64,000 bases of DNA, from positions 28,740 to 92,739 of the forward strand of contig JBFGNS010000001.1 in the NCBI GenBank assembly GCA_041574955.1, written 5' to 3'. The translations under genes and the position numbers were made by a program. The stretch comes from Thermoanaerobaculia bacterium (GTDB lineage Bacteria; Acidobacteriota; Thermoanaerobaculia; Multivoradales; JAHEKO01). The notes beneath the pieces are model-generated. The model was given only the letters and a program-made list of their open reading frames with translations. It had not been told where the DNA came from and made no database searches. This document shows positions 1 to 64,000 of this stretch, in pieces. Numbering within the stretch: position 1 is the stretch's first letter; each line of letters starts with the position of its first letter.

Positions 1-705
1 GCCGGCGAGCGGGCCGTGTCCGGGGATGATCCGGGTGGCGTCGTCGGCCATCGCCAGGATGCGCTCCTGGGCGGCGATGTAGCCGTCGACCGAGCCGCCG
101 GAGTCGAGGTCGATGAACGGAAACATGCCGTTGAACATCACGTCGCCGGTGTGGATGACGTTGTCGTCGCGGAAGTGGATGACGGCGTCGCCGTCGGTGT
201 GGGCGCGCTCGACGTGGAACACGTGGGCGGCGCGGTCGTTGAGGTGGAAGGTGACCGAGTCGTCGAAGGTCACCACCGGCAGCGCCTCCTCGGGCGCCGG
301 CGCGCGGCCGGAGCCGGTCGACATGCCGTCGGCCAGCAGCCGCCGGCGCAGGTTGTCGTGCGCCACGATGGTGGCGTCTCTCTTGGCCAGCGCGGCGTTG
401 CCGCCGATGTGGTCGCCGTGGACGTGGGTGTTGATCAGAAAGTCGACCGGCTCGTCGGTCAGCTTGGCGACCGCCGCCAGCAGCTTCTCGGTGAGCGGCG
501 GCAGGCCGTCGTCGATCAGCACCACCCCGTCCTCGCCGGTCGACAGGCCGAGGTTGCCGCCGGCGAAACCGCCGACCCCCTCGAGCATGTACAGCCCCGG
601 CGCCAGCTCGGTCGACTTGTACGAGATCTCGGGCGCCTGGGCCGCGATCGGCAGGGCGGCCAAGGCGGCCAGCAGCAGCAAGAGAGCGAGTTTGTCGCGC
701 ATCAT
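1..705 (-). CDS. MBL-fold metallo-hydrolase (secreted), C-terminally truncated by window edge
   Basis: Minus-strand translation MMRDKLALLLLLAALAALPIAAQA (signal peptide) ... THVHGDHIGG (HxHxDH metallo-beta-lactamase motif) ... HTGD ... PGHGP; ORF runs off window start. Confidence 0.8.
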   Translation of the reverse strand, partial: MMRDKLALLLLLAALAALPIAAQAPEISYKSTELAPGLYMLEGVGGFAGGNLGLSTGEDGVVLIDDGLPPLTEKLLAAVAKLTDEPVDFLINTHVHGDHIGGNAALAKRDATIVAHDNLRRRLLADGMSTGSGRAPAPEEALPVVTFDDSVTFHLNDRAAHVFHVERAHTDGDAVIHFRDDNVIHTGDVMFNGMFPFIDLDSGGSVDGYIAAQERILAMADDATRIIPGHGPLAG

Positions 706-799
706 GGGTTCTCCGTCCGAAGTTGCCTGGTTAGGGTTCGAGGCTAGCAGATGGCCCCAGCCCCCGAACGGGAGCCGGCGGACGCCGCGCGACGGCTCC

Positions 800-1849
800 T
801 CAGGGCAGGGTGTAGCGCTCGGGGTAGCTCACCGCGGCCAGCTCGAGCGGCTCGCCCCGCCGCTCGTCGCAGCTCATGCGGTAGGCGAGATAGCCGTCCA
901 CCGCCCGTCCGCTGTCCCACTCCGAGGAGTCGAAGATGATGCCGCACCAGCCGTCGCTCTCGCCGGTGCGCACGGCGAGGGTGGGGATGGCGGTCTCGGC
1001 CCACGACCGGGTGCTGCCGAAGAAGGCCAGACGGTAGGGGTCGGTGACGTCGATCGGTCGGTCGCCGATGCGGCCATGAGCCGCCACCAGCCTGCCGGTG
1101 TAGTAGCCCAGCTCGCGGTGGCCGCTGACGGCGCGCACGACGAGCTCGAGCGCCGAGCCGTCGGCGAGCTCGAAACGGAAGCTCTCGTCGGGCTGGCCGC
1201 GCATGGCGCACGGTGCGTACAGGATGGTCTGGGGGCCGGCGCCCCGAAACAGGGCCGAGCCGCCGGCCGTCCGGATGAACAGGTTGCGGCTCGCCTGGTA
1301 GAACCAGAACAGGTCCTGCGGATCGCCCAGGCGGAACTGCCCGTGCGGCCAGCGGGGCGTGCGCAGGAAGAACCGGTCGAGCTCCAAGGCGTCGCCGAGG
1401 TACCGGGCGTCGATCTCCAGCCGCTCGGGCTGGACCAGGCTGCCGTCTTCGTCCAGCTGATCGGGTTTGATGCGGAAGGCGGCGCCGCCACCGGCGGGCG
1501 TCAGGCGGACGCTACCGGCGGGCGTGTCGAGGGTGATCGCGGGTCCCGGCAGGCTGGAGCGGCCGCTCAGAGGGTAGACGCCCGCCGCGACGGTGAGCCT
1601 GGACTTGCTGGCGAACACCGCTCCCTCGACGAGCGCGTGCGGGTCGATCGAGCAGTAGGTCGAGTCCGGCTCGACCACCAGGCAGTCGCCCGCCGGGCAG
1701 TCGACGCTCCCGACCTGCTCGGCTGGAAGCCCCTCCGGCCAGGGAGGCGGCTCGGCGCCGGCGCCGGTGCCCGAGCCGGCCCGGCAGGCGAGGAGCGCCA
1801 TCGAAGCGGCCAGGGTCAGCCGCGGGGCGCGGCGGCGGCGAGGTGGCAT
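800..1849 (-). CDS. secreted lipoprotein of unknown function
   Basis: N-terminal signal with lipobox (LLAC), no recognisable catalytic motif; sits between S1 protease and MBL genes on same strand with 7-bp gap. Confidence 0.55.
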   Translation of the reverse strand: MPPRRRRAPRLTLAASMALLACRAGSGTGAGAEPPPWPEGLPAEQVGSVDCPAGDCLVVEPDSTYCSIDPHALVEGAVFASKSRLTVAAGVYPLSGRSSLPGPAITLDTPAGSVRLTPAGGGAAFRIKPDQLDEDGSLVQPERLEIDARYLGDALELDRFFLRTPRWPHGQFRLGDPQDLFWFYQASRNLFIRTAGGSALFRGAGPQTILYAPCAMRGQPDESFRFELADGSALELVVRAVSGHRELGYYTGRLVAAHGRIGDRPIDVTDPYRLAFFGSTRSWAETAIPTLAVRTGESDGWCGIIFDSSEWDSGRAVDGYLAYRMSCDERRGEPLELAAVSYPERYTLP

Positions 1850-1856
1850 GGCGGGC

Positions 1857-2513
1857 TCATTGTGCCTCGATTTGCCGGATCCAGGGCAGCAGCCCGTCCA
1901 GCCTGACGGCGGTCTGGGCCGCCCGGCAGTCCGGGCTGCCGGACACCAGGACCGCCACCACCTCTGGCGGACCGCCCGGGCGGCCGGCCAGCACCGGTGT
2001 GCCGGAGTCGCCGCGGTCGAGGCACCCCTCGCGCGGCCGGAGCCGCAGCACGTGTGGGTCGCGCGCCAGCTCGGCCAGCGGCAGATCCGCCGCGCCGGCC
2101 GGGGGGGATCCGCCGGCGGGCCGACGGGCGACGAGCGCGCTGCCGGGCGGCGGTGCCGGAGCCAGGCCGAGCACCGGCCCTCCGCACCGGCTTCTGCCGA
2201 CGATCCGGATCAGGCCCAGGTCGTGGGTCGGATGGCGCAAGACGGCGGCGACGGGGCGGGCTTCGCTCACGCCGTCGGCGGCGGCGCAGGTGAGCCGCAC
2301 CTCGGCCGGTGGCGCCGGCAGGCAGTGGCCGGCGGTGAGGATCCAGCCCTCTCCGATCCAGCTCCCGACGCAGTCGAGCGCGCGATCCGCGCCGCCGTGC
2401 CCGCCGCTCGACAGGCGCAGCACGCCGGCGGCGGCGGCGCCCGGCGCGCCCCCGCCGCCGGCGATCAGCAGCAGGGCCGCCGCCAGTCGCCTCGTGGCAG
2501 CGCCGTTCAGCAT
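1857..2513 (-). CDS. trypsin-like serine protease (S1 family)
   Basis: WILTAGHC (His), HDLGLIRI (Asp), CLDRGDSGTPV (GDSG Ser) catalytic triad motifs; N-terminal signal peptide. Confidence 0.8.
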   Translation of the reverse strand: MLNGAATRRLAAALLLIAGGGGAPGAAAAGVLRLSSGGHGGADRALDCVGSWIGEGWILTAGHCLPAPPAEVRLTCAAADGVSEARPVAAVLRHPTHDLGLIRIVGRSRCGGPVLGLAPAPPPGSALVARRPAGGSPPAGAADLPLAELARDPHVLRLRPREGCLDRGDSGTPVLAGRPGGPPEVVAVLVSGSPDCRAAQTAVRLDGLLPWIRQIEAQ

Positions 2514-2538
2514 GCCGAAGCTAGCCGGCAGCCGCTTC

Positions 2539-3816
2539 CTACGGCACCACCGAGTTGATGAAGTCGAACCACTGCGGCGTGATGCGCCGCGCGTAGTTCG
2601 GCCGCGACCCGGTGCAGGTCGCGAAGCAGGTCTGCTCCGCCGAGGTCACCGCGAAGGTGTACGGGAACCCGTTGCGGTAGTAGTACAGGTTCGAGCCGCT
2701 GTCGCCGGGGTTGAGGTCGGAGGAGAAGCGGATACGGCGGTTCCAGCCGTCGGAGTCGGTCTGGCTGAAGTTGCCCACCGACAGCGAACCGTCGCCGTAC
2801 AGGGTGTTGGCGGTGCACGGGCTCGGGCTGTGGCCGAAGCCGCAGCCGGGGTAGCCGCGGCGGTACTTCACGTGGCTGTCGAGGAACGACTTGGGGCGGT
2901 AGCCCCAGCCCATGTTCTGGGGCGGGCTGGCGCCGGAGTTCGGCGTCGCCAGCACCAGGGCGATGTCGTGCTTGATGCAGTCGCCGCCATCCCAGTTGTC
3001 GTCGCAGTCGTTGTTCAGGAACGCCGGGTAGTACCCCCAGCCGTACACCGACCAGGAGCCCCAGGTCGGCGAGGTGTTGCCGTTGTCGCGGCGCGGCCGG
3101 ATCCTGGCGTTGGAGATGGCGCCGCCACCCACGAAGACGCAGTGCGCGGCCGTCTGGGCCACCATCCGAGTGTTGGAGGCGTACAGCACGTTGGCCGAGC
3201 AGCCTCCGTAGTCGGCGATCCGCTGGTAGATCGAGTTGGTGTCCGACCAGCCGTCGGCGATGCCGCGGCGGATGCGGTTGTCGGTGGCGTTGCTCCAGGA
3301 CTTGCGGATCTCCTCTTCGCGCTTCATGTCGTCCTCGTTCACCGGCTCGCCCTGCGGGACCCTTTCCTGAGGATCCCGGCTGACGTAGCGGGAGGCCTTG
3401 GCCAGCTCGCCACGGTCCACGGTGTAGAGGAAGTAACGCCCCGAGCCCGCGTGGTAGAACTCGAACTCGACCTCGCCGGCGCCCGGCGCCAGCTCGGGCA
3501 CCTTTTCGCGCTCCAGCTCCTCGACCTCGTCGGGGAGGTCCTCGGGCACGGTCGGGATCTCGATGCCTTCGGTGTCGCGAGGCGCCAGCTTCTCGCGCTG
3601 GATCTCACGGAAGTTGCCGGGCTGAGCCCCGCCGCGGCGCTCCGAGAAGTCGTCGGCCAGGAACGGCAGGCTGGCGAGCTCCTCGGGCACCGCCGGCTGG
3701 TCGGGCTCGTCGGGCTCGTCCGGCTCATCGTCCCGTGCGCAGGCCGGGAAGACGAGCAAGACGGTGAGGACGGCCAGGGTACTGGTCCATCGGGATCTTC
3801 GGGTCGGCTTCGGCAT
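2539..3816 (-). CDS. trypsin-like/glutamyl-endopeptidase-like S1 serine protease with long acidic pro-region, lipoprotein
   Basis: Start MPKPTRRSRW...VFPACA (lipobox); TAAHCVF (His), HDIALV (Asp), NPGDSGS (Ser); AAGGAGGTG SD upstream of ATG at 3816. Confidence 0.8.
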   Translation of the reverse strand: MPKPTRRSRWTSTLAVLTVLLVFPACARDDEPDEPDEPDQPAVPEELASLPFLADDFSERRGGAQPGNFREIQREKLAPRDTEGIEIPTVPEDLPDEVEELEREKVPELAPGAGEVEFEFYHAGSGRYFLYTVDRGELAKASRYVSRDPQERVPQGEPVNEDDMKREEEIRKSWSNATDNRIRRGIADGWSDTNSIYQRIADYGGCSANVLYASNTRMVAQTAAHCVFVGGGAISNARIRPRRDNGNTSPTWGSWSVYGWGYYPAFLNNDCDDNWDGGDCIKHDIALVLATPNSGASPPQNMGWGYRPKSFLDSHVKYRRGYPGCGFGHSPSPCTANTLYGDGSLSVGNFSQTDSDGWNRRIRFSSDLNPGDSGSNLYYYRNGFPYTFAVTSAEQTCFATCTGSRPNYARRITPQWFDFINSVVP

Positions 3817-4153
3817 CTCGCACCTCCTTGCTTGCTGCCGTCTCGAGGACTCTCTCCGCACCGCCGGCGCCCCGGGGAGGGGCGTGACGATGGCGGTGCA
3901 GGCTGTCGGGCCTCTTGTGTCAGAGGCGCCGCGGACCGGTCGTTCGTTACGGCTGCGGACCGACCGAGCCCCGAGGGTTGCCGGCGGCTACGACGCCGCG
4001 CCCGCCGACACGGTGCCCGCGGGCGGCGCCGCCGAGCCGGAGACGGCCGCCGTCTACGGCGGATTTGTGCAGAGGCACGGCGAGCGCACGACGCCCGAGG
4101 GTTCGGGAGTCACCGCCGCCCGAGGTGCCGGAGGCGCTCGCCGGCGCGTGGCG

Positions 4154-4318
4154 CTAGGCCCGGCGCGCCAGGTGCATCACCATGCTGATCACGAAGACCA
4201 GCAGGAACAGGTAGAACAGGATCTTGGCGATCCCGGCGGCGGCGCCGGCGATGCCGCCGAAGCCGAGGATCGCCGCGATGACGGCGACGGCGAGAAAAAT
4301 GAGGGACCAACGGAGCAT
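4154..4318 (-). CDS. DUF1328/UPF0391 small membrane protein
   Basis: [54 protein letters not shown], 54 aa two-TM; AGGAGA SD upstream. Confidence 0.6.
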
Positions 4319-4462
4319 GGGGAGGATCTCCTGTGGGCTCCGGGCGGCGCGCGGCTCGCCGGCGCGGAGCGGTTTGGCTCTGGCTTTGGTGCGGGAGCGT
4401 GGGCCGACGGGCGGCGACACCAATCCGGCGGCGGGCTGAGAGCGGGCCGGCGCGGGTAGGGC

Positions 4463-4609
4463 CTACGTTCGGCGGTCTTCCGCCGAGGCGGCCTCGACCC
4501 TGGCCGCGCGCTGGGCGATTTCCCGTGCCCGCACCATTCCCAGGAACACCACGCCTGTGATCACCAGCCCGAAGGCGAAGATGGCGAACAGCTGGGCCGC
4601 GGCGGTCAT
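4463..4609 (-). CDS. small hydrophobic membrane protein (48 aa), translationally coupled to upstream 61-aa protein
   Basis: MTAAAQLFAIFAFGLVITGVVFLGMVRAREIAQR...; ATGA stop/start overlap with preceding ORF, GGAGG 8 nt upstream. Confidence 0.45.
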   Translation of the reverse strand: MTAAAQLFAIFAFGLVITGVVFLGMVRAREIAQRAARVEAASAEDRRT

Positions 4610-4791
4610 GACGAGCGACCTCCGCCGCCGGCCAGCCGTACCCGGACGCCGACCCATAGGATCAGGATCGAGGGCACCCAGAGGCCGACGAACAGGCCGT
4701 AGTCGTGGTTGACGAGGAACCACAGCGCGACGCTCACCAGGAAGCTGGCGAACGCGGCGATGAGGAACGGGGTGTCGATGCTGTCGAACAT
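4606..4791 (-). CDS. small two-TM membrane protein (61 aa)
   Basis: MFDSIDTPFLIAAFASFLVSVALWFLVNHDYGLFVGLWVPSILILWVGVRVR; AAGGAGA SD 7 nt before ATG. Confidence 0.45.
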   Translation of the reverse strand: MFDSIDTPFLIAAFASFLVSVALWFLVNHDYGLFVGLWVPSILILWVGVRVRLAGGGGRSS

Positions 4792-4813
4792 TACGCTGTC
4801 TCCTTGCTGCGGG

Positions 4814-4842
4814 TTTGAACAAAAACGTCCAAATCGTTCAAA
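4814..4842. promoter_or_regulatory. inverted repeat TTTGAAC-N15-GTTCAAA in AT-rich spacer upstream of small membrane protein pair
   Basis: Perfect 7-bp arms, located -23 to -51 relative to the 4791 start on minus strand, in locally AT-rich DNA. Confidence 0.35.
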
Positions 4843-5120
4843 TTGTGCAGCAGTGGAGAGCGTCTGTCAAGCCCCTCGAGAGGTGGACGTCATCTCTGTT
4901 TTCGTAGGCAGAGAAGGGTGGTCCGAGCGGAAGCTGCCCGCGGCGCAGGCACCCGGGGTGGTGTGAGCGCTATGGACGTTTCTTTCTTGGCCTCGCGTCG
5001 GTGCCGGGTTTCGCCTCGGGGCTCGCCGCGCACCGCAGGCCGCGCGCCAGCGACCGGTTGTCCGCCACCTGGCCTGGGGTAAGCTCGCAGCCTGCCCCTT
5101 GGAGGGCTGAGGGCGAGGGG

Positions 5121-7103
5121 ATGACGCGCGGGCAGCGAGTGGCTCTTGGGCTGGTGTTGACGGCCGCAGTGGCGCTGCGCGTCCTCTACCTGGCATACCA
5201 GCCGTCCTCGGGGCGGTTCGTCGACGAGCGATACTCGTTCGACAACGTGCGGGGAGTCCTGCTCGACCGCAGCCTGCGTCCGGTGCGCTACTACTACCCG
5301 TCGCCGCTGGTCAACCTGCCGCCGGCAGCCGCGGTCGAGCTGAGTCAGGCGCTGCACCACGCCACCGGCATCTCGTGGCTCCAGGCCCGGGATGGCGGCC
5401 AGTTCCTGCCGGCTGCCTACATCGCCTGCCGGCTGCTGCAGGCGGTCTACGGCACGCTCGCGGTGTGGCTGGCGTTCCTTGTGGGGCGGCGGCTGCACAC
5501 GCCGGCCACCGGCCTGCTGGCGGCGATGATGCTCGCCTTCATGCCATGGCAGATCCACGCCTCGGGCTACTTCAAGCCGGACGCCATGCTGGTCTGCACG
5601 GTGCTGCTGGCGTTCCTGGCCTCTCTCCAGGCCCTGGACAGCCGGCGACTGCTGCCGTGGCTGTGGGCCGGCGTGGCCATCGCGCTGGCGATGAGCGCCA
5701 AGTTGACCGGCGGACTGATCGCCCTGCCGCTGACGGTCGCCGTTCTGGTCACCGGCTGGGGCGTCTGGCGCCGCTGGCTGCTGCTGGGCGCGGCCGGCAT
5801 TGCCGCGCTGGCGACCTTCGTGCTGCTCAACCCGTACTGGCAGCTCGCGCTAAAGGGCATCGAGTGGTTGCAGCAGGACTACGCGATGCGGGCGGCCTGG
5901 CAGCAGATGACCCGTGCCGAGGTTCCCGGCCGCCTGATCGAGGCGGTCACCGGGACCCTGGTGCACGGCCGGGTGCTCGGCATCGCAACCTTCGCCGGCC
6001 TCGCCCTGCTCGCCGCCCGCGTCCTCGATCGGCAGGCGGCGCGGAAAGAGAGGGCGATCGCCGGCATGACCCTGGTCTTCCCGCTGGCGTTCGTCGTCTC
6101 GTACGGGTTGGAGACGGCCTACTTCAAACCCAACCAGTTCCTGCCGGTTTTCGCGTTCACCTCCCTGGCCGTCGCCTGGCTGCTGACCAGCGGCTGGCGG
6201 GCCGCCGTCCGCCGGCTGCCGAAGCTCGCCACGCCCGGCGTCGCCGTGGTGGTGGTGGCGTGGCTGGTGGCGACCACGCTCCAGGAGGGTGCCTTGTACG
6301 CCTACCGCAGCGTCACGCCGTCGACGCTGGACGAGGCCAAGATGTTCGTCCAGCGGCGCGTGGCGCACGCCGAGGGCCGCAGCATCTACGTCGAGCCCGG
6401 TCCGGTGCGCGAGCCGCGCTGGGAGGGTGAGTTCCAGGTCGGCGGCGAGGCGGTGGCGGTCTGGGAGGTGGATCGGCTGGCCGACGTCGCGCCCGCGGCC
6501 CTCGACCTGGCCGACGCGGAGATCTTCCCCGAGGAGCGGCTGTCGGGTGAGCTCGGTGAGCCCTACCGCCGCCGGATCGAACGGCTCAAGCCGAGCCAGG
6601 TGGGGGTATCGCGGGCGCGTCTGTTCGCGGCCCACGGACCGCCGATGGTCACCCTGACCCACCGCAAGCTGCCGTACGAGCCGCCGCGGGAGGTGCCGCT
6701 GTCACGCTGCGACTCGGGCACGGGCTCGTGCTTCGAAGGCACGCTGCCCGGCGACCTGGTGGCCCAGGAGCGGCTGTCGTTCGTGGTCTGGGTGCCGCGC
6801 GAGGTGGTGCCGCCCGAGGAGCCGCTGCCGCCGTTCGTGGTGGCCGGAAAGGCGCGCCGGCTGGCGGTCAGCCGGATCGGATCCGCCGGACGGCTGGCCG
6901 TCTCGGACCGGCTGGTGCTGGCCGAGCCGGCGGCCGCGACGGTGCGGCTGGCGGGCCCGGGCGGCGGCGCGAAACCGGTGCAGGTGATGGTCTGCCGCTG
7001 GGTGGGCGGACCCCATCGCCGGCCGCTGCGCCCGCCCGCCGCGAGCGACGGTCGGGGCAACGCGCCGGCGGAGCCCGCGGCCGCCGGCCGACAGTCGCGA
7101 TGA
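5121..7103 (+). CDS. membrane glycosyltransferase, GT39/ArnT/PMT-like (GT-C fold) with C-terminal soluble extension
   Basis: Many N-terminal TM helices, YYYPSP... pattern, GGAGGG...GAGGGG before ATG 5121; family assignment by overall architecture only. Confidence 0.45.
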   Translation: MTRGQRVALGLVLTAAVALRVLYLAYQPSSGRFVDERYSFDNVRGVLLDRSLRPVRYYYPSPLVNLPPAAAVELSQALHHATGISWLQARDGGQFLPAAYIACRLLQAVYGTLAVWLAFLVGRRLHTPATGLLAAMMLAFMPWQIHASGYFKPDAMLVCTVLLAFLASLQALDSRRLLPWLWAGVAIALAMSAKLTGGLIALPLTVAVLVTGWGVWRRWLLLGAAGIAALATFVLLNPYWQLALKGIEWLQQDYAMRAAWQQMTRAEVPGRLIEAVTGTLVHGRVLGIATFAGLALLAARVLDRQAARKERAIAGMTLVFPLAFVVSYGLETAYFKPNQFLPVFAFTSLAVAWLLTSGWRAAVRRLPKLATPGVAVVVVAWLVATTLQEGALYAYRSVTPSTLDEAKMFVQRRVAHAEGRSIYVEPGPVREPRWEGEFQVGGEAVAVWEVDRLADVAPAALDLADAEIFPEERLSGELGEPYRRRIERLKPSQVGVSRARLFAAHGPPMVTLTHRKLPYEPPREVPLSRCDSGTGSCFEGTLPGDLVAQERLSFVVWVPREVVPPEEPLPPFVVAGKARRLAVSRIGSAGRLAVSDRLVLAEPAAATVRLAGPGGGAKPVQVMVCRWVGGPHRRPLRPPAASDGRGNAPAEPAAAGRQSR

Positions 7104-7236
7104 CCGGGTGGCCGGCAGCTCTGCCGGCTCGCCGCGGACGCGGCCGCCGGCCGGTGTTCTAAGATTGCGCCTCGACGGTGCCGCGCGCGGCACCAGCCGC
7201 CGGTCCGGTTGCTTGCCGCCGCGTGCCGGAGAGCCG

Positions 7237-8160
7237 ATGAAGCCCCTCAGCCGGAGAGCGCTGCTCAAGACCGTGCCGCTGGCCGGGGCCGCTCTGCTGG
7301 TGGACGCTCACTGCGGCCTGCGCGGTGTCTGGCGCACGGCGGGCGGGGTGGCGGCACTGGGCGATCGGCGCCCGGACGGCTCCGAGGCCGGTACACCACC
7401 GGCGGTCGACCCGCTCACCGACGAAGGCTCCACGCGGCACGCGACGCACGATCGGCTGCGCAAGATCCGCGACTTCGACGGCACGTTCGACGACGACTAC
7501 TTCCTGTCGGCCGAGCAGTGCGAGCTGCTGCGCACGACCGCGGCGCGGCTGGAGCGTGCGGTCGGCGTCATCGGCCACGGCAACTTCAACCTGGTCTCGT
7601 TCGACGAGCTGCTGGGCTTCGCGCGGCGCTACGAGCGGATCGCTGCCTTCGCGCCGCGCGAGCTGGAATTTCTCGAAGAGATCTTCTACACGGATGCCAC
7701 CCGCTACGGTTTCTTCGGCCCCAAGGTGCTGCACAGCCTGACCGCCGCCTTCGACCCGCGCGACGTCGAGCGGATCCCCTCGACCGGGCACTACCTGCTG
7801 CGCGGTGAGCCGCTCGAACGCTACCGGCGGATCCGGCGCGATCTTGGCGACGGGATCTTCCTGACCTCGGGCATCCGCGGCGTCGTCAAGCAGTACCAGC
7901 TGTTCCTGTCGAAGGCGGTCGAGACCGGCGGCAACCTGTCGCGCGCTTCGCGCTCGCTGGCGCCGCCCGGCTACTCGTACCATGCCATCGGCGACTTCGA
8001 CGTCGGGCGGGTGGGCTTCGGTCTGCGCAACTTCACCGCCGAGTTCGCCGACACGCCGGAATACCAGCGCCTCATCGATCTCGGCTACGTCACCATCCGC
8101 TACACCGAGACGAACCACTTCGGGGTGCGCCACGAGCCGTGGCACATCAAGATCGCCTGA
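7237..8160 (+). CDS. peptidase M15 (VanY-like D-Ala-D-Ala carboxypeptidase / LAS metallopeptidase), Tat-secreted
   Basis: SRRALLK twin-arginine signal; SYHAIGDFDVG (SxHxxGxAxD) and HEPWHIKI (ExxH) motifs. Confidence 0.65.
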   Translation: MKPLSRRALLKTVPLAGAALLVDAHCGLRGVWRTAGGVAALGDRRPDGSEAGTPPAVDPLTDEGSTRHATHDRLRKIRDFDGTFDDDYFLSAEQCELLRTTAARLERAVGVIGHGNFNLVSFDELLGFARRYERIAAFAPRELEFLEEIFYTDATRYGFFGPKVLHSLTAAFDPRDVERIPSTGHYLLRGEPLERYRRIRRDLGDGIFLTSGIRGVVKQYQLFLSKAVETGGNLSRASRSLAPPGYSYHAIGDFDVGRVGFGLRNFTAEFADTPEYQRLIDLGYVTIRYTETNHFGVRHEPWHIKIA

Positions 8161-8167
8161 CCGCGGC

Positions 8168-9298
8168 ATGACGGAGCTACCGCACCTCGAGCAGCCGCAG
8201 CCGGATCGCCCGGGAGTGGTCGTCGCCGGCGTTGCCGTGGCGGCGCTGGCCGGCCTGCTGGGCTGGGCCGTAACGCGGCCGGCACCCGAAGCGTCGCGCG
8301 ACGATGCTCCGCAGATGGCGCAGGAGCGAGACGCCGTTGCGGCGCCGGTGGAGACGGGCGCCGCTCCGTCGCCGCCAGCCACCGAGCCGGGCGAGCCTCC
8401 GGCCGTCGAGCCGCAGCAGGCCACCGGGCGCGCCGCCGGGGCCGCCACGGCAGACGCCGCCGAGCGGCTCGCGACCTGCGAGCGCATCGCGGCGAAGCTG
8501 GGCAGCGTGTCGCTCGAGGACTGCACCGACAGCCGGCTCGAGCTGTCCGGTGCGCGCTCCAACCAGGGCACGCCGATCCTGGTGGCCGAGTTCCCGCCGC
8601 TGCCGGAGCGCGAGCCGCTGGGTCGCGTGCTGCTGTTCGGCGGCATCCATGGCGACGAGTTCTCTTCGGTCAGCCTGGTCTACTCCTGGCTCGACACGCT
8701 CGAGCGGTACCACTCCGGTCTGTTCCACTGGCGCATCGCGCCCGTGGTCAACCCCGACGGCCTGCTGCGCAAGCGCTCGCAGCGAATGAACGACCGCGGC
8801 GTCGATCTCAACCGCAACTTCCCGAGCCCCAACTGGCTGGTGGAGGCGCCCGAGTACTGGATCAAACGCACGTCGCGCAACCCGCGGCGCTACCCCGGCG
8901 AGGCGCCGCTGAGCGAGCCGGAGTCGCGTTGGCTCCACCAGCAGATCGAGAGCTTCCGGCCGGCGGCGATCGTCGCGGTGCACGCGCCGAGTCACGTGGT
9001 TGACTACGACGGGCCGCCCGAACCGCCCGAGCGCCTGGGGCCGCTGCTGCTCGAGCAGCTCGGCACCTACCCAGGCTCTCTGGGGCGGTTCGCCGGCGTC
9101 CATCTCGGCCTGCCGGTGGTGACCATCGAGCTGCCGAGTGCCGGCACCATGCCGACCCGCGAGGACCAGCGTCACATGTGGGTCGACCTGGTCGCCTGGC
9201 TGCGCCGCAACGTGCCGCGCCGGGAGGCCGAGCGGATGGCGCTGCTGGAGGAGCCGGCAGCGGCGCCGTCGGCGGCCGGCGCCAACCTCGAGCGCTAG
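8168..9298 (+). CDS. M14 zinc carboxypeptidase (MpaA / murein-peptide amidase-like)
   Basis: GGIHGDEFSS (HxxE zinc site), NPDG, DLNRNF, VHAPSH motifs typical of M14/succinylglutamate-desuccinylase-like fold; TM/signal at N-terminus. Confidence 0.65.
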   Translation: MTELPHLEQPQPDRPGVVVAGVAVAALAGLLGWAVTRPAPEASRDDAPQMAQERDAVAAPVETGAAPSPPATEPGEPPAVEPQQATGRAAGAATADAAERLATCERIAAKLGSVSLEDCTDSRLELSGARSNQGTPILVAEFPPLPEREPLGRVLLFGGIHGDEFSSVSLVYSWLDTLERYHSGLFHWRIAPVVNPDGLLRKRSQRMNDRGVDLNRNFPSPNWLVEAPEYWIKRTSRNPRRYPGEAPLSEPESRWLHQQIESFRPAAIVAVHAPSHVVDYDGPPEPPERLGPLLLEQLGTYPGSLGRFAGVHLGLPVVTIELPSAGTMPTREDQRHMWVDLVAWLRRNVPRREAERMALLEEPAAAPSAAGANLER

Positions 9299-10290
9299 CC
9301 CGGCCGGTGGGCCGCGGCGCGCGCCTGCGGCCCGTCGGCCGCGAGGAGGTGCAGGGTCACGGTGTCGCCGCACGGTACCAGCGGCCCGAAGCCGCCGGCC
9401 GGGGCGCAGTCGAGCGGCTCGCCGGCGGCGCTCCAGCAGCTGTGGATCTCGAGCAGGCGGTCGGGGCGGGCGGCGTCGCAGTAGAGCCGCACCGTGCGCG
9501 GGTAGAGGGCCGCGAGGCGCGACCGCGCGACCGTGTCACCGGCCCAGCCGTCGACGGCAGCGGTGGCGTCGGCGATCCTGGCGGCGAGCTCCAGCCCGGT
9601 GGCGAAGTAGCGGAGCGCACCCTCGTCGCCGGGCTCTGTGAAGCAGGTGCCGTGCTTCTGCCACTCGTGGTTGAGCAGCTCGCAGACGGCGCCTTCGGCG
9701 ACGCCGTCGGGAGCGCTGCCGGCCGCCGGATCGGGCCACTCGGCGGCCAGCCGGGCGCGCAGCTCCGCCGGCCAGCGGGCCACCGCCGCGGGGTCGAGAG
9801 GCAGCGCCTCGCCGCAGCACTGGGGGAAGCCGGCGGTGTAGTTGGGCCACAGGCCGTGGATCGCCAGCCGCGCGGGCGTGCCGCGGCCGCAGCGAGCCTC
9901 GCCGCGGTGGGTGAGGGTGGTGTCGTAGCCGTCGGACAGTCCGGCGCAGAAGGTCGGCAGCCAGTGCTGCGAGAGCAGCAGGTAGTCGTAGTCGGCGGCA
10001 CCCGTCTTGGCGGCGCAGGCGGCGTCGCCCTCGTCGAAGCAGACGACCGCTGGCGGCCGGGCGACCGGCGAATCGGCGCGCACGCCGCAGATGTCGACGC
10101 AGCCGGAACCGTCGGCGCGCCAGCCGCCGGGATGGTCGAAGCCGGAGTCCGGCGGGCGCTCGGCCCGTTCTGCGGCGCCACAGGCGAGCGCGGTCGCGGT
10201 GAGTGCCGCGAGAGCCGCCAGACGGCTGCGCCGCCGCCGGTCGCTGCTGCGCGCCTCGGCGCCTGGCTGCGGTGGGCGGCTCAGCGCCGT
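9295..10290 (-). CDS. secreted ribonuclease T2 family lipoprotein (start codon unresolved)
   Basis: CAS I HGLWP and CAS II HEWQKHGTC motifs; signal LAALAALTATALAC; no ATG/GTG/TTG in frame before the signal peptide. Confidence 0.7.
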   Translation of the reverse strand, partial: TALSRPPQPGAEARSSDRRRRSRLAALAALTATALACGAAERAERPPDSGFDHPGGWRADGSGCVDICGVRADSPVARPPAVVCFDEGDAACAAKTGAADYDYLLLSQHWLPTFCAGLSDGYDTTLTHRGEARCGRGTPARLAIHGLWPNYTAGFPQCCGEALPLDPAAVARWPAELRARLAAEWPDPAAGSAPDGVAEGAVCELLNHEWQKHGTCFTEPGDEGALRYFATGLELAARIADATAAVDGWAGDTVARSRLAALYPRTVRLYCDAARPDRLLEIHSCWSAAGEPLDCAPAGGFGPLVPCGDTVTLHLLAADGPQARAAAHRPG

Positions 10291-11468
10291 CGCCGCCCCT
10301 GCTCGACGATCTGGCGCAGCCTGGCCGCGGGGTCGGCCACCTTGGCGAGGAAGATCATCGCCGCGATCACCGGCGGCTTGAAGCTCGCCTGGTGGTAGGT
10401 GTGCGGGATGTAGCGCTCGAACACCGGCCGGCTGACCTCGCCGCGCTCGCAGCTCAGGCCGCTGATGTCGGCCGGCAGGCAGTGCTGGTAGAGCGCCGAG
10501 CCTTCGCGGGTCAGGCCCATCCGGTCGTCGTCGCACTCCCAGGCCACGTGCTCGGCGTTCTCGGCCAGGCAGTCACGCTCGAGCTGCTTCAAACCGTCGC
10601 GGTCGCCGGCGTGCAGCAGGTCCCGCCGCCGCTCCATCACCGCCAGCGACGCCCACGACTTGGGGTAGACGACGTCGGCATCGCGGAAGGCGTCGTCCAT
10701 CGAGTCGACCACCTCGAAGCTGCCGCCGCTGGCGGCGGCGTTGCGCCCGGCCAGCTCGACCACGTCGGGCAGCAGGTCGTAGCCCGGAGGGTGGGCGAGG
10801 GTGACCCGCATCCCGAAGCGGCTCATCAGGGCGATCACCCCCTGCGGCACCGACAGCGGCTTGCCGTAGCTCGGCGAGTAGGCCCAGCTCATCGCGATCT
10901 TCTTGCCGCGCAGCTCGTCGACGCCGCCGAAGTAGTCGGCCAGCTTGGCCAGATCGGAGAGGCTCTGGGTCGGGTGGTCGAGGTCCGACTGCAGGTTGAC
11001 CACCACCGGTCGCTGGTGGAGCAGGCCCTGGCGGTGGCAGTCGGCCACGGCGTCCCGCACCTGGCGCTGATACCGGTCGCCCTCGCCGAGATAGAGGTCG
11101 TCCCGGATGCCGATCACCTCGGCCATGAAGCTGAGCATCGCCGCGGTCTCGCGCACCGTCTCGCCGTGGGCGATCTGGGACTTCTCCTCGTCGAGGCTCT
11201 CGACCGCCAGACCGAGAGCGTCGGCGGCCGAGGCGTAGCTGAAGCGGGTGCGGGTCGACTGATCGCGGAAGATCGAGATCGCCAGACCGCTGTCGAAGAT
11301 CCGGTAGGAGACGCCTTCGCGGTGTAGCCGGTCGAGGATGCCGGCGACCAGCAGGGTGGCGCGGACGTCGTCTTCGGTCTTCTCCCAGGTGAGCAGGAAG
11401 TCCTGCTCCAGCATCGCGGGGCGCAGCCGCTCCAGGGCCTCGATGTCGTGCAGCAGGGTGTCGGTCAT
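10281..11468 (-). CDS. ygeW: knotted carbamoyltransferase YgeW family (putative oxamate carbamoyltransferase)
   Basis: STRTR carbamoyl-phosphate motif, HPTQ, SMDDAF; start MTDTLLHDIEALERL; length about 395 aa as in YgeW. Confidence 0.8.
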   Translation of the reverse strand: MTDTLLHDIEALERLRPAMLEQDFLLTWEKTEDDVRATLLVAGILDRLHREGVSYRIFDSGLAISIFRDQSTRTRFSYASAADALGLAVESLDEEKSQIAHGETVRETAAMLSFMAEVIGIRDDLYLGEGDRYQRQVRDAVADCHRQGLLHQRPVVVNLQSDLDHPTQSLSDLAKLADYFGGVDELRGKKIAMSWAYSPSYGKPLSVPQGVIALMSRFGMRVTLAHPPGYDLLPDVVELAGRNAAASGGSFEVVDSMDDAFRDADVVYPKSWASLAVMERRRDLLHAGDRDGLKQLERDCLAENAEHVAWECDDDRMGLTREGSALYQHCLPADISGLSCERGEVSRPVFERYIPHTYHQASFKPPVIAAMIFLAKVADPAARLRQIVEQGRRRR

Positions 11469-11562
11469 GGCGGCTTGGGGCGGGCTCGCGGCGGGCGGTC
11501 GGAGGGAGCGGCGGGTAGCGTACGACAGGCCGGAGCCGCCGGCAACCTGCGGCTCCGACGGT

Positions 11563-12519
11563 ATGATTGCCGCCGTGCAAGCGCCGCTGATCGTCATCGC
11601 CGTGGGGGGCAACTCGCTCATCCGGGACGCCCAGCACATGACGGTGCTGGACCAGTACATCGCTGCCGGCGAGACCGCCGAGCACATCGCCGACATCGTC
11701 GAGGCCGGCTTCAGGGTGCTGATCACCCACGGCAACGGCCCGCAGGTGGGCTTCATCCTGCTGCGCTCGGAGCTGGCCAAGGACAAGGTGCACCAGGTGC
11801 CGCTGGAGAGCTGCGTCGCCGACACCCAGGGAGCGATCGGCTACCAGATCGAGCAGACGCTGTCGAACGAGCTCGTCCAGCGCGGCGTCCGCCGGCAGAT
11901 CTCGGTGGTGGTGACGCAGGTGGTGGTCGACCGCGCCGATCCGGCGCTCGGCAAGCCGTCCAAGCCGATAGGCCCGTTCCTGTCGGAGGAGGAGGCCGGC
12001 CGGCGGCGGGACAAGGACGGCTGGGAGATGGTCGAGGACGCCGGCCGCGGCTGGCGGAGGGTGGTGGCCTCGCCCCGGCCGCTCGAAGTGATCGAGCTGG
12101 AAGTGATCCGCCTGCTGCTCGACGCCGGCGTCATCGTCATCGCCGCCGGCGGCGGCGGCATCCCCGTGGTGCGCGACGAGGCCGGCCGGTTGACCGGCGT
12201 GCCGGCGGTGGTCGACAAAGACGCCGCCTCGTGCCTGCTGGCCAAGAACCTGGGGGCCGAGATCCTGATGATCTCGACCGGTGTCGAAAAGGTGGCGCTC
12301 AACTACCGCAAGCCCGACCAGACCTGGATCGACCGCATGACGGTCGCCGAGGCCCGCCGCCACCTCGAGGACGGGCAGTTCGCGGCCGGCAGCATGCGGC
12401 CGAAGATCGAGGCGGCGATCGACTTTCTGGAGAGCGGCGGCGCCAAGGTCATCATCACCGAGCCTCACGTGCTGGAGGACGCGCTGTTCGGCCGCACCGG
12501 CACGCTGGTGGTGCCGTGA
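11563..12519 (+). CDS. arcC: carbamate kinase
   Basis: LIVIAVGGNSL ... VLITHGNGPQVGF signature; divergent from ygeW. Confidence 0.85.
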   Translation: MIAAVQAPLIVIAVGGNSLIRDAQHMTVLDQYIAAGETAEHIADIVEAGFRVLITHGNGPQVGFILLRSELAKDKVHQVPLESCVADTQGAIGYQIEQTLSNELVQRGVRRQISVVVTQVVVDRADPALGKPSKPIGPFLSEEEAGRRRDKDGWEMVEDAGRGWRRVVASPRPLEVIELEVIRLLLDAGVIVIAAGGGGIPVVRDEAGRLTGVPAVVDKDAASCLLAKNLGAEILMISTGVEKVALNYRKPDQTWIDRMTVAEARRHLEDGQFAAGSMRPKIEAAIDFLESGGAKVIITEPHVLEDALFGRTGTLVVP

Positions 12520-13787
12520 GCGTGGCTTCGGCCGGCGGCGACGCACTGCCGCCGGTCGGCGAGCCGGTGGCCGAGCTGGACTCTCTGACGGCGCGAGCGG
12601 CGCCGTTCCTGATGAAGCTGGCACGTGCGCTGCACACCTACGGCATGCCGTCGCACCGCCTGGAGCTGGCGCTGTCGCAGGTCTCGGCCGAGCTCGGTGT
12701 TGCCGCCCACTACCTGGTGACGCCGACCTCGATCTTCGCCTCGATCGGTTCGGCGCCGTCGGCCCGGACGTTCATCGAGCGGCTCGAGCCGGGCCAGATC
12801 GACCTCGGCAAGCAGACCGAGCTGCACGGGCTGATCGGGGCGGTCTGCCGCCGGCGGCTGACCCTGGAGGAGGCGGCGGCGGCGGTCGACGCGCTGGTCG
12901 AGCGCCCGCCCGTGCAGGGCTGGCCGGCGGTGGTGGCCAGCTTCGGGCTGGCGTCGACGGGGGCGGCGGTGTTTTTCGGCGGCGGTCGCAGCGAGCTGAT
13001 CGCGGCCGGCGCTATCGGTCTGGCCATCGGTCTGCTGGTCCGGGCGGCGGGCGGCTCGCGGCGGCTGGCGATGGTGATGCCCGGCGTGGCGGGGGTCGCC
13101 GGCGTGTTGATCGCGGCGGCTGTACAGGCGGCGCTCGGGCCGATGTTCCCGTTCATCCCCACGCTGGCCGGTCTGATCATCCTGATCCCGGGTCTCAACC
13201 TGACCATCGCGGTCAACGAGCTGGCGCACGCCCAGCTGGTGAGTGGCACCGCCCGGCTGGGCGGAGCGTTGATGGCGTTCCTGCAGATCGCCTTCGGCGT
13301 GGCGCTCGGCAAGAAGCTGGTGGGAGTGGTGGCCGGCGCCCAGCCGGTGGTCGACCCCGCGCCGCTGACGGGCTGGATGGTGCCGCTGGCGCTGGTGGTG
13401 ACGGCGGTGGCGATGACGGTGCTGTTCCGCGCCCGGCCGCGCGACCTGCCGCTCATCCTGGTGGCGGCGGGCGTTTCGTTCGGTGGCAGCCGGTTGGGCA
13501 CCGAGGCGCTCGGGCCGGAGCTCGGCGTGCTGGTGGGCGCCTGGCTGGTCGGCACGGTCGGCCACCTCGCCGGCCGCTGGCTGGATCAGCCGTCGGCGAT
13601 CGTGATCCTGCCGGGCATCCTGCTGCTGGTGCCGGGGGCGCTCGGCTTCCGCAGCCTGTCGGCGCTGATGGCGAACGACGTCGTCTCCGGCATCCAGGCC
13701 GGCTTCACCATGCTGCTGGTGGCCGCGTCGCTGGTCACCGGCCTGCTGCTGGCCAGCCTCATCGCCCGCTCGCAAGAGGCCTTCTGA
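12516..13787 (+). CDS. threonine/serine exporter family protein (ThrE; YjjP+YjjB-like fused DUF1212/DUF3815)
   Basis: GTGA overlap with carbamate kinase stop; about 10 TM segments, typical ThrE-like pattern. Confidence 0.6.
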   Translation: MSVASAGGDALPPVGEPVAELDSLTARAAPFLMKLARALHTYGMPSHRLELALSQVSAELGVAAHYLVTPTSIFASIGSAPSARTFIERLEPGQIDLGKQTELHGLIGAVCRRRLTLEEAAAAVDALVERPPVQGWPAVVASFGLASTGAAVFFGGGRSELIAAGAIGLAIGLLVRAAGGSRRLAMVMPGVAGVAGVLIAAAVQAALGPMFPFIPTLAGLIILIPGLNLTIAVNELAHAQLVSGTARLGGALMAFLQIAFGVALGKKLVGVVAGAQPVVDPAPLTGWMVPLALVVTAVAMTVLFRARPRDLPLILVAAGVSFGGSRLGTEALGPELGVLVGAWLVGTVGHLAGRWLDQPSAIVILPGILLLVPGALGFRSLSALMANDVVSGIQAGFTMLLVAASLVTGLLLASLIARSQEAF

Positions 13788-13789
13788 AG

Positions 13790-13838
13790 CGGTGACAGGA
13801 TACTTGTGCTCCAGACGGTGTTAAGTATCCTGTCACCG
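13790..13838. terminator. bidirectional intrinsic terminator hairpin between convergent thrE-like and xdhB
   Basis: GGTGACAGGATACTT-N17-AAGTATCCTGTCACC perfect 15-bp stem, locally AT-rich, followed by GCGGTTCCC tandem. Confidence 0.7.
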
Positions 13839-13856
13839 CGGTTCCCGCGGTTCCCG

Positions 13857-16196
13857 TTACCTCTCTTTGCCGGCGGCCACACGGGGAGCCAGGCGCTGCT
13901 CGAGGTCGGCGATGGCGTTGAGCACCTCCTCGGGCGTCGCCGGCGCGTTGAGGTGCGGGCTCAGCCGGTGGTCGCCGACGCTGGCCACCGCGTCCTTGAT
14001 CGCCTGGAACGCTGAGATGGCTAGCATCAGCGGCGGCTCGCCGACCGCCTTCGAGCGGTGGATGGTCGGCTCGCGGTTGCGGCCCGACGGCAGCAGCTCG
14101 ACGTGGAACTCGTCGGGCAGGTCCGAGGCGACCGGGATCTTGTAGGTCGACGGCGCGTGGGTGCCCAGCTCGCCGTCGCCGTTCCACCACAGCTCCTCCG
14201 AGGTCAGCCAGCCCATCCCCTGGATGAAGCCGCCCTCGACCTGGCCGAGGTCGATCGCCGGATTGAGCGAGCGGCCGACGTCGTGCAGGATGTCCACCCG
14301 CAGGATTCGCGTCTCGCCGGTCAGCACGTCGATGATCGCCTCGGACACCGCGGCGCCGTAGGCGAAGTAGTAGAACGGACGGCCGGTCATCGTGCGGCGG
14401 TCGTAGTGGATCTTGGGCGTGCGGTAGAAGCCGGTGGCCGATAGCGGCACGCGCGCCAGCCAGGCGCGGTGGACGAGCTCGGCGAAGGTCGCCTCGGCGT
14501 CGCCGGCCTGCACCCGGCCGTCCTCGAACCGCACCTCGTCGGCCGCCACGCCGTGCTCGCGAGCGGCGAAGTCGGCCAGCCGTCCCCGCAGCTTGTGGGC
14601 GGCGGCCAGCGCCGCCATGCCGTTGAGGTCCGATCCCGATGAGGCCGCGGTGGCCGAGGCGTTGGGCACCTTCGAGGTGTCCGATGCGGTGCAGCGGACA
14701 TCGGCGACGTCGACTCCCAGCTCGTCGGCCACCACCTGCGCCACCTTGGTGAACAGCCCCTGGCCCATCTCGGTACCGCCGTGGTTGAGCATCACCGTGC
14801 CGTCGGTGTAGAGGTGGATGAGCGCGCCGGCCTGGTTGAAGTGGGTGGCGGTGAACGAGATGCCGAACTTGACCGGGGTGAGCGCGATGCCGCGCTTGAG
14901 CAGCCGGCTGCCGGCGTTGAACCGCTCGATATCGCGCCGCCGCCGGCGGTAGTCGGAGCTCTGCTCGAGCCGCGGCACGATTTCCTCGAGCAGGTTGTCC
15001 TCGACCTTCATCCGGTAGGGGGTCTCGTCGCGCTCGCCGACGCCGTAGAAGTTGGCGCGCCGCACGTCCAGCGGATCGATCCCCAGGTGACGGGCGATCT
15101 CGTCGACCACCGTTTCGATCGCCAGCATGCCCTGTGGGCCGCCGAAGCCGCGAAAGGCCGTGTTGGAAACCGTGTGGGTCTTGCACCGGTGCGAGACGAT
15201 CGATACGTTCTCGAGGTAGTAGGCGTTGTCGGAGTGGAAGATGGCGCGGTCGTTGACCGGGCCCGAGAGATCGGCCGACATGCCGCAGTTCGACGCCAGC
15301 TCGAGCTCGAGGCCGGCGATCACGCCGCGCTCGTCGAAGCCGACGTGGTAGTCGACGCGGAAGCCGTGCCGCTTGCCGGTCATGATCATGTCGGCATCGC
15401 GGTCCAGGCGCAGCTTGACCGGCCGGCCGATGCGGTCGGCGAGCAGCGCGGCGATGGCGGCGAACAGCGCCGGCTGCGTTTCCTTGCCGCCGAAGCCACC
15501 GCCCATCCGGCGGCACTCCACCACCACGTCGTTGGCGGTGCGGGCGAGCGCGTGGGCCACCACCATCTGCACCTCGCCGGGGTGCTGGGTCGAGCTGTAG
15601 ACCAGCATCTGGCCGTCCTCGCGCGGCAACGCGAAGGCGATCTGCCCCTCGAGGTAGAACTGGTCCTGCCCACCGATCCGCAGCCGGCCGCGCAGCCGGC
15701 GGGCGGCGCCGGCGATCGCGCCCCCGGCGTCGCCGCGCACGAGCCGCACGCTCGGCAGCACAAACGACTGCCGCGCCAGGGCGGTGTCGATGTCGAGGAT
15801 GGCCGGCAGGTCGTCGTACTCGATGACCGCTCGCCGCGCCGCTCGCCGCGCCAGATCGACACCGGTGGCGGCGACCGCGAACACCGACTGGCCGACGTAC
15901 TGCACCAGCCGGTCGGCAAAGATGGGGTCGTCTTTGAGCATGCCGCCGATGTCGTTGGCGCCGGGGATGTCGGTGGCGGTCATCACCTCGACCACGCCGG
16001 GTGAGCGTCGCACCGGCTCGAGGTCGAGCGAGCGGATGCGAGCGTGCGGCCGCGCGCTGGTGCCGACGGCGGCGTGCAGGGTGCCGGCGGGTTCGGGCAG
16101 GTCGTCGGCGTAGTCGGCGCCGCCGCTGACGTGCAGGTGGGCGCTCTCGTGGGGCAGCGGCGTCCCGACGCGGCCCGGTCTGTCGTCTCGGCTCAC
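13857..16196 (-). CDS. xdhB: xanthine dehydrogenase molybdopterin-binding subunit
   Basis: Aldehyde oxidase/xanthine DH a/b hammerhead and MoCo-binding pattern (GGGFGGK); ATGA overlap with upstream xdhA. Confidence 0.85.
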   Translation of the reverse strand: MSRDDRPGRVGTPLPHESAHLHVSGGADYADDLPEPAGTLHAAVGTSARPHARIRSLDLEPVRRSPGVVEVMTATDIPGANDIGGMLKDDPIFADRLVQYVGQSVFAVAATGVDLARRAARRAVIEYDDLPAILDIDTALARQSFVLPSVRLVRGDAGGAIAGAARRLRGRLRIGGQDQFYLEGQIAFALPREDGQMLVYSSTQHPGEVQMVVAHALARTANDVVVECRRMGGGFGGKETQPALFAAIAALLADRIGRPVKLRLDRDADMIMTGKRHGFRVDYHVGFDERGVIAGLELELASNCGMSADLSGPVNDRAIFHSDNAYYLENVSIVSHRCKTHTVSNTAFRGFGGPQGMLAIETVVDEIARHLGIDPLDVRRANFYGVGERDETPYRMKVEDNLLEEIVPRLEQSSDYRRRRRDIERFNAGSRLLKRGIALTPVKFGISFTATHFNQAGALIHLYTDGTVMLNHGGTEMGQGLFTKVAQVVADELGVDVADVRCTASDTSKVPNASATAASSGSDLNGMAALAAAHKLRGRLADFAAREHGVAADEVRFEDGRVQAGDAEATFAELVHRAWLARVPLSATGFYRTPKIHYDRRTMTGRPFYYFAYGAAVSEAIIDVLTGETRILRVDILHDVGRSLNPAIDLGQVEGGFIQGMGWLTSEELWWNGDGELGTHAPSTYKIPVASDLPDEFHVELLPSGRNREPTIHRSKAVGEPPLMLAISAFQAIKDAVASVGDHRLSPHLNAPATPEEVLNAIADLEQRLAPRVAAGKER

Positions 16197-17755
16197 GGCT
16201 GGGCTCCGTATTCGAGTATCCGGGTGGCGCCGTCGAGGGCACTACCGTCGGGGCCGGCAGTCTCGTAGAAGAACTTGCGCAGCAGGTTGCGCGCCACCTG
16301 CCGGCGGTAGCCGCGGCTGGCCCGCATGTCGCTGATCGGTGTGAAGTCGGCGTCGAGCGCCTCCAGGCCGGCGGCGACCGCCTCCTCGCTCCAGCGAGCG
16401 CCCTCGATCGCCTGCTCGCACCGCCGCGCTCGCTCGGGCGTCGCCGACATGCCGCCGAAACCGATGCGGACGTCGCGCGCCCGGCCGTCCTCGAGCCGCA
16501 GGCAGAACGCCGCGCACACCGCCGAGATGTCCTGGTCGAACCGCTTCGAGATCTTGTAGGCGCGGAACAGACGGTCCGGTGGGGTGAGCGGTATACGCAC
16601 CCGCTCGAGCAACTCGCCCGGCTCGAGGGCGGTCCGGCGGTAGCCGAGGTAGAACTCGTCGAGCGGCAGCTCGCGGCGTCGCTCGCCGCGAACCAGCACC
16701 ACGCTGGCGTCGAGCGCCAGCAGCGCCGGCATCGAGTCGCCGATCGGCGAGCCGTTGACGACGTTGCCGCCGAGGGTCGCGGCGTTGCGGATCGGCGGCG
16801 AGGCGAAGCGCCGTAGCAGCTCGCCGAAGTCGGGGAACCGCTCGGCCAGCTCCCGGTAGGTGTCGGTCAGGGTGACGGCGGCGCCGATCTCGAGGTGGCC
16901 GTCGGTCACCTCCAGCCGGCGCAGCTCCTCGACGTTGCCGACGTAGATCGTCTGCTCGATCTGCCGCAGCTCCTTGGTGATCCACAGGCCGACGTCGGTG
17001 CAGCCCGCCACCAGCCGGGCGTCGGGATGCCGCTCGGCCAGCTCGGTCAGCTCGGCCAGCCGGGTGGGCGCCCAGTAGCGGTGCTCGCCGCCGCCCGCCG
17101 CCGGGGCGGCGAGCTCGAGGCACCGGCGCCGGCCGAGGCCGCGCAGCCGCTCGACCAGCTCGCGCTCGTCGGCGCCGGGCTGTCCGCCCGGATCTGCCGG
17201 CGCGTGCAGCCAGTGGCCGTTGGCGCTCCGCCCGCGCTCGTACATCGCCCGCGCGGCGTCGAGAATCGGCCGGTAGCCGGTGCAGCGGCACAGGTTGCCG
17301 GCCAGCACGTCGCGGATACGCCGGCGGTCGGGATCGCGCTCGGACTTGTAGAGCGCGAACAGCGACATGACGAAGCCCGGCGTGCAGAAGCCGCACTGCG
17401 AGCCGTGGCAGTCGACCATCGCCCGCTGCACCGGATGCAGCTCGCCGTCGGGCGAGACCAGCGACTCGACGGTCACCAGGAGCTTGCCGTCGAGCGTCGG
17501 CAGCAGCTGGATGCAGGAGTTGAGGGCGCGGAAGCGGAGGCGGTCGCCGTCGAGCTCTCCAACCACCACCGTGCAGGCGCCGCAGTCGCCCTCGGCGCAG
17601 CCCTCCTTGGTGCCGGTGCGGCGCAGGTGCTCGCGCAGGTAGGTCAGGACCGTGGTGTTCGGGTCGAGGCCCGAGACCGCGTGGAGCTCGCCGTCGAGCA
17701 GAAAACGGACCGTGCCGCCGGGCTCGTCGGCTTCGGCCTGATTCGCCGCCGTCAT
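16193..17755 (-). CDS. xdhA: xanthine dehydrogenase small subunit ([2Fe-2S] + FAD-binding)
   Basis: CAEGDCGACTV and CGFCTPG/CRCTGY [2Fe-2S] motifs, CO-dehydrogenase flavoprotein domain; GGAGGAGG SD before ATG 17755. Confidence 0.85.
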   Translation of the reverse strand: MTAANQAEADEPGGTVRFLLDGELHAVSGLDPNTTVLTYLREHLRRTGTKEGCAEGDCGACTVVVGELDGDRLRFRALNSCIQLLPTLDGKLLVTVESLVSPDGELHPVQRAMVDCHGSQCGFCTPGFVMSLFALYKSERDPDRRRIRDVLAGNLCRCTGYRPILDAARAMYERGRSANGHWLHAPADPGGQPGADERELVERLRGLGRRRCLELAAPAAGGGEHRYWAPTRLAELTELAERHPDARLVAGCTDVGLWITKELRQIEQTIYVGNVEELRRLEVTDGHLEIGAAVTLTDTYRELAERFPDFGELLRRFASPPIRNAATLGGNVVNGSPIGDSMPALLALDASVVLVRGERRRELPLDEFYLGYRRTALEPGELLERVRIPLTPPDRLFRAYKISKRFDQDISAVCAAFCLRLEDGRARDVRIGFGGMSATPERARRCEQAIEGARWSEEAVAAGLEALDADFTPISDMRASRGYRRQVARNLLRKFFYETAGPDGSALDGATRILEYGAQP

Positions 17756-17845
17756 GGTGTCGCCTCCTCCGGACAGCACGCCAGGGAGTCGAGAAGGCTG
17801 TCGGGAGTATAGCGCCAGCCGGCGCGCTCCGGCTGCCCGCCTCGA

Positions 17846-19153
17846 CTAGCCGCCGGTGCGGACGGTGTAGAAGACGATCAGCAACGCGCCCAGCAGGTAC
17901 ATCAGCGGGTGGATGTCGCGGAAGCGGCCGCGCAGCAGCTTGATCGCCACCCAGGAGACGATGCCGAAGCTGATGCCGTTGGCGATCGAGTAGGTGAACG
18001 GCATGGTCGCGGCGGTCAGGAAGGCCGGCACCGCCTCGTCGATCCGCGACCAGTCGATCTCGCGCGCGCCCTGCATCATCAGCGCACCGACCACGATCAG
18101 CGCCGGCGCGGTGGCGAAGGCGGGCACCGCGGTGAACAGCGGCGTCAGGAACAGCGACAGCAGGAACAGCAATCCGACCACCACCGCGGTCAGGCCGGTG
18201 CGACCGCCCTCCTCGACGCCGGTGGCCGACTCGACGTAGCTGGTGACCGTGCTGGTGCCCACCGCCGCCCCGACCATGGTGCCGACGGCGTCGGCCGCGA
18301 ACGCCCGCTCGGAGCGCGGCAGCTCGCCCCGCTTGTCGACGAAGCCGGCCAGCCGGCCGACGCCGATCAGCGTACCGGCGGTGTCGAAGATGTCGACGAA
18401 CAGGAACGCCAGCACCACCAGCAGCAGCTTGCCGGTCATCAGGCCGGAGAAGTCGAGAGCGAAGAGCGTCTCCTCGGGCAGCCCCGGCCAGCTGACGAGC
18501 TGGACGGGGGGCGCGATGATCCCGGCTCCCCAGGCGATGCCGGTAACGCCCAGGATGCCGATAAGGATCGCACCCCTTACGCGCGCCGACATCAGCACCG
18601 CCATCACCACCAGCCCGGCGAGCGCCAGCAGGGCGGTCGCGGCATGCACGTCGCCCAGGGTCACCAGCGTCGCCGGGTGGTCGACCACCAGGCCGGCGTT
18701 CTGGAAGCCGATGATCGCCAGGAACAGGCCGATGCCGCTCATGGTGGCGATCTTGATCGACTGCGGGATGGCGCGCAGCAGGGCGGTGCGCACCCCGGTC
18801 AGCGCCAGCACCAGGAACAGCGCCCCCTCGACGAAGACAGCCGCCAGCGCCACCTGCCAGGAGATCCCCATGCCGAGCACGACGCCGAAGGTGAAGTAGG
18901 CGTTCAGACCCATGCCGGGCGCCAGCGCGAACGGGTAGTTGGCCAGCAGGCCCATCGCCAGGGTGGCGGCGGCCGAGGCCAGAGCGGTGGCGACCGCCAC
19001 GTCGCTCGCCGGCAGGCCGGCCTGCGACAGGATCTGCGGGTTGACGAACAGGATGTAGGACATGGTGAGGAAGGTCACCACGCCCGCCCGCACCTCGGTG
19101 GCCACCGAGCTGCCCTGGGCCTCGATCCGGAACCACCGTTCCAGCACGCTCAC
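17846..19153 (-). CDS. pbuG: NCS2 family purine permease (AzgA/PbuG-like adenine/guanine/hypoxanthine permease)
   Basis: VLERWFRIEAQGSSVATEVRAGVVTFLTMSYILFVNPQIL typical AzgA N-terminus; GTG start 19153 (or 19147) inferred. Confidence 0.75.
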   Translation of the reverse strand: MSVLERWFRIEAQGSSVATEVRAGVVTFLTMSYILFVNPQILSQAGLPASDVAVATALASAAATLAMGLLANYPFALAPGMGLNAYFTFGVVLGMGISWQVALAAVFVEGALFLVLALTGVRTALLRAIPQSIKIATMSGIGLFLAIIGFQNAGLVVDHPATLVTLGDVHAATALLALAGLVVMAVLMSARVRGAILIGILGVTGIAWGAGIIAPPVQLVSWPGLPEETLFALDFSGLMTGKLLLVVLAFLFVDIFDTAGTLIGVGRLAGFVDKRGELPRSERAFAADAVGTMVGAAVGTSTVTSYVESATGVEEGGRTGLTAVVVGLLFLLSLFLTPLFTAVPAFATAPALIVVGALMMQGAREIDWSRIDEAVPAFLTAATMPFTYSIANGISFGIVSWVAIKLLRGRFRDIHPLMYLLGALLIVFYTVRTGG

Positions 19154-19159
19154 GGAGTG

Positions 19160-19175
19160 GCGATTATACCTCCGG
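19160..19175 (-). promoter_or_regulatory. candidate -10 box (TATAAT) plus GGAGG immediately upstream of pbuG-like start
   Basis: GGAGGTATAATCGCCACTCCGTG on minus strand; TATAAT 10 nt before GTG suggests near-leaderless transcript. Confidence 0.3.
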
Positions 19176-19213
19176 CGCCGGGCGTCGGCGGTGAGGGGGC
19201 TTGAGGCTTCGGG

Positions 19214-19290
19214 CCGGGTGCGCTGGGCGGTCGGGGCCCGGGGCTGCGCTCCAAAGGCGAGGGTGATGTCGCTCCGCCCCGGGCCCCCGC
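19214..19290. repeat. about 75-bp conserved element, copy A (inverted relative to copy B at 23152-23225)
   Basis: ctgcgctccaa(a/t)ggcgagggtgatgtcgctccgccc(c)gggcccccgc shared with reverse complement of 23152-23225; about 85% identity over about 75 bp. Confidence 0.8.
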
Positions 19291-19452
19291 GCGGTTGGCG
19301 CACCCTCCGGGGGGGTGGCTGAGGAGCGGCGGTCGCTTCGAGGGGCAGCGAGATCCGGGGCTACCTCCTGCTATGCTGACTTCGTTCCCTCAGCGATGGC
19401 CCGCGCTCCCCGGGCGAGTGCCTCGTCAGGCTGGAGGCGGGCGGCCGAGCCG

Positions 19453-21507
19453 ATGCCCGATCTGATCCCGTATCCCTTCCCGGCACTGGTCGAGCACATG
19501 CTCGACGGGCTCGAGCGGCAGGGCGAGATCTTCCATCTGCCGGCGGGCAAGTTCGTGCGCGGTCTGGACGGGCTGGACCTGTCGGTCGACTTCCACGGCC
19601 ACCCGGTGTCGAGCCCGCTGGGGCCCGCCGCCGGGCCGCAGACCCAGATGGCCCAGAACATCGTGCTCTCCTGGCTCGGCGGCTGCCGCGTGATGGAGCT
19701 CAAAACGGTCCAGATCCTCGACGAGCTGCACATCCCGCGGCCGTGCATCGATGTCCACCAGGTCGGCCTGAACGCCGAGTGGTCGCAGGAGCTCAAGCTC
19801 GAGGAGTCGCTCGAGGAGTACGTCAAGGGCGCCATGCTGGTCGAGATGCTGCGCTCGGGCGAGGTGGCGCCGGCGGCGGGGTTCGGCTCGGTGGTCTACG
19901 ACATGAGCGTCGGCTACGACCTGCACGGCATCCGCAGCCGGCGGGTGCTCGAGTTCATCGACGCCATGCGCGACGCGACGCCGATCGTCGACCGGCTGCG
20001 TCGCCAGATCCCCGACCGCTTCAAGCGGCTGCGCGACCTCGACTACCCGACGCGGCTGTCGGACAGCATCACCCTGAGCACCTTCCACGGCTGTCCGCCG
20101 GACGAGATCGAGAAGATCATGGAGTTTCTGTTGCGCGACCTCGGGGTGCACGCCATCGTCAAGTTCAACCCGATGCTGCTCGGACCCGAGCGGGCACGCT
20201 GGCTGCTGCACGACACCCTGGGCTACGACGATCTGGCGATCCCGGACTCGGCCTTCGAGCGCGACACCACGTGGCCGCAGGCGGTGGGTATCGTCGAGCG
20301 GCTGGGCGAGCTGGCCGCCGAGCTCGGGCTCGGCTTCGGCGCCAAGTTCAGCAACACCATGATCGTCGAGAACCGGCGCGGCTTCCTGGCCCCGGGGGTG
20401 GAGGAGGTCTACCTCTCCGGCCAGCCGCTGCACGTCCTGGCGGTGCATCTGGTGCGCCGCTTCCGCCGGGTGTTCGGCGACCGCTACCCGATCTCGTTCG
20501 CCGCCGGCGTCGACCGCGGCAACTTTCCCGACGCCGTGGCGCTCGGGCTGGTGCCGATCACCGTCTGCACCGACCTGCTGCGCAAGGGCGGCTACGGCCG
20601 GCTGCGCGGCTACCACTCCGAGCTGGCGCGGCGCATGCGCGAGCTGGGGGCCGCCAGCGTCGAGCAGTTCACACTGCTGGCCTACGGCGAGGCGGAGCCG
20701 GCGCTGGCCGCGCTCGATCCGACGCCGTCCGGCGAGCGGCTCGAGCGCTGCCGTCGTGCGCTGGCCGAGGGCGGCGATCTGCGGCAGGCGGCGGGCGACG
20801 AGCTGTTCGAGCGCTGGGTCTCGGCCGCGCGCCTGCGCAACACCGAGCGGTATGTCGACCAGGCCACCGCCGATCCACGCTACACGCGTGTCGGCGTCGA
20901 CCCGCCGCCCCGCAAGATCGGCAGCCACCTGGAGCTGTTCGACTGCGTGACCTGCGACATCTGCGTGCCGGTGTGCCCCAACGACGCCAACTTCACCTTC
21001 GGCAGCGAGCAGCGCCAGATCGCGGTGGCGCGCGCCGTGCCCGACGGCGGTGGCTGGCGGTGGCACCACGGCGAGCCGCTCGAGCTCGAGCGCCGCCACC
21101 AGATCGGCAACTTCTACGACTTCTGCAACGACTGCGGTAACTGCGACATCTTCTGCCCCGAGGACGGCGGCCCGTACGTCATCAAGCCGCGCTTCTTCGG
21201 CCACGAGGAGGCCTGGCGGCAGTTCCGGCATCTCGACGGTTTCGTGCTGGCGCGCGGCGGCGACGGCGACCGGGTGCTCGGCCGGTTCGGCGGGCGTGAG
21301 TTCCGGCTCGAGACGGCGGGTGGGAGGATACGCTACGCGGGGCCCGGCTTCGCCGTCGAGTTCGACGCCGGCTCGCCCGAGGAGACCTTGCGGGGCGAAG
21401 CGCGTGGCGAGGTCGACCTGACCTACTGCCACATCATGGACTACCTCAGGCGTTCCATCCTGGACTCGCCACAGGTAACCTACGTCGCCAGCCTGGCCGC
21501 GCGCTAG
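19453..21507 (+). CDS. Fe-S oxidoreductase with DHODH/DPD-like TIM-barrel region and 2x[4Fe-4S] ferredoxin motifs (possibly YgfK-N-terminal-like)
   Basis: FHGCPPDE...FNPML (DHODH-like), CVTCDICVPVCPND and CNDCGNCDIFCPEDGGP cluster motifs; embedded in the purine cluster. Confidence 0.5.
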   Translation: MPDLIPYPFPALVEHMLDGLERQGEIFHLPAGKFVRGLDGLDLSVDFHGHPVSSPLGPAAGPQTQMAQNIVLSWLGGCRVMELKTVQILDELHIPRPCIDVHQVGLNAEWSQELKLEESLEEYVKGAMLVEMLRSGEVAPAAGFGSVVYDMSVGYDLHGIRSRRVLEFIDAMRDATPIVDRLRRQIPDRFKRLRDLDYPTRLSDSITLSTFHGCPPDEIEKIMEFLLRDLGVHAIVKFNPMLLGPERARWLLHDTLGYDDLAIPDSAFERDTTWPQAVGIVERLGELAAELGLGFGAKFSNTMIVENRRGFLAPGVEEVYLSGQPLHVLAVHLVRRFRRVFGDRYPISFAAGVDRGNFPDAVALGLVPITVCTDLLRKGGYGRLRGYHSELARRMRELGAASVEQFTLLAYGEAEPALAALDPTPSGERLERCRRALAEGGDLRQAAGDELFERWVSAARLRNTERYVDQATADPRYTRVGVDPPPRKIGSHLELFDCVTCDICVPVCPNDANFTFGSEQRQIAVARAVPDGGGWRWHHGEPLELERRHQIGNFYDFCNDCGNCDIFCPEDGGPYVIKPRFFGHEEAWRQFRHLDGFVLARGGDGDRVLGRFGGREFRLETAGGRIRYAGPGFAVEFDAGSPEETLRGEARGEVDLTYCHIMDYLRRSILDSPQVTYVASLAAR

Positions 21508-21578
21508 GCGCCTTGCGAGGACGGGCCGGCAGGCGGGCGCACGGCGCCCGGCGCGGCCGCGAAAGGAGACTAGCGTTG

Positions 21579-23096
21579 GACGACAAGATCCGGGAGCTGG
21601 CCGACGGCTCGACAGCGCTGGCGGTCGAGATCCTGCGCGAGGCGATCCGGCTGCCGGCCGACTACGTCGAGCGCGCGCTGGAGGACGGCGGCGATCCGGC
21701 TTGCGGCCTGTCGAACCACGAGAAGCCACGGCTCGAGTACCTGCGCCGCACGATCGTCGAGATCGGCGCCGTCGACCGGCCCGAGGACGTCGGCTACGAC
21801 GCATTCGGCAACCTGCGCTGGACGGTCGAGGACCCGGCCGACGGCGTTGCCGATTCCGACAAGACGGTGGTCTACCTCGACGGCCATACCGACACCGTCA
21901 AGGCGCTGCGTCCACGGTGGCACGAGACGATCGGCGGCGGCATCGACGCTTACGACGGGCTGACGGACCCGCGGTGCGTGGACCGCGAGTTCCTGCGCCG
22001 TGAGCTCGGCTACCTGCCGCCGGACGACGAGTGGCGGCACCTGGTGTGGGGACGCGGCGCGGCCGACCAGCTCGCCGGCGTCGTCTGCCAGATGCTGGCC
22101 ACCCGGCTGCTGCGCGAGCTGCGGGCCGAAGGCGCGCTGGCCGGGGTGGCGGTGCGCAGCTACGCCACCGTCGCCGAGGAGGACAACGACGGTGGCGGGC
22201 CGATGCACCTGATGCGCCGCCAGCTGCCGGCGGCGCCGCCGGCGCTGCTGCCCGACGTCTTCCTGCTGAGCGAGCCCACCGGGTCGGCGAGCGAGGGCGC
22301 GCTGGGGATCTACCGCGGGCAGCGCGGTCGGATGCAGATCGAGGTCGAGGTCACCGGCAAGAGCTGCCACGGCTCGATGCCGTGGGAGGGGCGCAACCCG
22401 CTCGAGCACGGGGCGTCGATCCTGGCCGAGGCCGCCGCCTACGCCGCCGGCGACGGCTTCGCGCGCGACGAGTTCCTCGGGCCCGGTACCCGTACCGCCA
22501 GCTGGGCGGTGCTGGAGACCCCGTCCGACTGCGCGGTGCCCGAGCGGTTCACCTTCCGCTTCGACCGCCGGTTGACCACCGGCGAGGATCCCGAGCGGGC
22601 GCTGGCCGACGTCGAGCAGCTGCCGGCGGTCGAGCGGGCGCGGCAGGACGGCCTGGTGGTGGAGGTGCGGGCGCCGCTCTACGACGAGCCCACCTGGTGC
22701 GGCCAGCGACCCGGCAACCCGCAGATCTACCCCGGCTGGGTGACCCCCGCCGAGCACCCGGCGATCGCGGCGGCGCTCGAGACCTACCGCCGGGTGGTGA
22801 CCCCCGGCGTGGCGCGCGACGCGCCGGCCGGTGGCATGCGGCGCGAGCCGCGGCTGTCACGCTGGACCTTCTCGACCGACGGCGTCGGCGTGCCGGTGGA
22901 GCAGGGCTCGCTGGCGGTGCCGGAGGAGAAGAACTGGGTGACGGCCGGCCGTTTCACCCATCCCGCGATGTTCGGCTTCGGTCCCGGCATCGAGCAGAAC
23001 ACGCACAAGATCGGCGAGTGCGTCGACGGCCGCGAGCTGGCGCCGGTGATCGCGTTCTACGCGCGCTATCCGAGCCTGTACCGGGGGTGGAGGTAG
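21579..23096 (+). CDS. M20 family peptidase (YgeY-like)
   Basis: LDGHTDTVK (HxDTV M20 motif); TTG start with AAAGGAG 7 nt upstream; cluster context. Confidence 0.65.
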   Translation, partial: DDKIRELADGSTALAVEILREAIRLPADYVERALEDGGDPACGLSNHEKPRLEYLRRTIVEIGAVDRPEDVGYDAFGNLRWTVEDPADGVADSDKTVVYLDGHTDTVKALRPRWHETIGGGIDAYDGLTDPRCVDREFLRRELGYLPPDDEWRHLVWGRGAADQLAGVVCQMLATRLLRELRAEGALAGVAVRSYATVAEEDNDGGGPMHLMRRQLPAAPPALLPDVFLLSEPTGSASEGALGIYRGQRGRMQIEVEVTGKSCHGSMPWEGRNPLEHGASILAEAAAYAAGDGFARDEFLGPGTRTASWAVLETPSDCAVPERFTFRFDRRLTTGEDPERALADVEQLPAVERARQDGLVVEVRAPLYDEPTWCGQRPGNPQIYPGWVTPAEHPAIAAALETYRRVVTPGVARDAPAGGMRREPRLSRWTFSTDGVGVPVEQGSLAVPEEKNWVTAGRFTHPAMFGFGPGIEQNTHKIGECVDGRELAPVIAFYARYPSLYRGWR

Positions 23097-23151
23097 AAGG
23101 GCTGGGGGTCTTGTGGGCTCGGAGCAGTTCGCCGGGAGGGAGCGGCGGCCG

Positions 23152-23225
23152 GCGGGGGCCCGGGCGGAGCGACATCACCCTCGCCATTGGAGCGCAGCCG
23201 GGGCCACCGCTGGCCTAGCGACCGG
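23152..23225. repeat. about 75-bp conserved element, copy B (inverted copy of 19214-19290)
   Basis: Reverse complement aligns to copy A; lies between convergent M20 and deaminase genes. Confidence 0.8.
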
Positions 23226-23385
23226 GCTCTACTCCAAAGCACCTGCTACGCCTCTCACACCGTCAGTGCCAGCGCGGAGTCTGCTTGGCTTGGGGACCTG
23301 AGGGCCAGTCCCGCCATCGCGAGGGAGCCCGGAACCAGCTCTGCCGCGAGTGCCGCGCTCTGGCGCGCGCGAGCTCCCGTCGGCC

Positions 23386-23982
23386 TCATGGCAGCGGGAT
23401 CTGGCCGGCGGGCTTGACTGCCTGGTAGCGCGCCGACAGGTCGGCGTATATCGCCTCGATGCGGCGGACCTTCTCGCGCAGCGGATCGGCCCTGTCGCCG
23501 GGCAGGGCGGCGATCTCGGCGCGCAGGTCGTGTGCCTGCCAGTACGCATTGCGCCGCCGGTAGCGGCCCTCCGGCAGGTCGAACACCTGGGCCAGGATGC
23601 GCAGGTCGTGCGGGATGGCGAAGCGGTCTCGCGAGTCCTCGTAGCCGAACAGGTAGTGGAAGTTGTCGAAGCCGGACCAGGTGATGGCCGAAAGGCACAG
23701 CGAGCACGGCTCGTGCGAGGCGAGAAAGAGGCAGTCGCCGGGAGCCGGACGCTCGGCCGCGGGCAGCCGCCACAGCCGGCGCACCGCCTCCACCTCGCCG
23801 TGCCACAGCGGGCAGTCGGTCTCCTGGTTGGTGGCGGCGATCACCAGCGACAGGTCGCTCTTGCGCAGCACCGCGGCGCCGAAGATCTTGTTGCCGGCGT
23901 CGACACCCTCGACGGTCAGCGGCACGACGTCGTGCTCTAGGACCTCGAGCAGGCGGGCGATCCGCTCGCTGTCCGTCGGCAT
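23386..23982 (-). CDS. CDA-fold nucleotide/nucleobase deaminase (candidate guanine deaminase)
   Basis: HGEVEA (H-x-E) and PCSLC (PCxxC) zinc-binding motifs of cytidine/deoxycytidylate deaminase superfamily; 198 aa; start MPTDSERIARL. Confidence 0.65.
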   Translation of the reverse strand: MPTDSERIARLLEVLEHDVVPLTVEGVDAGNKIFGAAVLRKSDLSLVIAATNQETDCPLWHGEVEAVRRLWRLPAAERPAPGDCLFLASHEPCSLCLSAITWSGFDNFHYLFGYEDSRDRFAIPHDLRILAQVFDLPEGRYRRRNAYWQAHDLRAEIAALPGDRADPLREKVRRIEAIYADLSARYQAVKPAGQIPLP

Positions 23983-23986
23983 CGGA

Positions 23987-25210
23987 TCAGCCGGGCGCCA
24001 GCGCCGCCATCCGCCGCCACAGGCGCGGCGCCTGGCGCTCGGCCTCGGCGCGGATCTCCTCGAGGTCGGCGGTGAGCAGCCGGCGGTCTGCCACCACCAC
24101 CCGGCCGTCGACCACCACGTGCCGCGCGCCGCCGTCGTCGGCCGCCACCGCGTCGGCCAGCGCACCCGGCGCCAGCGGCGCCAGCTGGCCGCCCAGCCGC
24201 TCGCCCGCCAGCAGGTGGCCGCCGGCCAGGCGTGGCGCCACCTCCGCCGCCGGCTGACCGTGGTCGGCGGCCTCGTCGAACAGCGCCGCCGCCTCCTCGT
24301 CGAGCCGCGACGGATAGCCGTCGGTGCCGAGAGCCACCCGCGGGCTGGCGGCGAGGGCGGCGGCGTATCCCACCCGGTTGCCGCGGTTCGAGCGCGGGTT
24401 GTGGACGAACCACAGGCCGCGCTCGGCCGCCAGCTCGACCTGCTCGCGGCTGCAATGCACGCCGTGCGCCAGGATCGAGCCGGGCGGCAGCGCGCCGAGC
24501 TGGAGCAGCCGCTCGAGCGGGCCGGCCCAGCCGCGCTCGCGGGCGTCCGCGACGTCGGCGCCGTCCTCGGCGACGTGAACGTGCTGCACCGTGCCGAGCT
24601 CGCGACACAGCTCGCCGGCCTCGCGCACGGTGTCGTCGGACACCGTGAACGAGGCGTGCAGGCCGACCACACCACGCACCAGCGGCCGCCGGTTGCCGGT
24701 GATGAAGCGGCGGCACTCGGCCAGCCCGCGGCGGGCCTCCGCGCGGCCGCCGTTGCGTTCGGTGGCGCCGAAGGTGAGCACCGCCCGGATCCCCACCTCC
24801 TGGCAGGCGTCGGCCAGGATGTCGAGCGAGCCCTCGATGAGCGCCGGCGACTCGTGGTGGTCGACCAGGGTGGTGACGCCGGCGAGCAGCGACTCGGCGG
24901 CGTAGTAGCGCGCCGAGGCGCGCAAGCTGGCCTCGTCGAGCGCCCGGTCGAGGCGCCACCAGACCCGCTCGAGGATCTCGAGGAAGCTGCGGGGCGGCGG
25001 CTCGGCGGCGGGCATGCCGAGCGGAGCCAGGCCGCTGTAGATGTGGGTGTGGGCGTTGACGCCGCCGGGGACGATGCGGCAGCCGCCGCAGTCGAGCTCG
25101 CCGGCGGCACCGTGCGCCGCGCCGAACGCCGTGACCCGACCGCCGGCCGCGGTCAGCACCGCGCCGTCGCGGTCGGGACCGAGCACCAGCGCCGCCGAAC
25201 CGGCCGCCAT
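23987..25210 (-). CDS. ssnA: SsnA-like amidohydrolase (metal-dependent hydrolase)
   Basis: [18 protein letters not shown], amidohydrolase fold pattern; start [11 protein letters not shown]; 4-bp gap to deaminase. Confidence 0.65.
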
Positions 25211-25212
25211 GG

Positions 25213-27837
<2,625 letters not shown>

Positions 27838-28180
27838 CTGGAACCTCCTGGCTGGCCGGGGACAGGCCCGGCGATGGCTACCGGCTCGACCGTGCGGCCG
27901 GAGCATGGTGGCTGCCGGGGGTCGGCGGCCCTGCTTCGGAGCTCCGGGGTCGCCCCGTGCGAGCAGCGGCAAAAAGGACGCATTGATTCTATCAGGTGGC
28001 GGGCCGAGGCCGCCCGCGGCGAGTCAAACCGCGCCGCTTCAGGAGGTTACGCCGAGGGGCGGAATCCGTCTCGCGGATCGGCTACAATCCGGGCGTCTCA
28101 AGACCATCGCTTTCAGCGGGGGCGCCGGAGTCGCCGGGTCGGTCGCGCCGGTGCAGTTCCGCAGGCTGAAGGGAGGCGCC

Positions 28181-29704
28181 ATGTCCGAAGCAGGCTCGTC
28201 GACCACCGGTCACGTGCAGCCGATCTACGCGATCGAAGACCGCCCGCCGCCGGGTCGCGCCTTCGTTCTCGGCGCGCAGCACGTGCTGACGATGTTCGGC
28301 GCGACGGTCAGCGTGCCGCTGCTGTTCGGTCCGGTGATGGGGATGAGCGCGGCCGAGACCGCGCGGCTGATCTCGGCGGTGATGCTGTGCTCCGGACTGG
28401 CGACGCTGGTCCAGACCACCATCGGCTCGCGGCTGCCGATCGTGCAGGGCGTGTCGTTCTCGTTCCTGGCCGCCTTCTTCCTGATCATCAGCGAGGTCGG
28501 CCAGGAGGCGGCGGCGGCGGGAGTGGCGGTCGGGCCGCTGGCGATGCAGTACATCGCCGGCGCGATCATCGCCGGCTCGCTGATCGAGATCCTGATCGGC
28601 TTCAGCGGGCTGGTCGGGGTGCTGCGCAAGGCGCTGTCGCCGGTGGTCATCGGACCGGTCATCATGCTGATCGGCCTTGCGCTGTTCCAGCACGGCGCGC
28701 CCAAGGCCGGCACCCACTGGCCGATCTCGAGCCTGACCATCGTGCTGATCGTCGTCTTCTCGCTGGTGCTGGCCCGCAAGCACAGGTTCTTCAGGCTGTT
28801 CCCGATCCTCACCGCGGTGATCGCGGTGACCACGGTCTGTTTCGTGCTCACAAAGACCGGCGCGTTCCCGGCCGGGCACCCCTCCCACGTCAGCCTGGAG
28901 GCGGTCGAGCAGTCGAGCTGGGTGCGGCTGTCGCCCGGCGAGCTGTTCTTCCCGTGGGGCGCGCCGAAGTTCAAGCTGGGGTTCTTCCTCGCCATCCTGG
29001 CCGCCTACCTGGCGTCGATGATCGAGTCGATCGGCGACTATCACGCCGCTTCGTACATGGCGGGCGGCGGCGACCCGACGCCCCGCCAGCTCAACCGGGG
29101 GATCGGCTCGGAGGGCATCGGCTGCCTGCTGACCGGCGTGTTCGGCGGCTTCGCCTCGACCTCCTACTCCGAGAACATCGGCCTGATCGGCCTCACCAAG
29201 GTGGGCTCGCGCTGGGTGGTCCAGGTGGGAGCTCTGCTGCTGGTTGCGCTCGGTATCTTCGGCAAGTTCGGCGGCTTCGCCGCCGCCATCCCCGGCCCGG
29301 TGGTGGGCGGGCTGTACTGCGCGCTGTTCGGCCTGATCGCGGCGATCGGGGTCCAGCAGCTGGCCAAGGCGGACCTGTCGAGCGACCGCAACCTGTTCAT
29401 CGCCGGCTTCTCGCTGTTCATGGGCCTGTCGGTGCCCGCCTACTTCGCCGCCCGCGCCAGCGCCGACCTGCTGGGACCTGGGCAGACCCTGGCGATGTAC
29501 ACGCCGAGCGCCGAGAGCCTGCTGGCGAGCCTGCCGGCGACCCTCGGCGGGGTGCTCACCTCGATCGGCTCGACCGGCATGGCGGTGGCCGCGGTCTTCG
29601 GCATCCTGCTCGACAACCTGATACCGGGCAGCCCGGAGGAGCGCGGTCTGGGGCCCAGCACGCTGGTGCCCGAGGGCGGCGACATCGGGGTGGGGGGGGA
29701 GTGA
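28181..29704 (+). CDS. NCS2 nucleobase:cation symporter (xanthine/uracil/urate permease)
   Basis: QHVLTMFGATVSVPLL signature; GGGAGG SD before ATG 28181. Confidence 0.8.
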   Translation: MSEAGSSTTGHVQPIYAIEDRPPPGRAFVLGAQHVLTMFGATVSVPLLFGPVMGMSAAETARLISAVMLCSGLATLVQTTIGSRLPIVQGVSFSFLAAFFLIISEVGQEAAAAGVAVGPLAMQYIAGAIIAGSLIEILIGFSGLVGVLRKALSPVVIGPVIMLIGLALFQHGAPKAGTHWPISSLTIVLIVVFSLVLARKHRFFRLFPILTAVIAVTTVCFVLTKTGAFPAGHPSHVSLEAVEQSSWVRLSPGELFFPWGAPKFKLGFFLAILAAYLASMIESIGDYHAASYMAGGGDPTPRQLNRGIGSEGIGCLLTGVFGGFASTSYSENIGLIGLTKVGSRWVVQVGALLLVALGIFGKFGGFAAAIPGPVVGGLYCALFGLIAAIGVQQLAKADLSSDRNLFIAGFSLFMGLSVPAYFAARASADLLGPGQTLAMYTPSAESLLASLPATLGGVLTSIGSTGMAVAAVFGILLDNLIPGSPEERGLGPSTLVPEGGDIGVGGE

Positions 29705-29772
29705 AGCCGACCGGCGGCGGCCGGCGGCGGAGCCAGAAGAGCTTTCCAAGGTTCACGAAAGGAGTGTTACGG

Positions 29773-30903
29773 ATGTTCACTGAATCGAGATCCAAGTTCC
29801 TGGCGACGGCTCTCTGCCTGGGCGCCGTCGGCGGCCTGCTGTTGATCGGCTGTGGCGGTGGCGAGGAGCCGGCCGCGCCGGCGGGCGGCGAGCAGGAGGC
29901 GGGTGGCGTTGCGGTCAAGGCGGCGTTCGTCTACGTCAGCCCGGTGGGCGACGCCGGCTGGACGCTGGCGCACGACAAGGGGCGCCAGGCCATCGACGAG
30001 CTGCCGTACGTCGAGACGGCCTACACCGAGGCGGTGCCCGAGGGCGCCGAGGCCGAACGCACCATCCGGCAGTACGTACGCGGCGGCTACAACCTGATCT
30101 TCACCACCAGCTTCGGCTACATGGATCCGACGATCAACGTGGCGGCGTCGAGCCCGGACGTGGTCTTCATGCACTGCTCCGGGTTCAAGACGGCGGACAA
30201 CGTCGGGACCTACTTCGGGCGGATGTACCAGCCGCGCTACCTGTCGGGCATGGTGGCCGGGATGATGAGCAAGTCCGGCAAGCTCGGCTACGTCGCGGCC
30301 CACCCGATCCCGGAGGTGATCCGCGGCATCAACGCCTTCGCGCTCGGCGCGCGGTCGGTGAACCCCAAGACCAAGGTGCACGTGGTCTGGACCCAGACCT
30401 GGTACGACCCGGCGAAGGAGCGCGAGGCGGCGGAGAGCCTGCTCGACATCGGTGCCGACGTCATCGCGCAGCACCAGGACACGCCGGCTCCGCAGCAGGC
30501 GGCGGAGAAGCGCGGCAACTACAGCATCGGCTACAACTCCGACATGACGAGCTTTGCCCCCGCCGCCCACCTGACGGCGCCGGTCTGGAACTGGGCGGTG
30601 GTCTATAAGCGGGTGGCCGAGGAGGTGCACAACGGCACCTGGACCTCGTCTCAGTACTGGGGCGGCATGGAGGACGGCGTGGTGGGTCTGGCGCCATACA
30701 GCGACCTGGTGCCGCAAGAGGTGCGCGATGCGGTCGAGGCCAAGAAGGCCGAGATCGTGGCCGGCTCGTGGGACGTCTTCACCGGCCCGATCAACAACCA
30801 GGCCGGCGAGCCCTGGGTGGCGGCCGGCGAGCGTATGTCGGACCAGGACATGCTGGGCATGACCGCCTTCGTCGAGGGCGTGGTGGGCACCATCCCGCAG
30901 TAG
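29773..30903 (+). CDS. BMP family (Med/PnrA-like) ABC transporter substrate-binding lipoprotein, nucleoside-binding
   Basis: Lipobox LLLIGC; BMP fold pattern (AAFVYVSPVGDAGW...); AAAGGAG SD. Confidence 0.7.
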   Translation: MFTESRSKFLATALCLGAVGGLLLIGCGGGEEPAAPAGGEQEAGGVAVKAAFVYVSPVGDAGWTLAHDKGRQAIDELPYVETAYTEAVPEGAEAERTIRQYVRGGYNLIFTTSFGYMDPTINVAASSPDVVFMHCSGFKTADNVGTYFGRMYQPRYLSGMVAGMMSKSGKLGYVAAHPIPEVIRGINAFALGARSVNPKTKVHVVWTQTWYDPAKEREAAESLLDIGADVIAQHQDTPAPQQAAEKRGNYSIGYNSDMTSFAPAAHLTAPVWNWAVVYKRVAEEVHNGTWTSSQYWGGMEDGVVGLAPYSDLVPQEVRDAVEAKKAEIVAGSWDVFTGPINNQAGEPWVAAGERMSDQDMLGMTAFVEGVVGTIPQ

Positions 30904-30955
30904 ATCCACCGGCGACGGTCCGGCGGCGGACGCCGCCGGACCGGGTTCGAGGCCC

Positions 30956-32518
30956 ATGACCGAGCCATCTGCAGAAAGCGCCGAGCCACGGACCGCAAGC
31001 GAGGTCGCGGTGGCGCTGCGCGGCATCACCAAGCGGTTCCCCGGGGTGATCGCCAACGACAGCGTAGACCTCGAGCTGCGGCGCGGCGAGATCCACACGC
31101 TGCTGGGTGAGAACGGCGCCGGCAAGAGCACGCTGATGAACGTGCTGACCGGCATCTACCGCCCCGAGGCCGGCACCATCGAGGTATGGGGCGAGCCGGT
31201 GCAGCTGAGATCCCCCAAGGACGCGATCGACCTGGGGATCGGCATGGTGCACCAGAGCTTCAAGCTGGTGGCGACCCACACCGTGACCGAGAACATCATT
31301 CTCGGGCTCGGGCGGGGCCTCGCGCCGGTCGATCTCGACAAGGCGGAGAAGAGGGTCGGCGAGCTGTCCCGGCGCTACGGGCTCGAGGTCGACCCGGCGG
31401 CGAGCGTCTGGCAGCTGTCGATCGGCGAGCAGCAGCGGGTCGAGATTCTCAAGATCCTCTACCGCGGAGCCCGCATCCTGCTGCTCGACGAGCCGACGGC
31501 GGTGCTCACGCCGCAGGAGGCCGACGAGCTGTTCGTCACCCTGCGGGCGATGCGCGAGAAGGGCCACTCGATCGTCTTTATCTCCCACAAGCTGGACGAG
31601 GTGATGGCCATCTCGGACCGCGTGACGGTGCTGCGCGGCGGCAGGAACGTGGGCACGGTAGAGGCCGCGGGTACCAGCCCGCAGCAGCTGTCAAACCTCA
31701 TGGTGGGCCGCGAGATCCGCTTCACCAGGTTCCCGCGGCGCGACGAGCTGGGGGAGCTGGTGCTCGAGGTCGAGGGAGTCAGCGCCACCAACAGCCGCGG
31801 CCTGCCGGCGCTCACCGACGTCAGCTTCACTGTCAAGGCGGGCGAGATCCTGGGCTTCGCCGGCGTCGCCGGCAACGGCCAGGAGGAGCTGGCGCAGGTC
31901 GTCACCGGCCTGATCCAACCCGACCGCGGGGCGGTGCGGGTGAACCAGCGGCCGATGCAGGGGGCCAGCGCTCGCAAGTTCATCGACGCGGGAGTCAGCT
32001 ACGTGCCGGCCGACCGCCACGGGGTCGCCACGGTCGGCGACATGTCGCTGAGCAACAACAGCGTGCTGCGCCGCTACCGGGAGGCCGAGTTCGGCAGCGG
32101 CCCGTTCCTCAACTTCACCGCCGCCACGATCTACGCGCGCGAGCTCATCAAGCAGTACGACATCAAGACGCCCGGCGCGCGCACCCCGGTCCGTCAGCTG
32201 TCCGGCGGCAACCTGCAGAAGGTGATCCTGGCGCGCGAGATGACCACCCGCCACCGGCTGCTGGTGGTGATGTCGGCGACCCGCGGGCTGGACGTCGGCG
32301 CCACCGAGTTCGTGCGGCAGGCGCTCAACGAGCACCGTCACCAGGGCGGCGCCATCGTGCTCATCTCGGAGGACCTGGAGGAGCTGCTGAGCCTGTCAGA
32401 CCGCATCGCGGTGCTGTTCCACGGCCGGATCATGGGCATCGTGGACGCCGCCGACGCGGAGATCGAGACCCTGGGGCTGATGATGGCGGGCCGCCCGCTG
32501 TCCGAGGTGGGCGCCTGA
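30956..32518 (+). CDS. ABC transporter ATP-binding protein, duplicated ATPase domains (sugar/nucleoside type)
   Basis: GENGAGKST Walker A, LLLDEPT Walker B, second half repeats; 520 aa. Confidence 0.8.
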   Translation: MTEPSAESAEPRTASEVAVALRGITKRFPGVIANDSVDLELRRGEIHTLLGENGAGKSTLMNVLTGIYRPEAGTIEVWGEPVQLRSPKDAIDLGIGMVHQSFKLVATHTVTENIILGLGRGLAPVDLDKAEKRVGELSRRYGLEVDPAASVWQLSIGEQQRVEILKILYRGARILLLDEPTAVLTPQEADELFVTLRAMREKGHSIVFISHKLDEVMAISDRVTVLRGGRNVGTVEAAGTSPQQLSNLMVGREIRFTRFPRRDELGELVLEVEGVSATNSRGLPALTDVSFTVKAGEILGFAGVAGNGQEELAQVVTGLIQPDRGAVRVNQRPMQGASARKFIDAGVSYVPADRHGVATVGDMSLSNNSVLRRYREAEFGSGPFLNFTAATIYARELIKQYDIKTPGARTPVRQLSGGNLQKVILAREMTTRHRLLVVMSATRGLDVGATEFVRQALNEHRHQGGAIVLISEDLEELLSLSDRIAVLFHGRIMGIVDAADAEIETLGLMMAGRPLSEVGA

Positions 32519-33603
32519 TGGCGGCGCGCCTCGAGCTGCGGCTCAACCCGTCGCGCAAGCTCGAGTACCTGGTGCCGGTGTTCTCGGTGCTGCTGTCGCT
32601 GGTGGTCTGTGCCGGGCTGCTGCTGGCCACCGGCACCAATCCGCTGGTCGCCTACGGCGCCATGCTGCGCGAAGCGTTCGGCTCGTCGTACGGCTTCGCC
32701 GAGGTGCTGGTCAAGGCGACGCCGCTCATCCTGTGCGGGTTGGGGGTGATGCTGGCGTTCAAGATGCTGTTCTGGAACATCGGCGCCGAAGGCCAGCTCC
32801 ACATGGGCGCCTGGGGCGCCACCGCGGTGGTGATGACCGGCTGGCAGGGACCGGGCTGGTTGATGATCCCGGCCATGATGGTGGCGGCGATGGCCGCCGG
32901 CGCGCTATGGGCGCTGATCCCGGCGTATCTCAAGGTGCGGCTGAACACCAACGAGATCATCACCACTCTGCTGCTCAACTACGTCGCCATCCTGTGGGTG
33001 GCGCACTTCATCTACGGTCCGTGGAAGGATCCGGTGAGCTTCGGCTTTCCGATGACCCAGCAGTTCCCGCCCGGCGCCCAGCTGCCCAGGCTGGCAGACA
33101 GCCGCGTCCATCTCGGCTTCCTGGTGGCGCTGGCGCTGGTGGTGGTCGTCTACTTCGTGCAGGAGAAGAGCCGCTGGGGCTTCGAGATCGCGGTCACCGG
33201 AGGCAACCCGCGCGCCGCCGAGTACGCCGGCATGAACGCCGCGCGCAACGTGCTGGTGGTGATGGCGATCAGCGGCGGGCTGGCCGGGCTGGCCGGCATG
33301 GTGGAGGTGAGCGCCATCCAGCTCAAGCTGCTCAAGGACATCTCGCCCCACGCCGCGCCGTACGGCTACACGGCGATCATCATCGCCTGGCTGGCGCGCC
33401 GCAACCCTTGGGGGGTGCTGCTGGTGTCGATCCTGATGGGGGCGCTGTACGTCGGCGGCGAGACGGTGCAGATCACCATGAAGCTGCCGGTGAACATCGT
33501 CCTGATCATCCAGGCGCTGATCCTGTTCTTCGTCCTGGGAGGCGACATCCTGTCGCGTTACCGGCTGGTCTTCGACCGCCAGGAGGCTGTCGGTGGAGGG
33601 TGA
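32518..33603 (+). CDS. ABC transporter permease
   Basis: ATGA overlap with ATPase stop; multi-TM branched-chain/nucleoside permease-like. Confidence 0.7.
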   Translation: MAARLELRLNPSRKLEYLVPVFSVLLSLVVCAGLLLATGTNPLVAYGAMLREAFGSSYGFAEVLVKATPLILCGLGVMLAFKMLFWNIGAEGQLHMGAWGATAVVMTGWQGPGWLMIPAMMVAAMAAGALWALIPAYLKVRLNTNEIITTLLLNYVAILWVAHFIYGPWKDPVSFGFPMTQQFPPGAQLPRLADSRVHLGFLVALALVVVVYFVQEKSRWGFEIAVTGGNPRAAEYAGMNAARNVLVVMAISGGLAGLAGMVEVSAIQLKLLKDISPHAAPYGYTAIIIAWLARRNPWGVLLVSILMGALYVGGETVQITMKLPVNIVLIIQALILFFVLGGDILSRYRLVFDRQEAVGGG

Positions 33604-34531
33604 TCTCGGTGTCCTGATCGTGGCGATCCTGCAGGCGGCGGTGCGCTCGGGCACGCCGATCCTGTTCGTCTGTATCGGCGAGATCTTTGCCGAGCGGGCG
33701 GGAGTGCTCAACGTCGGCCTCGAGGGTCTGATGCTGGTCGGCGCCATCGCCGGCTTCACCGCCGGCTTTACCGCCGGCAACCCGGTGGTCGGGGTGCTGG
33801 TGGCCGCCGTGGCCGGCGCCGTGTTCTCGTTGATCCACGCCTTCGTCACCATCACCCTGCGCGCCGACCAGATCGTCAGCGGGCTCACCCTGACCATCCT
33901 GGGGACCGGTATCAGCGGCTTCTTCGGCAAGCCGATGATCGGCCAGGTCGGGCCCGGGTTCGACAAGCTGCCGGTGCCGGGGCTGTCGCAGATCCCGGTG
34001 CTGGGCCAGGTGCTGTTCGAGCAGGACGCCATGGTCTACCTGTCGTACCTGCTGGTGCCGGTCGCCTGGTGGGTGCTGTACAAGAGCCACCTGGGGCTGG
34101 CCATCCGCTCGGTGGGGGAGAGCCCGGCCACCGCCGACTCGCTGGGCGTGCCGGTGGTGCGCATCCGCTACGGCTGCGTGCTGTTCGGCGGCGCCATGGC
34201 CGGCATCGGTGGCGCCTACCTGTCGCTGGCCTACACCACGATGTGGATCGAGCAGATGAGCGGCGGGCGCGGCTGGATCACGCTGGCGCTGGTCATCTTC
34301 GCCGGCTGGGACCCTGCCAAGGCCATTCTGGGCGCCTACCTGTTCGGCGGCGCCGACGCCCTGCAGCTACGCATCCAGGCGGTCGGGCTGGGCATCCCGA
34401 CCTACTTCCTGATGATGCTGCCGTACGTTCTGACGATCGTCATCCTGGTGCTGGCTTCGCGCGCCACGCTGCGCCAGCGGCTCGGCGCCCCCGCGGCGCT
34501 CGGGCTGCCCTGGGCGAGAGAGGAGCGTTAG
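33593..34531 (+). CDS. ABC transporter permease (second subunit)
   Basis: GTG start overlapping previous gene; multi-TM. Confidence 0.65.
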   Translation: MEGDLGVLIVAILQAAVRSGTPILFVCIGEIFAERAGVLNVGLEGLMLVGAIAGFTAGFTAGNPVVGVLVAAVAGAVFSLIHAFVTITLRADQIVSGLTLTILGTGISGFFGKPMIGQVGPGFDKLPVPGLSQIPVLGQVLFEQDAMVYLSYLLVPVAWWVLYKSHLGLAIRSVGESPATADSLGVPVVRIRYGCVLFGGAMAGIGGAYLSLAYTTMWIEQMSGGRGWITLALVIFAGWDPAKAILGAYLFGGADALQLRIQAVGLGIPTYFLMMLPYVLTIVILVLASRATLRQRLGAPAALGLPWAREER

Positions 34532-34582
34532 CGCGGCCAGGCCGCCCGCAACACCCCACAACTTCAACGGGAGACCCCACAG

Positions 34583-35383
34583 ATGAAACGACCCGCGAAC
34601 CGATCGAGCCTTCTGATCACCCTGCTGTTGGCGTTGGTGTGGGCGGGCGCGCTGCCCGCCGGCGCCGCCATCTGGAGCAACACCGAGCTGCACATCCAGG
34701 TGGGCACGCTCGACACGCCCCAGTTCCTGGTCGACCTGTTCGGCGATCTGCCCGACAAGAGCACCACGATCTTCACCCTGCAGCACGCCAGCGGCTGGAA
34801 GTACGGCGACAACTTCTTCTTCTTCGACGTCATCTCGGCCGAGGGCGGCGGTTTCAACGACTACGACACCTACGGCGAGTGGTACTCCTACTTCAGCTTC
34901 CGCAAGATGGCGGGCAAGGAGGAGATGAAGGGTGCGCTCAAGGACGTGCGCTTCATTGCCGGCTTCAACTGGGCGCCGGACGCCGACGTGCGCAAGTACC
35001 TGCCAGGCATCGGGCTGTCCTGGAACGCGCCGGGCTTCGCTTTCCTCAACACCGACTTCACCCTGTACATCGACGACAGCGTGGGCGTCGCCGGCGGCGG
35101 CTCGGCGCCGAGCGAGGACGACTCGTTCATGATCGACGTCAACTGGGCGCGGCCGTTCGGCGGCGGCAAGTGGTCCATCGAGGGCCATGCCGAGTACATC
35201 GGCTCGCGCACCGACGAGTTCGGCGGCAACGTCTCGTCCTGGATCCTGGCCCAGCCGCAGCTGCGCTATTACGTCAACCCCAGCGTCGCGATCGGCATCG
35301 AGTACCAGTACTGGCAGAACAAGCTGGGAGACGATCGCACCGACGAGAGCGCCGTACAGGCGTTGTTGGTGTGGAAGTTCTAG
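34583..35383 (+). CDS. outer-membrane beta-barrel, Tsx-like nucleoside channel
   Basis: Signal peptide, aromatic-rich beta-strand pattern, C-terminal ...WKF; loose resemblance to Tsx (WKYGDNFFFFDV vs KDWFDFYGYADA). Confidence 0.45.
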   Translation: MKRPANRSSLLITLLLALVWAGALPAGAAIWSNTELHIQVGTLDTPQFLVDLFGDLPDKSTTIFTLQHASGWKYGDNFFFFDVISAEGGGFNDYDTYGEWYSYFSFRKMAGKEEMKGALKDVRFIAGFNWAPDADVRKYLPGIGLSWNAPGFAFLNTDFTLYIDDSVGVAGGGSAPSEDDSFMIDVNWARPFGGGKWSIEGHAEYIGSRTDEFGGNVSSWILAQPQLRYYVNPSVAIGIEYQYWQNKLGDDRTDESAVQALLVWKF

Positions 35384-35442
35384 TGGCTTGAGGGCTCGAG
35401 GGCTTGGGCCTGGGGGCTTGAGCGGGCTCAGTCTGTCCCCCG

Positions 35443-35560
35443 GGGTGGAGGATGACGAGGCGACGGCCGGCGGTCACCGTCTCGAGCCGCTGCCGGCGCT
35501 CGTCCGGCCAGCTCAGCTCGAGCGTGGCGCTGGAGCTTGTGCCGAGGCCGAGCGCGGCCG
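35443..35560 (-). pseudogene. remnant C-terminal fragment of a CRTAC1/ASPIC-UnbV paralog
   Basis: About 100-bp near-identical direct repeat of 36911-37030; encodes LGLGTSSSATLELSWPDERRQRLETVTAGRRLVILHP matching the C-terminus of the intact downstream gene. Confidence 0.6.
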
Positions 35561-35565
35561 CCGGG

Positions 35566-36738
35566 CTACCGGCCGGGCGGCGAGCGGTAGTAGCCGCGAG
35601 GGTGGACGACGGTCGGCTGTTGCGCGGTGCCGTTGATCCGGATGTCGAGCCGGCGGTAACCGCTGCGTCGCGGCTTGCGCGGCTCGAAGGTCACCAGGTA
35701 GCTGACGGCGGTTCGCCGTAGCGCCTCCGCGACCGCTGCGGTGAGCTCGGCGGCCGTGTCGGCGAAGCTGCCGCGAGTGCGTGCGGCCAGCAGCCGCAGC
35801 CCCTCCGGTCCCTGCCCCCTTGGGGGGGTGTCCGCGAGGTCGATGACGTGGATCGCGCGCCCGGTTCGCCGGTACTCGTCGAGGGTGTGGAACAGGGCGT
35901 TCTCGACCATGCCGCCGCCGAAGCGAGCCGTACTGTTGACGCGCCACGGCTCGCCCACCGCGGCGGCCTCGGCGGCGTCGCTGAGATAGGCCCAGTCGCG
36001 GGCTCGGGTCGCCGGGTTGCCGAGAATGGCCGAGCTGTCGAAGCCGCGCGAGAAGAGCACGACGGCCGTGTGCCCGGAGACGGCATGCGACAGCTCGACC
36101 AGCCTCGCCAGTGCGCGGATCAGGGCGTGGATCTCGGCCTGGCGCTGCTGCACGATGCCGAGATCGGTTTCGCGGCCGCTGTCGGCCGCCGCCAGCGCGC
36201 TGTCGGCGGTGACCAGGGGCCCGGCACCGGCCGCTGCCCGCGCGGGAGGATCGTCGGCGGACGCGGCGCCCAGCTCGGTCACTGCGTCGAGCACCGCCCG
36301 CCGATCGGTGGTGGGAGCCACCCGCAGCTCGACCTCGCCGGCCCCTCGATGGACCGCCAGCGCGACCGAGTCGGCGGGCAGGACTGCATGCGACAGCAGC
36401 TCACGGGCGGCGGCCGAGCCCTCGGCCAGCGCCGCCTCAGTCAGCGCCGGCAGATCGTACAGCAGCAGCAGATGGCGGCGATCTCGCGGCGCCAGCTCGG
36501 GCGGTGCGGCGCCGGGCGATACGAGATCGATCTCACGGATGGCGACGACGGGCACCTTCCTACCCTCCTCGCGAACGGTGAAGCTCGGTGCACTGAGCCC
36601 GCGAACGGGTGAACCGCCGTGGAGCACCTGGACCTGGACGGTCGCCGACGGCCGCTGCGCCGCCGCCGGCCAGGCGGCCAGAGGGGCGGTTGCCACGACC
36701 GTCAGCAGACTGGCGAGAAGCCGCTCAAACCTGGGCAT
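35566..36738 (-). CDS. secreted hypothetical protein, VWA-related (Acidobacterial-type) domain suspected
   Basis: Signal peptide MPRFERLLASLLTVVATAPLAA; C-terminal ...RINGTAQQPTVVHPRGYYRSPPGR pattern. Confidence 0.4.
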   Translation of the reverse strand: MPRFERLLASLLTVVATAPLAAWPAAAQRPSATVQVQVLHGGSPVRGLSAPSFTVREEGRKVPVVAIREIDLVSPGAAPPELAPRDRRHLLLLYDLPALTEAALAEGSAAARELLSHAVLPADSVALAVHRGAGEVELRVAPTTDRRAVLDAVTELGAASADDPPARAAAGAGPLVTADSALAAADSGRETDLGIVQQRQAEIHALIRALARLVELSHAVSGHTAVVLFSRGFDSSAILGNPATRARDWAYLSDAAEAAAVGEPWRVNSTARFGGGMVENALFHTLDEYRRTGRAIHVIDLADTPPRGQGPEGLRLLAARTRGSFADTAAELTAAVAEALRRTAVSYLVTFEPRKPRRSGYRRLDIRINGTAQQPTVVHPRGYYRSPPGR

Positions 36739-36904
36739 GACGAGCTCCTTTCCCGGGGAGGGCCCGGTTCATCGGTGCGAAGTCCGTGCCACCGAGGGTG
36801 GAGCCGGTGGCTGTCGCCGCAACGGCCAGATCGTCGCCGCTTCCCCCGCGGTGTCCCCCGGTGGGTACACCGCCGTGTCCCGAGGGGCTGGGTCGGCGAG
36901 GTTC

Positions 36905-39322
36905 TCAAGGGTGGGCGGGGTGGCGGATCCTGAGGCGACGGTCGGCGGTCACCGTCTCGAGCCGCTGCCGGCGCCCGTCCGGCCAGCGCAGCTCGAGCGT
37001 GGCGCTGGAGCTTGCGCCGAGGCCGAGCTCGACCGCCGGCGTGCTCATGGAGAGATACCCTTCGCCGCCGGTGACCTGGCGCCAGATCGGTGCCGCGCGG
37101 CCGGGCAGCCGGGTCAGCACCACGGCGCCGAAGGCGTCGCGCCCCCCGGCCGAGGTCGTTGCGCCGAGCAGCTCGACGGCCAGCCAGTGGCGGCCGGCCG
37201 GGAGCTCGTTGCGGAACAGCCGAGCCGGGCCGTGGAACGCGCTCACCGCCAGGTCGACGTCGCCGTCGAGATCGAAGTCGGCCAGCGCCAGGCCGCGCGA
37301 GTTGGCCTCGGCCATCTCGGCGCCGCTCGCCACCGGCCGCGTCGGCAGGCCGCCGTCGCTGACCAGCAGCCGGTTGGCGTCGCGGCCGTTGTTCACCGCG
37401 TAGCGCCGTCCCGGTTGCTCGGGGTGCGCCCGGTACTGGAAGGTGGTCCAGTAGTCGGTGAAGCCGTTGACCAGGAACAGGTCGTCGTCGGCGTCGTGGT
37501 CGAAGTCGAGGAACAGCGCCGCCCACGACCAGCCGGTGTCGATCGCCGCCAGCGCCGGATCGTCGGCTGTGGTGAAGCGCGGCCGCGCCGGCCCGTCGCG
37601 CGACAGCAGCAGGCTGTTGGTCTCCACCAGCTCGAGACGGCGCGGTTCGAGCGACCAGATGTTGGTGATGAAGATGTCGGGCAGCAGGTCGGCGTTGAGA
37701 TCGGCGAAGGCGACGTTCATGCCGTGGTTCGGGTCGGCGGCGCCGCTGTCCTCGGGAGCCGGCTCGAAGCTGCCGTCGCCGCGGTTGAGCAGCAGCTCGT
37801 TGCGGCCGAAGTCGTTGGCGACATAGACGTCCTGATCGCCGTCAAGGTCGACGTCGGTGTGCGACACGGCCTGCGCCCAGCCGGTGCTGCCGACGCCGGC
37901 CGCGGCGCTGACGTCTTCGAACCGCAGACCGCCCAGGTTGCGGAAGTAGCGGTCGGGCTGGCCGTTGCGGTTGTCTCCGGGCCGGAACGGGCTCTCGCCG
38001 GCCAGGTAGTTGCCGAAGTAGCCGACGTACAGGTCGAGCAGGCCGTCGCCGTCGCCGTCGAAGGCGGTCGCCGGGCCGCTGATGCCCGCTGCCGCGTCGA
38101 GGCCGGCCCCGGCCGTGGCGTCGGCGAAGCTGCCGTCGGGCAGGCCGCGGTACAGCCGGTCGGGGTCGCGAGCGCAGCCGGTGTACAGGTCCCGCCAGCC
38201 GTCGTTGTCGAAGTCGGCGATCAGCGGCGTGCGCGCCTCGCACGGGGCGCCGATGCCGAGCCGCTCGGTGACGTCGGTGAAGCGCATGCCGCCGAGGTTG
38301 CGGAACGCCCGGCAGCCCTGGCCGCCGCACACCACCAGGTCGGGCCAGCCGTCGCCGTCGAGGTCGCCGGCTGCCAGCCCGCCGCCGCTGAAGCTGGGCG
38401 CCAGGGGGCCGAACCTGCGCCAGCGCGCGAGCCAGTCGCTCGATACGTGCCGGAACTCGACACCGCTCGCCGCCGTGACGTCGGTGAACGGCGGGTCGAC
38501 CGCCGGCGGTGCCTGCCGGTCGGGAGCCATGGCGGGCTGCTGCAGCCGCTGCGCGGCGGTCTGCACGTGGACCGCGCGCACCGCCTCGGCCCGCTCCCGG
38601 CGCGCCAGCTCGCCGGCGCGCCGCAGCAGCAGCAGCCCGATCGCCGCCGCCTCGCCGGCCAGCCGCTCAGCCGCCTGCGGACCGAGCGCCGGCAGCGTCG
38701 CCGGGCCCGTCTGCGCGGCCAGCGACAGGACGACCTGCCAGCCGAAGCCGGTGGCGGCGAACGCCTCGAGGTCCCAGCGCTCGATCACCGTCCCACCGTC
38801 CTGCCGGTCCGGCAGGAAGACCGTCTCGTCCCACGGCGTGGGACGGCGGGGGAGGGTCAGCGCGGCGGCCGTCGCGACGGCCTCGGCCGAGAGCGGTGCC
38901 GCATCGTCACCGCCGGGGGGCTGGGCTCGCACCGCGGCCTGCACCACCGCCACCAGGTAGCGCCGGGCGAGCTCCTCGCACACTCCCAGCAGGGCCGACA
39001 GCTCCTCGGCCTCGGCCGCCACCGGGTAGGCCACGAAGTAACGCGCCAGGTTGCGCAGCAGGACGTCGAGCGGCGTCAAGCCCTCGATCCGCTGGTTGCC
39101 GAGCTCCTCCAGGCGGTCGGCGGCGGTAGCGGCGAGGTCTGCCTGGGCGCCTGCCGCTGCGCCGCTGGCCGGCAGCGCGATCCCGACCGTCGCGAGTGCC
39201 GCGCACCAGAGCCCGAGCCGCCGCCGGTGCCGGATCACGGCCGGCAGGATATCAGCGGCGTTCCGGGTCCCGGCGGTCGTCGCCCCACCCCCTGCGGTCC
39301 GGGGTGGCGGACGGCGCGTCAC
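36905..39322 (-). CDS. FG-GAP/VCBS repeat protein with C-terminal ASPIC/UnbV domain (CRTAC1 family)
   Basis: DLDGDGWPDL, FDNDGWRDL, DFDLDGDVDL repeats; C-terminal LELRWPDGRRQRLETVTADRRLRI. Confidence 0.75.
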   Translation of the reverse strand: MTRRPPPRTAGGGATTAGTRNAADILPAVIRHRRRLGLWCAALATVGIALPASGAAAGAQADLAATAADRLEELGNQRIEGLTPLDVLLRNLARYFVAYPVAAEAEELSALLGVCEELARRYLVAVVQAAVRAQPPGGDDAAPLSAEAVATAAALTLPRRPTPWDETVFLPDRQDGGTVIERWDLEAFAATGFGWQVVLSLAAQTGPATLPALGPQAAERLAGEAAAIGLLLLRRAGELARRERAEAVRAVHVQTAAQRLQQPAMAPDRQAPPAVDPPFTDVTAASGVEFRHVSSDWLARWRRFGPLAPSFSGGGLAAGDLDGDGWPDLVVCGGQGCRAFRNLGGMRFTDVTERLGIGAPCEARTPLIADFDNDGWRDLYTGCARDPDRLYRGLPDGSFADATAGAGLDAAAGISGPATAFDGDGDGLLDLYVGYFGNYLAGESPFRPGDNRNGQPDRYFRNLGGLRFEDVSAAAGVGSTGWAQAVSHTDVDLDGDQDVYVANDFGRNELLLNRGDGSFEPAPEDSGAADPNHGMNVAFADLNADLLPDIFITNIWSLEPRRLELVETNSLLLSRDGPARPRFTTADDPALAAIDTGWSWAALFLDFDHDADDDLFLVNGFTDYWTTFQYRAHPEQPGRRYAVNNGRDANRLLVSDGGLPTRPVASGAEMAEANSRGLALADFDLDGDVDLAVSAFHGPARLFRNELPAGRHWLAVELLGATTSAGGRDAFGAVVLTRLPGRAAPIWRQVTGGEGYLSMSTPAVELGLGASSSATLELRWPDGRRQRLETVTADRRLRIRHPAHP

Positions 39323-39637
39323 CGGACCGTCCGCGCCGGGCTGCGGGCGGCGGGTGGGCGAGCCGCGCTCCTGCGGTCGGCGCCGGGCGGCGGCGCAGCC
39401 GCCAGCGCAGCGACCACGACACCTGGACCAGGTAGGCGCGCAGACCGCCGATCTGGCGTAGCGGACGGCGATCGGTGAACAGGCTCATGGCAGCTCGCTG
39501 GTCGGCCCGGGGCGCCGGCCGGCCCTGTCTGTCCTGTTGGATGCTGTGGCGGACGGCTTCCTTCGCGCTTCTTCGCGGCGGGCCGCGGCGAGCGCCGCGG
39601 GCTAGAATGCCGTGGCCCGCCGGAAGGTGTTCCCGCC

Positions 39638-40072
39638 GTGAAGAAGATCCTGTTCCTGTGCACCGGCAACTCGTGCCGCAGCCAGATGGCGGAGGGCTGG
39701 GCTCGGCACCTGCTCGACGGCGTGGAGGCCCACTCGGCCGGTACCGCGCCGGGGCGGATCGATCCGAGGGCGGTCGCGGTGATGGCCGAGGCCGGCGTCG
39801 ACATCTCGGGCCAGCGCTCGAAGGGGGTCGACGAGCTGGCGGAGGTGCCGTTCGACCTGGTGGTGACGGTGTGCGACGCTGCCAGCCAGAGCTGTCCGGT
39901 GTTCCCGGGCGCCACCCGCGTAGTGCACCACGGCTTCGACGATCCGCCACGGCTGGCGGCGGCGGCCGGCGACGTGGCGACGGCGCTGGCGGCCTACCGG
40001 CGGGTACGCGACGAGATCCGGACGATGGTGGCCGGGCTGCCGGCGCGCGAGCTGTCCGGGCACGGCGGCTGA
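39638..40072 (+). CDS. arsC: arsenate reductase, thioredoxin-coupled LMW-PTP type
   Basis: CTGNSCRSQMAEG P-loop plus VCDAASQSCP (Cys82/Cys89 equivalents); GTG start. Confidence 0.75.
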   Translation: MKKILFLCTGNSCRSQMAEGWARHLLDGVEAHSAGTAPGRIDPRAVAVMAEAGVDISGQRSKGVDELAEVPFDLVVTVCDAASQSCPVFPGATRVVHHGFDDPPRLAAAAGDVATALAAYRRVRDEIRTMVAGLPARELSGHGG

Positions 40073-40087
40073 GCGACCGGCCGCGGT

Positions 40088-43000
40088 TCAGCTCAACAGC
40101 ATCTGGAGATCTTCGGCCGTGAGCTGCTTGAGCGGCTCGCCGCCGCCGTCGAGGATGGCCTCGGCGATCTTGCGCTTCGAGCGCTGCAGCTCGAGGATCT
40201 TCTCCTCGACCGTGTCGCGCGCGATCAAGCGGTAGGCGAACACCGGCTGGGTCTGCCCGATGCGGTGCGCCCGGTCGATGGCCTGGGCCTCGACCGCCGG
40301 GTTCCACCACGGATCGATCAGGAAGACGTAGCCGGCGGCGGTGAGGTTGAGCCCCAGGCCACCGGCCTTGAGGCTGACCAGGAACAGGTTGCAGTCGGGG
40401 TCGTTCTGGAACCGGTCGACCACCTCGCCGCGCTTGCGGGTCTGGCCGTCGAGGTAGGCGTACTCGACACCCTGCTCGTCGAGATGCCGCCGTACGAACG
40501 CCAGTAGCTGGGTGAACTGGGAGAACACCAGCACTTTGTGCCCCTCGTCGAGCACCTCGGCGACCTGCTCGTAGAGCGCCTCCAGCTTGGAGCTGCCCGC
40601 CGGCACCCAGTCGTCGTCCACCAGGCCCGGGTGGCAGGCGATCTGGCGCAGTCGCAGCAGCGCCTCGAGCACCTGGATGGTCGAGCCCGCCACCCCCTTG
40701 CTCTCGACCTGGCGCAGCAGGCTGGCCTGGTAGCTGCGCTTGACCTGGTCGTAGATCTCGCGCTGGCGGTCGTTGAGGGTGCAGAGCAGGACCTGCTCGG
40801 TCTTGGGCGGCAGGTCGGGCAGCACCTGGCTTTTGGTGCGGCGCAGGATGAACGGCCGGATGCCCTCGGCGACCAGCGCCAGCTCCTGCTGGCTGGCGGT
40901 GCGGCCGCTGGTCAGCACCTCGAGGGTGGGGAGCCGGCCGAGCAGTCCGGGGTTGAGAAAGTCGAACAGCGAGCCCAGCTCACCCAGGTGGTTCTCGATC
41001 GGCGTGCCGGTGAGGGCCAGCCGGTGGCGCCCGACCAGTAACCGGCTGGCCTTGGCCGCTTGCGATTCGCGGTTCTTGATCGCCTGTGCCTCGTCCAGGA
41101 TGATGGTGTCGAACTCGACCTCGACCAGGAAGCCGACGTCGCGTCGCAGCGTGCCGTAGGTGGTGACCACCAGATCGTAGTCGCCCAGCCTGGCCTGCAG
41201 CGCCTCCCGGCCGGGGCCGCCGTACTCCACCACCTTCAGATCGGGGGTGAAGCGCTGCGCTTCGTCTAGCCAGTTGTAGACCAGGCTGCGCGGCGCCACC
41301 ACCAACCAGGGCAGCCCGGTGGTCTTCGACGCCGTGCGGTGGGTGCGCAGCAGGGCCAGCACCTGGACCGTCTTGCCGAGGCCCATGTCGTCGGCCAGCA
41401 CGCCTCCGAGGCCGAACTCGCGCAGGAAGTCGAGCCATCCGAGACCGTCGCGCTGGTAGCCGCGCAGCGTGCCGCGGAAGCTGCGCGGCTCCTTCTTGGG
41501 TTTGATGCGGTCGAACGAGCGCAGCTTGTCGCGCAGCTTCGAGAAGCCCTGGTCGACCTCGGGCTCGGGCATCTGCGCCAGCAGCGCGTCGACCAGCAGG
41601 GCCTGCGACGGAATGAACCTCAGGCCGGTGTCGGTGGTCGAGTGGGCGAGCTGCGCCAGCGAGCCGTAGGCCTCGCTCACCGAAGCCGGCAGCAGGCCGC
41701 GGGAGCCGTCGCCCAGCGAGACGAAGCGGTCGCCGCGGGCCAGCGCCGCCAGCACCTCCGAGATGTCGATCTCCTCGCCGGCGAAGTCGAGCTCACCGCT
41801 CAGCTCGAACCAGTCGATGCCGCTCTCGACGCGCAGCGCCGGCGGGCTGGGCGAGCGCAGCGAGCTGCCGTGCACTTCGACGGTCCAGCCGTCGGCGAGC
41901 AGCGGCTCGGCCACCACCGGCACCTCCTGCGGCGGCAGCTCGAGCTCGTGCCCCTTGCCGGCGGGCACCGGCCGCACGCCGGCCTCCAGCAGCCGTACCA
42001 GGGCGGCGTGCTCCCAGTCCATGTCGCGCCGCAGCACGGTGCGCCGCGGCCAGTCGACGATCGTCGAGCGCGAGTCGGCGGCGCTGACCTCCATCGAGCC
42101 GTAGACGAACGACAGCTCGGCCACCAGCGGCGCGTTGGGCAGCACCGAGGCCGCGTCCTGCTCCAGCACCAGCCTCGGGGCCGGCTCCTCCCGCTCCTCG
42201 AACAGCCCCAGCTCGGTAGGCAGCTCGAGCTGAGGCAGGTCGCCGATCTCGTGCAGCTGGGTCAGGGCCTCCTCGAGCTCTTCCTTGGGGATCAGGATCT
42301 CTTCCGAGTGGCGCAGCAGCCGGCACCATTCGATGTCCCGCGCGCGCCCGGCCATCAGGCGGCCGAGCGACGCACCGGCGACGACCAGGGCCGTGTCGTC
42401 GCCGTCCGGGGGCAGCACCAGCTGCACCGCGTCGAGCGGCACGCTGTCGTCGCCGCGCTCCAGGCTGCCGCCCAGCTTGACCGCGCCGGCCGGCGCCGCC
42501 TGCAGCCGCAGCGCCAGGCGCCAAGGCTGTCCGGAGTCCCAGGAGAGCTGGCGCCGGTTGGCCGGGTTGCGGCCGTCCCACCAGCCCAGGAGGCCGGCCT
42601 CGGCGAGCTGCGGCAGCACCGCGGCGTGCAGTCGGGCAGGCAGGCGGAACTGCTGCGCGCGACCGGCGTCGACCGGCTTCCGGCCACGCGGCCCGCGTCC
42701 CTTGCGCAGCGGCGGGGCGGCGGCGAAGGCGGTGACCAGCGCCGGCGCACGCTGCGACGTGTTGCCATCGGGAGCCTGGGCCAGCAGTGCGGCCAGCTCG
42801 TCGGTCGCCAGGGTGGCGCGCTTGAGCTTGCCGGATTTGCCGCCGCCGCGTCGCTGGAACAGGTCGATGACCACCGCGCCGGCGGCTTCGCTGGCCGCGG
42901 TGTTGATCAGCAGGCGGAGGTTGGGGGGGGCCTGCGGCCGCTGCTGTTGGCCGTCGCCTGGAGTCTCGGCTTCGACGCCCTCGAGCTCCTCGCGGAGCCG

Positions 43001-43543
43001 CCCCAGCTGGTCCTGCCAGCCGGCACGCCGTCCGCGGCTGCGGCCGCGCGGCCCCGCCGCCTTGCGCTGGCGTCGCGGTCTCGCCAGATGCACCCGCGCT
43101 CGCTGCTCGATCTGGCCGGGGTCGTCCTCGCGCTCGGTTGGCCGTTCCTTGCGCAGCGCCAGCCTGCCCCGGCCCGGCGGTTGGACCGACGGATCGAGGC
43201 TACCGATTGCCAGCAGGGTCGCCCACAGGTGCTTGCACGGGCGCCCGCCGGCAAACCGCTGGCAGGTGCACGAGGCGCGCAGCAGCCTGGACTCCGGGAC
43301 CTCGGACCAGTCGACCTCCACGGTGTAGCTCTCGTGCTCGGTGCCGGCGACGCGCGCCATCGCCCGGCCGCCGTTGACCGCCAGCTGCACCCGGCCCTCG
43401 TCGAAGTAGTCGTCCCCGCGCTGGCGGTCTCCGGGCTGGAAGTGCGAGCTGCTTCGCTTGTGCAGCGGTACGGGGCGCGGGCCGGAGCCACCGCGGGGCT
43501 TGCGTCCCGGCGGCGGACCTTTCTCCGTGGTCGTCGTGGACAT
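40088..43543 (-). CDS. SNF2-family helicase with N-terminal SWIM zinc finger
   Basis: CTCQRFAGGRPCKHLW (SWIM CxC...CxH); DEAQAIKN (DExx box), LTGTPIENHLGEL, HELICc QAIDRAHRIGQ. Confidence 0.85.
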   Translation of the reverse strand: MSTTTTEKGPPPGRKPRGGSGPRPVPLHKRSSSHFQPGDRQRGDDYFDEGRVQLAVNGGRAMARVAGTEHESYTVEVDWSEVPESRLLRASCTCQRFAGGRPCKHLWATLLAIGSLDPSVQPPGRGRLALRKERPTEREDDPGQIEQRARVHLARPRRQRKAAGPRGRSRGRRAGWQDQLGRLREELEGVEAETPGDGQQQRPQAPPNLRLLINTAASEAAGAVVIDLFQRRGGGKSGKLKRATLATDELAALLAQAPDGNTSQRAPALVTAFAAAPPLRKGRGPRGRKPVDAGRAQQFRLPARLHAAVLPQLAEAGLLGWWDGRNPANRRQLSWDSGQPWRLALRLQAAPAGAVKLGGSLERGDDSVPLDAVQLVLPPDGDDTALVVAGASLGRLMAGRARDIEWCRLLRHSEEILIPKEELEEALTQLHEIGDLPQLELPTELGLFEEREEPAPRLVLEQDAASVLPNAPLVAELSFVYGSMEVSAADSRSTIVDWPRRTVLRRDMDWEHAALVRLLEAGVRPVPAGKGHELELPPQEVPVVAEPLLADGWTVEVHGSSLRSPSPPALRVESGIDWFELSGELDFAGEEIDISEVLAALARGDRFVSLGDGSRGLLPASVSEAYGSLAQLAHSTTDTGLRFIPSQALLVDALLAQMPEPEVDQGFSKLRDKLRSFDRIKPKKEPRSFRGTLRGYQRDGLGWLDFLREFGLGGVLADDMGLGKTVQVLALLRTHRTASKTTGLPWLVVAPRSLVYNWLDEAQRFTPDLKVVEYGGPGREALQARLGDYDLVVTTYGTLRRDVGFLVEVEFDTIILDEAQAIKNRESQAAKASRLLVGRHRLALTGTPIENHLGELGSLFDFLNPGLLGRLPTLEVLTSGRTASQQELALVAEGIRPFILRRTKSQVLPDLPPKTEQVLLCTLNDRQREIYDQVKRSYQASLLRQVESKGVAGSTIQVLEALLRLRQIACHPGLVDDDWVPAGSSKLEALYEQVAEVLDEGHKVLVFSQFTQLLAFVRRHLDEQGVEYAYLDGQTRKRGEVVDRFQNDPDCNLFLVSLKAGGLGLNLTAAGYVFLIDPWWNPAVEAQAIDRAHRIGQTQPVFAYRLIARDTVEEKILELQRSKRKIAEAILDGGGEPLKQLTAEDLQMLLS

Positions 43544-43807
43544 GGAGCGAAGAGGCTCGAAAGGCGGAGCAGCTTGGCGCCGTACGGGCTGGCGCGGGCT
43601 GCGAGCGCTCGCCTGGTACTGCCCCGTCAGTCTTCCGCGCGCCGGCCGAACAGCCGCGGCGGGGCGAGCGACCGCGTTAGTGTACAGCATCCGAGGCGGT
43701 TTTTGGGCAGGTGCCCTCAAATCCGACCGAAGGATCGGCGCCCGGTGGGCATCCAACATGACAGATCGGAGGAAACCGCCAGCGGCACGGCCGGGCAGGC
43801 TGACGAG

Positions 43808-44443
43808 ATGAGAGCGACGAAGACCGAGCGGGAGCTGGTCCGGCGGATGGTGGCCGGCGACGCTTCGGCTTTCGACGAGTTCGCCGACGGCTACCTGCCG
43901 GGTCTCTACCGGTTCGCGGCCGCCCGGCTGGCCGGAGACCGGGAGCTGACCCGCGACATCGTCCAGAGCACCGCCTGCAAGGTGATCGCCAAGATCGCCT
44001 CGTTTCGCGGCGAGGCGGCGCTGATGACCTGGCTCTGCGCCTGCTGCCGCAACGAGATCGCAGCCCACTTTCGCCGTCACATGCGGAGCGCGCACGAGGT
44101 CGACCTGGAGGTCGCCGAGGAGACCGGGGCGGGTGAGTCCGTCACGCCGCCACCGGACGGGCCGGAGAGCGCCGCCATTCGCCGCCAGGCCGCCGATCTG
44201 GTCCACGTCGCGCTCGACACGCTACCGGCGCACTACAGCCAGGCGCTCGAATGGAAATACCTCGAGGAGCTGCCGGTGAGCGAGATCGCCGGCCGCCTCA
44301 ACCTCGGCCTCAAGGCCGCCGAGTCGCTTCTCACCCGCGCCCGCCAGGCGTTTCGCGACAGCTACGGCCGCCTCGCGGCCACCCCCGGCAGGGCCGCTTC
44401 GGCGCCGGCCTGGATCGGGCGGAGAATGGAGCTCGAATCATGA
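43808..44443 (+). CDS. ECF (sigma-70 family) RNA polymerase sigma factor
   Basis: Region 2/4 pattern (FDEFADGYLPGLYRFAAARL..., C-terminal HTH); ATGA-coupled to FecR gene. Confidence 0.8.
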   Translation: MRATKTERELVRRMVAGDASAFDEFADGYLPGLYRFAAARLAGDRELTRDIVQSTACKVIAKIASFRGEAALMTWLCACCRNEIAAHFRRHMRSAHEVDLEVAEETGAGESVTPPPDGPESAAIRRQAADLVHVALDTLPAHYSQALEWKYLEELPVSEIAGRLNLGLKAAESLLTRARQAFRDSYGRLAATPGRAASAPAWIGRRMELES

Positions 44444-45510
44444 GCGATCCCAGACCAGCGGCCGGCCGGCCGGTCGATCCGGCCGAGGAAGAACGTGAGC
44501 TGCGGCACCTGATCCGCCAGGCCGGACCACGCCCGGCGGTGCCGGCGTCCGATCTCGGGGAGATCAAGGCGGCGGCGCGCCGCGAGTGGCAGCGGCTGGT
44601 AGCGGCGGAGGCGGCGCGGCGCCGCTGGGCCCGGCGGCTGGCCTGGGCTGCCGGCCTGGCGGTGGCGGCGGTCGGCGCCTGGTGGTGGAGCGCCCGCACG
44701 GTGCCCCAGCCGCCGCCGGCGGTGGTGGCCCGGGTCGAGCTGGCGCGCGGCGACGTGCGGGTGGGCGGCGACGCGATCGACGGCGGCGGCGAGCCGCTGG
44801 GGTCGGGCGGAGAGCTGGTGGCGGGCAGCGAGCTGGTGACCGCGGGCGCCGCCGCTGGCAGCCCCGGCCGGCTGGCCATCCGGCTGGCCGGCGGTCCCTC
44901 GGTGCGGCTCGACCACGACTCGCACGTCCGTTTGGCTTCGCACCGGCGGCTCGAGCTGCTCGCGGGCGCGCTTTACGTCGACTCGGGCGTCTCGCCGGCG
45001 GCGGGCGGCGGCATCGAGATCGACACGGGACTCGGCGTGGTGCGCGACATCGGCACGCAGTTCGAAGTTCGGCTGAGCGACACCGGCGAGGCGCTGCGCA
45101 TCCGGGTGCGCGAAGGCCGGGTGACCCTGTCGGCCGCCGGCGAGTCGCATTCGGCCGCCGCCGGCGAGGAGCTCACCTGGCAGCGAGACGCGCCGCCGGT
45201 GCGTGGCCGGGTCGACTCGTGGAGTGCCGAGTGGGAGTGGGTGGTGGCGGCGGCGCCGCCGATCGAGATCGAAGGCCGGACGCTGGGCGAGTTTCTCGAT
45301 TGGGTCTGTCGCGAGGCCGGCTGGCGGCTGGAGTTCGTCGACCCGGCGCTGGCCGAGTCGGCGCGCGACATCCGCGTCCACGGCGCCATCGAGGAGCTGA
45401 CGCTCGAGCAGGCACTGAGCGTCGTGCTGCCCGGCAGCCGGCTGAGCTACCGGCTCGAGGACGGCGTGCTGCGGGTGGCCCGCGGCGCGGGCCGGCTTCA
45501 GAACTCGTAG
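44440..45510 (+). CDS. FecR family anti-sigma factor / signal transducer
   Basis: N-terminal cytoplasmic anti-sigma region, single TM (LAWAAGLAVAAVGAWWW), periplasmic FecR domain. Confidence 0.7.
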   Translation: MSDPRPAAGRPVDPAEEERELRHLIRQAGPRPAVPASDLGEIKAAARREWQRLVAAEAARRRWARRLAWAAGLAVAAVGAWWWSARTVPQPPPAVVARVELARGDVRVGGDAIDGGGEPLGSGGELVAGSELVTAGAAAGSPGRLAIRLAGGPSVRLDHDSHVRLASHRRLELLAGALYVDSGVSPAAGGGIEIDTGLGVVRDIGTQFEVRLSDTGEALRIRVREGRVTLSAAGESHSAAAGEELTWQRDAPPVRGRVDSWSAEWEWVVAAAPPIEIEGRTLGEFLDWVCREAGWRLEFVDPALAESARDIRVHGAIEELTLEQALSVVLPGSRLSYRLEDGVLRVARGAGRLQNS

Positions 45511-48104
45511 CTGACGCCGAGCGAGGGCAGGATACCGACCCACTGCTCCGGGTTGGGCTCGATCGCCCCCGTGTCCTGGTCGATCTGGTAGTCGAAGCCG
45601 GCCAGGTTGCCGCGGTCGTAGACGTTCTGGACGTCGAGGAAGACCGACAGGACGCCGCTGCCCAGCCGCCAGTCCCGGCTGGCGCGCAGATCGAGGCGGT
45701 GGTAGTCGGACAGCCGGCGGCTGTAGGCCGGCCCGAGCACGGGCACCAGCTCGACCTCGCCCTCGGCGTCGACCTCGCGCTCGAGCGACAGCGGCGTCGT
45801 CGGCCAGCCGGTGTGGTAGCGCCAGGCCAGGTTGAGCTTCCAGTGGCGGCTGATGCGGTAGTCCAGGTCGAGGTTGAGGGTGTGCGGCTGGTCGTAGCGG
45901 CGGGGCACGCGCCGGCCGTCGATCTGGTCCTCGGTCGAGGCCCAGGAGTAGTTGATCCACCAGCCGATCCGGTCGCCGAAGCTGCCGCGCAGGAAGAACT
46001 CGATGCCCTCGGCGACGCCCCGCTCGGGCGCCACCAGGACGCGATCGGGCTCGACTTCTGGAAAGGTGTTGACCGCCTCGTACAGGTTCTCGTAGCGCGG
46101 CAGCGGGTTGCGGACGCGCCGCTGGTACAGCTCGATGCGCAGCGCCAGGCCCGGCGAGCGGCCGAGTCGGGGCCACAGCCGCTCGTAGCCCAGCACCCGG
46201 TGCTCGGAGCGCTCGACCCGGCGGAACTCGGTTTCGCCGTCCTCCACCTGGAGCTCGTACGGACGCTGGCTCTGCGTGAACCGGCCCCACGCCAGACGCA
46301 CCACGCCGCTGGTTCCGACCGCCCAGGCGAAGTTGAGGCGCGGGCTCAGCAGGCTCTCGTCGGTCAGCGTGTAGCGGTCGTAGCGCAGCCCCACCTCGGC
46401 GGTGAGCCGCTCGCCGAAGCGGCGCCGCTCGGCGACGTAGACGGCGCCGTGGTTGTCCCGGAAGCGGCCCCGGAAGTCGATCGAGTCGAACGGGTTGGCG
46501 CGGACCCGCGCCAGCGGGTTGTCGAAGCTGCCGCTGCCGCGGTAGTCGTAGTCGGCGTCGAAGCGCCGCAGCGAGAAGCCGGCCTCCAGGCTGTCGCGCG
46601 GCGACAGCCCCAGGTTCCATTCCTGGCGCACCGCCAGGACCTCGAGCCGGCGGCGGTCGCTGATCTCGAACTGCACGTCCTCCTCGAGCTCCAGCCCGAA
46701 CCGGTCGCGCTCCACGCGGCTCCTGGAGACGGCGGTCTCGAAGTAGCGCTCGGCGTCGAGCACGGTGACCAGGGTGAGCCACAGGTAGCTGCTCTGATAG
46801 TCGGTCTCGAAATGCTTGAGCTCGCCCTCCACCGTCTCGAGCACCTCCAGCTCGTCGCCGGAGCGCAGCGCGTTGATGCGCAGCCCGACACCGCGGGCCA
46901 ACTGGTAGTCGAGCTTGCCGAAGCCGTCCCAGTAGCGCGGCCGCTCGCGGCCCAGCAGCCGGGAGGCCAGGTCGGCGGTGCCGCGGCGCAGCTGGACCAG
47001 CCAGCTGCCGCGCTGCGAGTCGAAGGCGCCGGCGCCGCCGGCCTGGGCGCTCAGCAGGCCCAGGCCGAAGCGCAGCCGCCGCGGCCCGGTGGGGGTGGCG
47101 GTGGTCATGTCCAGCACCCCGCTCATGCGGTCGCCGTGTCGCACCGGGAAGCCGCCGGTCGACAGGTCGACGTGCTCGAGGGTGGCCGGCGCGACCACGC
47201 TCAGGGCACTGTCGAAGTCCTTGAGGTGAAAGGTGTCGTAGAGCTCCTGACCGTCGAGCAGGATCTGGGTCTCGTCGCGGCGGCCGCCGCGGACATGGAA
47301 CTCGGCGGTGAGGTCGTTGGAGGTGACGCCCGGCAGCAGGCTGAGGGCGCGGAAGAAATCGTCCCCCAGATGCGGTAGCGACAGGATGTCCTCACGGCTC
47401 AGCGCCAGCGGCGCTACCGGCTGTTCGCGCAGCAGCGAGACGCGGCTGGGGGTCACTTCCAGCCACTCCTCGGTGATCGGCGCCGGGTCGAGCAGGATGT
47501 CGACGTGGGTGCCGCCGTCGGCCGTCACCGGCAGTCCCGGCAGGCGCTCGACCACGAAGCCCCGGCGCCGCACCTCGAGCGTGTAGCTGCCCTCGCTCAG
47601 TTCGGCCAGGCGGAAGCCGCCGTCCGGCGCGGTGGTGGTCCGGTTACCCGTCTCCAGCAGCCGCACGGCGACGCCGGCGATCGGCGAGCCGTCGCGCCGC
47701 GAGTGGATCGTGCCGGTGATCGCCTGCGGTCTGCCGGCCGAGGCTCCGCTGCGCGGCACGATCACGATGGTGCCGCCGGCACCCTCGACGGCTTCGAGGC
47801 CGAACGGGTTCAGCAGCTCTTCGAGCTGCCGACGTGGCGCGCCGGCAGCCGGTTCGCCCGCGATCACCATCTCGGGCCGCACCACGCTGGTGGTGAACAG
47901 GATGCGCAGGCCGCGAGCGCGCAGCTCCTGCAGGGCCTCCGCCAGCGACCTGCCGGCGTAGCTGCTCGCGGCTTCGGCCGGCCCGACCGCGGCCTGCTGC
48001 GCCGGCGTGGCGGTGGCTGCCAGCAGCACGACTGCCAGGAGCGCGCAGCAGCGAAGGCGTCGTCGAGCGGCCGGGGTCCGCCGCGGGCCAGGGAGTTTCA
48101 GCAT
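45498..48104 (-). CDS. TonB-dependent receptor/transducer with N-terminal STN signalling domain and CarboxypepD_reg domain
   Basis: STN (SLAEALQELRARGLRILF), plug, 22-strand barrel ending ...GVSYEF; convergent and 13-bp overlapping with fecR. Confidence 0.8.
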   Translation of the reverse strand: MLKLPGPRRTPAARRRLRCCALLAVVLLAATATPAQQAAVGPAEAASSYAGRSLAEALQELRARGLRILFTTSVVRPEMVIAGEPAAGAPRRQLEELLNPFGLEAVEGAGGTIVIVPRSGASAGRPQAITGTIHSRRDGSPIAGVAVRLLETGNRTTTAPDGGFRLAELSEGSYTLEVRRRGFVVERLPGLPVTADGGTHVDILLDPAPITEEWLEVTPSRVSLLREQPVAPLALSREDILSLPHLGDDFFRALSLLPGVTSNDLTAEFHVRGGRRDETQILLDGQELYDTFHLKDFDSALSVVAPATLEHVDLSTGGFPVRHGDRMSGVLDMTTATPTGPRRLRFGLGLLSAQAGGAGAFDSQRGSWLVQLRRGTADLASRLLGRERPRYWDGFGKLDYQLARGVGLRINALRSGDELEVLETVEGELKHFETDYQSSYLWLTLVTVLDAERYFETAVSRSRVERDRFGLELEEDVQFEISDRRRLEVLAVRQEWNLGLSPRDSLEAGFSLRRFDADYDYRGSGSFDNPLARVRANPFDSIDFRGRFRDNHGAVYVAERRRFGERLTAEVGLRYDRYTLTDESLLSPRLNFAWAVGTSGVVRLAWGRFTQSQRPYELQVEDGETEFRRVERSEHRVLGYERLWPRLGRSPGLALRIELYQRRVRNPLPRYENLYEAVNTFPEVEPDRVLVAPERGVAEGIEFFLRGSFGDRIGWWINYSWASTEDQIDGRRVPRRYDQPHTLNLDLDYRISRHWKLNLAWRYHTGWPTTPLSLEREVDAEGEVELVPVLGPAYSRRLSDYHRLDLRASRDWRLGSGVLSVFLDVQNVYDRGNLAGFDYQIDQDTGAIEPNPEQWVGILPSLGVSYEF

Positions 48105-48203
48105 GGCGGCTGCCGGCAGAATAGCAGGCAACCGCGCCGGCCGGCGCCGCCGCGTTCACGGCCGCGCCGGCCTCGGGCTGCAGCCGAGAGAGCTGCCGAC
48201 CGG

Positions 48204-48911
48204 CTAGCCGGCCGGGGCCTCGGCGGACACGATCTCGAGCAGCTCGACCTCGAACACCAGGGCCGCGCCGCCGGGGATGCCCGGGCGGCCGTCGTCGCCG
48301 TAGGCCAGCTCGGCCGGGCAGACGATGCGGCTCTTGCCGCCGACGCGCATGGTCTGGACGGCCTCGGTCCAGCACGGCACGACCTGGTCGAGGCTGAACT
48401 CGGCGGGCGTGCCGCGCTGCCGCGAGCTGTCGAACAGCTTGCCGTCTCGCAGCCTGCCCTCGTAGTGCACCTTGACGCGGTCGGTCGCCGACGGGCTGGG
48501 CCCGGAGCCGGCGGCGAGCTCGGAGATGACGATGCCCGACTCGGTGCGGGAGGCGCCGGTCGCGGTCGCTTGCTGGTCGACGTAGGCCGCGCTGGCCTTC
48601 TTCTCCTTGGCGGTGGCTTCGGCCACGCGCACCTGGACGAACGGCTGGATCTTGGGTCCGTACTCCTCCAGCTCGACCTGCGGTGCGCGCGCCAGCACCG
48701 AATCGGAAATGCCGGCCTGGACCATCTTCAGCTCGTCGGCGTCGAGGGCGAGCTGAGCGAGCTGCTGCGCCACGGCGAGCCCGATGGCGTAAAGGACCTT
48801 CTGGTCCTCGCTGTCGGGGGTCGTCTGGGCGGGGGCGGGCGCCGCGGCCAGCAGGACGGCGGCCAGCAGGCAGACTGCGGCGGCACGAGAAGAGGCAACG
48901 AAAACGGTCAT
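48204..48911 (-). CDS. FKBP-type peptidyl-prolyl cis-trans isomerase (FkpA-like, periplasmic)
   Basis: Signal peptide; VKVHYEGRLRDGKLFDSS ... GGAALVFEVELLEI FKBP domain. Confidence 0.8.
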   Translation of the reverse strand: MTVFVASSRAAAVCLLAAVLLAAAPAPAQTTPDSEDQKVLYAIGLAVAQQLAQLALDADELKMVQAGISDSVLARAPQVELEEYGPKIQPFVQVRVAEATAKEKKASAAYVDQQATATGASRTESGIVISELAAGSGPSPSATDRVKVHYEGRLRDGKLFDSSRQRGTPAEFSLDQVVPCWTEAVQTMRVGGKSRIVCPAELAYGDDGRPGIPGGAALVFEVELLEIVSAEAPAG

Positions 48912-49137
48912 GGGATCTCCTTTGATTCTGAGGCAGCCCGCTCCCGGCGTGCACCGGCGCGGGCGGGGAGCCCGGCAGCGGAGCGCGCCGGGCGGTGTGG
49001 CGGCTCCGAGCCTAGCACCGTTGCGCCCGCCGCAGCCGCCGGCTCCGTGCTACTCTGATGCCGCACTTTCAGCTCGAATCACGCGCGACCGGGGCGCCCG
49101 CCGGTTCGGCGGCCCGGTCGCCGGCTAGGCCAGCCGC

Positions 49138-50013
49138 TTGCCGTCACAGCGCTCCACCGTCCGCCGCCCGCCGCTGGCCGCGTACCTGCTGGTGTTCGGT
49201 CTGATCGTCGCCAACCTGCCGTCGTCCGCCGCCGGCGCGACCGACTGTGCGGCAATCGCGTCCGCCGACCTGCGGCGCATCTGCGAGCGCGGCGAGCTGC
49301 GGGTCGCGCGCTACGGCGGCGAGCGTCCGCCGTTCTTCTCCCGCACCGACGGCAGCTGGAACGGCTTCGACGTCGACCTGGCGCGCGACATCGCGGCCCG
49401 GCTCGGGGTGCGCTACAGCGAGGACGCCTCGGCGTCGTCCTTCGACGAGGTGGTGGAACGGGTGGTGAGCGGCGAGGCCGACATCGCGGTGTCCAAGCTC
49501 AGCGCGACTCTCGATCGCGCTTTCAAGGTGCGGTTCACGCGGCCGTACCTGACGGTGTATCAGGCGGTGCTGGTCAACCGCCTGTCGGTCCCCTCCGGAC
49601 GCGATCCGTTCGCCGCCCTGGATGCGCGGGGAGTGGTGGTCGGCGCGCTCGACGGCACCGCCTACATGGGCTACGCCGCCGCGACCTTCGGCCGCTCCGA
49701 GATCCGCGGCTTCGCCAGCTTCGAGCAGATGATGGAGCAGGTGGTGTCGGGCGGGATCGACGCCGCGCTCATGGACAGCGCCCGCGCCAACAGCTGGCGC
49801 CAGGCCAACCGGCGGCAGCTGATCCACGTGCGTACCACCGTCGACAAGAGTCGCCGCGACCCGCTGGCGATCGCCGTCGGCTGGCAGGACACCCACCTGC
49901 TGGCCTGGCTCGACCTGTACCTCGACACCATCCGCGCCGACGGCACCGCCCGTCGGCTCTACCGCAAGTGGTTCGCGGCGGCGGACTCCGCCGAAGAGGC
50001 GGGCTCGCCGTGA
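49138..50013 (+). CDS. substrate-binding protein family 3 (PBPb) domain protein
   Basis: GFDVDLARDIAARLGV classic SBP_bac_3 motif; N-terminal TM/signal. Confidence 0.65.
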   Translation: MPSQRSTVRRPPLAAYLLVFGLIVANLPSSAAGATDCAAIASADLRRICERGELRVARYGGERPPFFSRTDGSWNGFDVDLARDIAARLGVRYSEDASASSFDEVVERVVSGEADIAVSKLSATLDRAFKVRFTRPYLTVYQAVLVNRLSVPSGRDPFAALDARGVVVGALDGTAYMGYAAATFGRSEIRGFASFEQMMEQVVSGGIDAALMDSARANSWRQANRRQLIHVRTTVDKSRRDPLAIAVGWQDTHLLAWLDLYLDTIRADGTARRLYRKWFAAADSAEEAGSP

Positions 50014-51362
50014 CCGGTGGGGCGGAGCGCGGCGGCTGGGCCACGCTGCGAAGGCTGGCGCCGATTCTGCTCGCCATCGGCGCCGGCGTGGGGGTAGGCG
50101 AGCTGGCGCCCGAGGTCGGTGAGCTGGCGGCGCCGTTCGGACGCCTGTACGTGTCGCTGCTGCTGATGTGCGTGATCCCGATCCTCGGCGCCGCGGTGGT
50201 CTCGAGCCTCGGCCGGATGGTGGCCACCCACAGACTGGGACGGAACCTGGTCGGCATCCTGGTTGTGTTCTGGGGCGGCATGCTGCTGTCCGCGACGATC
50301 GGCACCGGTATCGGCTGGGTGACGCGGGTCGGGGCCGACCTCGAGACCTCGGCCGCGCTCGGCGACCTGCTGCTCGAGATGGAAGGCGGCGGCGGGCCGG
50401 GCGGCGGGGAAGCCACCGGCGAGGAGGCCGATGCCTACGTCGAGCTGTTCGCCGGCTCGCCGCCGCGGGCGCCGGCGGCCGGCGGGGCCGCGCCCGAGAT
50501 GCGTGGCCCGCGCCTGCTGACCTATCTCGACAAGCTGATTCCGGGCAACCTGGTGGCGGCTTACCTGGAGGACAACTACCTGGCCGTGCTGTTCTTCTCG
50601 GTGCTGCTTGGGGTGGCCCTGGGTCTGTCGCCGGGCGCGACGCGCGACCTGGCGCTCGGCGTGCTGGAGGCGATGTTCAACTCGCTGCTACGGATCATCA
50701 CCTGGGTGATCTGGCTGCTGCCGCTCGGCCTGTTCTGCCTGGTGGCCGGGCAGGTGGCGGCCGGTGGACTGGCTTTCGTGGTGGTCTTTCGCCGGGTCAT
50801 CCTGGTCAGCCTGGTGACCACGGTGGCCACCATGGTGCTGTTCACGGTGACCATCTGGAAGGTGCGCGGCGGCACGCTGGCCGGCACCCTGCGCGGCATG
50901 CGGGAGCCGTTGCTGATCGCCTTCGCCACCTCCAGCAGCTTCGCCTCGATCCCGGCGGCGATGGTGGCGCTCAAGGACAACTTCGGCCTGGGGCGCGAGA
51001 ACGTCAACCTCTTTCTGCCGCTCGGCATCACCATGAATCCGATCGGCAGCGCGCTGTTCTTCAGCCTGTCGTCGATCTTCGCGGTTCAGCTCCACGGCAG
51101 CGCCGGGCTCAGCCTGGCGCCGTTCGACGCCGTGATGCTGATCCTGGGATCGGTGCTGGCGGGCATCGCCGCCATGGGGCTGCCGGGGGTCAGCGCGCTG
51201 TGGATGCTCGGGCTGGTGCTGGAGCCGATCGGCGTGCCGCCCGAGGTCGGGATCGTGGCGCTGGTGGCGGTGGCGCCGATCATCGACCCGCTGTTCACGA
51301 TGGTGAACGTCTACGGCAACTGCACCGCCACCTGCATCCTGGATCGCTACGTCGGCCGCTGA
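50010..51362 (+). CDS. dicarboxylate/amino acid:cation symporter (DAACS, GltP/DctA family)
   Basis: GTGA overlap with SBP3 gene; LGITMNPIGSALFFSLSSIF and other DAACS hairpin motifs. Confidence 0.75.
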   Translation: MTGGAERGGWATLRRLAPILLAIGAGVGVGELAPEVGELAAPFGRLYVSLLLMCVIPILGAAVVSSLGRMVATHRLGRNLVGILVVFWGGMLLSATIGTGIGWVTRVGADLETSAALGDLLLEMEGGGGPGGGEATGEEADAYVELFAGSPPRAPAAGGAAPEMRGPRLLTYLDKLIPGNLVAAYLEDNYLAVLFFSVLLGVALGLSPGATRDLALGVLEAMFNSLLRIITWVIWLLPLGLFCLVAGQVAAGGLAFVVVFRRVILVSLVTTVATMVLFTVTIWKVRGGTLAGTLRGMREPLLIAFATSSSFASIPAAMVALKDNFGLGRENVNLFLPLGITMNPIGSALFFSLSSIFAVQLHGSAGLSLAPFDAVMLILGSVLAGIAAMGLPGVSALWMLGLVLEPIGVPPEVGIVALVAVAPIIDPLFTMVNVYGNCTATCILDRYVGR

Positions 51363-51378
51363 ACAGCGACCGGGGCCG

Positions 51379-51651
51379 CTACCACCTGCCGCCGGAGCGG
51401 GGCCTGTCGTTGCGCGGCCGCGCCTCGCTCACGCTCAGCCGCCGGCCACCCATGTCCGAGCCGTTGACTGCTTCGATCGCCTCGTCGCCGCCGCTCTCCA
51501 TCTCGACGAAGCCGAAGCCCCGCGGGCGGCCGGTCTCACGGTCGGTGATCAGGTTCACCGACGTGACGTTGCCGTGGGCGCTGAACAGGTCGCGCACCTC
51601 GTCTTCGGTGGCGGAAAAGGGCAGGTTGCCCACGTAGATCTTCTTCGACAT
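51379..51651 (-). CDS. RRM-domain RNA-binding protein
   Basis: KIYVGNLPF (RNP2) and RGFGFVEM (RNP1) motifs; 90 aa. Confidence 0.85.
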   Translation of the reverse strand: MSKKIYVGNLPFSATEDEVRDLFSAHGNVTSVNLITDRETGRPRGFGFVEMESGGDEAIEAVNGSDMGGRRLSVSEARPRNDRPRSGGRW

Positions 51652-51775
51652 CGGGTGATCTCCTTGGAAGGCCGGTGAAGGGCTGACTGGAACAGCGGGA
51701 CTATTGTAGCTCAGGAGCCGTTCGCTGGCCGCCACGGCGGCCCGCCGGGTCGGCGGCGGCGGCGCCACCCGAGGC

Positions 51776-53341
51776 TCACAGCCGGCGCAGGTCGAGGCGC
51801 GAGAAGTCCGGGATCCCCAGTGGGTCGGGCTCGAAGTTGCGCACCTGGAAGGAGTGCACGTAGACCACCGAGCCAGTGACCAGGGGCAGCAGCGGCACCT
51901 CCTCCGCGATCGCTGCCAGCAGCTCGTGCTGGAGCGCCGTCGAGGGGTCCAGCCGGAGCTCCTTGAGCAGCCCATCGACCGCCTCGTTGCGCCAGCGCGA
52001 CAGGTTGGCGTGGATGGAGATCGGGCGGTCGGTGGTCGGGATGGAGTCGGAAGCCAGGCATGCCTCGAGGTAGTCGACCGGGTCGAGGGTGTCGGCGATC
52101 CAGCCGGTGAGCGCCATGTCGTAGTCGCCGCTGGCGACCCGGCGGAAGTAGTCCTCGCTGTCGCGCGCCGGCTCGATCTCGACGGCGATGCCCAGCTCGG
52201 CGAGCTGTCCGGCGATGTAGCGGGCGACGGCGCGCGGCTGCGGCAGGTAGGGACGAGGTCCGAAGATCACCATCAGGCGCAGCCGCTCGGGGCGGGGCCC
52301 GGGTGCCTGCTCGAGCAGCGACCTGGCCCGGTCCAGCCGGTAGAGGAGGCCGTCACGCCAGCTCGACATCATCGGCGGCAGCAGACCGGCAGCCGTGATC
52401 GCCAGCGGATTGGTGGGGTAGCACAGGGTCGCCACCTCGACGCGGTCGATGGCGGTCGCCAGGGCTCTGCGCACCTCGCTGCTGGCCAGCTCGGGCCGCT
52501 CGGTGTTGAAGTACAGGATCGACGTGGAGTTGCCCGGGGCGAACGCCTTGCGCACCCGGCGCAGCTCGCTGGTGTCCTCCCGGTTGAGCACGTTGGTGAA
52601 GTCGACCCGGCCCTCTTCGAGCGCCGCCAGCAGCGCGGTCGGTCGGCCCTCCTCGTCCGGTGGATAGCAGGTGAAGCGCAGCTCGCCGATCGCCGGCGGC
52701 GGCTGGTGGTGCGGGTTGCGCGTCAGGTGGAGGCGCTGGGGGGTGGAGTCGTCGGCCAGCCGGTACGGTCCGGTGCCGAGCAGCGCCGAGCCGCTCTCGA
52801 GCACCACCCCGGAATACGGCTCGGCCAGCACCAGCTCGAAGCGGGCGTTGGAACGACGCAGGTGGAAATGCAGGCGGTCGCCGCTCACTTCGGTGGAGGC
52901 CAGGTCGCGGATGTGACTGACGCGCGCCAGCGAGCGCGCCAGCAGCTCGGGCGTGAGCGGCGTGCCGTCGGAGAATCGGACGTCGGGACGCACCTGCGCC
53001 GAGTAGCGGGTGCGATCTTCGGACTCGCTCGCCAGCGGCTCGCTGAACAGCACCGGTCGGGCTGGCTCGTCTCCCTGTGGCGGCGCGAACGGTGTCTCGA
53101 AGATCTGCGATACCGCCATCAGGCTGACGAAATCCTGCGCGCGGCTGGGGTCGAGGTTCTGCACCTCGGAGATCAGGCCGATACGCAGCAGTTTAGCGTC
53201 GCCGGCGGTGGCTTCGGGATCGGGCAAGGTGGGCCTCCTCAAAGCGTCGGGCGGGGTGTCGTCCGGTCGGTTACGATACCAGTCCCTCATCGAGCGCGGG
53301 CCGCTCGGCGGCCGGTCGCTCGCGCCTTCGGTGGCCGTCAT
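51776..53341 (-). CDS. SBP_bac_5 (peptide/nickel-type) solute-binding-like protein, no obvious signal peptide
   Basis: KLLRIGLISEVQNLDPSRAQD... family-5 SBP pattern; start M1 or M18 (53290). Confidence 0.55.
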   Translation of the reverse strand: MTATEGASDRPPSGPRSMRDWYRNRPDDTPPDALRRPTLPDPEATAGDAKLLRIGLISEVQNLDPSRAQDFVSLMAVSQIFETPFAPPQGDEPARPVLFSEPLASESEDRTRYSAQVRPDVRFSDGTPLTPELLARSLARVSHIRDLASTEVSGDRLHFHLRRSNARFELVLAEPYSGVVLESGSALLGTGPYRLADDSTPQRLHLTRNPHHQPPPAIGELRFTCYPPDEEGRPTALLAALEEGRVDFTNVLNREDTSELRRVRKAFAPGNSTSILYFNTERPELASSEVRRALATAIDRVEVATLCYPTNPLAITAAGLLPPMMSSWRDGLLYRLDRARSLLEQAPGPRPERLRLMVIFGPRPYLPQPRAVARYIAGQLAELGIAVEIEPARDSEDYFRRVASGDYDMALTGWIADTLDPVDYLEACLASDSIPTTDRPISIHANLSRWRNEAVDGLLKELRLDPSTALQHELLAAIAEEVPLLPLVTGSVVYVHSFQVRNFEPDPLGIPDFSRLDLRRL

Positions 53342-56300
53342 CGCCGGGGCTCGGCGCCTGCCGCGTCTCGGGCAGCGAGAAGTGGAAGCTGGCCCCGCTG
53401 CCGGCGCCCGCCGACTCGACCCACACCCGCCCGCCGTGGGACTCGATGACGCGCCGAACGATCGCCAGGCCGACCCCCGTCCCCTCGCGGCGGGGGTCGA
53501 GGCGCTCGAACAGGTCGAAGATCTTGCGGTGGAAGCGCGGATCGATGCCGATGCCGTTGTCGCGCACCCAGACCTGCGGTTGTTCCCCGTCCGGCGTCCA
53601 GCCGACTTCGACGCGCGGCGGAACCGACTCGCGCCGGAACTTGATCGCGTTCTCGATCAGGCTCTGGAAGACCTCCACCAGCCGGGCGCCGTCGACGCGC
53701 GCCATCGGCAGATCGGGGGCGACCCGCACGGTCGCCCGTGCTTCGCGGATCGGGCCTTCGCAGCGCTGAAGCGCCTCCTCCGCCAGCGCGGTCAGCGGAT
53801 GCCAGCGCGGAGCGTGCTCGACCCGCCCGATGCGCGCCAGATCCAGCAGGTGGCCGAGCTTGGAGGCCATGCTCCGGGTGGCTCGGTCGATGCGGTCGAG
53901 GTCGTGCCTCACGCGATCGAAGTCGCCCTCCTCGAGGTCCCGCTCGAGCACGCCCAGAAAGCCGCGGATGGTGACCAGCGGACTCTTCAGGTCGTGCGAG
54001 ATGGAGTAGGTGAACCGCTCGACCTCTTCGCGGCTGGCGCTCAGCTTCTGCACCAGCTGCTCGAGCTGGGCGTTGCGGCGGCGGCTGGCCGCGAGCCGCC
54101 ACCGGAACAGCTGCGCCACCACCGCCGCGGCCGCCAGCAGACCGAGCAGGCGGATGGTGGGGCGCTGGTGCCACAGCGGCAGCACGCGCAACGGCCGGCT
54201 GGCGCCGGCCGGGTCCCACACCCCATCGTTGTTGGCCGCGATGACGTGGAAGGTATACGCCCCCGGCTCTAGGTTGGTGTAGCGCACGCTGCGCGCACCG
54301 CTCGCCTCCTGCCACTCGGTCTCGAAGCCGTCGAGCCGGTAGCGCGCGCGCACCTTGGCGGGCGCGACGAAGCTCAACACCGAGAACCGGAAGACCAGCT
54401 CGCGGGTGCCGGCGGCGATCCGCGGCCGGAGCCCCGGCTCGGACACCCTGCGGCTGTCGGCCACCAGCGCGTCGACGGCCACCAGCGGCGGCACCGAGTT
54501 GCGCAGGATGCGATCGGGCCGGATGCGGGCCACCCCGGCAAGTGTCGGGAACCACAGCCGTCCGCCGGCGTCCTTGAGGATCGCTGCCGAGGCCGTGCAC
54601 TCGCGGTGAGGCAGACCGTCGCTCTCGTCGAAGACCTCGACCGACAGGCGCCCGCCCGAGCCGTCCAGCACCGAGGCCAGCTGGCGGTGTTCGAGCCGCA
54701 GTACGCCGATCGGCGAGGTCGCCCAGATCGCGCCCTCGCCGTCGTGCAGCAGATCGAAGACGGCGTCCGTCGGCAGCCCCTGGCCGACCGACACGGCCGA
54801 CACCCGTCCGTCGCGCAGCCGGGCGATGCCGCCGTTGGTGGCGATCCAGAGGCCACCCTCGGCATCAGGGCGCGCCCTGAAGACCAGGCTCCCGGGCAGG
54901 CCGTCGGCCACCGTGTAGCTGCGGATCGAGCCGTCGGGCGCCCGCACGTCGAGACCGGCGTGGGTACCGACCAGCAGGTTGCCGGCGGCGTCCTCGCCCA
55001 GCGACAGGATGAAGTTGGAGCTCAGCCCGGCGGACTGGTCGAGCGTCTCGAATCCGCCGCCCTCCAGCCGGCGCAGCAGGCCGGCGTTGCGGGTGCCGAC
55101 CCACAGTTCGCCGGTGCGATCTTCGAAGACCAGCCGCACCTGGTTGGTCGGCAGCCCGTCAGCCGTGGTGTAGAGCCGCTCGACGCTGCCGCGCTTGGCG
55201 AGCAGTCCGGCGTGGCTGGAGATCCACAGCGTGCCGTCGCGGGCGCGCAGCGCGTGCCTCATGCGCACGCGGCCGACCGGGGTGGCGAGCGGAAACGGTT
55301 CGACGGCGTCGTCACGGATGAGCTGGAGCATGCCGTTGTCGGCGCCGATGAGGTGACGGCCTGGTGCGATCTCGGAGATGAAGTTGACCCGCTCCGGGGC
55401 CGGGCCTCCGCTCACCCGGAAGCGGCTGAACTTGGCCGAGCGCAGCTGAAACAGGCCCTCGCCGTAGCTGGCCAGCCACAGGCTGCCCTCGCGATCGACC
55501 AGCAGCGCGCTGACCGGACCGAAGGCGGCGCCGTCGGCGGTCAGCGGGCGGGTGAGGGATCCGTCGGCGGGGGTGTAGCGAAACGCTCCCTGCTGCGACG
55601 CGATCCACAGGCTGCCGCGCTCCCCCTCGTACAGCCGGAAGATCTCCAGGTGGCCGGTATCCGGCACGGATTCCAAGCGGCCGTCGGACAGTCTGCTGAG
55701 CCCTTCCTGGGTTCCGATCCAGAGCGCTTCGGCGGTCTCGAGCAGGCTGCTGGCGGCGTTACTGATCAGGCCGTCGGCCGTGGTGTAGGTGCGGCTCGCC
55801 TCGCCGTCCGCCAGTCGGGTGACGCCCTTGCCCTCGGTGGCGAACCAGAGCGCGCCGTCGGCGGCGCGCAGGATGTCGCGGACGCTCACCGCCTGCAGGG
55901 CGGCGACGTCGACCGGTTCGATCCGGCCGTCGGTGAAGCGGAAGGCGCCGGCATCGTCGGTGCCGACCCAGACGCTGCCGCCGGGCTCGGGCAGCAGGCT
56001 GCGCACGCTGTAGGCGAACTTCTCCGAGGTCGCCAGCGGATGGAAGTCGCCGTCGCGCAGCAGCAGCACGCCGCTGCTCTGGGTGCCGATCCACAGCACG
56101 CCGTCACGGTCCTCGACCAGCTCGAGGACGCCGTTGCCGCGCAGCTCGGCGCGACGCGGTCGGGCCATGGTCGCGGCGATGCGGTGGCGGTCGAAGTTGA
56201 CGAAGCTGCTGCCGTCGAAACGCACCAGCCCGCTGAGGCTGGCGATCCAGAGATAGCCGTCGCGCGACTGCAGCACATCGAGCAGCAGGTTGCTGGCCAG

Positions 56301-56485
56301 CCCCTCCTCACTCGTCCAGCGCGTCACCAGCTGCTGCGCGGGTGCCGGCGGCTCGAAGGTCGCCGAGCGGTGGGCATCGGCCGCCGCGACCGGTGGCGCG
56401 AGTGCCGCCAGCGCCGCCACCACGGCGGCTGGCGACCGGCGCCGACGCGGCGGGTGTGCCTCGAGCGAGGCTCTGGCGGCAGAGG
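53271..56485 (-). CDS. sensor histidine kinase with periplasmic two-component-regulator propeller repeats and Y_Y_Y domain
   Basis: Repeated ...DG.LWIGT... propeller blades, TM, HisKA FTYSISHDLKSPL, HATPase VRDNGIGID; start inferred (TTG about 56485) after FetB stop. Confidence 0.7.
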
Positions 56486-56557
56486 TACCCAAAGCCGATC
56501 TTCCGTAACCCTGGCCGCAATTATAGGGGCGGTTCCGCTGGAGCTCCCGGCTTCGGC

Positions 56558-57364
56558 TCAACGCCGGCCGACGGAGCGCAGCCGGGCGTGCAGGAACTGG
56601 TGGGCCGGAGTGAACAGCCGCCGGTAGCCGAGCAGCACCACGCCCAGGGTGCCCAGGGCGGTGGCCGAGGCGATCAGGAACATGATCACCACCTGGTAGC
56701 GCACCGCCTGCACCGGCTCGACTCCCGCCAGCAGCTGTCCGGTCATCATGCCCGGCAAGCTGACGATGCCGGCGATCATCATCGAGTTGACGATCGGGAT
56801 CATGCCGGTGCGCACCGCAGAGCGCACCGGCCCGCGGGCCGCCTCCCAGCGCGTTGCGCCGAGTGCCAGCAGCCCCTCGACCTCCGCGCGGCGCCCGGTG
56901 AGCTCTTCTCCCAGCCGGTCCAGCCCGAGCGAGATGCCGTTGAGCGCGTTGCCCAGGATCATGCCCAGGAAGGGGATCGCGTACTGCGGACGGAACCACG
57001 GCCGGACCTCGACCACCGCCGCCAGCGCCACCGCCGCGATCAGCCACGAGGCGGCCCAGATCGATACCAGACTGTCGAGCCAGATGCCCGGGTAGCGCCG
57101 CGGCGTGCGGCGAACGGCCGCGATGCCGGCGGCGATCGTCATCAGAGCCATCAGGTCGACCACCGGCGGCCAGCGGCTGATGGCGAAGACCCACTCCAGC
57201 ACCAGTCCGACCAGCAGCAGCTGGACGGTCATGCGCACCGCCGCGAGCAGCAGCCGACGGTGGAGCTCCAGCCTGAGCGTCAGCGAGATCGCGGCGTTGA
57301 TCAGGATGAGCAGGGCCGCGATGCCGAGCTGGCCGTACGACAGCTCCAGGTAGCCTGCCGTCAC
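56558..57364 (-). CDS. fetB: FetB/YbbM-like (UPF0014) ABC exporter permease
   Basis: VTAGYLELSYGQLGIAALLIL N-terminus typical of FetB; GTGA overlap with upstream ATPase. Confidence 0.65.
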   Translation of the reverse strand: MTAGYLELSYGQLGIAALLILINAAISLTLRLELHRRLLLAAVRMTVQLLLVGLVLEWVFAISRWPPVVDLMALMTIAAGIAAVRRTPRRYPGIWLDSLVSIWAASWLIAAVALAAVVEVRPWFRPQYAIPFLGMILGNALNGISLGLDRLGEELTGRRAEVEGLLALGATRWEAARGPVRSAVRTGMIPIVNSMMIAGIVSLPGMMTGQLLAGVEPVQAVRYQVVIMFLIASATALGTLGVVLLGYRRLFTPAHQFLHARLRSVGRR

Positions 57365-58029
57365 GCCGGCTCCTCTTCCAGGCGCCCGCCGCTCAGCCTG
57401 AGGTGGCGGTCGGCGACGCCGCCGGCGAGTCCCGCGTCGTGGGTGACCCACAGGTAGGCGCGGCGGCCGGCGGCGGCGTGCCAGCCGGCGATCGACCGCC
57501 GCGCGAGCTCGGCCGAGGCGGGGTCGAGGGCCGCCGTCGGCTCGTCCAGCAACAGCACCGTGGGCTCGAGCTGGAGCAGGCGGGCGAGGGCCACGAGCTG
57601 CGCCTCGCCGCCGGAGAGCTGTGAGCGGTCGCGGGCCAGCAGGGAGGCGTCGCGGCCCAGCTGCTCGAGCAGCTCGGCCGCCCGCCGCCGCTCGAACCGC
57701 CTCTGGCGGTGCACCGCGAGCGAGAACGGCAGCCGCAGGTTGTCCTCGACCGAGCCGTCGAGCAGCGCCGGCTGCTGGTGGAGGTAGGCGATCCGGCTGC
57801 GGTAGGCCGGGCTGTCGCCTGGCGCCAGCTCACGGCCTTCGAGACGTAGCGAGCCCTCGGCCAGCGGGTCGAGCAGCGCCAGGGCACGCAGCAGGAGGGT
57901 CTTTCCGGAGCCCGAGGGACCGCTCAGCGAGATCCGCTCACCGGCTCCGATCGTGAGGCTCCGGTCGCGGAACAGCCAGCCGCCGTTGGCGCGGCGACCG
58001 AGTCGGCGGGCTTCGACGAGCGGCGGCAT
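57361..58029 (-). CDS. fetA: FetA/YbbL-like ABC transporter ATP-binding protein
   Basis: GPSGSGKT Walker A, LSGGEAQ signature, LLLDEPT Walker B; 222 aa. Confidence 0.75.
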   Translation of the reverse strand: MPPLVEARRLGRRANGGWLFRDRSLTIGAGERISLSGPSGSGKTLLLRALALLDPLAEGSLRLEGRELAPGDSPAYRSRIAYLHQQPALLDGSVEDNLRLPFSLAVHRQRRFERRRAAELLEQLGRDASLLARDRSQLSGGEAQLVALARLLQLEPTVLLLDEPTAALDPASAELARRSIAGWHAAAGRRAYLWVTHDAGLAGGVADRHLRLSGGRLEEEPA

Positions 58030-58138
58030 CGTATGGCGGCCGGGCCCTCGGGCCGGCGGCCTGCATGCTAGCGTGTCGCCGGCCGCGGCCCGTCGCCGGC
58101 GCCGCGGCCGCGAAGGACGCAGGCAGGGGGCGAGGTCG

Positions 58139-59515
58139 ATGCGGAGCGACAACGGCGCAGCCGAGGCGGGAGGGCTTTTCGGACAGGCCTGGGCGGCGAG
58201 CCTGGGCGGCGAGCTGCGCCGCAGCGAGGCGTTTCGCCGGGCCGCGGCCGGCTGGCAGGGCACCCTCGTGCTCGAGCTGCTGGAGGAGCCGGCGGCCGAT
58301 GGCGGCCAGCGGGGAGTGCTCATCGAGCTGGCCGACGGCGTCTGCCGCCAGGCGCGCGCCAGCCGGCCGGCCGACCGGGAGCGCGCCGCGTTCGTCATCG
58401 CGGGCGGAGTCGACGGCTGGCAAGGCGTGCTGGCCGGCTCGGCGTCGCCGCTGACCGCTCTGCTGCGCGGCCGCCTGCGCCTGGTGAAGGGCAAGCTCAC
58501 CAGCCTGATGCCGTTCGCCGCCGCCGCCGAAGAGCTGGCGCGCTGCGCCGCGCGCCTGGTCGGCGCCGGCGCCGCGCCGGCCGCCGCCGAGGCGCCGCGC
58601 CGGCCGCCGTTTCGCAGCACCTCGGCCGCCGGTCTGGCGACGGACTCGCCGCCGATGCAGCTGTGGGAGAAGGCCAAGCGCCATGGGATCTGGAATCCGC
58701 GCGCCATCGACTTCACCACCGACCGGCGCCAGTGGCTGGAGCTCGACGACGAGGAGCGCGACCTGCTGCTGCGGCTGGCGGCGCTGTTCGGAGGCGGCGA
58801 GGAGTCGGTGACGCGCGAGCTGCTGCCGCTGATCCGGGTCATCGCCCGCGAGGGCCGGTTGGAGGAGGAGATGTTCCTCACCGCCTTCCTGTGGGAGGAG
58901 GCCAAGCACGTCGAGGCCTTTCGGCTGTTCTTCGACGAGGTGGCCGGTGAGCAGGGCGATCTGGACCGCTACCACACGCCGGCCTGGCGCCGCATCTTCT
59001 GCCACGAGCTGCCGGCGGCGATGGCCCGTCTCGACGACGATCGCTCGGCGGTGGCCCAGGCGCGCGCCTCGGTGACCTACAACATGATCGTCGAGGGGGT
59101 GCTTGCCGAGACCGGATACCACGTCTACCACTCGGTGCTCGTGGAGAGGGACATCCTGCCCGGCACCCGGGAGATGGTCGGTTACCTGCAGCGCGACGAG
59201 TCGCGTCACCTGGCCTACGGCGTCTACCTGCTGACGCGGCTGGTGGAGGAGCACGGCGAGCCGGTCTGGCAGGCGATCGAGCAGCGGATGGACGAGCTGC
59301 TGCAGCCGGCGCTGGCGATCGTGCAGGAGGTGTTCGATCTCTACCCTCCGGGAGGCGCCCCGTTCGGGCTCGAGGCGAGCGCCTTCCTCGACTACGCCAA
59401 CGGCCAGTTCGAGCGCCGCCTGGAGCGGATCGACCGCGGCCGGCGCGGTCGCCCACCGGGCAGCGAGCCCTCAAACGGAGCCGGCGGGCCCCAACATCTA
59501 GCGCCTGGCGCTTGA
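58139..59515 (+). CDS. fusion protein: N-terminal SCP2 sterol-carrier domain + C-terminal R2-like ligand-binding oxidase (ferritin-like di-metal carboxylate)
   Basis: SCP2-like ...LRGRLRLVKGKLTSLMPFA; R2lox metal ligands GEE, EEAKHVE (ExxH), NMIVEGV, RDESRH (ExxH). Confidence 0.7.
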   Translation: MRSDNGAAEAGGLFGQAWAASLGGELRRSEAFRRAAAGWQGTLVLELLEEPAADGGQRGVLIELADGVCRQARASRPADRERAAFVIAGGVDGWQGVLAGSASPLTALLRGRLRLVKGKLTSLMPFAAAAEELARCAARLVGAGAAPAAAEAPRRPPFRSTSAAGLATDSPPMQLWEKAKRHGIWNPRAIDFTTDRRQWLELDDEERDLLLRLAALFGGGEESVTRELLPLIRVIAREGRLEEEMFLTAFLWEEAKHVEAFRLFFDEVAGEQGDLDRYHTPAWRRIFCHELPAAMARLDDDRSAVAQARASVTYNMIVEGVLAETGYHVYHSVLVERDILPGTREMVGYLQRDESRHLAYGVYLLTRLVEEHGEPVWQAIEQRMDELLQPALAIVQEVFDLYPPGGAPFGLEASAFLDYANGQFERRLERIDRGRRGRPPGSEPSNGAGGPQHLAPGA

Positions 59516-59538
59516 CAGGGCGCAGCATGTTGTACAGT
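59512..59538 (+). promoter_or_regulatory. candidate sigma70-type promoter TTGACA-N15-TACAGT
   Basis: AT-richer spacer; 30 nt upstream of GAGAGGAG SD and ATG 59570. Confidence 0.35.
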
Positions 59539-59569
59539 CTTGCGCGGGTTCTGGTAGAGAGGAGCGTCC

Positions 59570-59884
59570 ATGGCGGCAGACTGGAAGTTCGACGACGCGG
59601 CGGTTGGCAGCGACCTGGACGGTTTCGCCACCGACGGCCGGCGGGCCCTTGCCGTCGCGCGCGCCACACTGCAGGCGTACCAGGAGAAACGGCCGGAGCG
59701 TGCCGACCCGCAGGCTTTGCGCGAGGCGGCGGTCCAGGTGACCGAGGCCAGGCGCAGGCTGCGCGAGATCGACCGCGACCTGCTTGCCGACGCCGAGAGC
59801 CTGCTCGAGGAGCTGCTCGATCGTATCGACCGGCCCGAGGCTGCCGCCGCTCCCCGGACGGCCGCCCTGGGTACCGGGCGGTAG
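59570..59884 (+). CDS. small acidic hypothetical protein (104 aa) leading the ECF sigma operon
   Basis: Good SD, helical/acidic composition, no recognisable domain. Confidence 0.5.
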   Translation: MAADWKFDDAAVGSDLDGFATDGRRALAVARATLQAYQEKRPERADPQALREAAVQVTEARRRLREIDRDLLADAESLLEELLDRIDRPEAAAAPRTAALGTGR

Positions 59885-59983
59885 CGGTCGCCGGCGCCCG
59901 GTGCCGGCCGCCACGGCCCGCTCCGCAAGACGGATTCCGTTCGTGCTGTAAACCCTCCGGCGCCGCCGCTCGTCCAATCAGGC

Positions 59984-60565
59984 ATGAGAGCGGAATGCGC
60001 CAGCCTGGGCCGGTCGCCGCTGGCCCCTACCGCGCGGATGGCAGCCGGCGCCGACGTTGATGCCGAGCTGGTGCGACGCGCGCGCGGCGGCGAGCTGGGC
60101 GCCTTCGAGCATCTCTACCGCCGCCACTGCGGGCGCGTCTACGCGCTCTGCCTGCGGCTGACGGCCGACGCCGGCAGCGCGGAGGAGCTGACCCAGGAAG
60201 CGTTCGTGCGGGCCTGGCGCCGGCTGGGCTCGTTCCGGGCCGCCAGCAGCTTCGGCACCTGGCTCCACCGGCTGGCCGCCAATCTGTCGATCGACGCCTT
60301 GCGCGCGCGGCAGCGCTGGCACCAGCGGTTCATCGGCGGCGAGCTGCCGGAGGCTTCCTCCGCGCCGGCCGACCCGGCGGCGGCGGTAGATCTCGAGCGC
60401 GCCATCGCGACGCTGCCGCCGCGCGCGCGAGCCGTGTTCGTGCTGCACGACGTCGAGGGCTACCGTCACCGCGAGATCGCGCGGATGTGCGGCCTCTCGG
60501 TCGGCACCAGCAAGGCCCATCTGCACCGGGCGCGACGCAAGCTGAGGGAGGTACTGGATCGATGA
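59984..60565 (+). CDS. ECF sigma factor (second copy in window)
   Basis: DAELVRRARGGELGAFEHLYRRH region 2, C-terminal region 4 HTH; alternative start at 60038. Confidence 0.8.
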   Translation: MRAECASLGRSPLAPTARMAAGADVDAELVRRARGGELGAFEHLYRRHCGRVYALCLRLTADAGSAEELTQEAFVRAWRRLGSFRAASSFGTWLHRLAANLSIDALRARQRWHQRFIGGELPEASSAPADPAAAVDLERAIATLPPRARAVFVLHDVEGYRHREIARMCGLSVGTSKAHLHRARRKLREVLDR

Positions 60566-61218
60566 GCTGTGATCGCGTGGACCGACGTCTCGAGGAGCTG
60601 GCCGCCGGCCGGCTGCTGGGCGCCGCGCGCCGCGCCGCCGAGCGCCACCTGGAGAGTTGTGCGCGCTGCCGGCAGCAGCTCCGCCTGGCGCGGCGGTTGG
60701 CGCGGGAGGTGGCCGCCCTACCGCGACGCTCGGAGCCGCGCCGCGACCTGTGGCCCGGCGTCACGCGGCGCCTCGGCCCGGCCGGACCCGGGCGTCGCGA
60801 CGCCATGGTGGGCGGCCGCGGGCCGGGTTCGGCCTGGCGGCTGGCCGCCGGTCTGGCGGTGGTGAGCGCGGGGCTGGTCGCCGGCTGGCTCGCCGGCCGG
60901 CCCGCCGCGGGTCCGGTGGCGGTGGCCGAACCGCCGGCGGCAGCCGAGGCGCCGGCAGCGGCCGCGGCGAGCGCCCGTCACGAGGCCGGCATGGACCACG
61001 CCTACCGCGACCTGGTGGTGGCGGCGGCGGAGCGGCGCGACCGGCTCGACGAAAGCGGCACCGCGGCGCTCGAAGCCGGTCTCGCCGAGCTCGAGAGGGC
61101 GGTGGCCGAGGTCGGGGAAGCCGCCACCTTCAGCCCCGGCAACCTGCGGTTGGAGCTGCTGCTGGCGGCAGCGCTGCGACGGGAATCGGAATGGGCTTCG
61201 AGGCTGCGCCAGCTGTGA
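60562..61218 (+). CDS. zf-HC2 zinc-finger anti-sigma factor
   Basis: ATGA-coupled to sigma; HLESCARCRQ (H-x3-C-x2-C), single TM. Confidence 0.7.
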   Translation: MSCDRVDRRLEELAAGRLLGAARRAAERHLESCARCRQQLRLARRLAREVAALPRRSEPRRDLWPGVTRRLGPAGPGRRDAMVGGRGPGSAWRLAAGLAVVSAGLVAGWLAGRPAAGPVAVAEPPAAAEAPAAAAASARHEAGMDHAYRDLVVAAAERRDRLDESGTAALEAGLAELERAVAEVGEAATFSPGNLRLELLLAAALRRESEWASRLRQL

Positions 61219-61265
61219 CGCCGGCCCAGGTGTCCAAGCAACGACTGTCGAAGGAGAATCGGACA

Positions 61266-62153
61266 ATGCGCAAGATCACCCTGCTGTTCCTGGCTGCGAC
61301 CGCCGTCGCCGGCGTAGCTTTCGCCGACCGCCCGGTGGACGAGACCCGGCCGGCGGCGGCGAACGCGACCATCTCGATCGAGGTCATCTCCGGCGGCGTC
61401 ACGGTGACCGGTTGGGCGCGCCCGGAGCTGTCGATCCGCGGCAGCCTGGGGGACGACGTCGAGGAGTTGCGGATCGACGGCGACCGCGACGGCTGGACGG
61501 TCAAGGTCAAGGTGCCGCGGCAGGCGGGGCGCAGGCACCGCGACATCCACGCCAACCTCGAGGTGCGCGTGCCGGCCGGCGCCAGCCTCGACGTCGAGGC
61601 GGTCAGCGCCTCGGTCGGCGCCAGCGGGCTCACCGGCCGCGTCGAGCTGTCGGCGGTGAGCGGTGACGTGACGCTCGACGGCGGCCTGGAGGAGGCCAAG
61701 CTGACCTCGATCAGCGGCGACGTGCGGTTGAAGGGGTCGGCCGGGCGGGTGACGGCCGAGGCGGTGAGCGGCGACATCGTGCTCGAAGGCGTCGGCCGCC
61801 GGGTCGCGGCCAGCACGGTGAGCGGCTCGATCGAGCTGACCGCCGGCAGCGTGGAGCGGGCGGAGCTCGAGTCGGTCTCGGGCTCCATCGACTACCGCGG
61901 CGGCCTGGCGGCCAGCGGCTCGCTCGAGGTGGACGCGCACAGTGGCAACGTCAGGCTGCAGATGCCGGCGGCAACCAGTGCGCGCTGGTCGGTGTCGACC
62001 TTCAGCGGCCGCATCGACAACGGCTTCGGGCCGCCGGCGCAGCGCGACAGCCGCCACGCCCCCGGGTCGAGCGTCGAGTTCGAGACCGGCGCGGCCGGCG
62101 GCCGGATCGAGGTGCAGACCTTCAGCGGCAACGTGACCCTGAAGCAGAGTTGA
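61266..62153 (+). CDS. DUF4097 beta-repeat putative adhesin
   Basis: Signal peptide; repeated ...SGDV.L.G... beta-strand units typical of DUF4097 found downstream of sigma/anti-sigma pairs. Confidence 0.65.
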   Translation: MRKITLLFLAATAVAGVAFADRPVDETRPAAANATISIEVISGGVTVTGWARPELSIRGSLGDDVEELRIDGDRDGWTVKVKVPRQAGRRHRDIHANLEVRVPAGASLDVEAVSASVGASGLTGRVELSAVSGDVTLDGGLEEAKLTSISGDVRLKGSAGRVTAEAVSGDIVLEGVGRRVAASTVSGSIELTAGSVERAELESVSGSIDYRGGLAASGSLEVDAHSGNVRLQMPAATSARWSVSTFSGRIDNGFGPPAQRDSRHAPGSSVEFETGAAGGRIEVQTFSGNVTLKQS

Positions 62154-62223
62154 GCTCGGACGGCCGGTGCGGGTGGCGAGTGTGGCGACTGCCATCCGCC
62201 GGCCGCTGGCCGCGCACCGTGGA

Positions 62224-62712
62224 TCAGCCGCGTTCAGGCTCGAGCAGCCGCTGCAACCGGCCGCGCGCACCAGCCAGCCGCGGCCACTCTTCGAGCGGCA
62301 GCTCGACGACCGCCAGAAAGGCGGTTTTGAGCCGCACTGTGGCGCCGGTCAGCCGGCCAACCAGCGCTTCGAGGTCGGGGTTGTGTCCGACGATCATCAC
62401 CACCCGGTCGCTCTCCCGGGCGTGGCTCGCCACCACCCGCAAGTGGCCGGACACGCCGCTGCCGTAGAGCTCGCGCGTCACGACGAAGCGCGGCTCGCAG
62501 CCGGCGGCCGCCACCACCCGGCGGGCGGTGTCATGGGCGCGCCGCGCGCTCGAGGTGGTCACCAGGTCGGGCAGCAGGTCGAGCTCCGCGAGCAGCTCGC
62601 CGATGCGCTTGGCGGCACGCCGCCCGCGCTTCTTGAGCGGCCGGTCGTGATCGGCCAACGCCGGGTCGGACCAGCTCGACTTGCCGTGTCGCAGGACCAG
62701 CAGGGTCTTCAC
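62224..62712 (-). CDS. histidine phosphatase family protein (SixA-like phosphohistidine phosphatase)
   Basis: LVLRHGKS (RHG catalytic motif), 162 aa. Confidence 0.7.
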   Translation of the reverse strand: MKTLLVLRHGKSSWSDPALADHDRPLKKRGRRAAKRIGELLAELDLLPDLVTTSSARRAHDTARRVVAAAGCEPRFVVTRELYGSGVSGHLRVVASHARESDRVVMIVGHNPDLEALVGRLTGATVRLKTAFLAVVELPLEEWPRLAGARGRLQRLLEPERG

Positions 62713-62734
62713 GGTACCGTCCGGCCGCCGTCGC

Positions 62735-63496
62735 TCAGCTCAACAGATCGACGATCTCGGGCACGCTGCCACGCTCACCGAGCCGCACCAGCCAGGTGGT
62801 GAGCCGGGTGAGCGGCGGCGGATCCCGGACCAGCCGGCCGAGCAGCGCGACCTTGAGGTCGGTGCGGGCGATCTCGCGGGCCTGCGCGCCGGGGTCGAGC
62901 GGCGCCAGCCTGCGCGCCAACTCCCAGGCGCGCCCCCGCGCCTCGCTCATCGAGAAGTTGATCACCGCATCCTCGCGGTCGCCGGCCAGCCGGTCCAGCC
63001 GGCGCAGCTTCGGCCACACCTCGCTCAGCTCCTGCTTGACGCCGTCGACGAGCGACGCCAGCACGTCGTTGATCTTGTTGAAGTCGCCGGCCAGCGCCGG
63101 CAGCTCGTCGCCGGGTGCGGTTCGCGCCGCCGCGATACCCAGGTCCAGGTTGATGTGGGCGTTCATGCCGAGCAGCAGATGCTGCAGGACGATCGGCCGC
63201 CAGCGGCGGGCGGCGTCGAACGCCAGCCGCCAGCTGGCGCTCGGCGGCTCGCCCCGGCTGTAGCGCTGGTAGGCGTCTAGGTAGCGGTTGGCGAACACCA
63301 CGTCGAGCCGCTCCATGCGGGAGCCATCCTCGAACTCGCCGGCGGCGATGCCCTCGCGCACCCGCACGGTGACCTTGCGGTACAAAGCGGCGAAGTAGCC
63401 GTTGCGGCTGGCCTGCCGCCGGCAGCTGTCGACGATCTCGTCGAGGGCGGCGACAACCTCGTCGATCGAGCGCGCGCCGCCCGTCTCACCGCTCAC
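62735..63496 (-). CDS. DUF5995-like hypothetical protein
   Basis: GTGA overlap with PilZ gene stop; conserved-looking helical protein, family call tentative. Confidence 0.4.
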   Translation of the reverse strand: MSGETGGARSIDEVVAALDEIVDSCRRQASRNGYFAALYRKVTVRVREGIAAGEFEDGSRMERLDVVFANRYLDAYQRYSRGEPPSASWRLAFDAARRWRPIVLQHLLLGMNAHINLDLGIAAARTAPGDELPALAGDFNKINDVLASLVDGVKQELSEVWPKLRRLDRLAGDREDAVINFSMSEARGRAWELARRLAPLDPGAQAREIARTDLKVALLGRLVRDPPPLTRLTTWLVRLGERGSVPEIVDLLS

Positions 63497-63816
63497 GGCG
63501 ACGAGATGACGAACTCGATGCCGGCGCGGTACGGCGGAAGCCAGTCGCCGTAATGCGGATCTGCGCTCGGGACCATCCGGCACCAGACCACCCGCCCCCT
63601 CATCCGTACCCGGCTGCCCGGCGCGCCGAAGGTGAAGAAGTACTCCTTGTTCACCGCCAGGCCCGACCAGGTGCGCACTGCCATGCCGCCCGCGCTGATG
63701 GTCAGCACCTCGCCCTCGACCGGCTGCACCAGCGGCATGTCGCGCAGCTGCCTGCGCTCGTGGCGGCGCAGCCCGGACTCTTCTGCGGTCCCCTGAGCTG
63801 CTGCAGGCTCGGTCAT
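63493..63816 (-). CDS. PilZ domain protein (c-di-GMP binding)
   Basis: RRHERRQ (RxxxR) and LTISAGGMAV (D/NxSxxG-like) PilZ motifs. Confidence 0.6.
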   Translation of the reverse strand: MTEPAAAQGTAEESGLRRHERRQLRDMPLVQPVEGEVLTISAGGMAVRTWSGLAVNKEYFFTFGAPGSRVRMRGRVVWCRMVPSADPHYGDWLPPYRAGIEFVISSP

Positions 63817-63880
63817 CGACTGTCGGCTCCGTGGCCGGGATTCTACACGACGCACCGCCGGCCGCCAGCCGGGCCGCGCG

Positions 63881-64000
63881 TCAGAACCTCAGCAGCACAC
63901 CTGCCCAGTGGAAGCCGGCGCCGAAGGCGGCCAGCAGCACCAGATCGCCCGGCGCGATTCGTCCCTGCTGTCGCGCTTCCCACAGCGCCAGGGGCACCGA
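63881..64000 (-). CDS. fabH: 3-oxoacyl-ACP synthase III, C-terminal fragment (gene continues beyond window)
   Basis: ...[24 protein letters not shown] typical FabH C-terminus. Confidence 0.65.

What the first reader, a model, noticed from the sequence alone, without database searches (positions are those of the whole stretch)
49138..51362. SBP3 (PBPb) protein translationally coupled to a DAACS secondary transporter
Periplasmic family-3 binding proteins normally serve ABC systems. Here one (GFDVDLARDIAARLGV) ends on a GTGA that starts a GltP/DctA-family symporter. This points to a possible binding-protein-assisted secondary transporter or a sensor/transporter pair.
Basis: partly seen in the sequence, partly recalled or inferred. 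Interest (0 to 1): 0.55.

Follow-up and report, generated by a model that had tools for sequence, protein, structure and literature searches.

The report
Binding protein paired with DAACS transporter
A secreted amino-acid-binding protein and a glutamate-transporter-family membrane carrier form a tightly conserved two-gene unit, sometimes fused into one protein, across many bacterial phyla. This points to an apparently undescribed kind of binding-protein-dependent nutrient importer that does not use ATP.

Summary
Window 49138-50013 encodes a 291-aa family-3 solute-binding protein (SBP) with a signal peptide. Its TGA stop overlaps the GTG start (GTGA, 50010-50013) of a 450-aa DAACS/SLC1-family transporter (50010-51362).

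The pairing is not chance:
- Searching by transporter, 47 of 47 genome loci with upstream DNA, from about ten phyla, carry an SBP3 gene directly upstream. Most show 4- or 8-nt start/stop overlaps.
- Searching by SBP, 63 of 65 informative metagenome loci carry the same transporter subfamily next door.
- ABC permease and ATPase genes are absent. More distant SBP3 proteins (26-29% identity) sit in classical ABC operons.
- No flanking gene is conserved.
- Both domains also occur fused with a coherent topology (signal peptide-SBP-TM-transporter).
- The four characterised E. coli DAACS genes have no SBP neighbour.

Best reading (about 0.7): an SBP-dependent secondary amino-acid importer, functionally analogous to TRAP, TTT and TAXI-GltS systems but built from unrelated parts. 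Substrate and coupling ion remain unknown.

Ten literature searches found no description, and a 2025 paper lists only TRAP and TTT as previously known. Nothing here has been tested experimentally.

The parts
49138..50013 (+). Gene for a 291-aa family-3 solute-binding protein (SBP_bac_3), predicted periplasmic amino-acid binder
   Evidence: Pfam PF00497 E=4e-24. Best solved relatives are AncCDT-1 (5t0w, E=6e-29) and other amino-acid binders. AF2 model pLDDT 89.7. The same gene call appears on public contigs.
49138..49239 (+). Signal peptide (residues 1-34): RR n-region, hydrophobic LAAYLLVFGLIVANL, cleavage motif A-G-A|T
   Evidence: Read from the translation. All partner SBPs in other loci have equivalent N-terminal signal peptides. 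Firmicute homologues have lipoboxes. The AF2 model shows a low-confidence N-terminal helix separate from the fold.
49246..49284 (+). Cys37...Cys49 pair flanking the first helix (C-x4-P-x-DLR-x-IC), probably a disulfide
   Evidence: Both cysteines are conserved in all Acidobacteriota-clade partner SBPs. The disulfide itself is an inference.
49492..49518 (+). S119-K-L-S122-A-T124-L-D-R127: the alpha-carboxylate-binding Ser/Thr...Arg motif of amino-acid-binding SBP3 proteins
   Evidence: S119, S122, T124 and R127 are invariant or nearly so in alignments A2 and A3. The motif aligns to SGMTITPER of AncCDT-1. The role of the residues comes from established knowledge of LAO/HisJ (R77).
49774..49776 (+). 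Asp213, equivalent to the alpha-amino-binding Asp (LAO D161)
   Evidence: Invariant in A2 and nearly invariant in A3. Aligned with D of DAMVTDS in AncCDT-1.
49993..49999 (+). GAAGAGG, a Shine-Dalgarno-like element inside the SBP gene, 10 nt before the transporter start
   Evidence: Read directly from the sequence. Its function is inferred.
50010..50013 (+). GTGA start/stop overlap (translational coupling signature)
   Evidence: An NTGA overlap is conserved in 13 of 14 Acidobacteriota-type loci and 3 others. An ATGnnTGA 8-nt overlap occurs in Devosia, Rhizobium and other loci.
50010..51362 (+). Gene for a 450-aa DAACS/SLC1-family (SDF) transporter of a distinct SBP-linked subfamily
   Evidence: Pfam PF00375 E=9e-62. 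Below all NCBIfam cut-offs. A1 profile vs PDB: ancestral aspartate transporter, GltTk and GltPh at E=1e-52 to 4e-66. AF2 model matches GltTk/ASCT2/GltPh outward-facing states at TM about 0.7. Subfamily HMM scores: window 538 bits, E. coli GltP 210, DctA 197, TcyP 144, SstT 108.
50385..50528 (+). Clade-specific Gly/Pro/Ala-rich insertion in the extracellular TM3-TM4 loop (residues about 126-173), with conserved LLLExEST and Y[VA]ELFxG flanking motifs
   Evidence: Present only in the Thermoanaerobaculia/Acidobacteriota clade in alignment A1. pLDDT <50 in the AF2 model. The extracellular location follows from GltPh topology (established knowledge). Any role in docking is speculation.
50931..50939 (+). 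HP1 Ser308-Ser309-Ser310 motif (substrate site)
   Evidence: Conserved across the subfamily and in E. coli DAACS proteins.
51036..51047 (+). TM7 N343-P-I-G346 in place of the canonical NMDG motif
   Evidence: None of 205 subfamily sequences has N[MLIV]DG. E. coli SstT (NMAG) and TcyP (GQNG) also deviate, so this is not diagnostic of ion coupling.
51177..51200 (+). HP2 tip GLPGVSAL (extracellular gate)
   Evidence: Aligned with GVPGAG-type HP2 of solved homologues.
51285..51320 (+). TM8 D426-P-L-F429-T430-M-V-N433-V-Y-G-N437, mapped to GltPh residues. D394, T398 and N401 are kept. R397 becomes Phe. D405 becomes Asn.
   Evidence: Alignment to solved transporters and tabulation over 39 loci. Residue roles are established knowledge for GltPh/GltTk. 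D405->N also occurs in H+-coupled E. coli GltP and DctA.

Best explanation
The two genes encode a two-component, binding-protein-dependent secondary transporter. The SBP3 protein is exported to the periplasm and its signal peptide is cleaved. There it captures an alpha-amino acid with high affinity in its two-lobe cleft. It then docks on the periplasmic face of the DAACS elevator transporter (presumably a trimer, like its relatives) and hands the ligand to the HP2-gated site. The transport domain carries the ligand inward, driven by an ion gradient rather than ATP.

Shown here:
- gene identity
- the overlap
- export signals
- conservation of the pair in both search directions
- absence of ABC partners
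- fusions with coherent topology
- retention of ligand-site residues in both proteins

Inferred: physical docking, dependence of transport on the SBP, direction of transport, and energy coupling.

The substrate is probably a neutral or hydrophobic alpha-amino acid, because the Arg that binds the side-chain carboxylate in glutamate/aspartate carriers is Phe here. This assignment is weak.
For: (1) Forward synteny. In 48 genome loci found through the transporter, spanning Acidobacteriota, Gemmatimonadota, Alpha-/Beta-/Gammaproteobacteria, Desulfobacterota, Spirochaetota, Omnitrophota, Verrucomicrobiota and Holosporales, an SBP3 gene lies directly upstream on the same strand in 47. The 48th has no upstream DNA.

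(2) Translational coupling. There are 4-nt or 8-nt start/stop overlaps in most lineages and gaps of 10-45 nt in most of the others.

(3) Reverse synteny. Of 80 metagenome loci found through the SBP (27-88% identity), 59 have the subfamily transporter directly downstream. Three have it upstream and one is SBP-TR-SBP. Fifteen are too short to judge and only 2 lack it.

(4) No ABC partner. Walker-A+LSGGQ ORFs occur in 6/48 and 5/80 loci and are mostly UvrA-sized. The window's only ABC ATPase is a FetAB-type gene 6.5 kb away on the other strand.

(5) Boundary controls.
- SBP3 homologues at 26-29% identity sit in classical SBP-permease-ATPase operons.
- A DctA-like gene and E. coli sstT, gltP, dctA and tcyP have no SBP neighbour.

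(6) Only the pair is conserved. FKBP, RRM, SBP5, TonB-receptor and FecR neighbours are not found next to it elsewhere.

(7) Fusions.
- 8 of the 150 best subfamily representatives are SP-SBP3-TM-SDF fusions.
- Four of them were scored against both subfamily profiles and belong in both domains (transporter 364-427 bits, SBP 212-268 bits).
- The same four were read and have a TM helix that puts the SBP outside the membrane.
- A distant DAACS lineage has SDF-TM-SBP3 fusions, which is an independent recruitment.

(8) Every partner SBP whose 5' end could be read has a signal peptide. The Cohnella homologues have lipoboxes, and one of them was confirmed to sit next to the transporter gene with a 4-nt overlap.

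(9) SBP and transporter distances co-vary (r=0.91, Mantel 0/2000).

(10) Ligand residues are retained: SBP S119/S122/T124/R127/D213, and transporter HP1 SSS, D426, T430 and N433.
Against: There is no experimental evidence at all: no binding, uptake or interaction data for any member.

Synteny, coupling and fusion prove a functional link but not its nature. They would also fit a regulatory or sensory role for the SBP.

The same subfamily includes SDF-dCache-guanylate-cyclase fusions. It also includes C-terminal SBP-like domains that would be cytoplasmic. So some members are tied to signalling or regulation.

I could not model the complex, because the structure tool returns no coordinates and refuses non-window sequences.

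The rest of this genome could not be checked for an orphan ABC permease/ATPase.

Two SBP-clade loci (L065, L125) lack the transporter. One 36%-identical SBP sits by a kinase instead.
Confidence: 0.7

Rival explanations
1. Regulatory or sensory pair. The SBP binds a ligand and modulates or gates the DAACS protein. Alternatively, the pair reports ligand availability to a signalling protein, in the way DctA acts as a co-sensor for DcuS/DctB. In this reading the SBP does not deliver substrate for transport.
For: Three of the 150 best subfamily representatives are SDF-dCache-guanylate-cyclase fusions. Four carry a C-terminal SBP-like domain with no TM helix, which is therefore cytoplasmic. A 36%-identical SBP lies next to a Ser/Thr-kinase/histidine-kinase giant. 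In tandem-SBP loci the copy next to the transporter has lost the carboxylate-binding Arg.
Against: Neither window protein has an output domain. No kinase or other signalling gene is conserved next to the pair. The transporter keeps HP1, HP2 and TM8 substrate-site residues across the subfamily. The N-terminal fusions tether a complete, motif-bearing SBP on the outside of a complete transporter.
Confidence: 0.13
2. Co-expressed but mechanistically independent. The DAACS carrier works alone. The SBP serves another partner for the same substrate (an ABC permease/ATPase, chemoreceptor or kinase encoded elsewhere) and is co-transcribed only for co-regulation.
For: SBP3 proteins normally serve ABC importers, and public annotations call these proteins 'ABC transporter substrate-binding protein'. 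Orphan SBPs shared between systems are known. The rest of this genome was not available to check.
Against: Adjacency holds in 47/47 and 63/65 informative loci across about ten phyla, with start/stop overlaps. ABC genes are consistently absent. Covalent fusions with an extra TM helix exist. The two proteins co-diversify. Mere co-regulation rarely survives such phylogenetic distance or leads to fusion.
Confidence: 0.12
3. The SBP-fold protein is a periplasmic enzyme, such as a cyclohexadienyl/arogenate dehydratase, which evolved from SBP3 binders. The DAACS carrier imports its product.
For: The closest solved relatives include the AncCDT series and Pseudomonas cyclohexadienyl dehydratase. Phe at the R397 position of the transporter would suit an aromatic or neutral amino acid.
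Against: The best match is AncCDT-1, the non-catalytic amino-acid-binding ancestor (E=6e-29). The true dehydratases score much lower, at 1e-11 to 1e-7. The alpha-amino-acid binding motif (R127, D213) is retained. I did not check the catalytic residues of CDT.
Confidence: 0.04
4. Artefact: spurious ORFs in a high-GC window, or a chance juxtaposition.
For: The window is very GC-rich and full of long overlapping spurious ORFs.
Against: Both ORFs have strong Pfam matches, hundreds of protein-level homologues, and confident or fold-consistent models. Independent gene calls agree.
Confidence: 0.01

Closest known systems
TAXI-GltS system of Bordetella pertussis (BP0403/BP0402; Jaques et al. 2025, PMC12344293)
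   Same: An SBP gene is translationally coupled to a stand-alone secondary, predicted elevator-type, amino-acid symporter. No ABC or TRAP membrane genes lie nearby. Natural SBP-transporter fusions exist in other bacteria. In both cases the case rests on genome context rather than transport assays.
   Different: Both components are unrelated to those here. TAXI-GltS uses a TAXI (TRAP-type) SBP and a GltS-family carrier, whereas this system uses an SBP_bac_3 protein and a DAACS/SLC1-family carrier. BP0403 has an extra dimerising N-terminal domain, while the SBP here is a plain 2-lobe protein. The BP0403 ligand (glutamate) was measured; the ligand here is unknown.
TRAP transporters (DctPQM, SiaPQM; TC 2.A.56) and TTT transporters (TctABC)
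   Same: A periplasmic SBP delivers substrate to an ion-gradient-driven elevator-type membrane component. The SBP gene sits in the same operon.
   Different: There is no homology of either component. TRAP and TTT need a second small membrane subunit or domain (Q/TctB), but no third conserved gene exists here. TRAP SBPs use an Arg to select carboxylates. DAACS carriers are trimers with HP1/HP2 hairpins.
Canonical DAACS carriers (GltPh/GltTk, E. coli GltP, DctA, SstT, TcyP; human EAAT/ASCT)
   Same: Same Pfam family and fold. HP1 SSS, the HP2 tip, and TM8 D...T..N are conserved.
   Different: The canonical carriers work without an SBP, and the four E. coli genes have no SBP neighbour. The window protein belongs to a separate subfamily: at least 300 bits on its own HMM against at most 210 for the E. 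coli proteins. It has NPIG instead of NMDG/NLDG and Phe instead of R397, and its clade has a long TM3-4 loop insertion.
Polar amino acid ABC importers (HisJQMP, ArtJ, GlnH; PAAT family) and their SBP3 proteins
   Same: The SBP has the same fold and the same alpha-amino-acid binding motif.
   Different: No permease (BPD_transp_1) or ATPase gene accompanies it. True ABC-linked relatives start at about 26-29% identity.

Membership tests
SBP_bac_3 (family-3 / class F-IV amino-acid-type solute-binding proteins) | Sequence match to PF00497 above the gathering score, and a two-lobe periplasmic-binding-protein type II fold | tested here: met
   85.3 bits against a 26.4 cut-off. AF2 pLDDT 89.7. Foldseek TM 0.77-0.86 (target-normalised) to AncCDT-1, Ws0279 (3k4u) and the Trp-bound SBP 9e2b.
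SBP_bac_3 (family-3 / class F-IV amino-acid-type solute-binding proteins) | Extracytoplasmic location (signal peptide or lipobox) | tested here: met
   N-terminal RR + hydrophobic core + AGA|T. Every partner SBP whose 5' end could be read has a signal peptide. Cohnella homologues have LASC lipoboxes. No dedicated signal-peptide predictor was available.
SBP_bac_3 (family-3 / class F-IV amino-acid-type solute-binding proteins) | Alpha-amino-acid ligand motif (Ser/Thr...Arg for the carboxylate, Asp for the amino group) | tested here: met
   S119, S122, T124, R127 and D213 are conserved. Actual ligand binding is not testable here.
ABC polar-amino-acid uptake system (PAAT) | SBP encoded with cognate permease (BPD_transp_1) and ABC ATPase | tested here: not met
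   None within 10 kb either side in the window. ATPase-like ORFs occur in only 6/48 and 5/80 related loci, mostly UvrA-sized. Positive controls P0316 and P0322 show the classical operon. The whole genome was not available.
DAACS / SDF / SLC1 family (TC 2.A.23) | Match to PF00375 and the GltPh-like fold (8 TM + HP1/HP2) | tested here: met
   209.7 bits against a 27.9 cut-off, covering 5-386 of 387. PDB profile hits at E=4e-66. Foldseek TM about 0.7 to GltTk/ASCT2/GltPh.
DAACS / SDF / SLC1 family (TC 2.A.23) | Canonical NMDG(T) motif in TM7 and Arg in TM8 (glutamate/aspartate/dicarboxylate carriers) | tested here: not met
   NPIGS and Phe429. 0 of 205 subfamily sequences have N[MLIV]DG. SstT and TcyP also deviate, so this excludes the GltP/DctA subfamilies but not the DAACS family.
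Named DAACS equivalogs (DctA, GltP, SstT) | NCBIfam score above the curated cut-off | tested here: not met
   DctA 109.5 against 513. GltP 93.6 against 638. SstT 82.3 against 308.
TRAP / TTT / TAXI-GltS SBP-dependent secondary transporters | DctP- or TAXI-type (TRAP), or Bug/TctC-type (TTT) SBP, with DctQM / TctAB / GltS membrane components | tested here: not met
   Pfam finds only SBP_bac_3 and SDF. The system resembles these in predicted function, not in ancestry.
TRAP / TTT / TAXI-GltS SBP-dependent secondary transporters | Transport strictly dependent on the SBP | not testable with these tools
   Needs uptake assays with and without the SBP.
   The protein ends at 291 aa. The MltF model matches only positions 18-270 of 483, at 59 bits against a 354 cut-off. 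There is no SLT hit in Pfam.

The most novel reading that the evidence does not exclude
[quoted passage not shown] The subfamily spans at least 150 clusters at 50% identity and at least ten phyla, and includes fused forms. In it the glutamate-transporter (SLC1) elevator fold has been adapted to receive substrate from a periplasmic amino-acid-binding protein. This would support the idea that elevator mechanisms are what make SBP coupling possible. It would also give the intensively studied GltPh/EAAT fold its first SBP-dependent member.
Probability: 0.6. Interest if true: 0.85.

Novelty: new variant of a known kind. Interest (0 to 1): 0.75.

Why it matters
Binding-protein-dependent secondary transport was long thought to be confined to TRAP and TTT systems. 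A 2025 paper added TAXI-GltS, asked why SBPs are not used more widely by secondary carriers, and suggested that the elevator mechanism is the enabling feature (PMC12344293).

A conserved SBP3-DAACS system would be an independent case built on the best-studied elevator fold (GltPh/EAAT/ASCT). That makes the question of how an SBP docks on and hands substrate to an HP2-gated elevator directly testable by structure and biophysics.

It would also correct a systematic mis-annotation. These SBPs are labelled 'ABC transporter substrate-binding protein' in public records.

Finally, it would reveal a high-affinity, ATP-independent amino-acid uptake route in Acidobacteriota, rhizobia, Devosia, spirochaetes, sulfate reducers and others. 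Culturable hosts (Devosia, Rhizobium, Undibacterium, Cohnella) make experiments feasible.

Tried and rejected
- **Complex modelling.** I planned an AF2 run on paired SBP+linker+transporter alignments (sequences prepared).
- **Substrate from gene context.** The Rhizobium locus has DUF1194-SBP-TR-methyltransferase, and Devosia has cobalamin genes downstream. Neither is informative.
- **Substrate from RNA leaders.** Rfam found nothing in the window or in 8 loci at gathering threshold. It also found nothing in the 5' region at E<=1.
- **Ion coupling from motifs.** I first read the loss of NMDG and D405 as loss of Na+ sites specific to this clade. E. coli controls show D405->N in H+-coupled GltP and DctA. 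They also show NMAG in SstT and GQNG in TcyP, so I withdrew the inference.
- **PDB 9e2b.** This Trp-bound SBP from Desulfonauticus looked like a possible solved member, but it scores only 96 bits (rank 17) against the clade profile. It is not a member.
- **Promoter/terminator scan.** No sigma-70-type promoter or intrinsic terminator was found around the operon. This is uninformative in a GC-rich Acidobacteriota-type genome.
- **Literature.** Ten full-text searches found no paper describing an SBP3-DAACS system. The library covers open-access papers and bioRxiv only. TCDB and InterPro notes could not be consulted.
- **Neighbouring histidine kinase and SBP_bac_5 as partners.** Rejected because they are not conserved next to the pair.
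Full report
**1. Observation**

The ORF at window 49138-50013 (+) starts with TTG and encodes 291 aa. It matches Pfam SBP_bac_3 (E=4e-24) and contains the quoted peptide GFDVDLARDIAARLGV.

The ORF ending at 51362 matches Pfam SDF/PF00375 over almost the whole model (E=9e-62). NCBIfam models for DctA, GltP and SstT all score far below their cut-offs.

The DNA reads ...GCC GTG A..., so the GTG at 50010 overlaps the TGA stop at 50011-50013. A GAAGAGG element lies 10 nt upstream. N-termini of homologues align with the 50010 start, not with the upstream in-frame GTG at 49968. NCBI gene calls on two public contigs carrying identical proteins give the same 291-aa and 450-aa genes with the 4-nt overlap.

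Upstream is a divergent FKBP isomerase gene, and downstream a convergent RRM-protein gene. The unit is therefore a two-gene operon.

**2. Is the pairing more than chance?**

I tested this in both directions.

*Forward, starting from the transporter.*
- An alignment of transporter homologues (A1) retrieved 48 loci from species-representative genomes. They span Acidobacteriota/Thermoanaerobaculia and Gemmatimonadota. They also span Alphaproteobacteria (Devosia, Rhizobium, Metarhizobium, Holosporales), Betaproteobacteria (Undibacterium, Burkholderiaceae, Sulfuricellaceae) and Gammaproteobacteria (Methylococcaceae, Thiotrichaceae). Desulfobacterota, Spirochaetota, Omnitrophota, Verrucomicrobiota and Planctomycetota are represented too.
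- tblastn with the window SBP finds an SBP3 gene directly upstream on the same strand in 47 loci. The 48th starts inside the transporter gene.
- Among the 46 loci where both gene ends could be placed, 16 have an NTGA 4-nt overlap and 13 an ATGnnTGA 8-nt overlap. Most of the rest have gaps of 10-45 nt.

*Reverse, starting from the SBP.*
- An alignment of these SBPs (A2) retrieved 80 metagenome loci at 27-88% identity.
- Profile searches show the subfamily transporter directly downstream in 59, upstream in 3, and between two SBPs in 1.
- Fifteen contigs end too soon to judge, and only two loci lack the transporter.

*ABC partners.* ABC ATPase-like ORFs (Walker A plus LSGGQ) occur in 6/48 and 5/80 loci and are mostly UvrA-sized. 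The only one in the window is a FetAB-type gene 6.5 kb away on the other strand.

*Flanking genes.* None of the window's neighbours (TonB receptor, FecR, FKBP, RRM, SBP_bac_5) recurs next to the pair elsewhere.

*Co-variation.* Pairwise distances of SBPs and transporters co-vary (r=0.91; 0 of 2000 Mantel permutations reach it).

**3. Controls and family boundaries**

| Protein or gene | Relation to the window proteins | Genomic context |
|---|---|---|
| Cohnella SBP (P0303) | 40% identical SBP, lipoprotein | Overlaps the 3' end of an SDF gene by 4 nt (order reversed) |
| P0304 | 36% identical SBP | Next to a kinase; no transporter |
| P0316, P0322 | 29% and 26% identical SBPs | Textbook SBP-permease-ATPase operons |
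| DctA-like gene (P0062) | Distant DAACS | No SBP neighbour |
| E. coli sstT, gltP, dctA, tcyP | Characterised DAACS genes | No SBP neighbour |

A profile search of 1.84 billion representatives gives 13,894 DAACS hits. The best 150 all score above 300 bits. On the locally built subfamily HMM, which is a different profile, the four E. coli proteins score 108-210 bits and the window protein 538.

None of 205 subfamily sequences has the N[MLIV]DG motif. About half of the more distant hits do. The SBP-linked transporters are therefore a distinct DAACS subfamily of at least 150 clusters at 50% identity.

**4. Fusions**

- Among the 150 best representatives, eight are SBP_bac_3-SDF fusions.
- Four of them were read. 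They show signal peptide, SBP, a single hydrophobic helix, then the transporter. This topology keeps the SBP outside and joins the cytoplasmic N-terminus of the carrier correctly.
- The same four score as members of the window's subfamily in both domains.
- A separate, distant DAACS lineage has SDF-TM-SBP3 fusions, which is an independent recruitment.
- Four representatives, and three spirochaete loci, carry a C-terminal SBP-like domain with no intervening TM helix, so that domain would be cytoplasmic.
- Three representatives are SDF-dCache-guanylate-cyclase fusions.
- The last two architectures show that the subfamily is also used in regulatory contexts. That keeps a sensory reading alive for some members.

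**5. The two proteins**

*The SBP.*
- It has a signal peptide with an A-G-A|T site. As far as could be read, all its partner-clade relatives have one too.
- The Acidobacteriota clade has a conserved Cys pair just after the signal peptide.
- The AF2 model is confident (pLDDT 89.7).
- It is closest to AncCDT-1, an ancestral amino-acid binder, and to other amino-acid-binding SBPs.
- The Ser/Thr...Arg and Asp residues that hold the alpha-carboxylate and alpha-amino groups in LAO/HisJ-type proteins are conserved: S119, S122, T124, R127 and D213.

*The transporter.*
- It models as a GltPh/GltTk/ASCT2-like outward-facing protomer (pLDDT 73, TM about 0.7).
- The equivalents of GltPh D394, T398 and N401, and the HP1 serines, are kept. 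R397, which binds the side-chain carboxylate, is Phe here. At the same position other clades have Leu, Arg or Thr. An alpha-amino acid without an acidic side chain is therefore the best guess for this clade.
- The TM7 motif is NPIG, and the D405 equivalent is Asn. The same Asn occurs in H+-coupled E. coli GltP and DctA, and SstT and TcyP also lack NMDG. I draw no conclusion on the coupling ion.
- The Acidobacteriota clade has a 45-50-residue Gly/Pro/Ala-rich insertion in the extracellular TM3-4 loop. It is flanked by conserved motifs and is predicted to be disordered. Its role is unknown.

**6. Mechanism**

The most economical reading is a two-component SBP-dependent secondary importer.
1. The exported SBP captures an amino acid.
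2. It docks on the periplasmic face of the DAACS elevator.
3. It transfers the ligand to the HP2-gated site.
4. The transport domain moves the ligand inward at the expense of an ion gradient.

The genes, signals, linkage, fusions and residue conservation are shown. Docking, SBP dependence and energetics are inferred. I put this reading at about 0.7. The rivals are a regulatory/sensory pair (0.13), independent co-expressed functions (0.12), an SBP-fold enzyme (0.04) and artefact (0.01).

**7. Comparison with what is known**

In function this resembles TRAP, TTT and especially TAXI-GltS. The argument for TAXI-GltS rested on the same kinds of evidence: translational coupling, absence of the expected membrane partner, and natural fusions (PMC12344293).

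By ancestry it belongs to none of them. The SBP is family 3, and the carrier is DAACS/SLC1. It is a DAACS member by fold and HMM. It fails the curated models for DctA, GltP and SstT and lacks the NMDG and Arg hallmarks. It is not an ABC system, because no permease or ATPase gene is present. It is not MltF, because it has no SLT domain and is only 291 aa.

**8. Novelty**

The 2025 paper states that before TAXI-GltS only TRAP and TTT secondary transporters were known to use a soluble SBP. Ten full-text searches found nothing on SBP3 with DAACS. No subfamily member of either protein is in the PDB copy. Public records label the SBPs as ABC components.

The library is open-access only, so an earlier mention elsewhere cannot be excluded. 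I class the finding as a new variant of a known kind: SBP-dependent secondary transport, with a new pair of families.

**9. Verdict**

Interest is 0.75. The finding is surprising to transport specialists and directly testable in culturable hosts, but it rests entirely on comparative evidence.

Noticed in passing
P0133, P0168, P0216 (database proteins, 1154-1206 aa): Members of the same DAACS subfamily are fused to a dCache_1 sensor domain and an adenylate/guanylate cyclase domain (one also has TPR repeats). This is a transporter-like module wired to cyclic-nucleotide signalling and may be a 'transceptor'.
   Followed up: partly
L027:4836-6947, L031, L047 (Spirochaetaceae); also P0113, P0120, P0131, P0093: These loci read SBP - [transporter fused at its C-terminus to a second, degenerate SBP-like domain with no TM helix in between] - second transporter. 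The extra domain would be cytoplasmic and lacks the Ser...Arg ligand motif, so it may be regulatory.
   Followed up: partly
L029, L034, L036, L039, L040 (Undibacterium, Burkholderiaceae, spirochaetes): Two SBP3 genes lie in tandem before the transporter. The upstream copy is closer to the window SBP. The copy adjacent to the transporter has lost the carboxylate-binding Arg (IKRDL/FRTL in place of LS.TL.R).
   Followed up: partly
P0070, P0073, P0075, P0076, P0077; locus L053:686-2851: A distant DAACS lineage scores only 59-80 bits on the subfamily HMM and has TM7 FNFP(N/H/S)(A/T)G. It carries a C-terminal TM helix followed by an SBP_bac_3 domain. This appears to be an independent recruitment of an SBP3 domain by a DAACS carrier.
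   Followed up: partly
window 51776-53341 (-) and 53271-57194 (-): An SBP_bac_5 (oligopeptide-type) binding protein with no ABC genes nearby sits just downstream of, and co-oriented with, a large Reg_prop/Y_Y_Y histidine kinase. This may be a second 'orphan' SBP, here in a sensory context.
   Followed up: no
window about 43700-48131: An ECF sigma factor, a FecR-like anti-sigma gene (start/stop overlap in the public gene calls) and a divergent CarboxypepD_reg-TonB-dependent receptor form a classic cell-surface signalling cluster. A SWIM-SNF2 helicase lies upstream, within the long ORF 40088-44206 (-).
   Followed up: no
L030:3357-7099 (Rhizobium sp. YJ-22): Here the pair is embedded in a four-gene run with start/stop overlaps: DUF1194 (secreted vWA-like) - SBP - transporter - class I SAM methyltransferase.
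   Followed up: partly
L135:1-6066 (metagenome; P0304): A 36%-identical SBP3 homologue overlaps a 1652-aa Ser/Thr-kinase-GAF-histidine-kinase gene by 4 nt and is followed by a Peripla_BP_6 protein. A close relative of the DAACS-linked SBPs has been co-opted for signalling.
   Followed up: no
window 50385-50528 (transporter residues 126-173): A Gly/Pro/Ala-rich, low-confidence insertion in the extracellular TM3-4 loop is specific to the Thermoanaerobaculia clade. It is flanked by conserved LLLExEST and Y[VA]ELFxG motifs. Its purpose is unknown.
   Followed up: partly
PDB 9e2b (Desulfonauticus sp. SBP bound to L-Trp, released 2024-11): This is the second-best structural match of the SBP model. 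No paper was found for it. It is not a member of the DAACS-linked SBP clade by profile score (96 bits, rank 17).
   Followed up: yes

Follow-up and report, generated by a model that had tools for sequence, protein, structure and literature searches.

An SCP2-type lipid-carrier domain fused to an R2-like ligand-binding oxidase: domains, distribution and proposed function

Oxidases of the R2-like, ligand-binding type (R2lox) are Mn/Fe proteins that have been well studied by structure and spectroscopy since 2009, and their natural role is unsettled. The gene at positions 58139-59515 of the window analysed here, by which we mean the whole stretch of 64,000 nucleotides, raises the question of what a lipid carrier is doing in the same polypeptide as such an oxidase. 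An earlier note on this DNA had read the gene as one continuous ORF in which an SCP2 sterol/lipid-carrier domain is joined to an R2lox core, and had suggested a lipid-modifying oxidase with a built-in substrate shuttle. A 2022 comparative study considered that finding the partner of R2lox may be a way to its substrate (PMC9314684), and no description of an SCP2-R2lox fusion was found in the literature searched, R2lox papers included. The fusion is a testable lead on this enzyme family.

A single open reading frame

The ORF list gives a forward-strand frame that runs open from 57953 until the stop at 59513-59515; the SCP2 and R2lox domains share this one frame, with zero stops between them. M1 matches the start Met in at least 90% of 46 aligned homologs, and in-frame starts before 58139 would lead to an overlap with the divergent ABC ATPase gene, which starts with the ATG at 58029 on the reverse strand. 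The region between the two genes presumably holds the promoter; a promoter/terminator scan found no sigma-70 consensus, which in host DNA of 73% GC says little. The features are these:

58030..58138, no strand: intergenic region of 109 bp toward the divergent ABC ATPase gene (gene boundaries)
58125..58135, + strand: Shine-Dalgarno-like purine-rich stretch AGGGGGCGAGG, 3 nt 5' of the ATG (read from the sequence)
58139..59515, + strand: SCP2-R2lox fusion gene, complete, 458 codons plus stop (ORF list)
58169..58570, + strand: TT1886-type SCP2 domain, aa ~11-144 (phmmer, Foldseek, family profile)
58571..58615, + strand: interdomain linker GAGAAPAAAEAPRRPP, Ala/Pro-rich, aa ~145-159 (AF2 pLDDT, DSSP)
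58616..59458, + strand: R2-like ligand-binding oxidase domain, a ferritin-like helical bundle, aa ~160-440 (NF006202, 3ee4, Foldseek)
58799..58810, + strand: E221 (site-1 Glu ligand) to V224 (cross-link Val), motif G-E-E-S-V (aligns with E68/V71 of MtR2lox)
58898..58909, + strand: first ExxH, with E254 (bridging Glu) and H257 (invariant in the alignment)
59078..59095, + strand: Y314 (cross-link Tyr) to E319 (Glu ligand), motif T-Y-N-M-I-V-E-G (invariant in the alignment)
59198..59209, + strand: second ExxH, with E354 and H357 (invariant in the alignment)
59459..59512, + strand: C-terminal tail, aa 441-458, disordered and Arg/Gly/Pro-rich (pLDDT <50 at aa 445-458; unconserved in the alignment)

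The claim of a single ORF is borne out by this uninterrupted frame of 458 aa with its conserved start Met. M173 was considered as an internal start that might split the gene and was rejected, being a conserved residue inside the N-terminal helix of R2lox that is present in stand-alone proteins too. The frame is continuous, and neither two translation products nor a loss of metal-ligand conservation, either of which the note had named as speaking against its reading, was found for this gene. An AF2 model of the 458-aa protein reached a pLDDT of 89.8 and a pTM of 0.81, the latter of which, in a protein of 135 + 280 aa, suggests a defined arrangement of the domains.

Two recognisable folds

The oxidase domain passes the HMM check that the earlier note had proposed, matching the NCBIfam R2lox equivalog NF006202 over aa 161-436 with 360 bits (cutoff 315); it also matches NF006200 (233 bits, cutoff 194) and the M. 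tuberculosis R2lox 3ee4 (E 1.4e-63), and Foldseek aligns the AF2 model with the R2lox structures 3ee4, 7qbp, 4hr0 and 7qbk at target-normalised TM scores of 0.81-0.85. The core that had been described as two ExxH motifs plus two Glu is complete: the six metal ligands E221, E254, H257, E319, E354 and H357 are invariant in the 46 homologs and align with E68/E101/H104/E167/E202/H205 of MtR2lox, and both members of the V224/Y314 cross-link pair are present and equally invariant. From the overall conservation of the fold, a hydrophobic channel for a long-chain ligand is likely in this domain; in R2lox, PMC9314684 notes a variable gating loop where the channel is entered. A weak sequence match to the aldehyde-cleaving enzyme ADO (aldehyde-deformylating oxygenase; 5uxg, E 0.016) was seen as well.

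The N-terminal domain is an SCP2 fold as well, as the note had claimed. In phmmer searches it matches the Thermus SCP2-like structures 1wfr (E 7.7e-22) and 2cx7 (E 1.4e-21), and Foldseek places the AF2 model on 2cx7_B with a TM of 0.89, an rmsd of 2.1 Å over 130 columns, E 3.4e-9 and 40% identity; 1wfr is likewise matched by this fold search, and the helix/strand order of the model agrees with the SCP2 fold. The N-domain search was run with a 16-sequence profile and found 312 stand-alone homologs, many of them named "SCP2 sterol-binding domain-containing protein"; the family profile reaches 1wfr/2cx7 at E 8e-46, and W18, W39, G41, G67, C69 and W94 are invariant in the family. The corresponding HMM check had a mixed outcome, since Pfam PF02036 (SCP2) gave no match for the protein itself even at E<=1, but matched 15 of 16 aligned N-domain relatives, with a best value of 1.3e-8, and a precomputed PF02036 match exists for about 40% of the fused homologs. 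The miss here is attributed to a general model that is too insensitive for a divergent, high-GC member.

The Ala/Pro linker that had been proposed between the domains is found at aa ~145-159, where the model is coil by DSSP and has its lowest internal pLDDT (64 for the block 141-150). Across homologs the equivalent region is a variable, low-complexity tether of 28-75 aa without a conserved motif, and the protein at 58139-59515 has the shortest linker among the fused set, with 25 aa between the HMM envelopes.

Fusion, adjacency and operon linkage across genomes

The SCP2-R2lox architecture is widespread, and databases already list it as "R2-like ligand-binding oxidase": full-length homologs of the fusion fill more than 100 clusters at 47-66% identity. 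When 80 related genome loci were sorted by stop-to-stop frames plus HMM, half (40/80) had a one-frame fusion, 20 had a separate SCP2 ORF immediately upstream of R2lox on the same strand, three had the order SCP2-ADH-R2lox and 17 had R2lox without a detectable SCP2 nearby; the linked fraction is inflated, since a fused query had been used to rank the loci. As the 17 lone R2lox loci make plain, the carrier is not a necessity. Some separate genes lie very close to fusion: at L078 the SCP2 and R2lox genes overlap by an ATGA stop/start and are kept from fusion by a frame shift, and L054, L010 and L015 have separate ORFs that are one in-frame stop away from fusion, the stop at L054 lying 18 nt ahead of the R2lox ATG. 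In a crude NJ tree the fused forms make up two coherent clades with adjacent-gene clades as their neighbours, a pattern that may reflect a single or rare origin of the fusion. By R2lox-domain similarity, the protein at 58139-59515 groups with MAGs assigned to Thermoanaerobaculia, Multivoradales and "Deltaproteobacteria".

Split versions of the two modules occur in catabolic surroundings. In Kyrpidia tusciae (CP002017) the genes run SCP2, Zn-ADH, R2lox, ALDH, directly after genes for 3-hydroxyacyl-CoA dehydrogenase/enoyl-CoA hydratase, thiolase and acyl-CoA dehydrogenase; an Alicyclobacillaceae MAG has SCP2, Zn-ADH, R2lox and ALDH in that order, and Deinococcales MAGs have SCP2-ADH-R2lox. The Kyrpidia R2lox is 53% identical to the R2lox domain of the fusion. 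In these split SCP2/Zn-ADH/R2lox/ALDH operons the two modules are clearly inherited together. The 20 abutting or overlapping gene pairs and the Deinococcales and Firmicutes operons form the comparative genomics behind the suggestion of a built-in substrate shuttle, and they support it. A natural covalent fusion counts as "Rosetta-stone" evidence for TT1886-type SCP2 as a partner of R2lox, and this evidence is made stronger by the series that leads from an operon with an intervening ADH, through adjacent or overlapping genes, to a fused ORF. It also provides a first functional context for TT1886, whose structure was solved without a function.

The surroundings of the gene itself are of another kind. 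The Kyrpidia ADH and ALDH have no homolog in the 64-kb window by tblastn, Pfam annotation found no lipid or redox partner among 20 further window ORFs, and the window showed no gene for ADH, ALDH, ferredoxin, a reductase or beta-oxidation. Neighbour clustering over the 80 loci gave no conserved neighbour that the fused loci have in common, and the leading "neighbour" clusters were shadow ORFs of the fusion gene or generic Ser/Thr kinases; the pathway context of the fused form is therefore borrowed from distant split-gene relatives of about 50% identity. The divergent FetAB-like iron-exporter pair beside the gene was considered as a metal link and rejected, and is taken as a coincidence because it does not recur in the other loci.

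Proposed function, rival readings and known systems

We propose, with a probability of roughly 55%, that the product of the gene is a soluble enzyme of two domains, in which the SCP2 carrier hands a long-chain aliphatic substrate to a Mn/Fe R2lox for O2-dependent oxidation, probably hydroxylation. A poorly soluble long-chain aliphatic compound, which is likely an alkane or an alkyl chain, would be drawn by the SCP2 domain out of the membrane or a lipid body. Joined to the oxidase by the short flexible Ala/Pro linker, this domain would keep the substrate concentrated at the entrance of the R2lox channel. By family precedent, that channel, leading toward the metals, would hold the long aliphatic chain, and a Mn/Fe (or Fe/Fe) centre assembled on E221, E254, H257, E319, E354 and H357 would activate O2. 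Once reduced by an external electron donor, the Mn/Fe site would oxidise the substrate by two electrons, most likely through hydroxylation. The fatty alcohol that is the likely product would pass through alcohol dehydrogenase and aldehyde dehydrogenase to beta-oxidation, by enzymes that are operon partners in Firmicutes and Deinococcales and would here be encoded outside the window.

The earlier note had described R2lox as being of unknown function, which is partly dated. In the part of the 2024 report consulted (PMC10867098), alkane hydroxylation is claimed for GkR2loxI, the gene for which lies within an ADH/ALDH/beta-oxidation cluster, on the weak evidence of crude lysates that reduced C10-C22 alkane levels with a modest loss of substrate; that part cites no product identification, and activity fell little in a double mutant of the ligands. 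In the work of Diamanti et al. (PMC9314684), bound fatty acids were not turned over and the physiological substrate was considered unknown. In haloarchaea, R2lox genes are described as clustering with genes for ferredoxin and a sterol-carrier protein and as being induced by hexadecane, according to the summary of a 2020 study given in PMC9314684.

The same architecture could serve another chemistry, a possible though rather unlikely account: R2lox would oxidise a fatty acid, hydroxy fatty acid, fatty alcohol or aldehyde, or a complex lipid, by in-chain hydroxylation, desaturation, epoxidation or C-C cleavage, for instance, instead of oxidising alkanes, and SCP2 would carry that lipid. Recombinant R2lox co-purifies with metal-bound C16/C18 hydroxy fatty acids, and binding-pocket shapes vary among R2lox homologs (PMC9314684). 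Stand-alone members of the TT1886-type SCP2 subfamily are elsewhere paired with the same ADH where R2lox is absent, and others lie between acyl-CoA synthetase and wax-ester synthase/DGAT, with phasins and without R2lox, so the cargo may be fatty alcohols or aldehydes and not alkanes. Against this, no product of the bound fatty acids appeared when GkR2loxI was taken through redox cycles, aldehyde-deformylating activity was absent from MtR2lox and SeR2lox (PMC9314684), and the position of R2lox between ADH and ALDH near beta-oxidation genes fits an upstream hydroxylation more simply.

It is improbable that SCP2 is no shuttle at all and acts as a membrane or lipid-droplet anchor, a channel lid or regulator, or an oligomerisation or solubility module. 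Free-standing SCP2 proteins of ~140 aa exist in many genomes, some of them split from R2lox by an ADH gene, which a diffusible carrier explains better than an anchor or lid, and disordered linkers that reach about 66-75 residues in other fused members point to a tethered mobile domain, even though swinging is limited by the linker of this protein, the shortest of the fused set, and a pTM of 0.81 would also suit a permanently docked lid. An anchoring role would accord with the view of Diamanti et al. (PMC9314684) that R2lox may need to come close to the membrane, through a patch of positive surface and its mobile C-terminus.

It is very unlikely that the single ORF is an artefact of assembly or sequencing, with a lost stop or a frameshift hiding two proteins made by the cell, in spite of the sister lineages noted above that are one stop (L054, L010, L015) or one frame shift (L078) from fusion. 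An identical 458-aa protein is on public record (P0001), and its 90%-identity cluster holds two further 458-aa sequences from different contigs; the frame runs uninterrupted at 40 genome loci and in more than 100 protein clusters, and the fused forms are clade-specific and not scattered. The junctions of fused members, with linkers of 25-66 aa, carry no conserved start codon or Shine-Dalgarno context, and M173 belongs to R2lox in stand-alone proteins too.

The reading as a small subunit of ribonucleotide reductase that bears an unrelated extension at its N-terminus, as might be drawn from a Pfam PF00268 match and from the JGI label "ribonucleoside-diphosphate reductase beta chain" on several homologs, is effectively refuted by the NCBIfam RNR beta models, all far below cutoff (best NF007186, 55 bits against 237), by PDB matches of which the best are all R2lox, with RNR R2 proteins at 17-22% identity, and by Phe261 at H257+4 in place of the radical Tyr of class Ia/Ib (we take this Tyr, in class Ia R2, to lie four residues after the first His ligand, as in E. 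coli H118/Y122), and no large-subunit (R1) domain occurs among those window ORFs annotated.

If the proposed reading as a hydroxylase of long-chain aliphatic compounds is true, abundant soil phyla carry an unrecognised route for the oxidation of long-chain hydrocarbons or fatty alcohols. We also consider, tentatively and at well below even odds, that TT1886-type SCP2 is the long-sought physiological partner of R2lox and that in the fused enzymes the two domains form one unbroken hydrophobic conduit, which brings long-chain alkanes or alkyl lipids out of membranes or lipid bodies to a Mn/Fe centre for hydroxylation; fused enzymes of this kind, in Gemmatimonadota, Acidobacteriota, Chloroflexota and related phyla of soil or sediment, would then be a widespread and so far unrecognised class of self-contained, soluble Mn/Fe alkane or alkyl hydroxylases distinct from AlkB, CYP153, LadA and AlmA. 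The fusion suggests SCP2 for co-expression with R2lox, with the cargo of SCP2 from a native-like host as the ligands to seek, and Kyrpidia tusciae and cultured Gemmatimonas are suggested organisms for genetics.

Among known systems, the stand-alone R2lox proteins (MtR2lox Rv0233, 3ee4; GkR2loxI, 4hr0; SaR2loxI/II of Sulfolobus; SeR2lox of Saccharopolyspora) have the same fold as the oxidase domain of the fusion (TM 0.82-0.85) at 36-43% identity, with the six ligands and the Val/Tyr pair identical. The characterised or crystallised R2lox proteins are all single-domain, of ~290-330 aa, whereas the fusion adds an N-terminal SCP2 domain plus linker of ~145 aa. TT1886 of Thermus thermophilus (1wfr, 2cx7) shares the W, W, H-G-x-C-R, W signature with the N-domain, but is a free-standing structural-genomics protein of ~140 aa without an assigned function, while the copy in the fusion is covalently tied to an oxidase. 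The split operons of Kyrpidia, Alicyclobacillaceae and Deinococcales use the same SCP2 and R2lox subfamilies as separate polypeptides in a catabolic operon, whereas the fusion is a single polypeptide whose neighbourhood is unrelated and has no ADH/ALDH within 64 kb. The GK2771 cluster of G. kaustophilus, published as an alkane-degradation cluster, resembles these operons in having R2lox with ADH, ALDH and beta-oxidation genes, and the part of PMC10867098 consulted mentions no SCP2 gene in it. The haloarchaeal cluster, compared here by its description in part of PMC9314684, likewise combines R2lox with a sterol-carrier-type protein and a link to hexadecane, and differs from the fusion in being archaeal and unfused and in including ferredoxin.

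Two further systems offer comparisons in the delivery of a hydrophobic substrate. In the Ubi metabolon, UbiJ/UbiT use an SCP2 domain to hold a very hydrophobic substrate for soluble hydroxylases (PMC9499169, PMC6747719), which may serve as a mechanistic analogy only, given that the SCP2 subfamily and the oxygenases are different, the complex is non-covalent and the substrate is a polyprenyl-phenol. Cyanobacterial ADO differs from R2lox in lacking the cross-link, in its Fe/Fe site and in cleaving aldehydes, an activity that tested R2lox proteins did not have (PMC9314684). Like R2lox, however, it belongs to the ferritin-like dimetal enzymes and is co-purified with C16/C18 fatty acids; it obtains its hydrophobic substrate directly from a partner, acyl-ACP reductase (PMC9314684).

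One reading frame, two domains

As the earlier note had claimed, an SCP2 lipid-carrier domain and an R2-like ligand-binding oxidase, or R2lox, are encoded in one continuous open reading frame, both domains lying in a single frame beside a divergent ABC transporter pair:

56558-57451, minus strand: UPF0014 permease of a FetAB/YbbLM-like pair, partner of the ABC ATPase
57361-58029, minus strand: ABC ATPase of the pair, upstream of and divergent from the fusion gene
58030-58138: intergenic region of 109 bp between the start codons of the ABC ATPase and fusion genes
58125-58135, plus strand: Shine-Dalgarno-like purine-rich stretch 5' of the ATG
58139-59515, plus strand: fusion gene, 458 aa from the ATG at 58139; frame open from 57953 to the stop codon at 59513-59515

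Three observations favour the ATG at 58139 as the true start: it follows the Shine-Dalgarno-like stretch, it lines up with the start methionine in at least 90% of 46 aligned homologs, and in-frame starts further 5' would enter the ABC ATPase gene (ATG at 58029, minus strand). With a GC content of about 73-78% in the region, long shadow ORFs in other frames are to be expected and mean nothing.

The domain order proposed in the same note, an N-terminal SCP2 domain, an Ala/Pro linker and an R2lox core with two ExxH motifs and two further glutamates, is borne out throughout. The stretch from residue 11 to 144 resembles two SCP2-like entries from Thermus thermophilus, TT1886/1wfr and 2cx7 (E ~1e-21), and a Foldseek search of the PDB places this domain on 2cx7 with a TM-score of 0.89 (rmsd 2.1 Å, 40% identity). 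Because 15 of 16 aligned relatives do match Pfam SCP2, the family profile matches 1wfr/2cx7 at 8e-46, and W18, W39, G67-x-C69 and W94 are invariant across the family, the domain, itself without a Pfam SCP2 match, is a divergent member of the TT1886-type bacterial SCP2 subfamily. The linker that follows is Ala/Pro-rich and is the shortest of the fused set; over the equivalent columns homologs have 28-75 non-conserved, A/P/S/T-rich residues. The 46-sequence alignment yielded a good AlphaFold2 model of the whole protein (pLDDT 89.8, pTM 0.81) that loses confidence only at the termini and the linker, with a pLDDT of 64 for residues 141-150, and the pTM hints that the two domains may adopt a defined mutual arrangement.

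By every available test the protein belongs to the R2lox family. Its C-terminal ~280 residues score 360 bits against the NCBIfam R2lox equivalog NF006202 (cutoff 315), and the closest solved relatives are all R2lox proteins, led by that of M. tuberculosis (3ee4, E 1.4e-63) and followed by those of Sulfolobus, Saccharopolyspora and Geobacillus; Foldseek finds R2lox structures in the PDB at TM-scores of 0.81-0.85. All six metal ligands (E221, E254, H257, E319, E354 and H357) are invariant in the 46-sequence alignment, as is the Val/Tyr pair of the R2lox ether cross-link, V224 and Y314. Phe261 occupies the His+4 position, where class Ia R2 proteins have their radical tyrosine.

Fused, abutting and separate genes

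Over 100 protein clusters of ~430-500 aa match the fusion at 47-66% identity and over 90% query coverage, and many of them already carry PF00268 and PF02036; their NCBI name is 'R2-like ligand-binding oxidase', and at JGI they are wrongly called RNR beta chain. Among 80 related genome loci, 40 are fused, with both domains inside one stop-to-stop frame, 20 have a separate SCP2 ORF directly upstream of R2lox on the same strand, three (all Deinococcales) have SCP2, a Zn-dependent alcohol dehydrogenase (ADH) and then R2lox, and 17 have R2lox and lack SCP2 in whatever flank is available; the linked fraction of 63/80 is an upper estimate, as the loci were ranked by a fused query. Two loci are near-fusion states in which one point change would make or break the fusion: at L078 (9555-10984) the genes share an ATGA stop/start overlap, and at L054 (9839-11332) they lie in the same frame, and a lone stop codon, 18 nt from the ATG of R2lox on its 5' side, parts them.

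A crude neighbour-joining tree of the R2lox domain, calculated without support values, places the fused genes in two coherent clades, one of Gemmatimonadota with the window/Thermoanaerobaculia/Multivoradales/'Deltaproteobacteria' group and the other of Verrucomicrobiota, Calditrichia and Chloroflexota. Both are flanked by adjacent-gene clades, with a minimum of two state changes, and, crude though the tree is, the picture is the classical one of operon partners that first become abutting genes and then a fused ORF, which afterwards spread over phyla. Fused genes on L030 and L031 (match 10001-11275), MAG contigs that bear the label 'uncultured Klebsiella sp.', group closely with sequences of Roseiflexaceae and Thermoflexus; the taxonomic label of the bin is probably wrong.

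An N-domain profile matched 312 proteins; the 120 among them that were listed are without exception free-standing SCP2 proteins, 132-184 aa long. Nine such loci on longer contigs were sampled. The complete genome of Kyrpidia tusciae has the order SCP2, Zn-ADH, R2lox (PF00268, 296 aa) and aldehyde dehydrogenase (ALDH), directly preceded by genes for 3-hydroxyacyl-CoA dehydrogenase/enoyl-CoA hydratase, thiolase and acyl-CoA dehydrogenase and for a GAF-GerE regulator; an Alicyclobacillaceae MAG keeps the same four-gene order. Three of the nine loci have SCP2-ADH without R2lox, three from Acidobacteria have SCP2 flanked on one side by an acyl-CoA synthetase with two ArsA-like ATPases and on the other by a wax-ester synthase/DGAT with phasins, and one has no relevant neighbours. 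At L054, one of the 80 loci above, genes closely related to the ADH (75%) and ALDH (72%) of Kyrpidia lie 3-5 kb upstream. Long-chain aliphatic alcohols, aldehydes and esters are the theme common to the split-form loci.

The Acidobacteria clusters, and the ABC1/UbiB-family atypical kinase genes that lie beside TT1886-type SCP2 both there and at two further loci, are:

L083, about 1-12429: Acidobacteria cluster with kinase gene
L086, 1052-10054: Acidobacteria cluster with kinase gene
L089, 1042-10385: Acidobacteria cluster with kinase gene
L082, 10215-11966: kinase gene
L088, 9258-10429: kinase gene

Conserved in the three clusters are the acyl-CoA synthetase, both ArsA-like ATPases, a TT1886-type SCP2, the wax-ester synthase/DGAT, PHB_acc_N, phasin(s), the UbiB-family kinase and HMG-CoA reductase, which suggests a neutral-lipid or storage-body module employing this SCP2 subfamily. 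One SCP2 protein, P0188, bears the NCBI name 'Fis family transcriptional regulator', probably a misannotation. The kinase recurs in Firmicutes SCP2-ADH-R2lox-ALDH operons as well as in the wax-ester clusters of Acidobacteria; since the UbiB family is tied to lipid and quinone handling, the kinase may be a further conserved SCP2 partner.

In the window the fusion gene appears to be monocistronic and lies outside any lipid pathway. Downstream of it lie:

59570-59884, plus strand: 104-aa ORF with no Pfam match
59984-60565, plus strand: ECF sigma factor
60487-61218, plus strand: zf-HC2 anti-sigma factor, overlapping the ECF sigma gene
61233-62153, plus strand: DUF4097 'toastrack' protein

The last three (59984-62153) form a typical three-gene envelope-stress-type module. 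The FetAB/YbbLM family exports iron in E. coli, and a metal-homeostasis link between the ABC pair and a Mn/Fe oxidase gene is conceivable; no FetAB-like pair recurs beside R2lox among the 80 loci. Neither the ADH nor the ALDH of Kyrpidia has a homolog in the window, and 20 further window ORFs annotated with Pfam include xanthine-dehydrogenase-type enzymes, transporters, a SNF2 helicase and a TonB receptor, with no ferredoxin, reductase or fatty-acid genes among them. Also encoded are a large sensor histidine kinase (53271-56399, minus strand; Reg_prop beta-propeller repeats, Y_Y_Y, HisKA, HATPase_c) and what looks like a purine-catabolism neighbourhood, with a xanthine-dehydrogenase-type molybdoenzyme (MoCoBD and FAD/2Fe-2S subunits) adjoining a xanthine/uracil permease (13857-19360, minus strand) and a second MoCoBD/Fer2_2 protein further on (25213-28023, minus strand). 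No neighbour conserved across fused loci elsewhere was found. Such neighbourhoods fit a self-contained enzyme with partners encoded elsewhere, and the pathway proposed below is therefore borrowed from relatives of ~50% identity.

Proposed role and its rivals

One polypeptide joins an SCP2 fold, through a variable flexible linker, to an R2lox fold with complete conserved metal and cross-link residues, and genetic coupling of exactly these two modules recurs. We propose that the SCP2 domain collects a poorly soluble long-chain aliphatic substrate and offers it to the R2lox channel, where the Mn/Fe centre, reduced by some donor, would activate O2 and oxidise the chain, most likely by hydroxylation; the product would then pass through ADH and ALDH enzymes to beta-oxidation. 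We give this reading a probability of about 0.55.

Published hints on R2lox agree with the theme of the split-form loci. During purification R2lox proteins retain C16/C18 hydroxy fatty acids, which they do not turn over, and haloarchaeal R2lox genes are described as clustered with ferredoxin and sterol-carrier-protein genes and induced on hexadecane (PMC9314684). GkR2loxI, in an ADH/ALDH/beta-oxidation cluster, is claimed as an alkane hydroxylase on the basis of a modest alkane loss in crude lysate, a ligand double mutant having only slightly reduced activity; an SCP2 gene goes unmentioned there (PMC10867098). The same SCP2-R2lox architecture acting on another lipid class, or by other chemistry, is a lesser though serious possibility. 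It is improbable that the SCP2 domain is an anchor or lid and not a shuttle. A sequencing artefact is also an improbable source of the single ORF; the public protein collection already has an identical 458-aa protein, and its 90%-identity cluster contains two more 458-aa sequences from other contigs. An RNR role would suit the only Pfam match of the R2lox part, the generic PF00268, but it is very unlikely, as every NCBIfam RNR beta-subunit model falls far under its cutoff (the best at 55 bits vs 237).

Relation to known systems

The fusion architecture is already abundant in databases under automatic names, and an association between R2lox and sterol-carrier genes is on record for haloarchaea, so the fusion is not categorically new. 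A literature search found no paper on R2lox and SCP2 together; of the papers from 2023-2026 in which R2lox is mentioned, none, judged by title or abstract, has a fusion as its topic. As a lead, the fusion nominates a concrete partner for an enzyme family with a debated substrate, supplies functional context for TT1886, the type structure of the subfamily to which the N-domain belongs, and directs attention towards tractable organisms and experiments. The closest analogies in mechanism are the SCP2 proteins UbiJ/UbiT, which keep hydrophobic intermediates for soluble hydroxylases, and ADO, which takes aldehydes from its reductase partner. All R2lox proteins solved or assayed so far are single-domain, whereas the window protein is a covalent fusion with SCP2 and in this respect unlike everything characterised.
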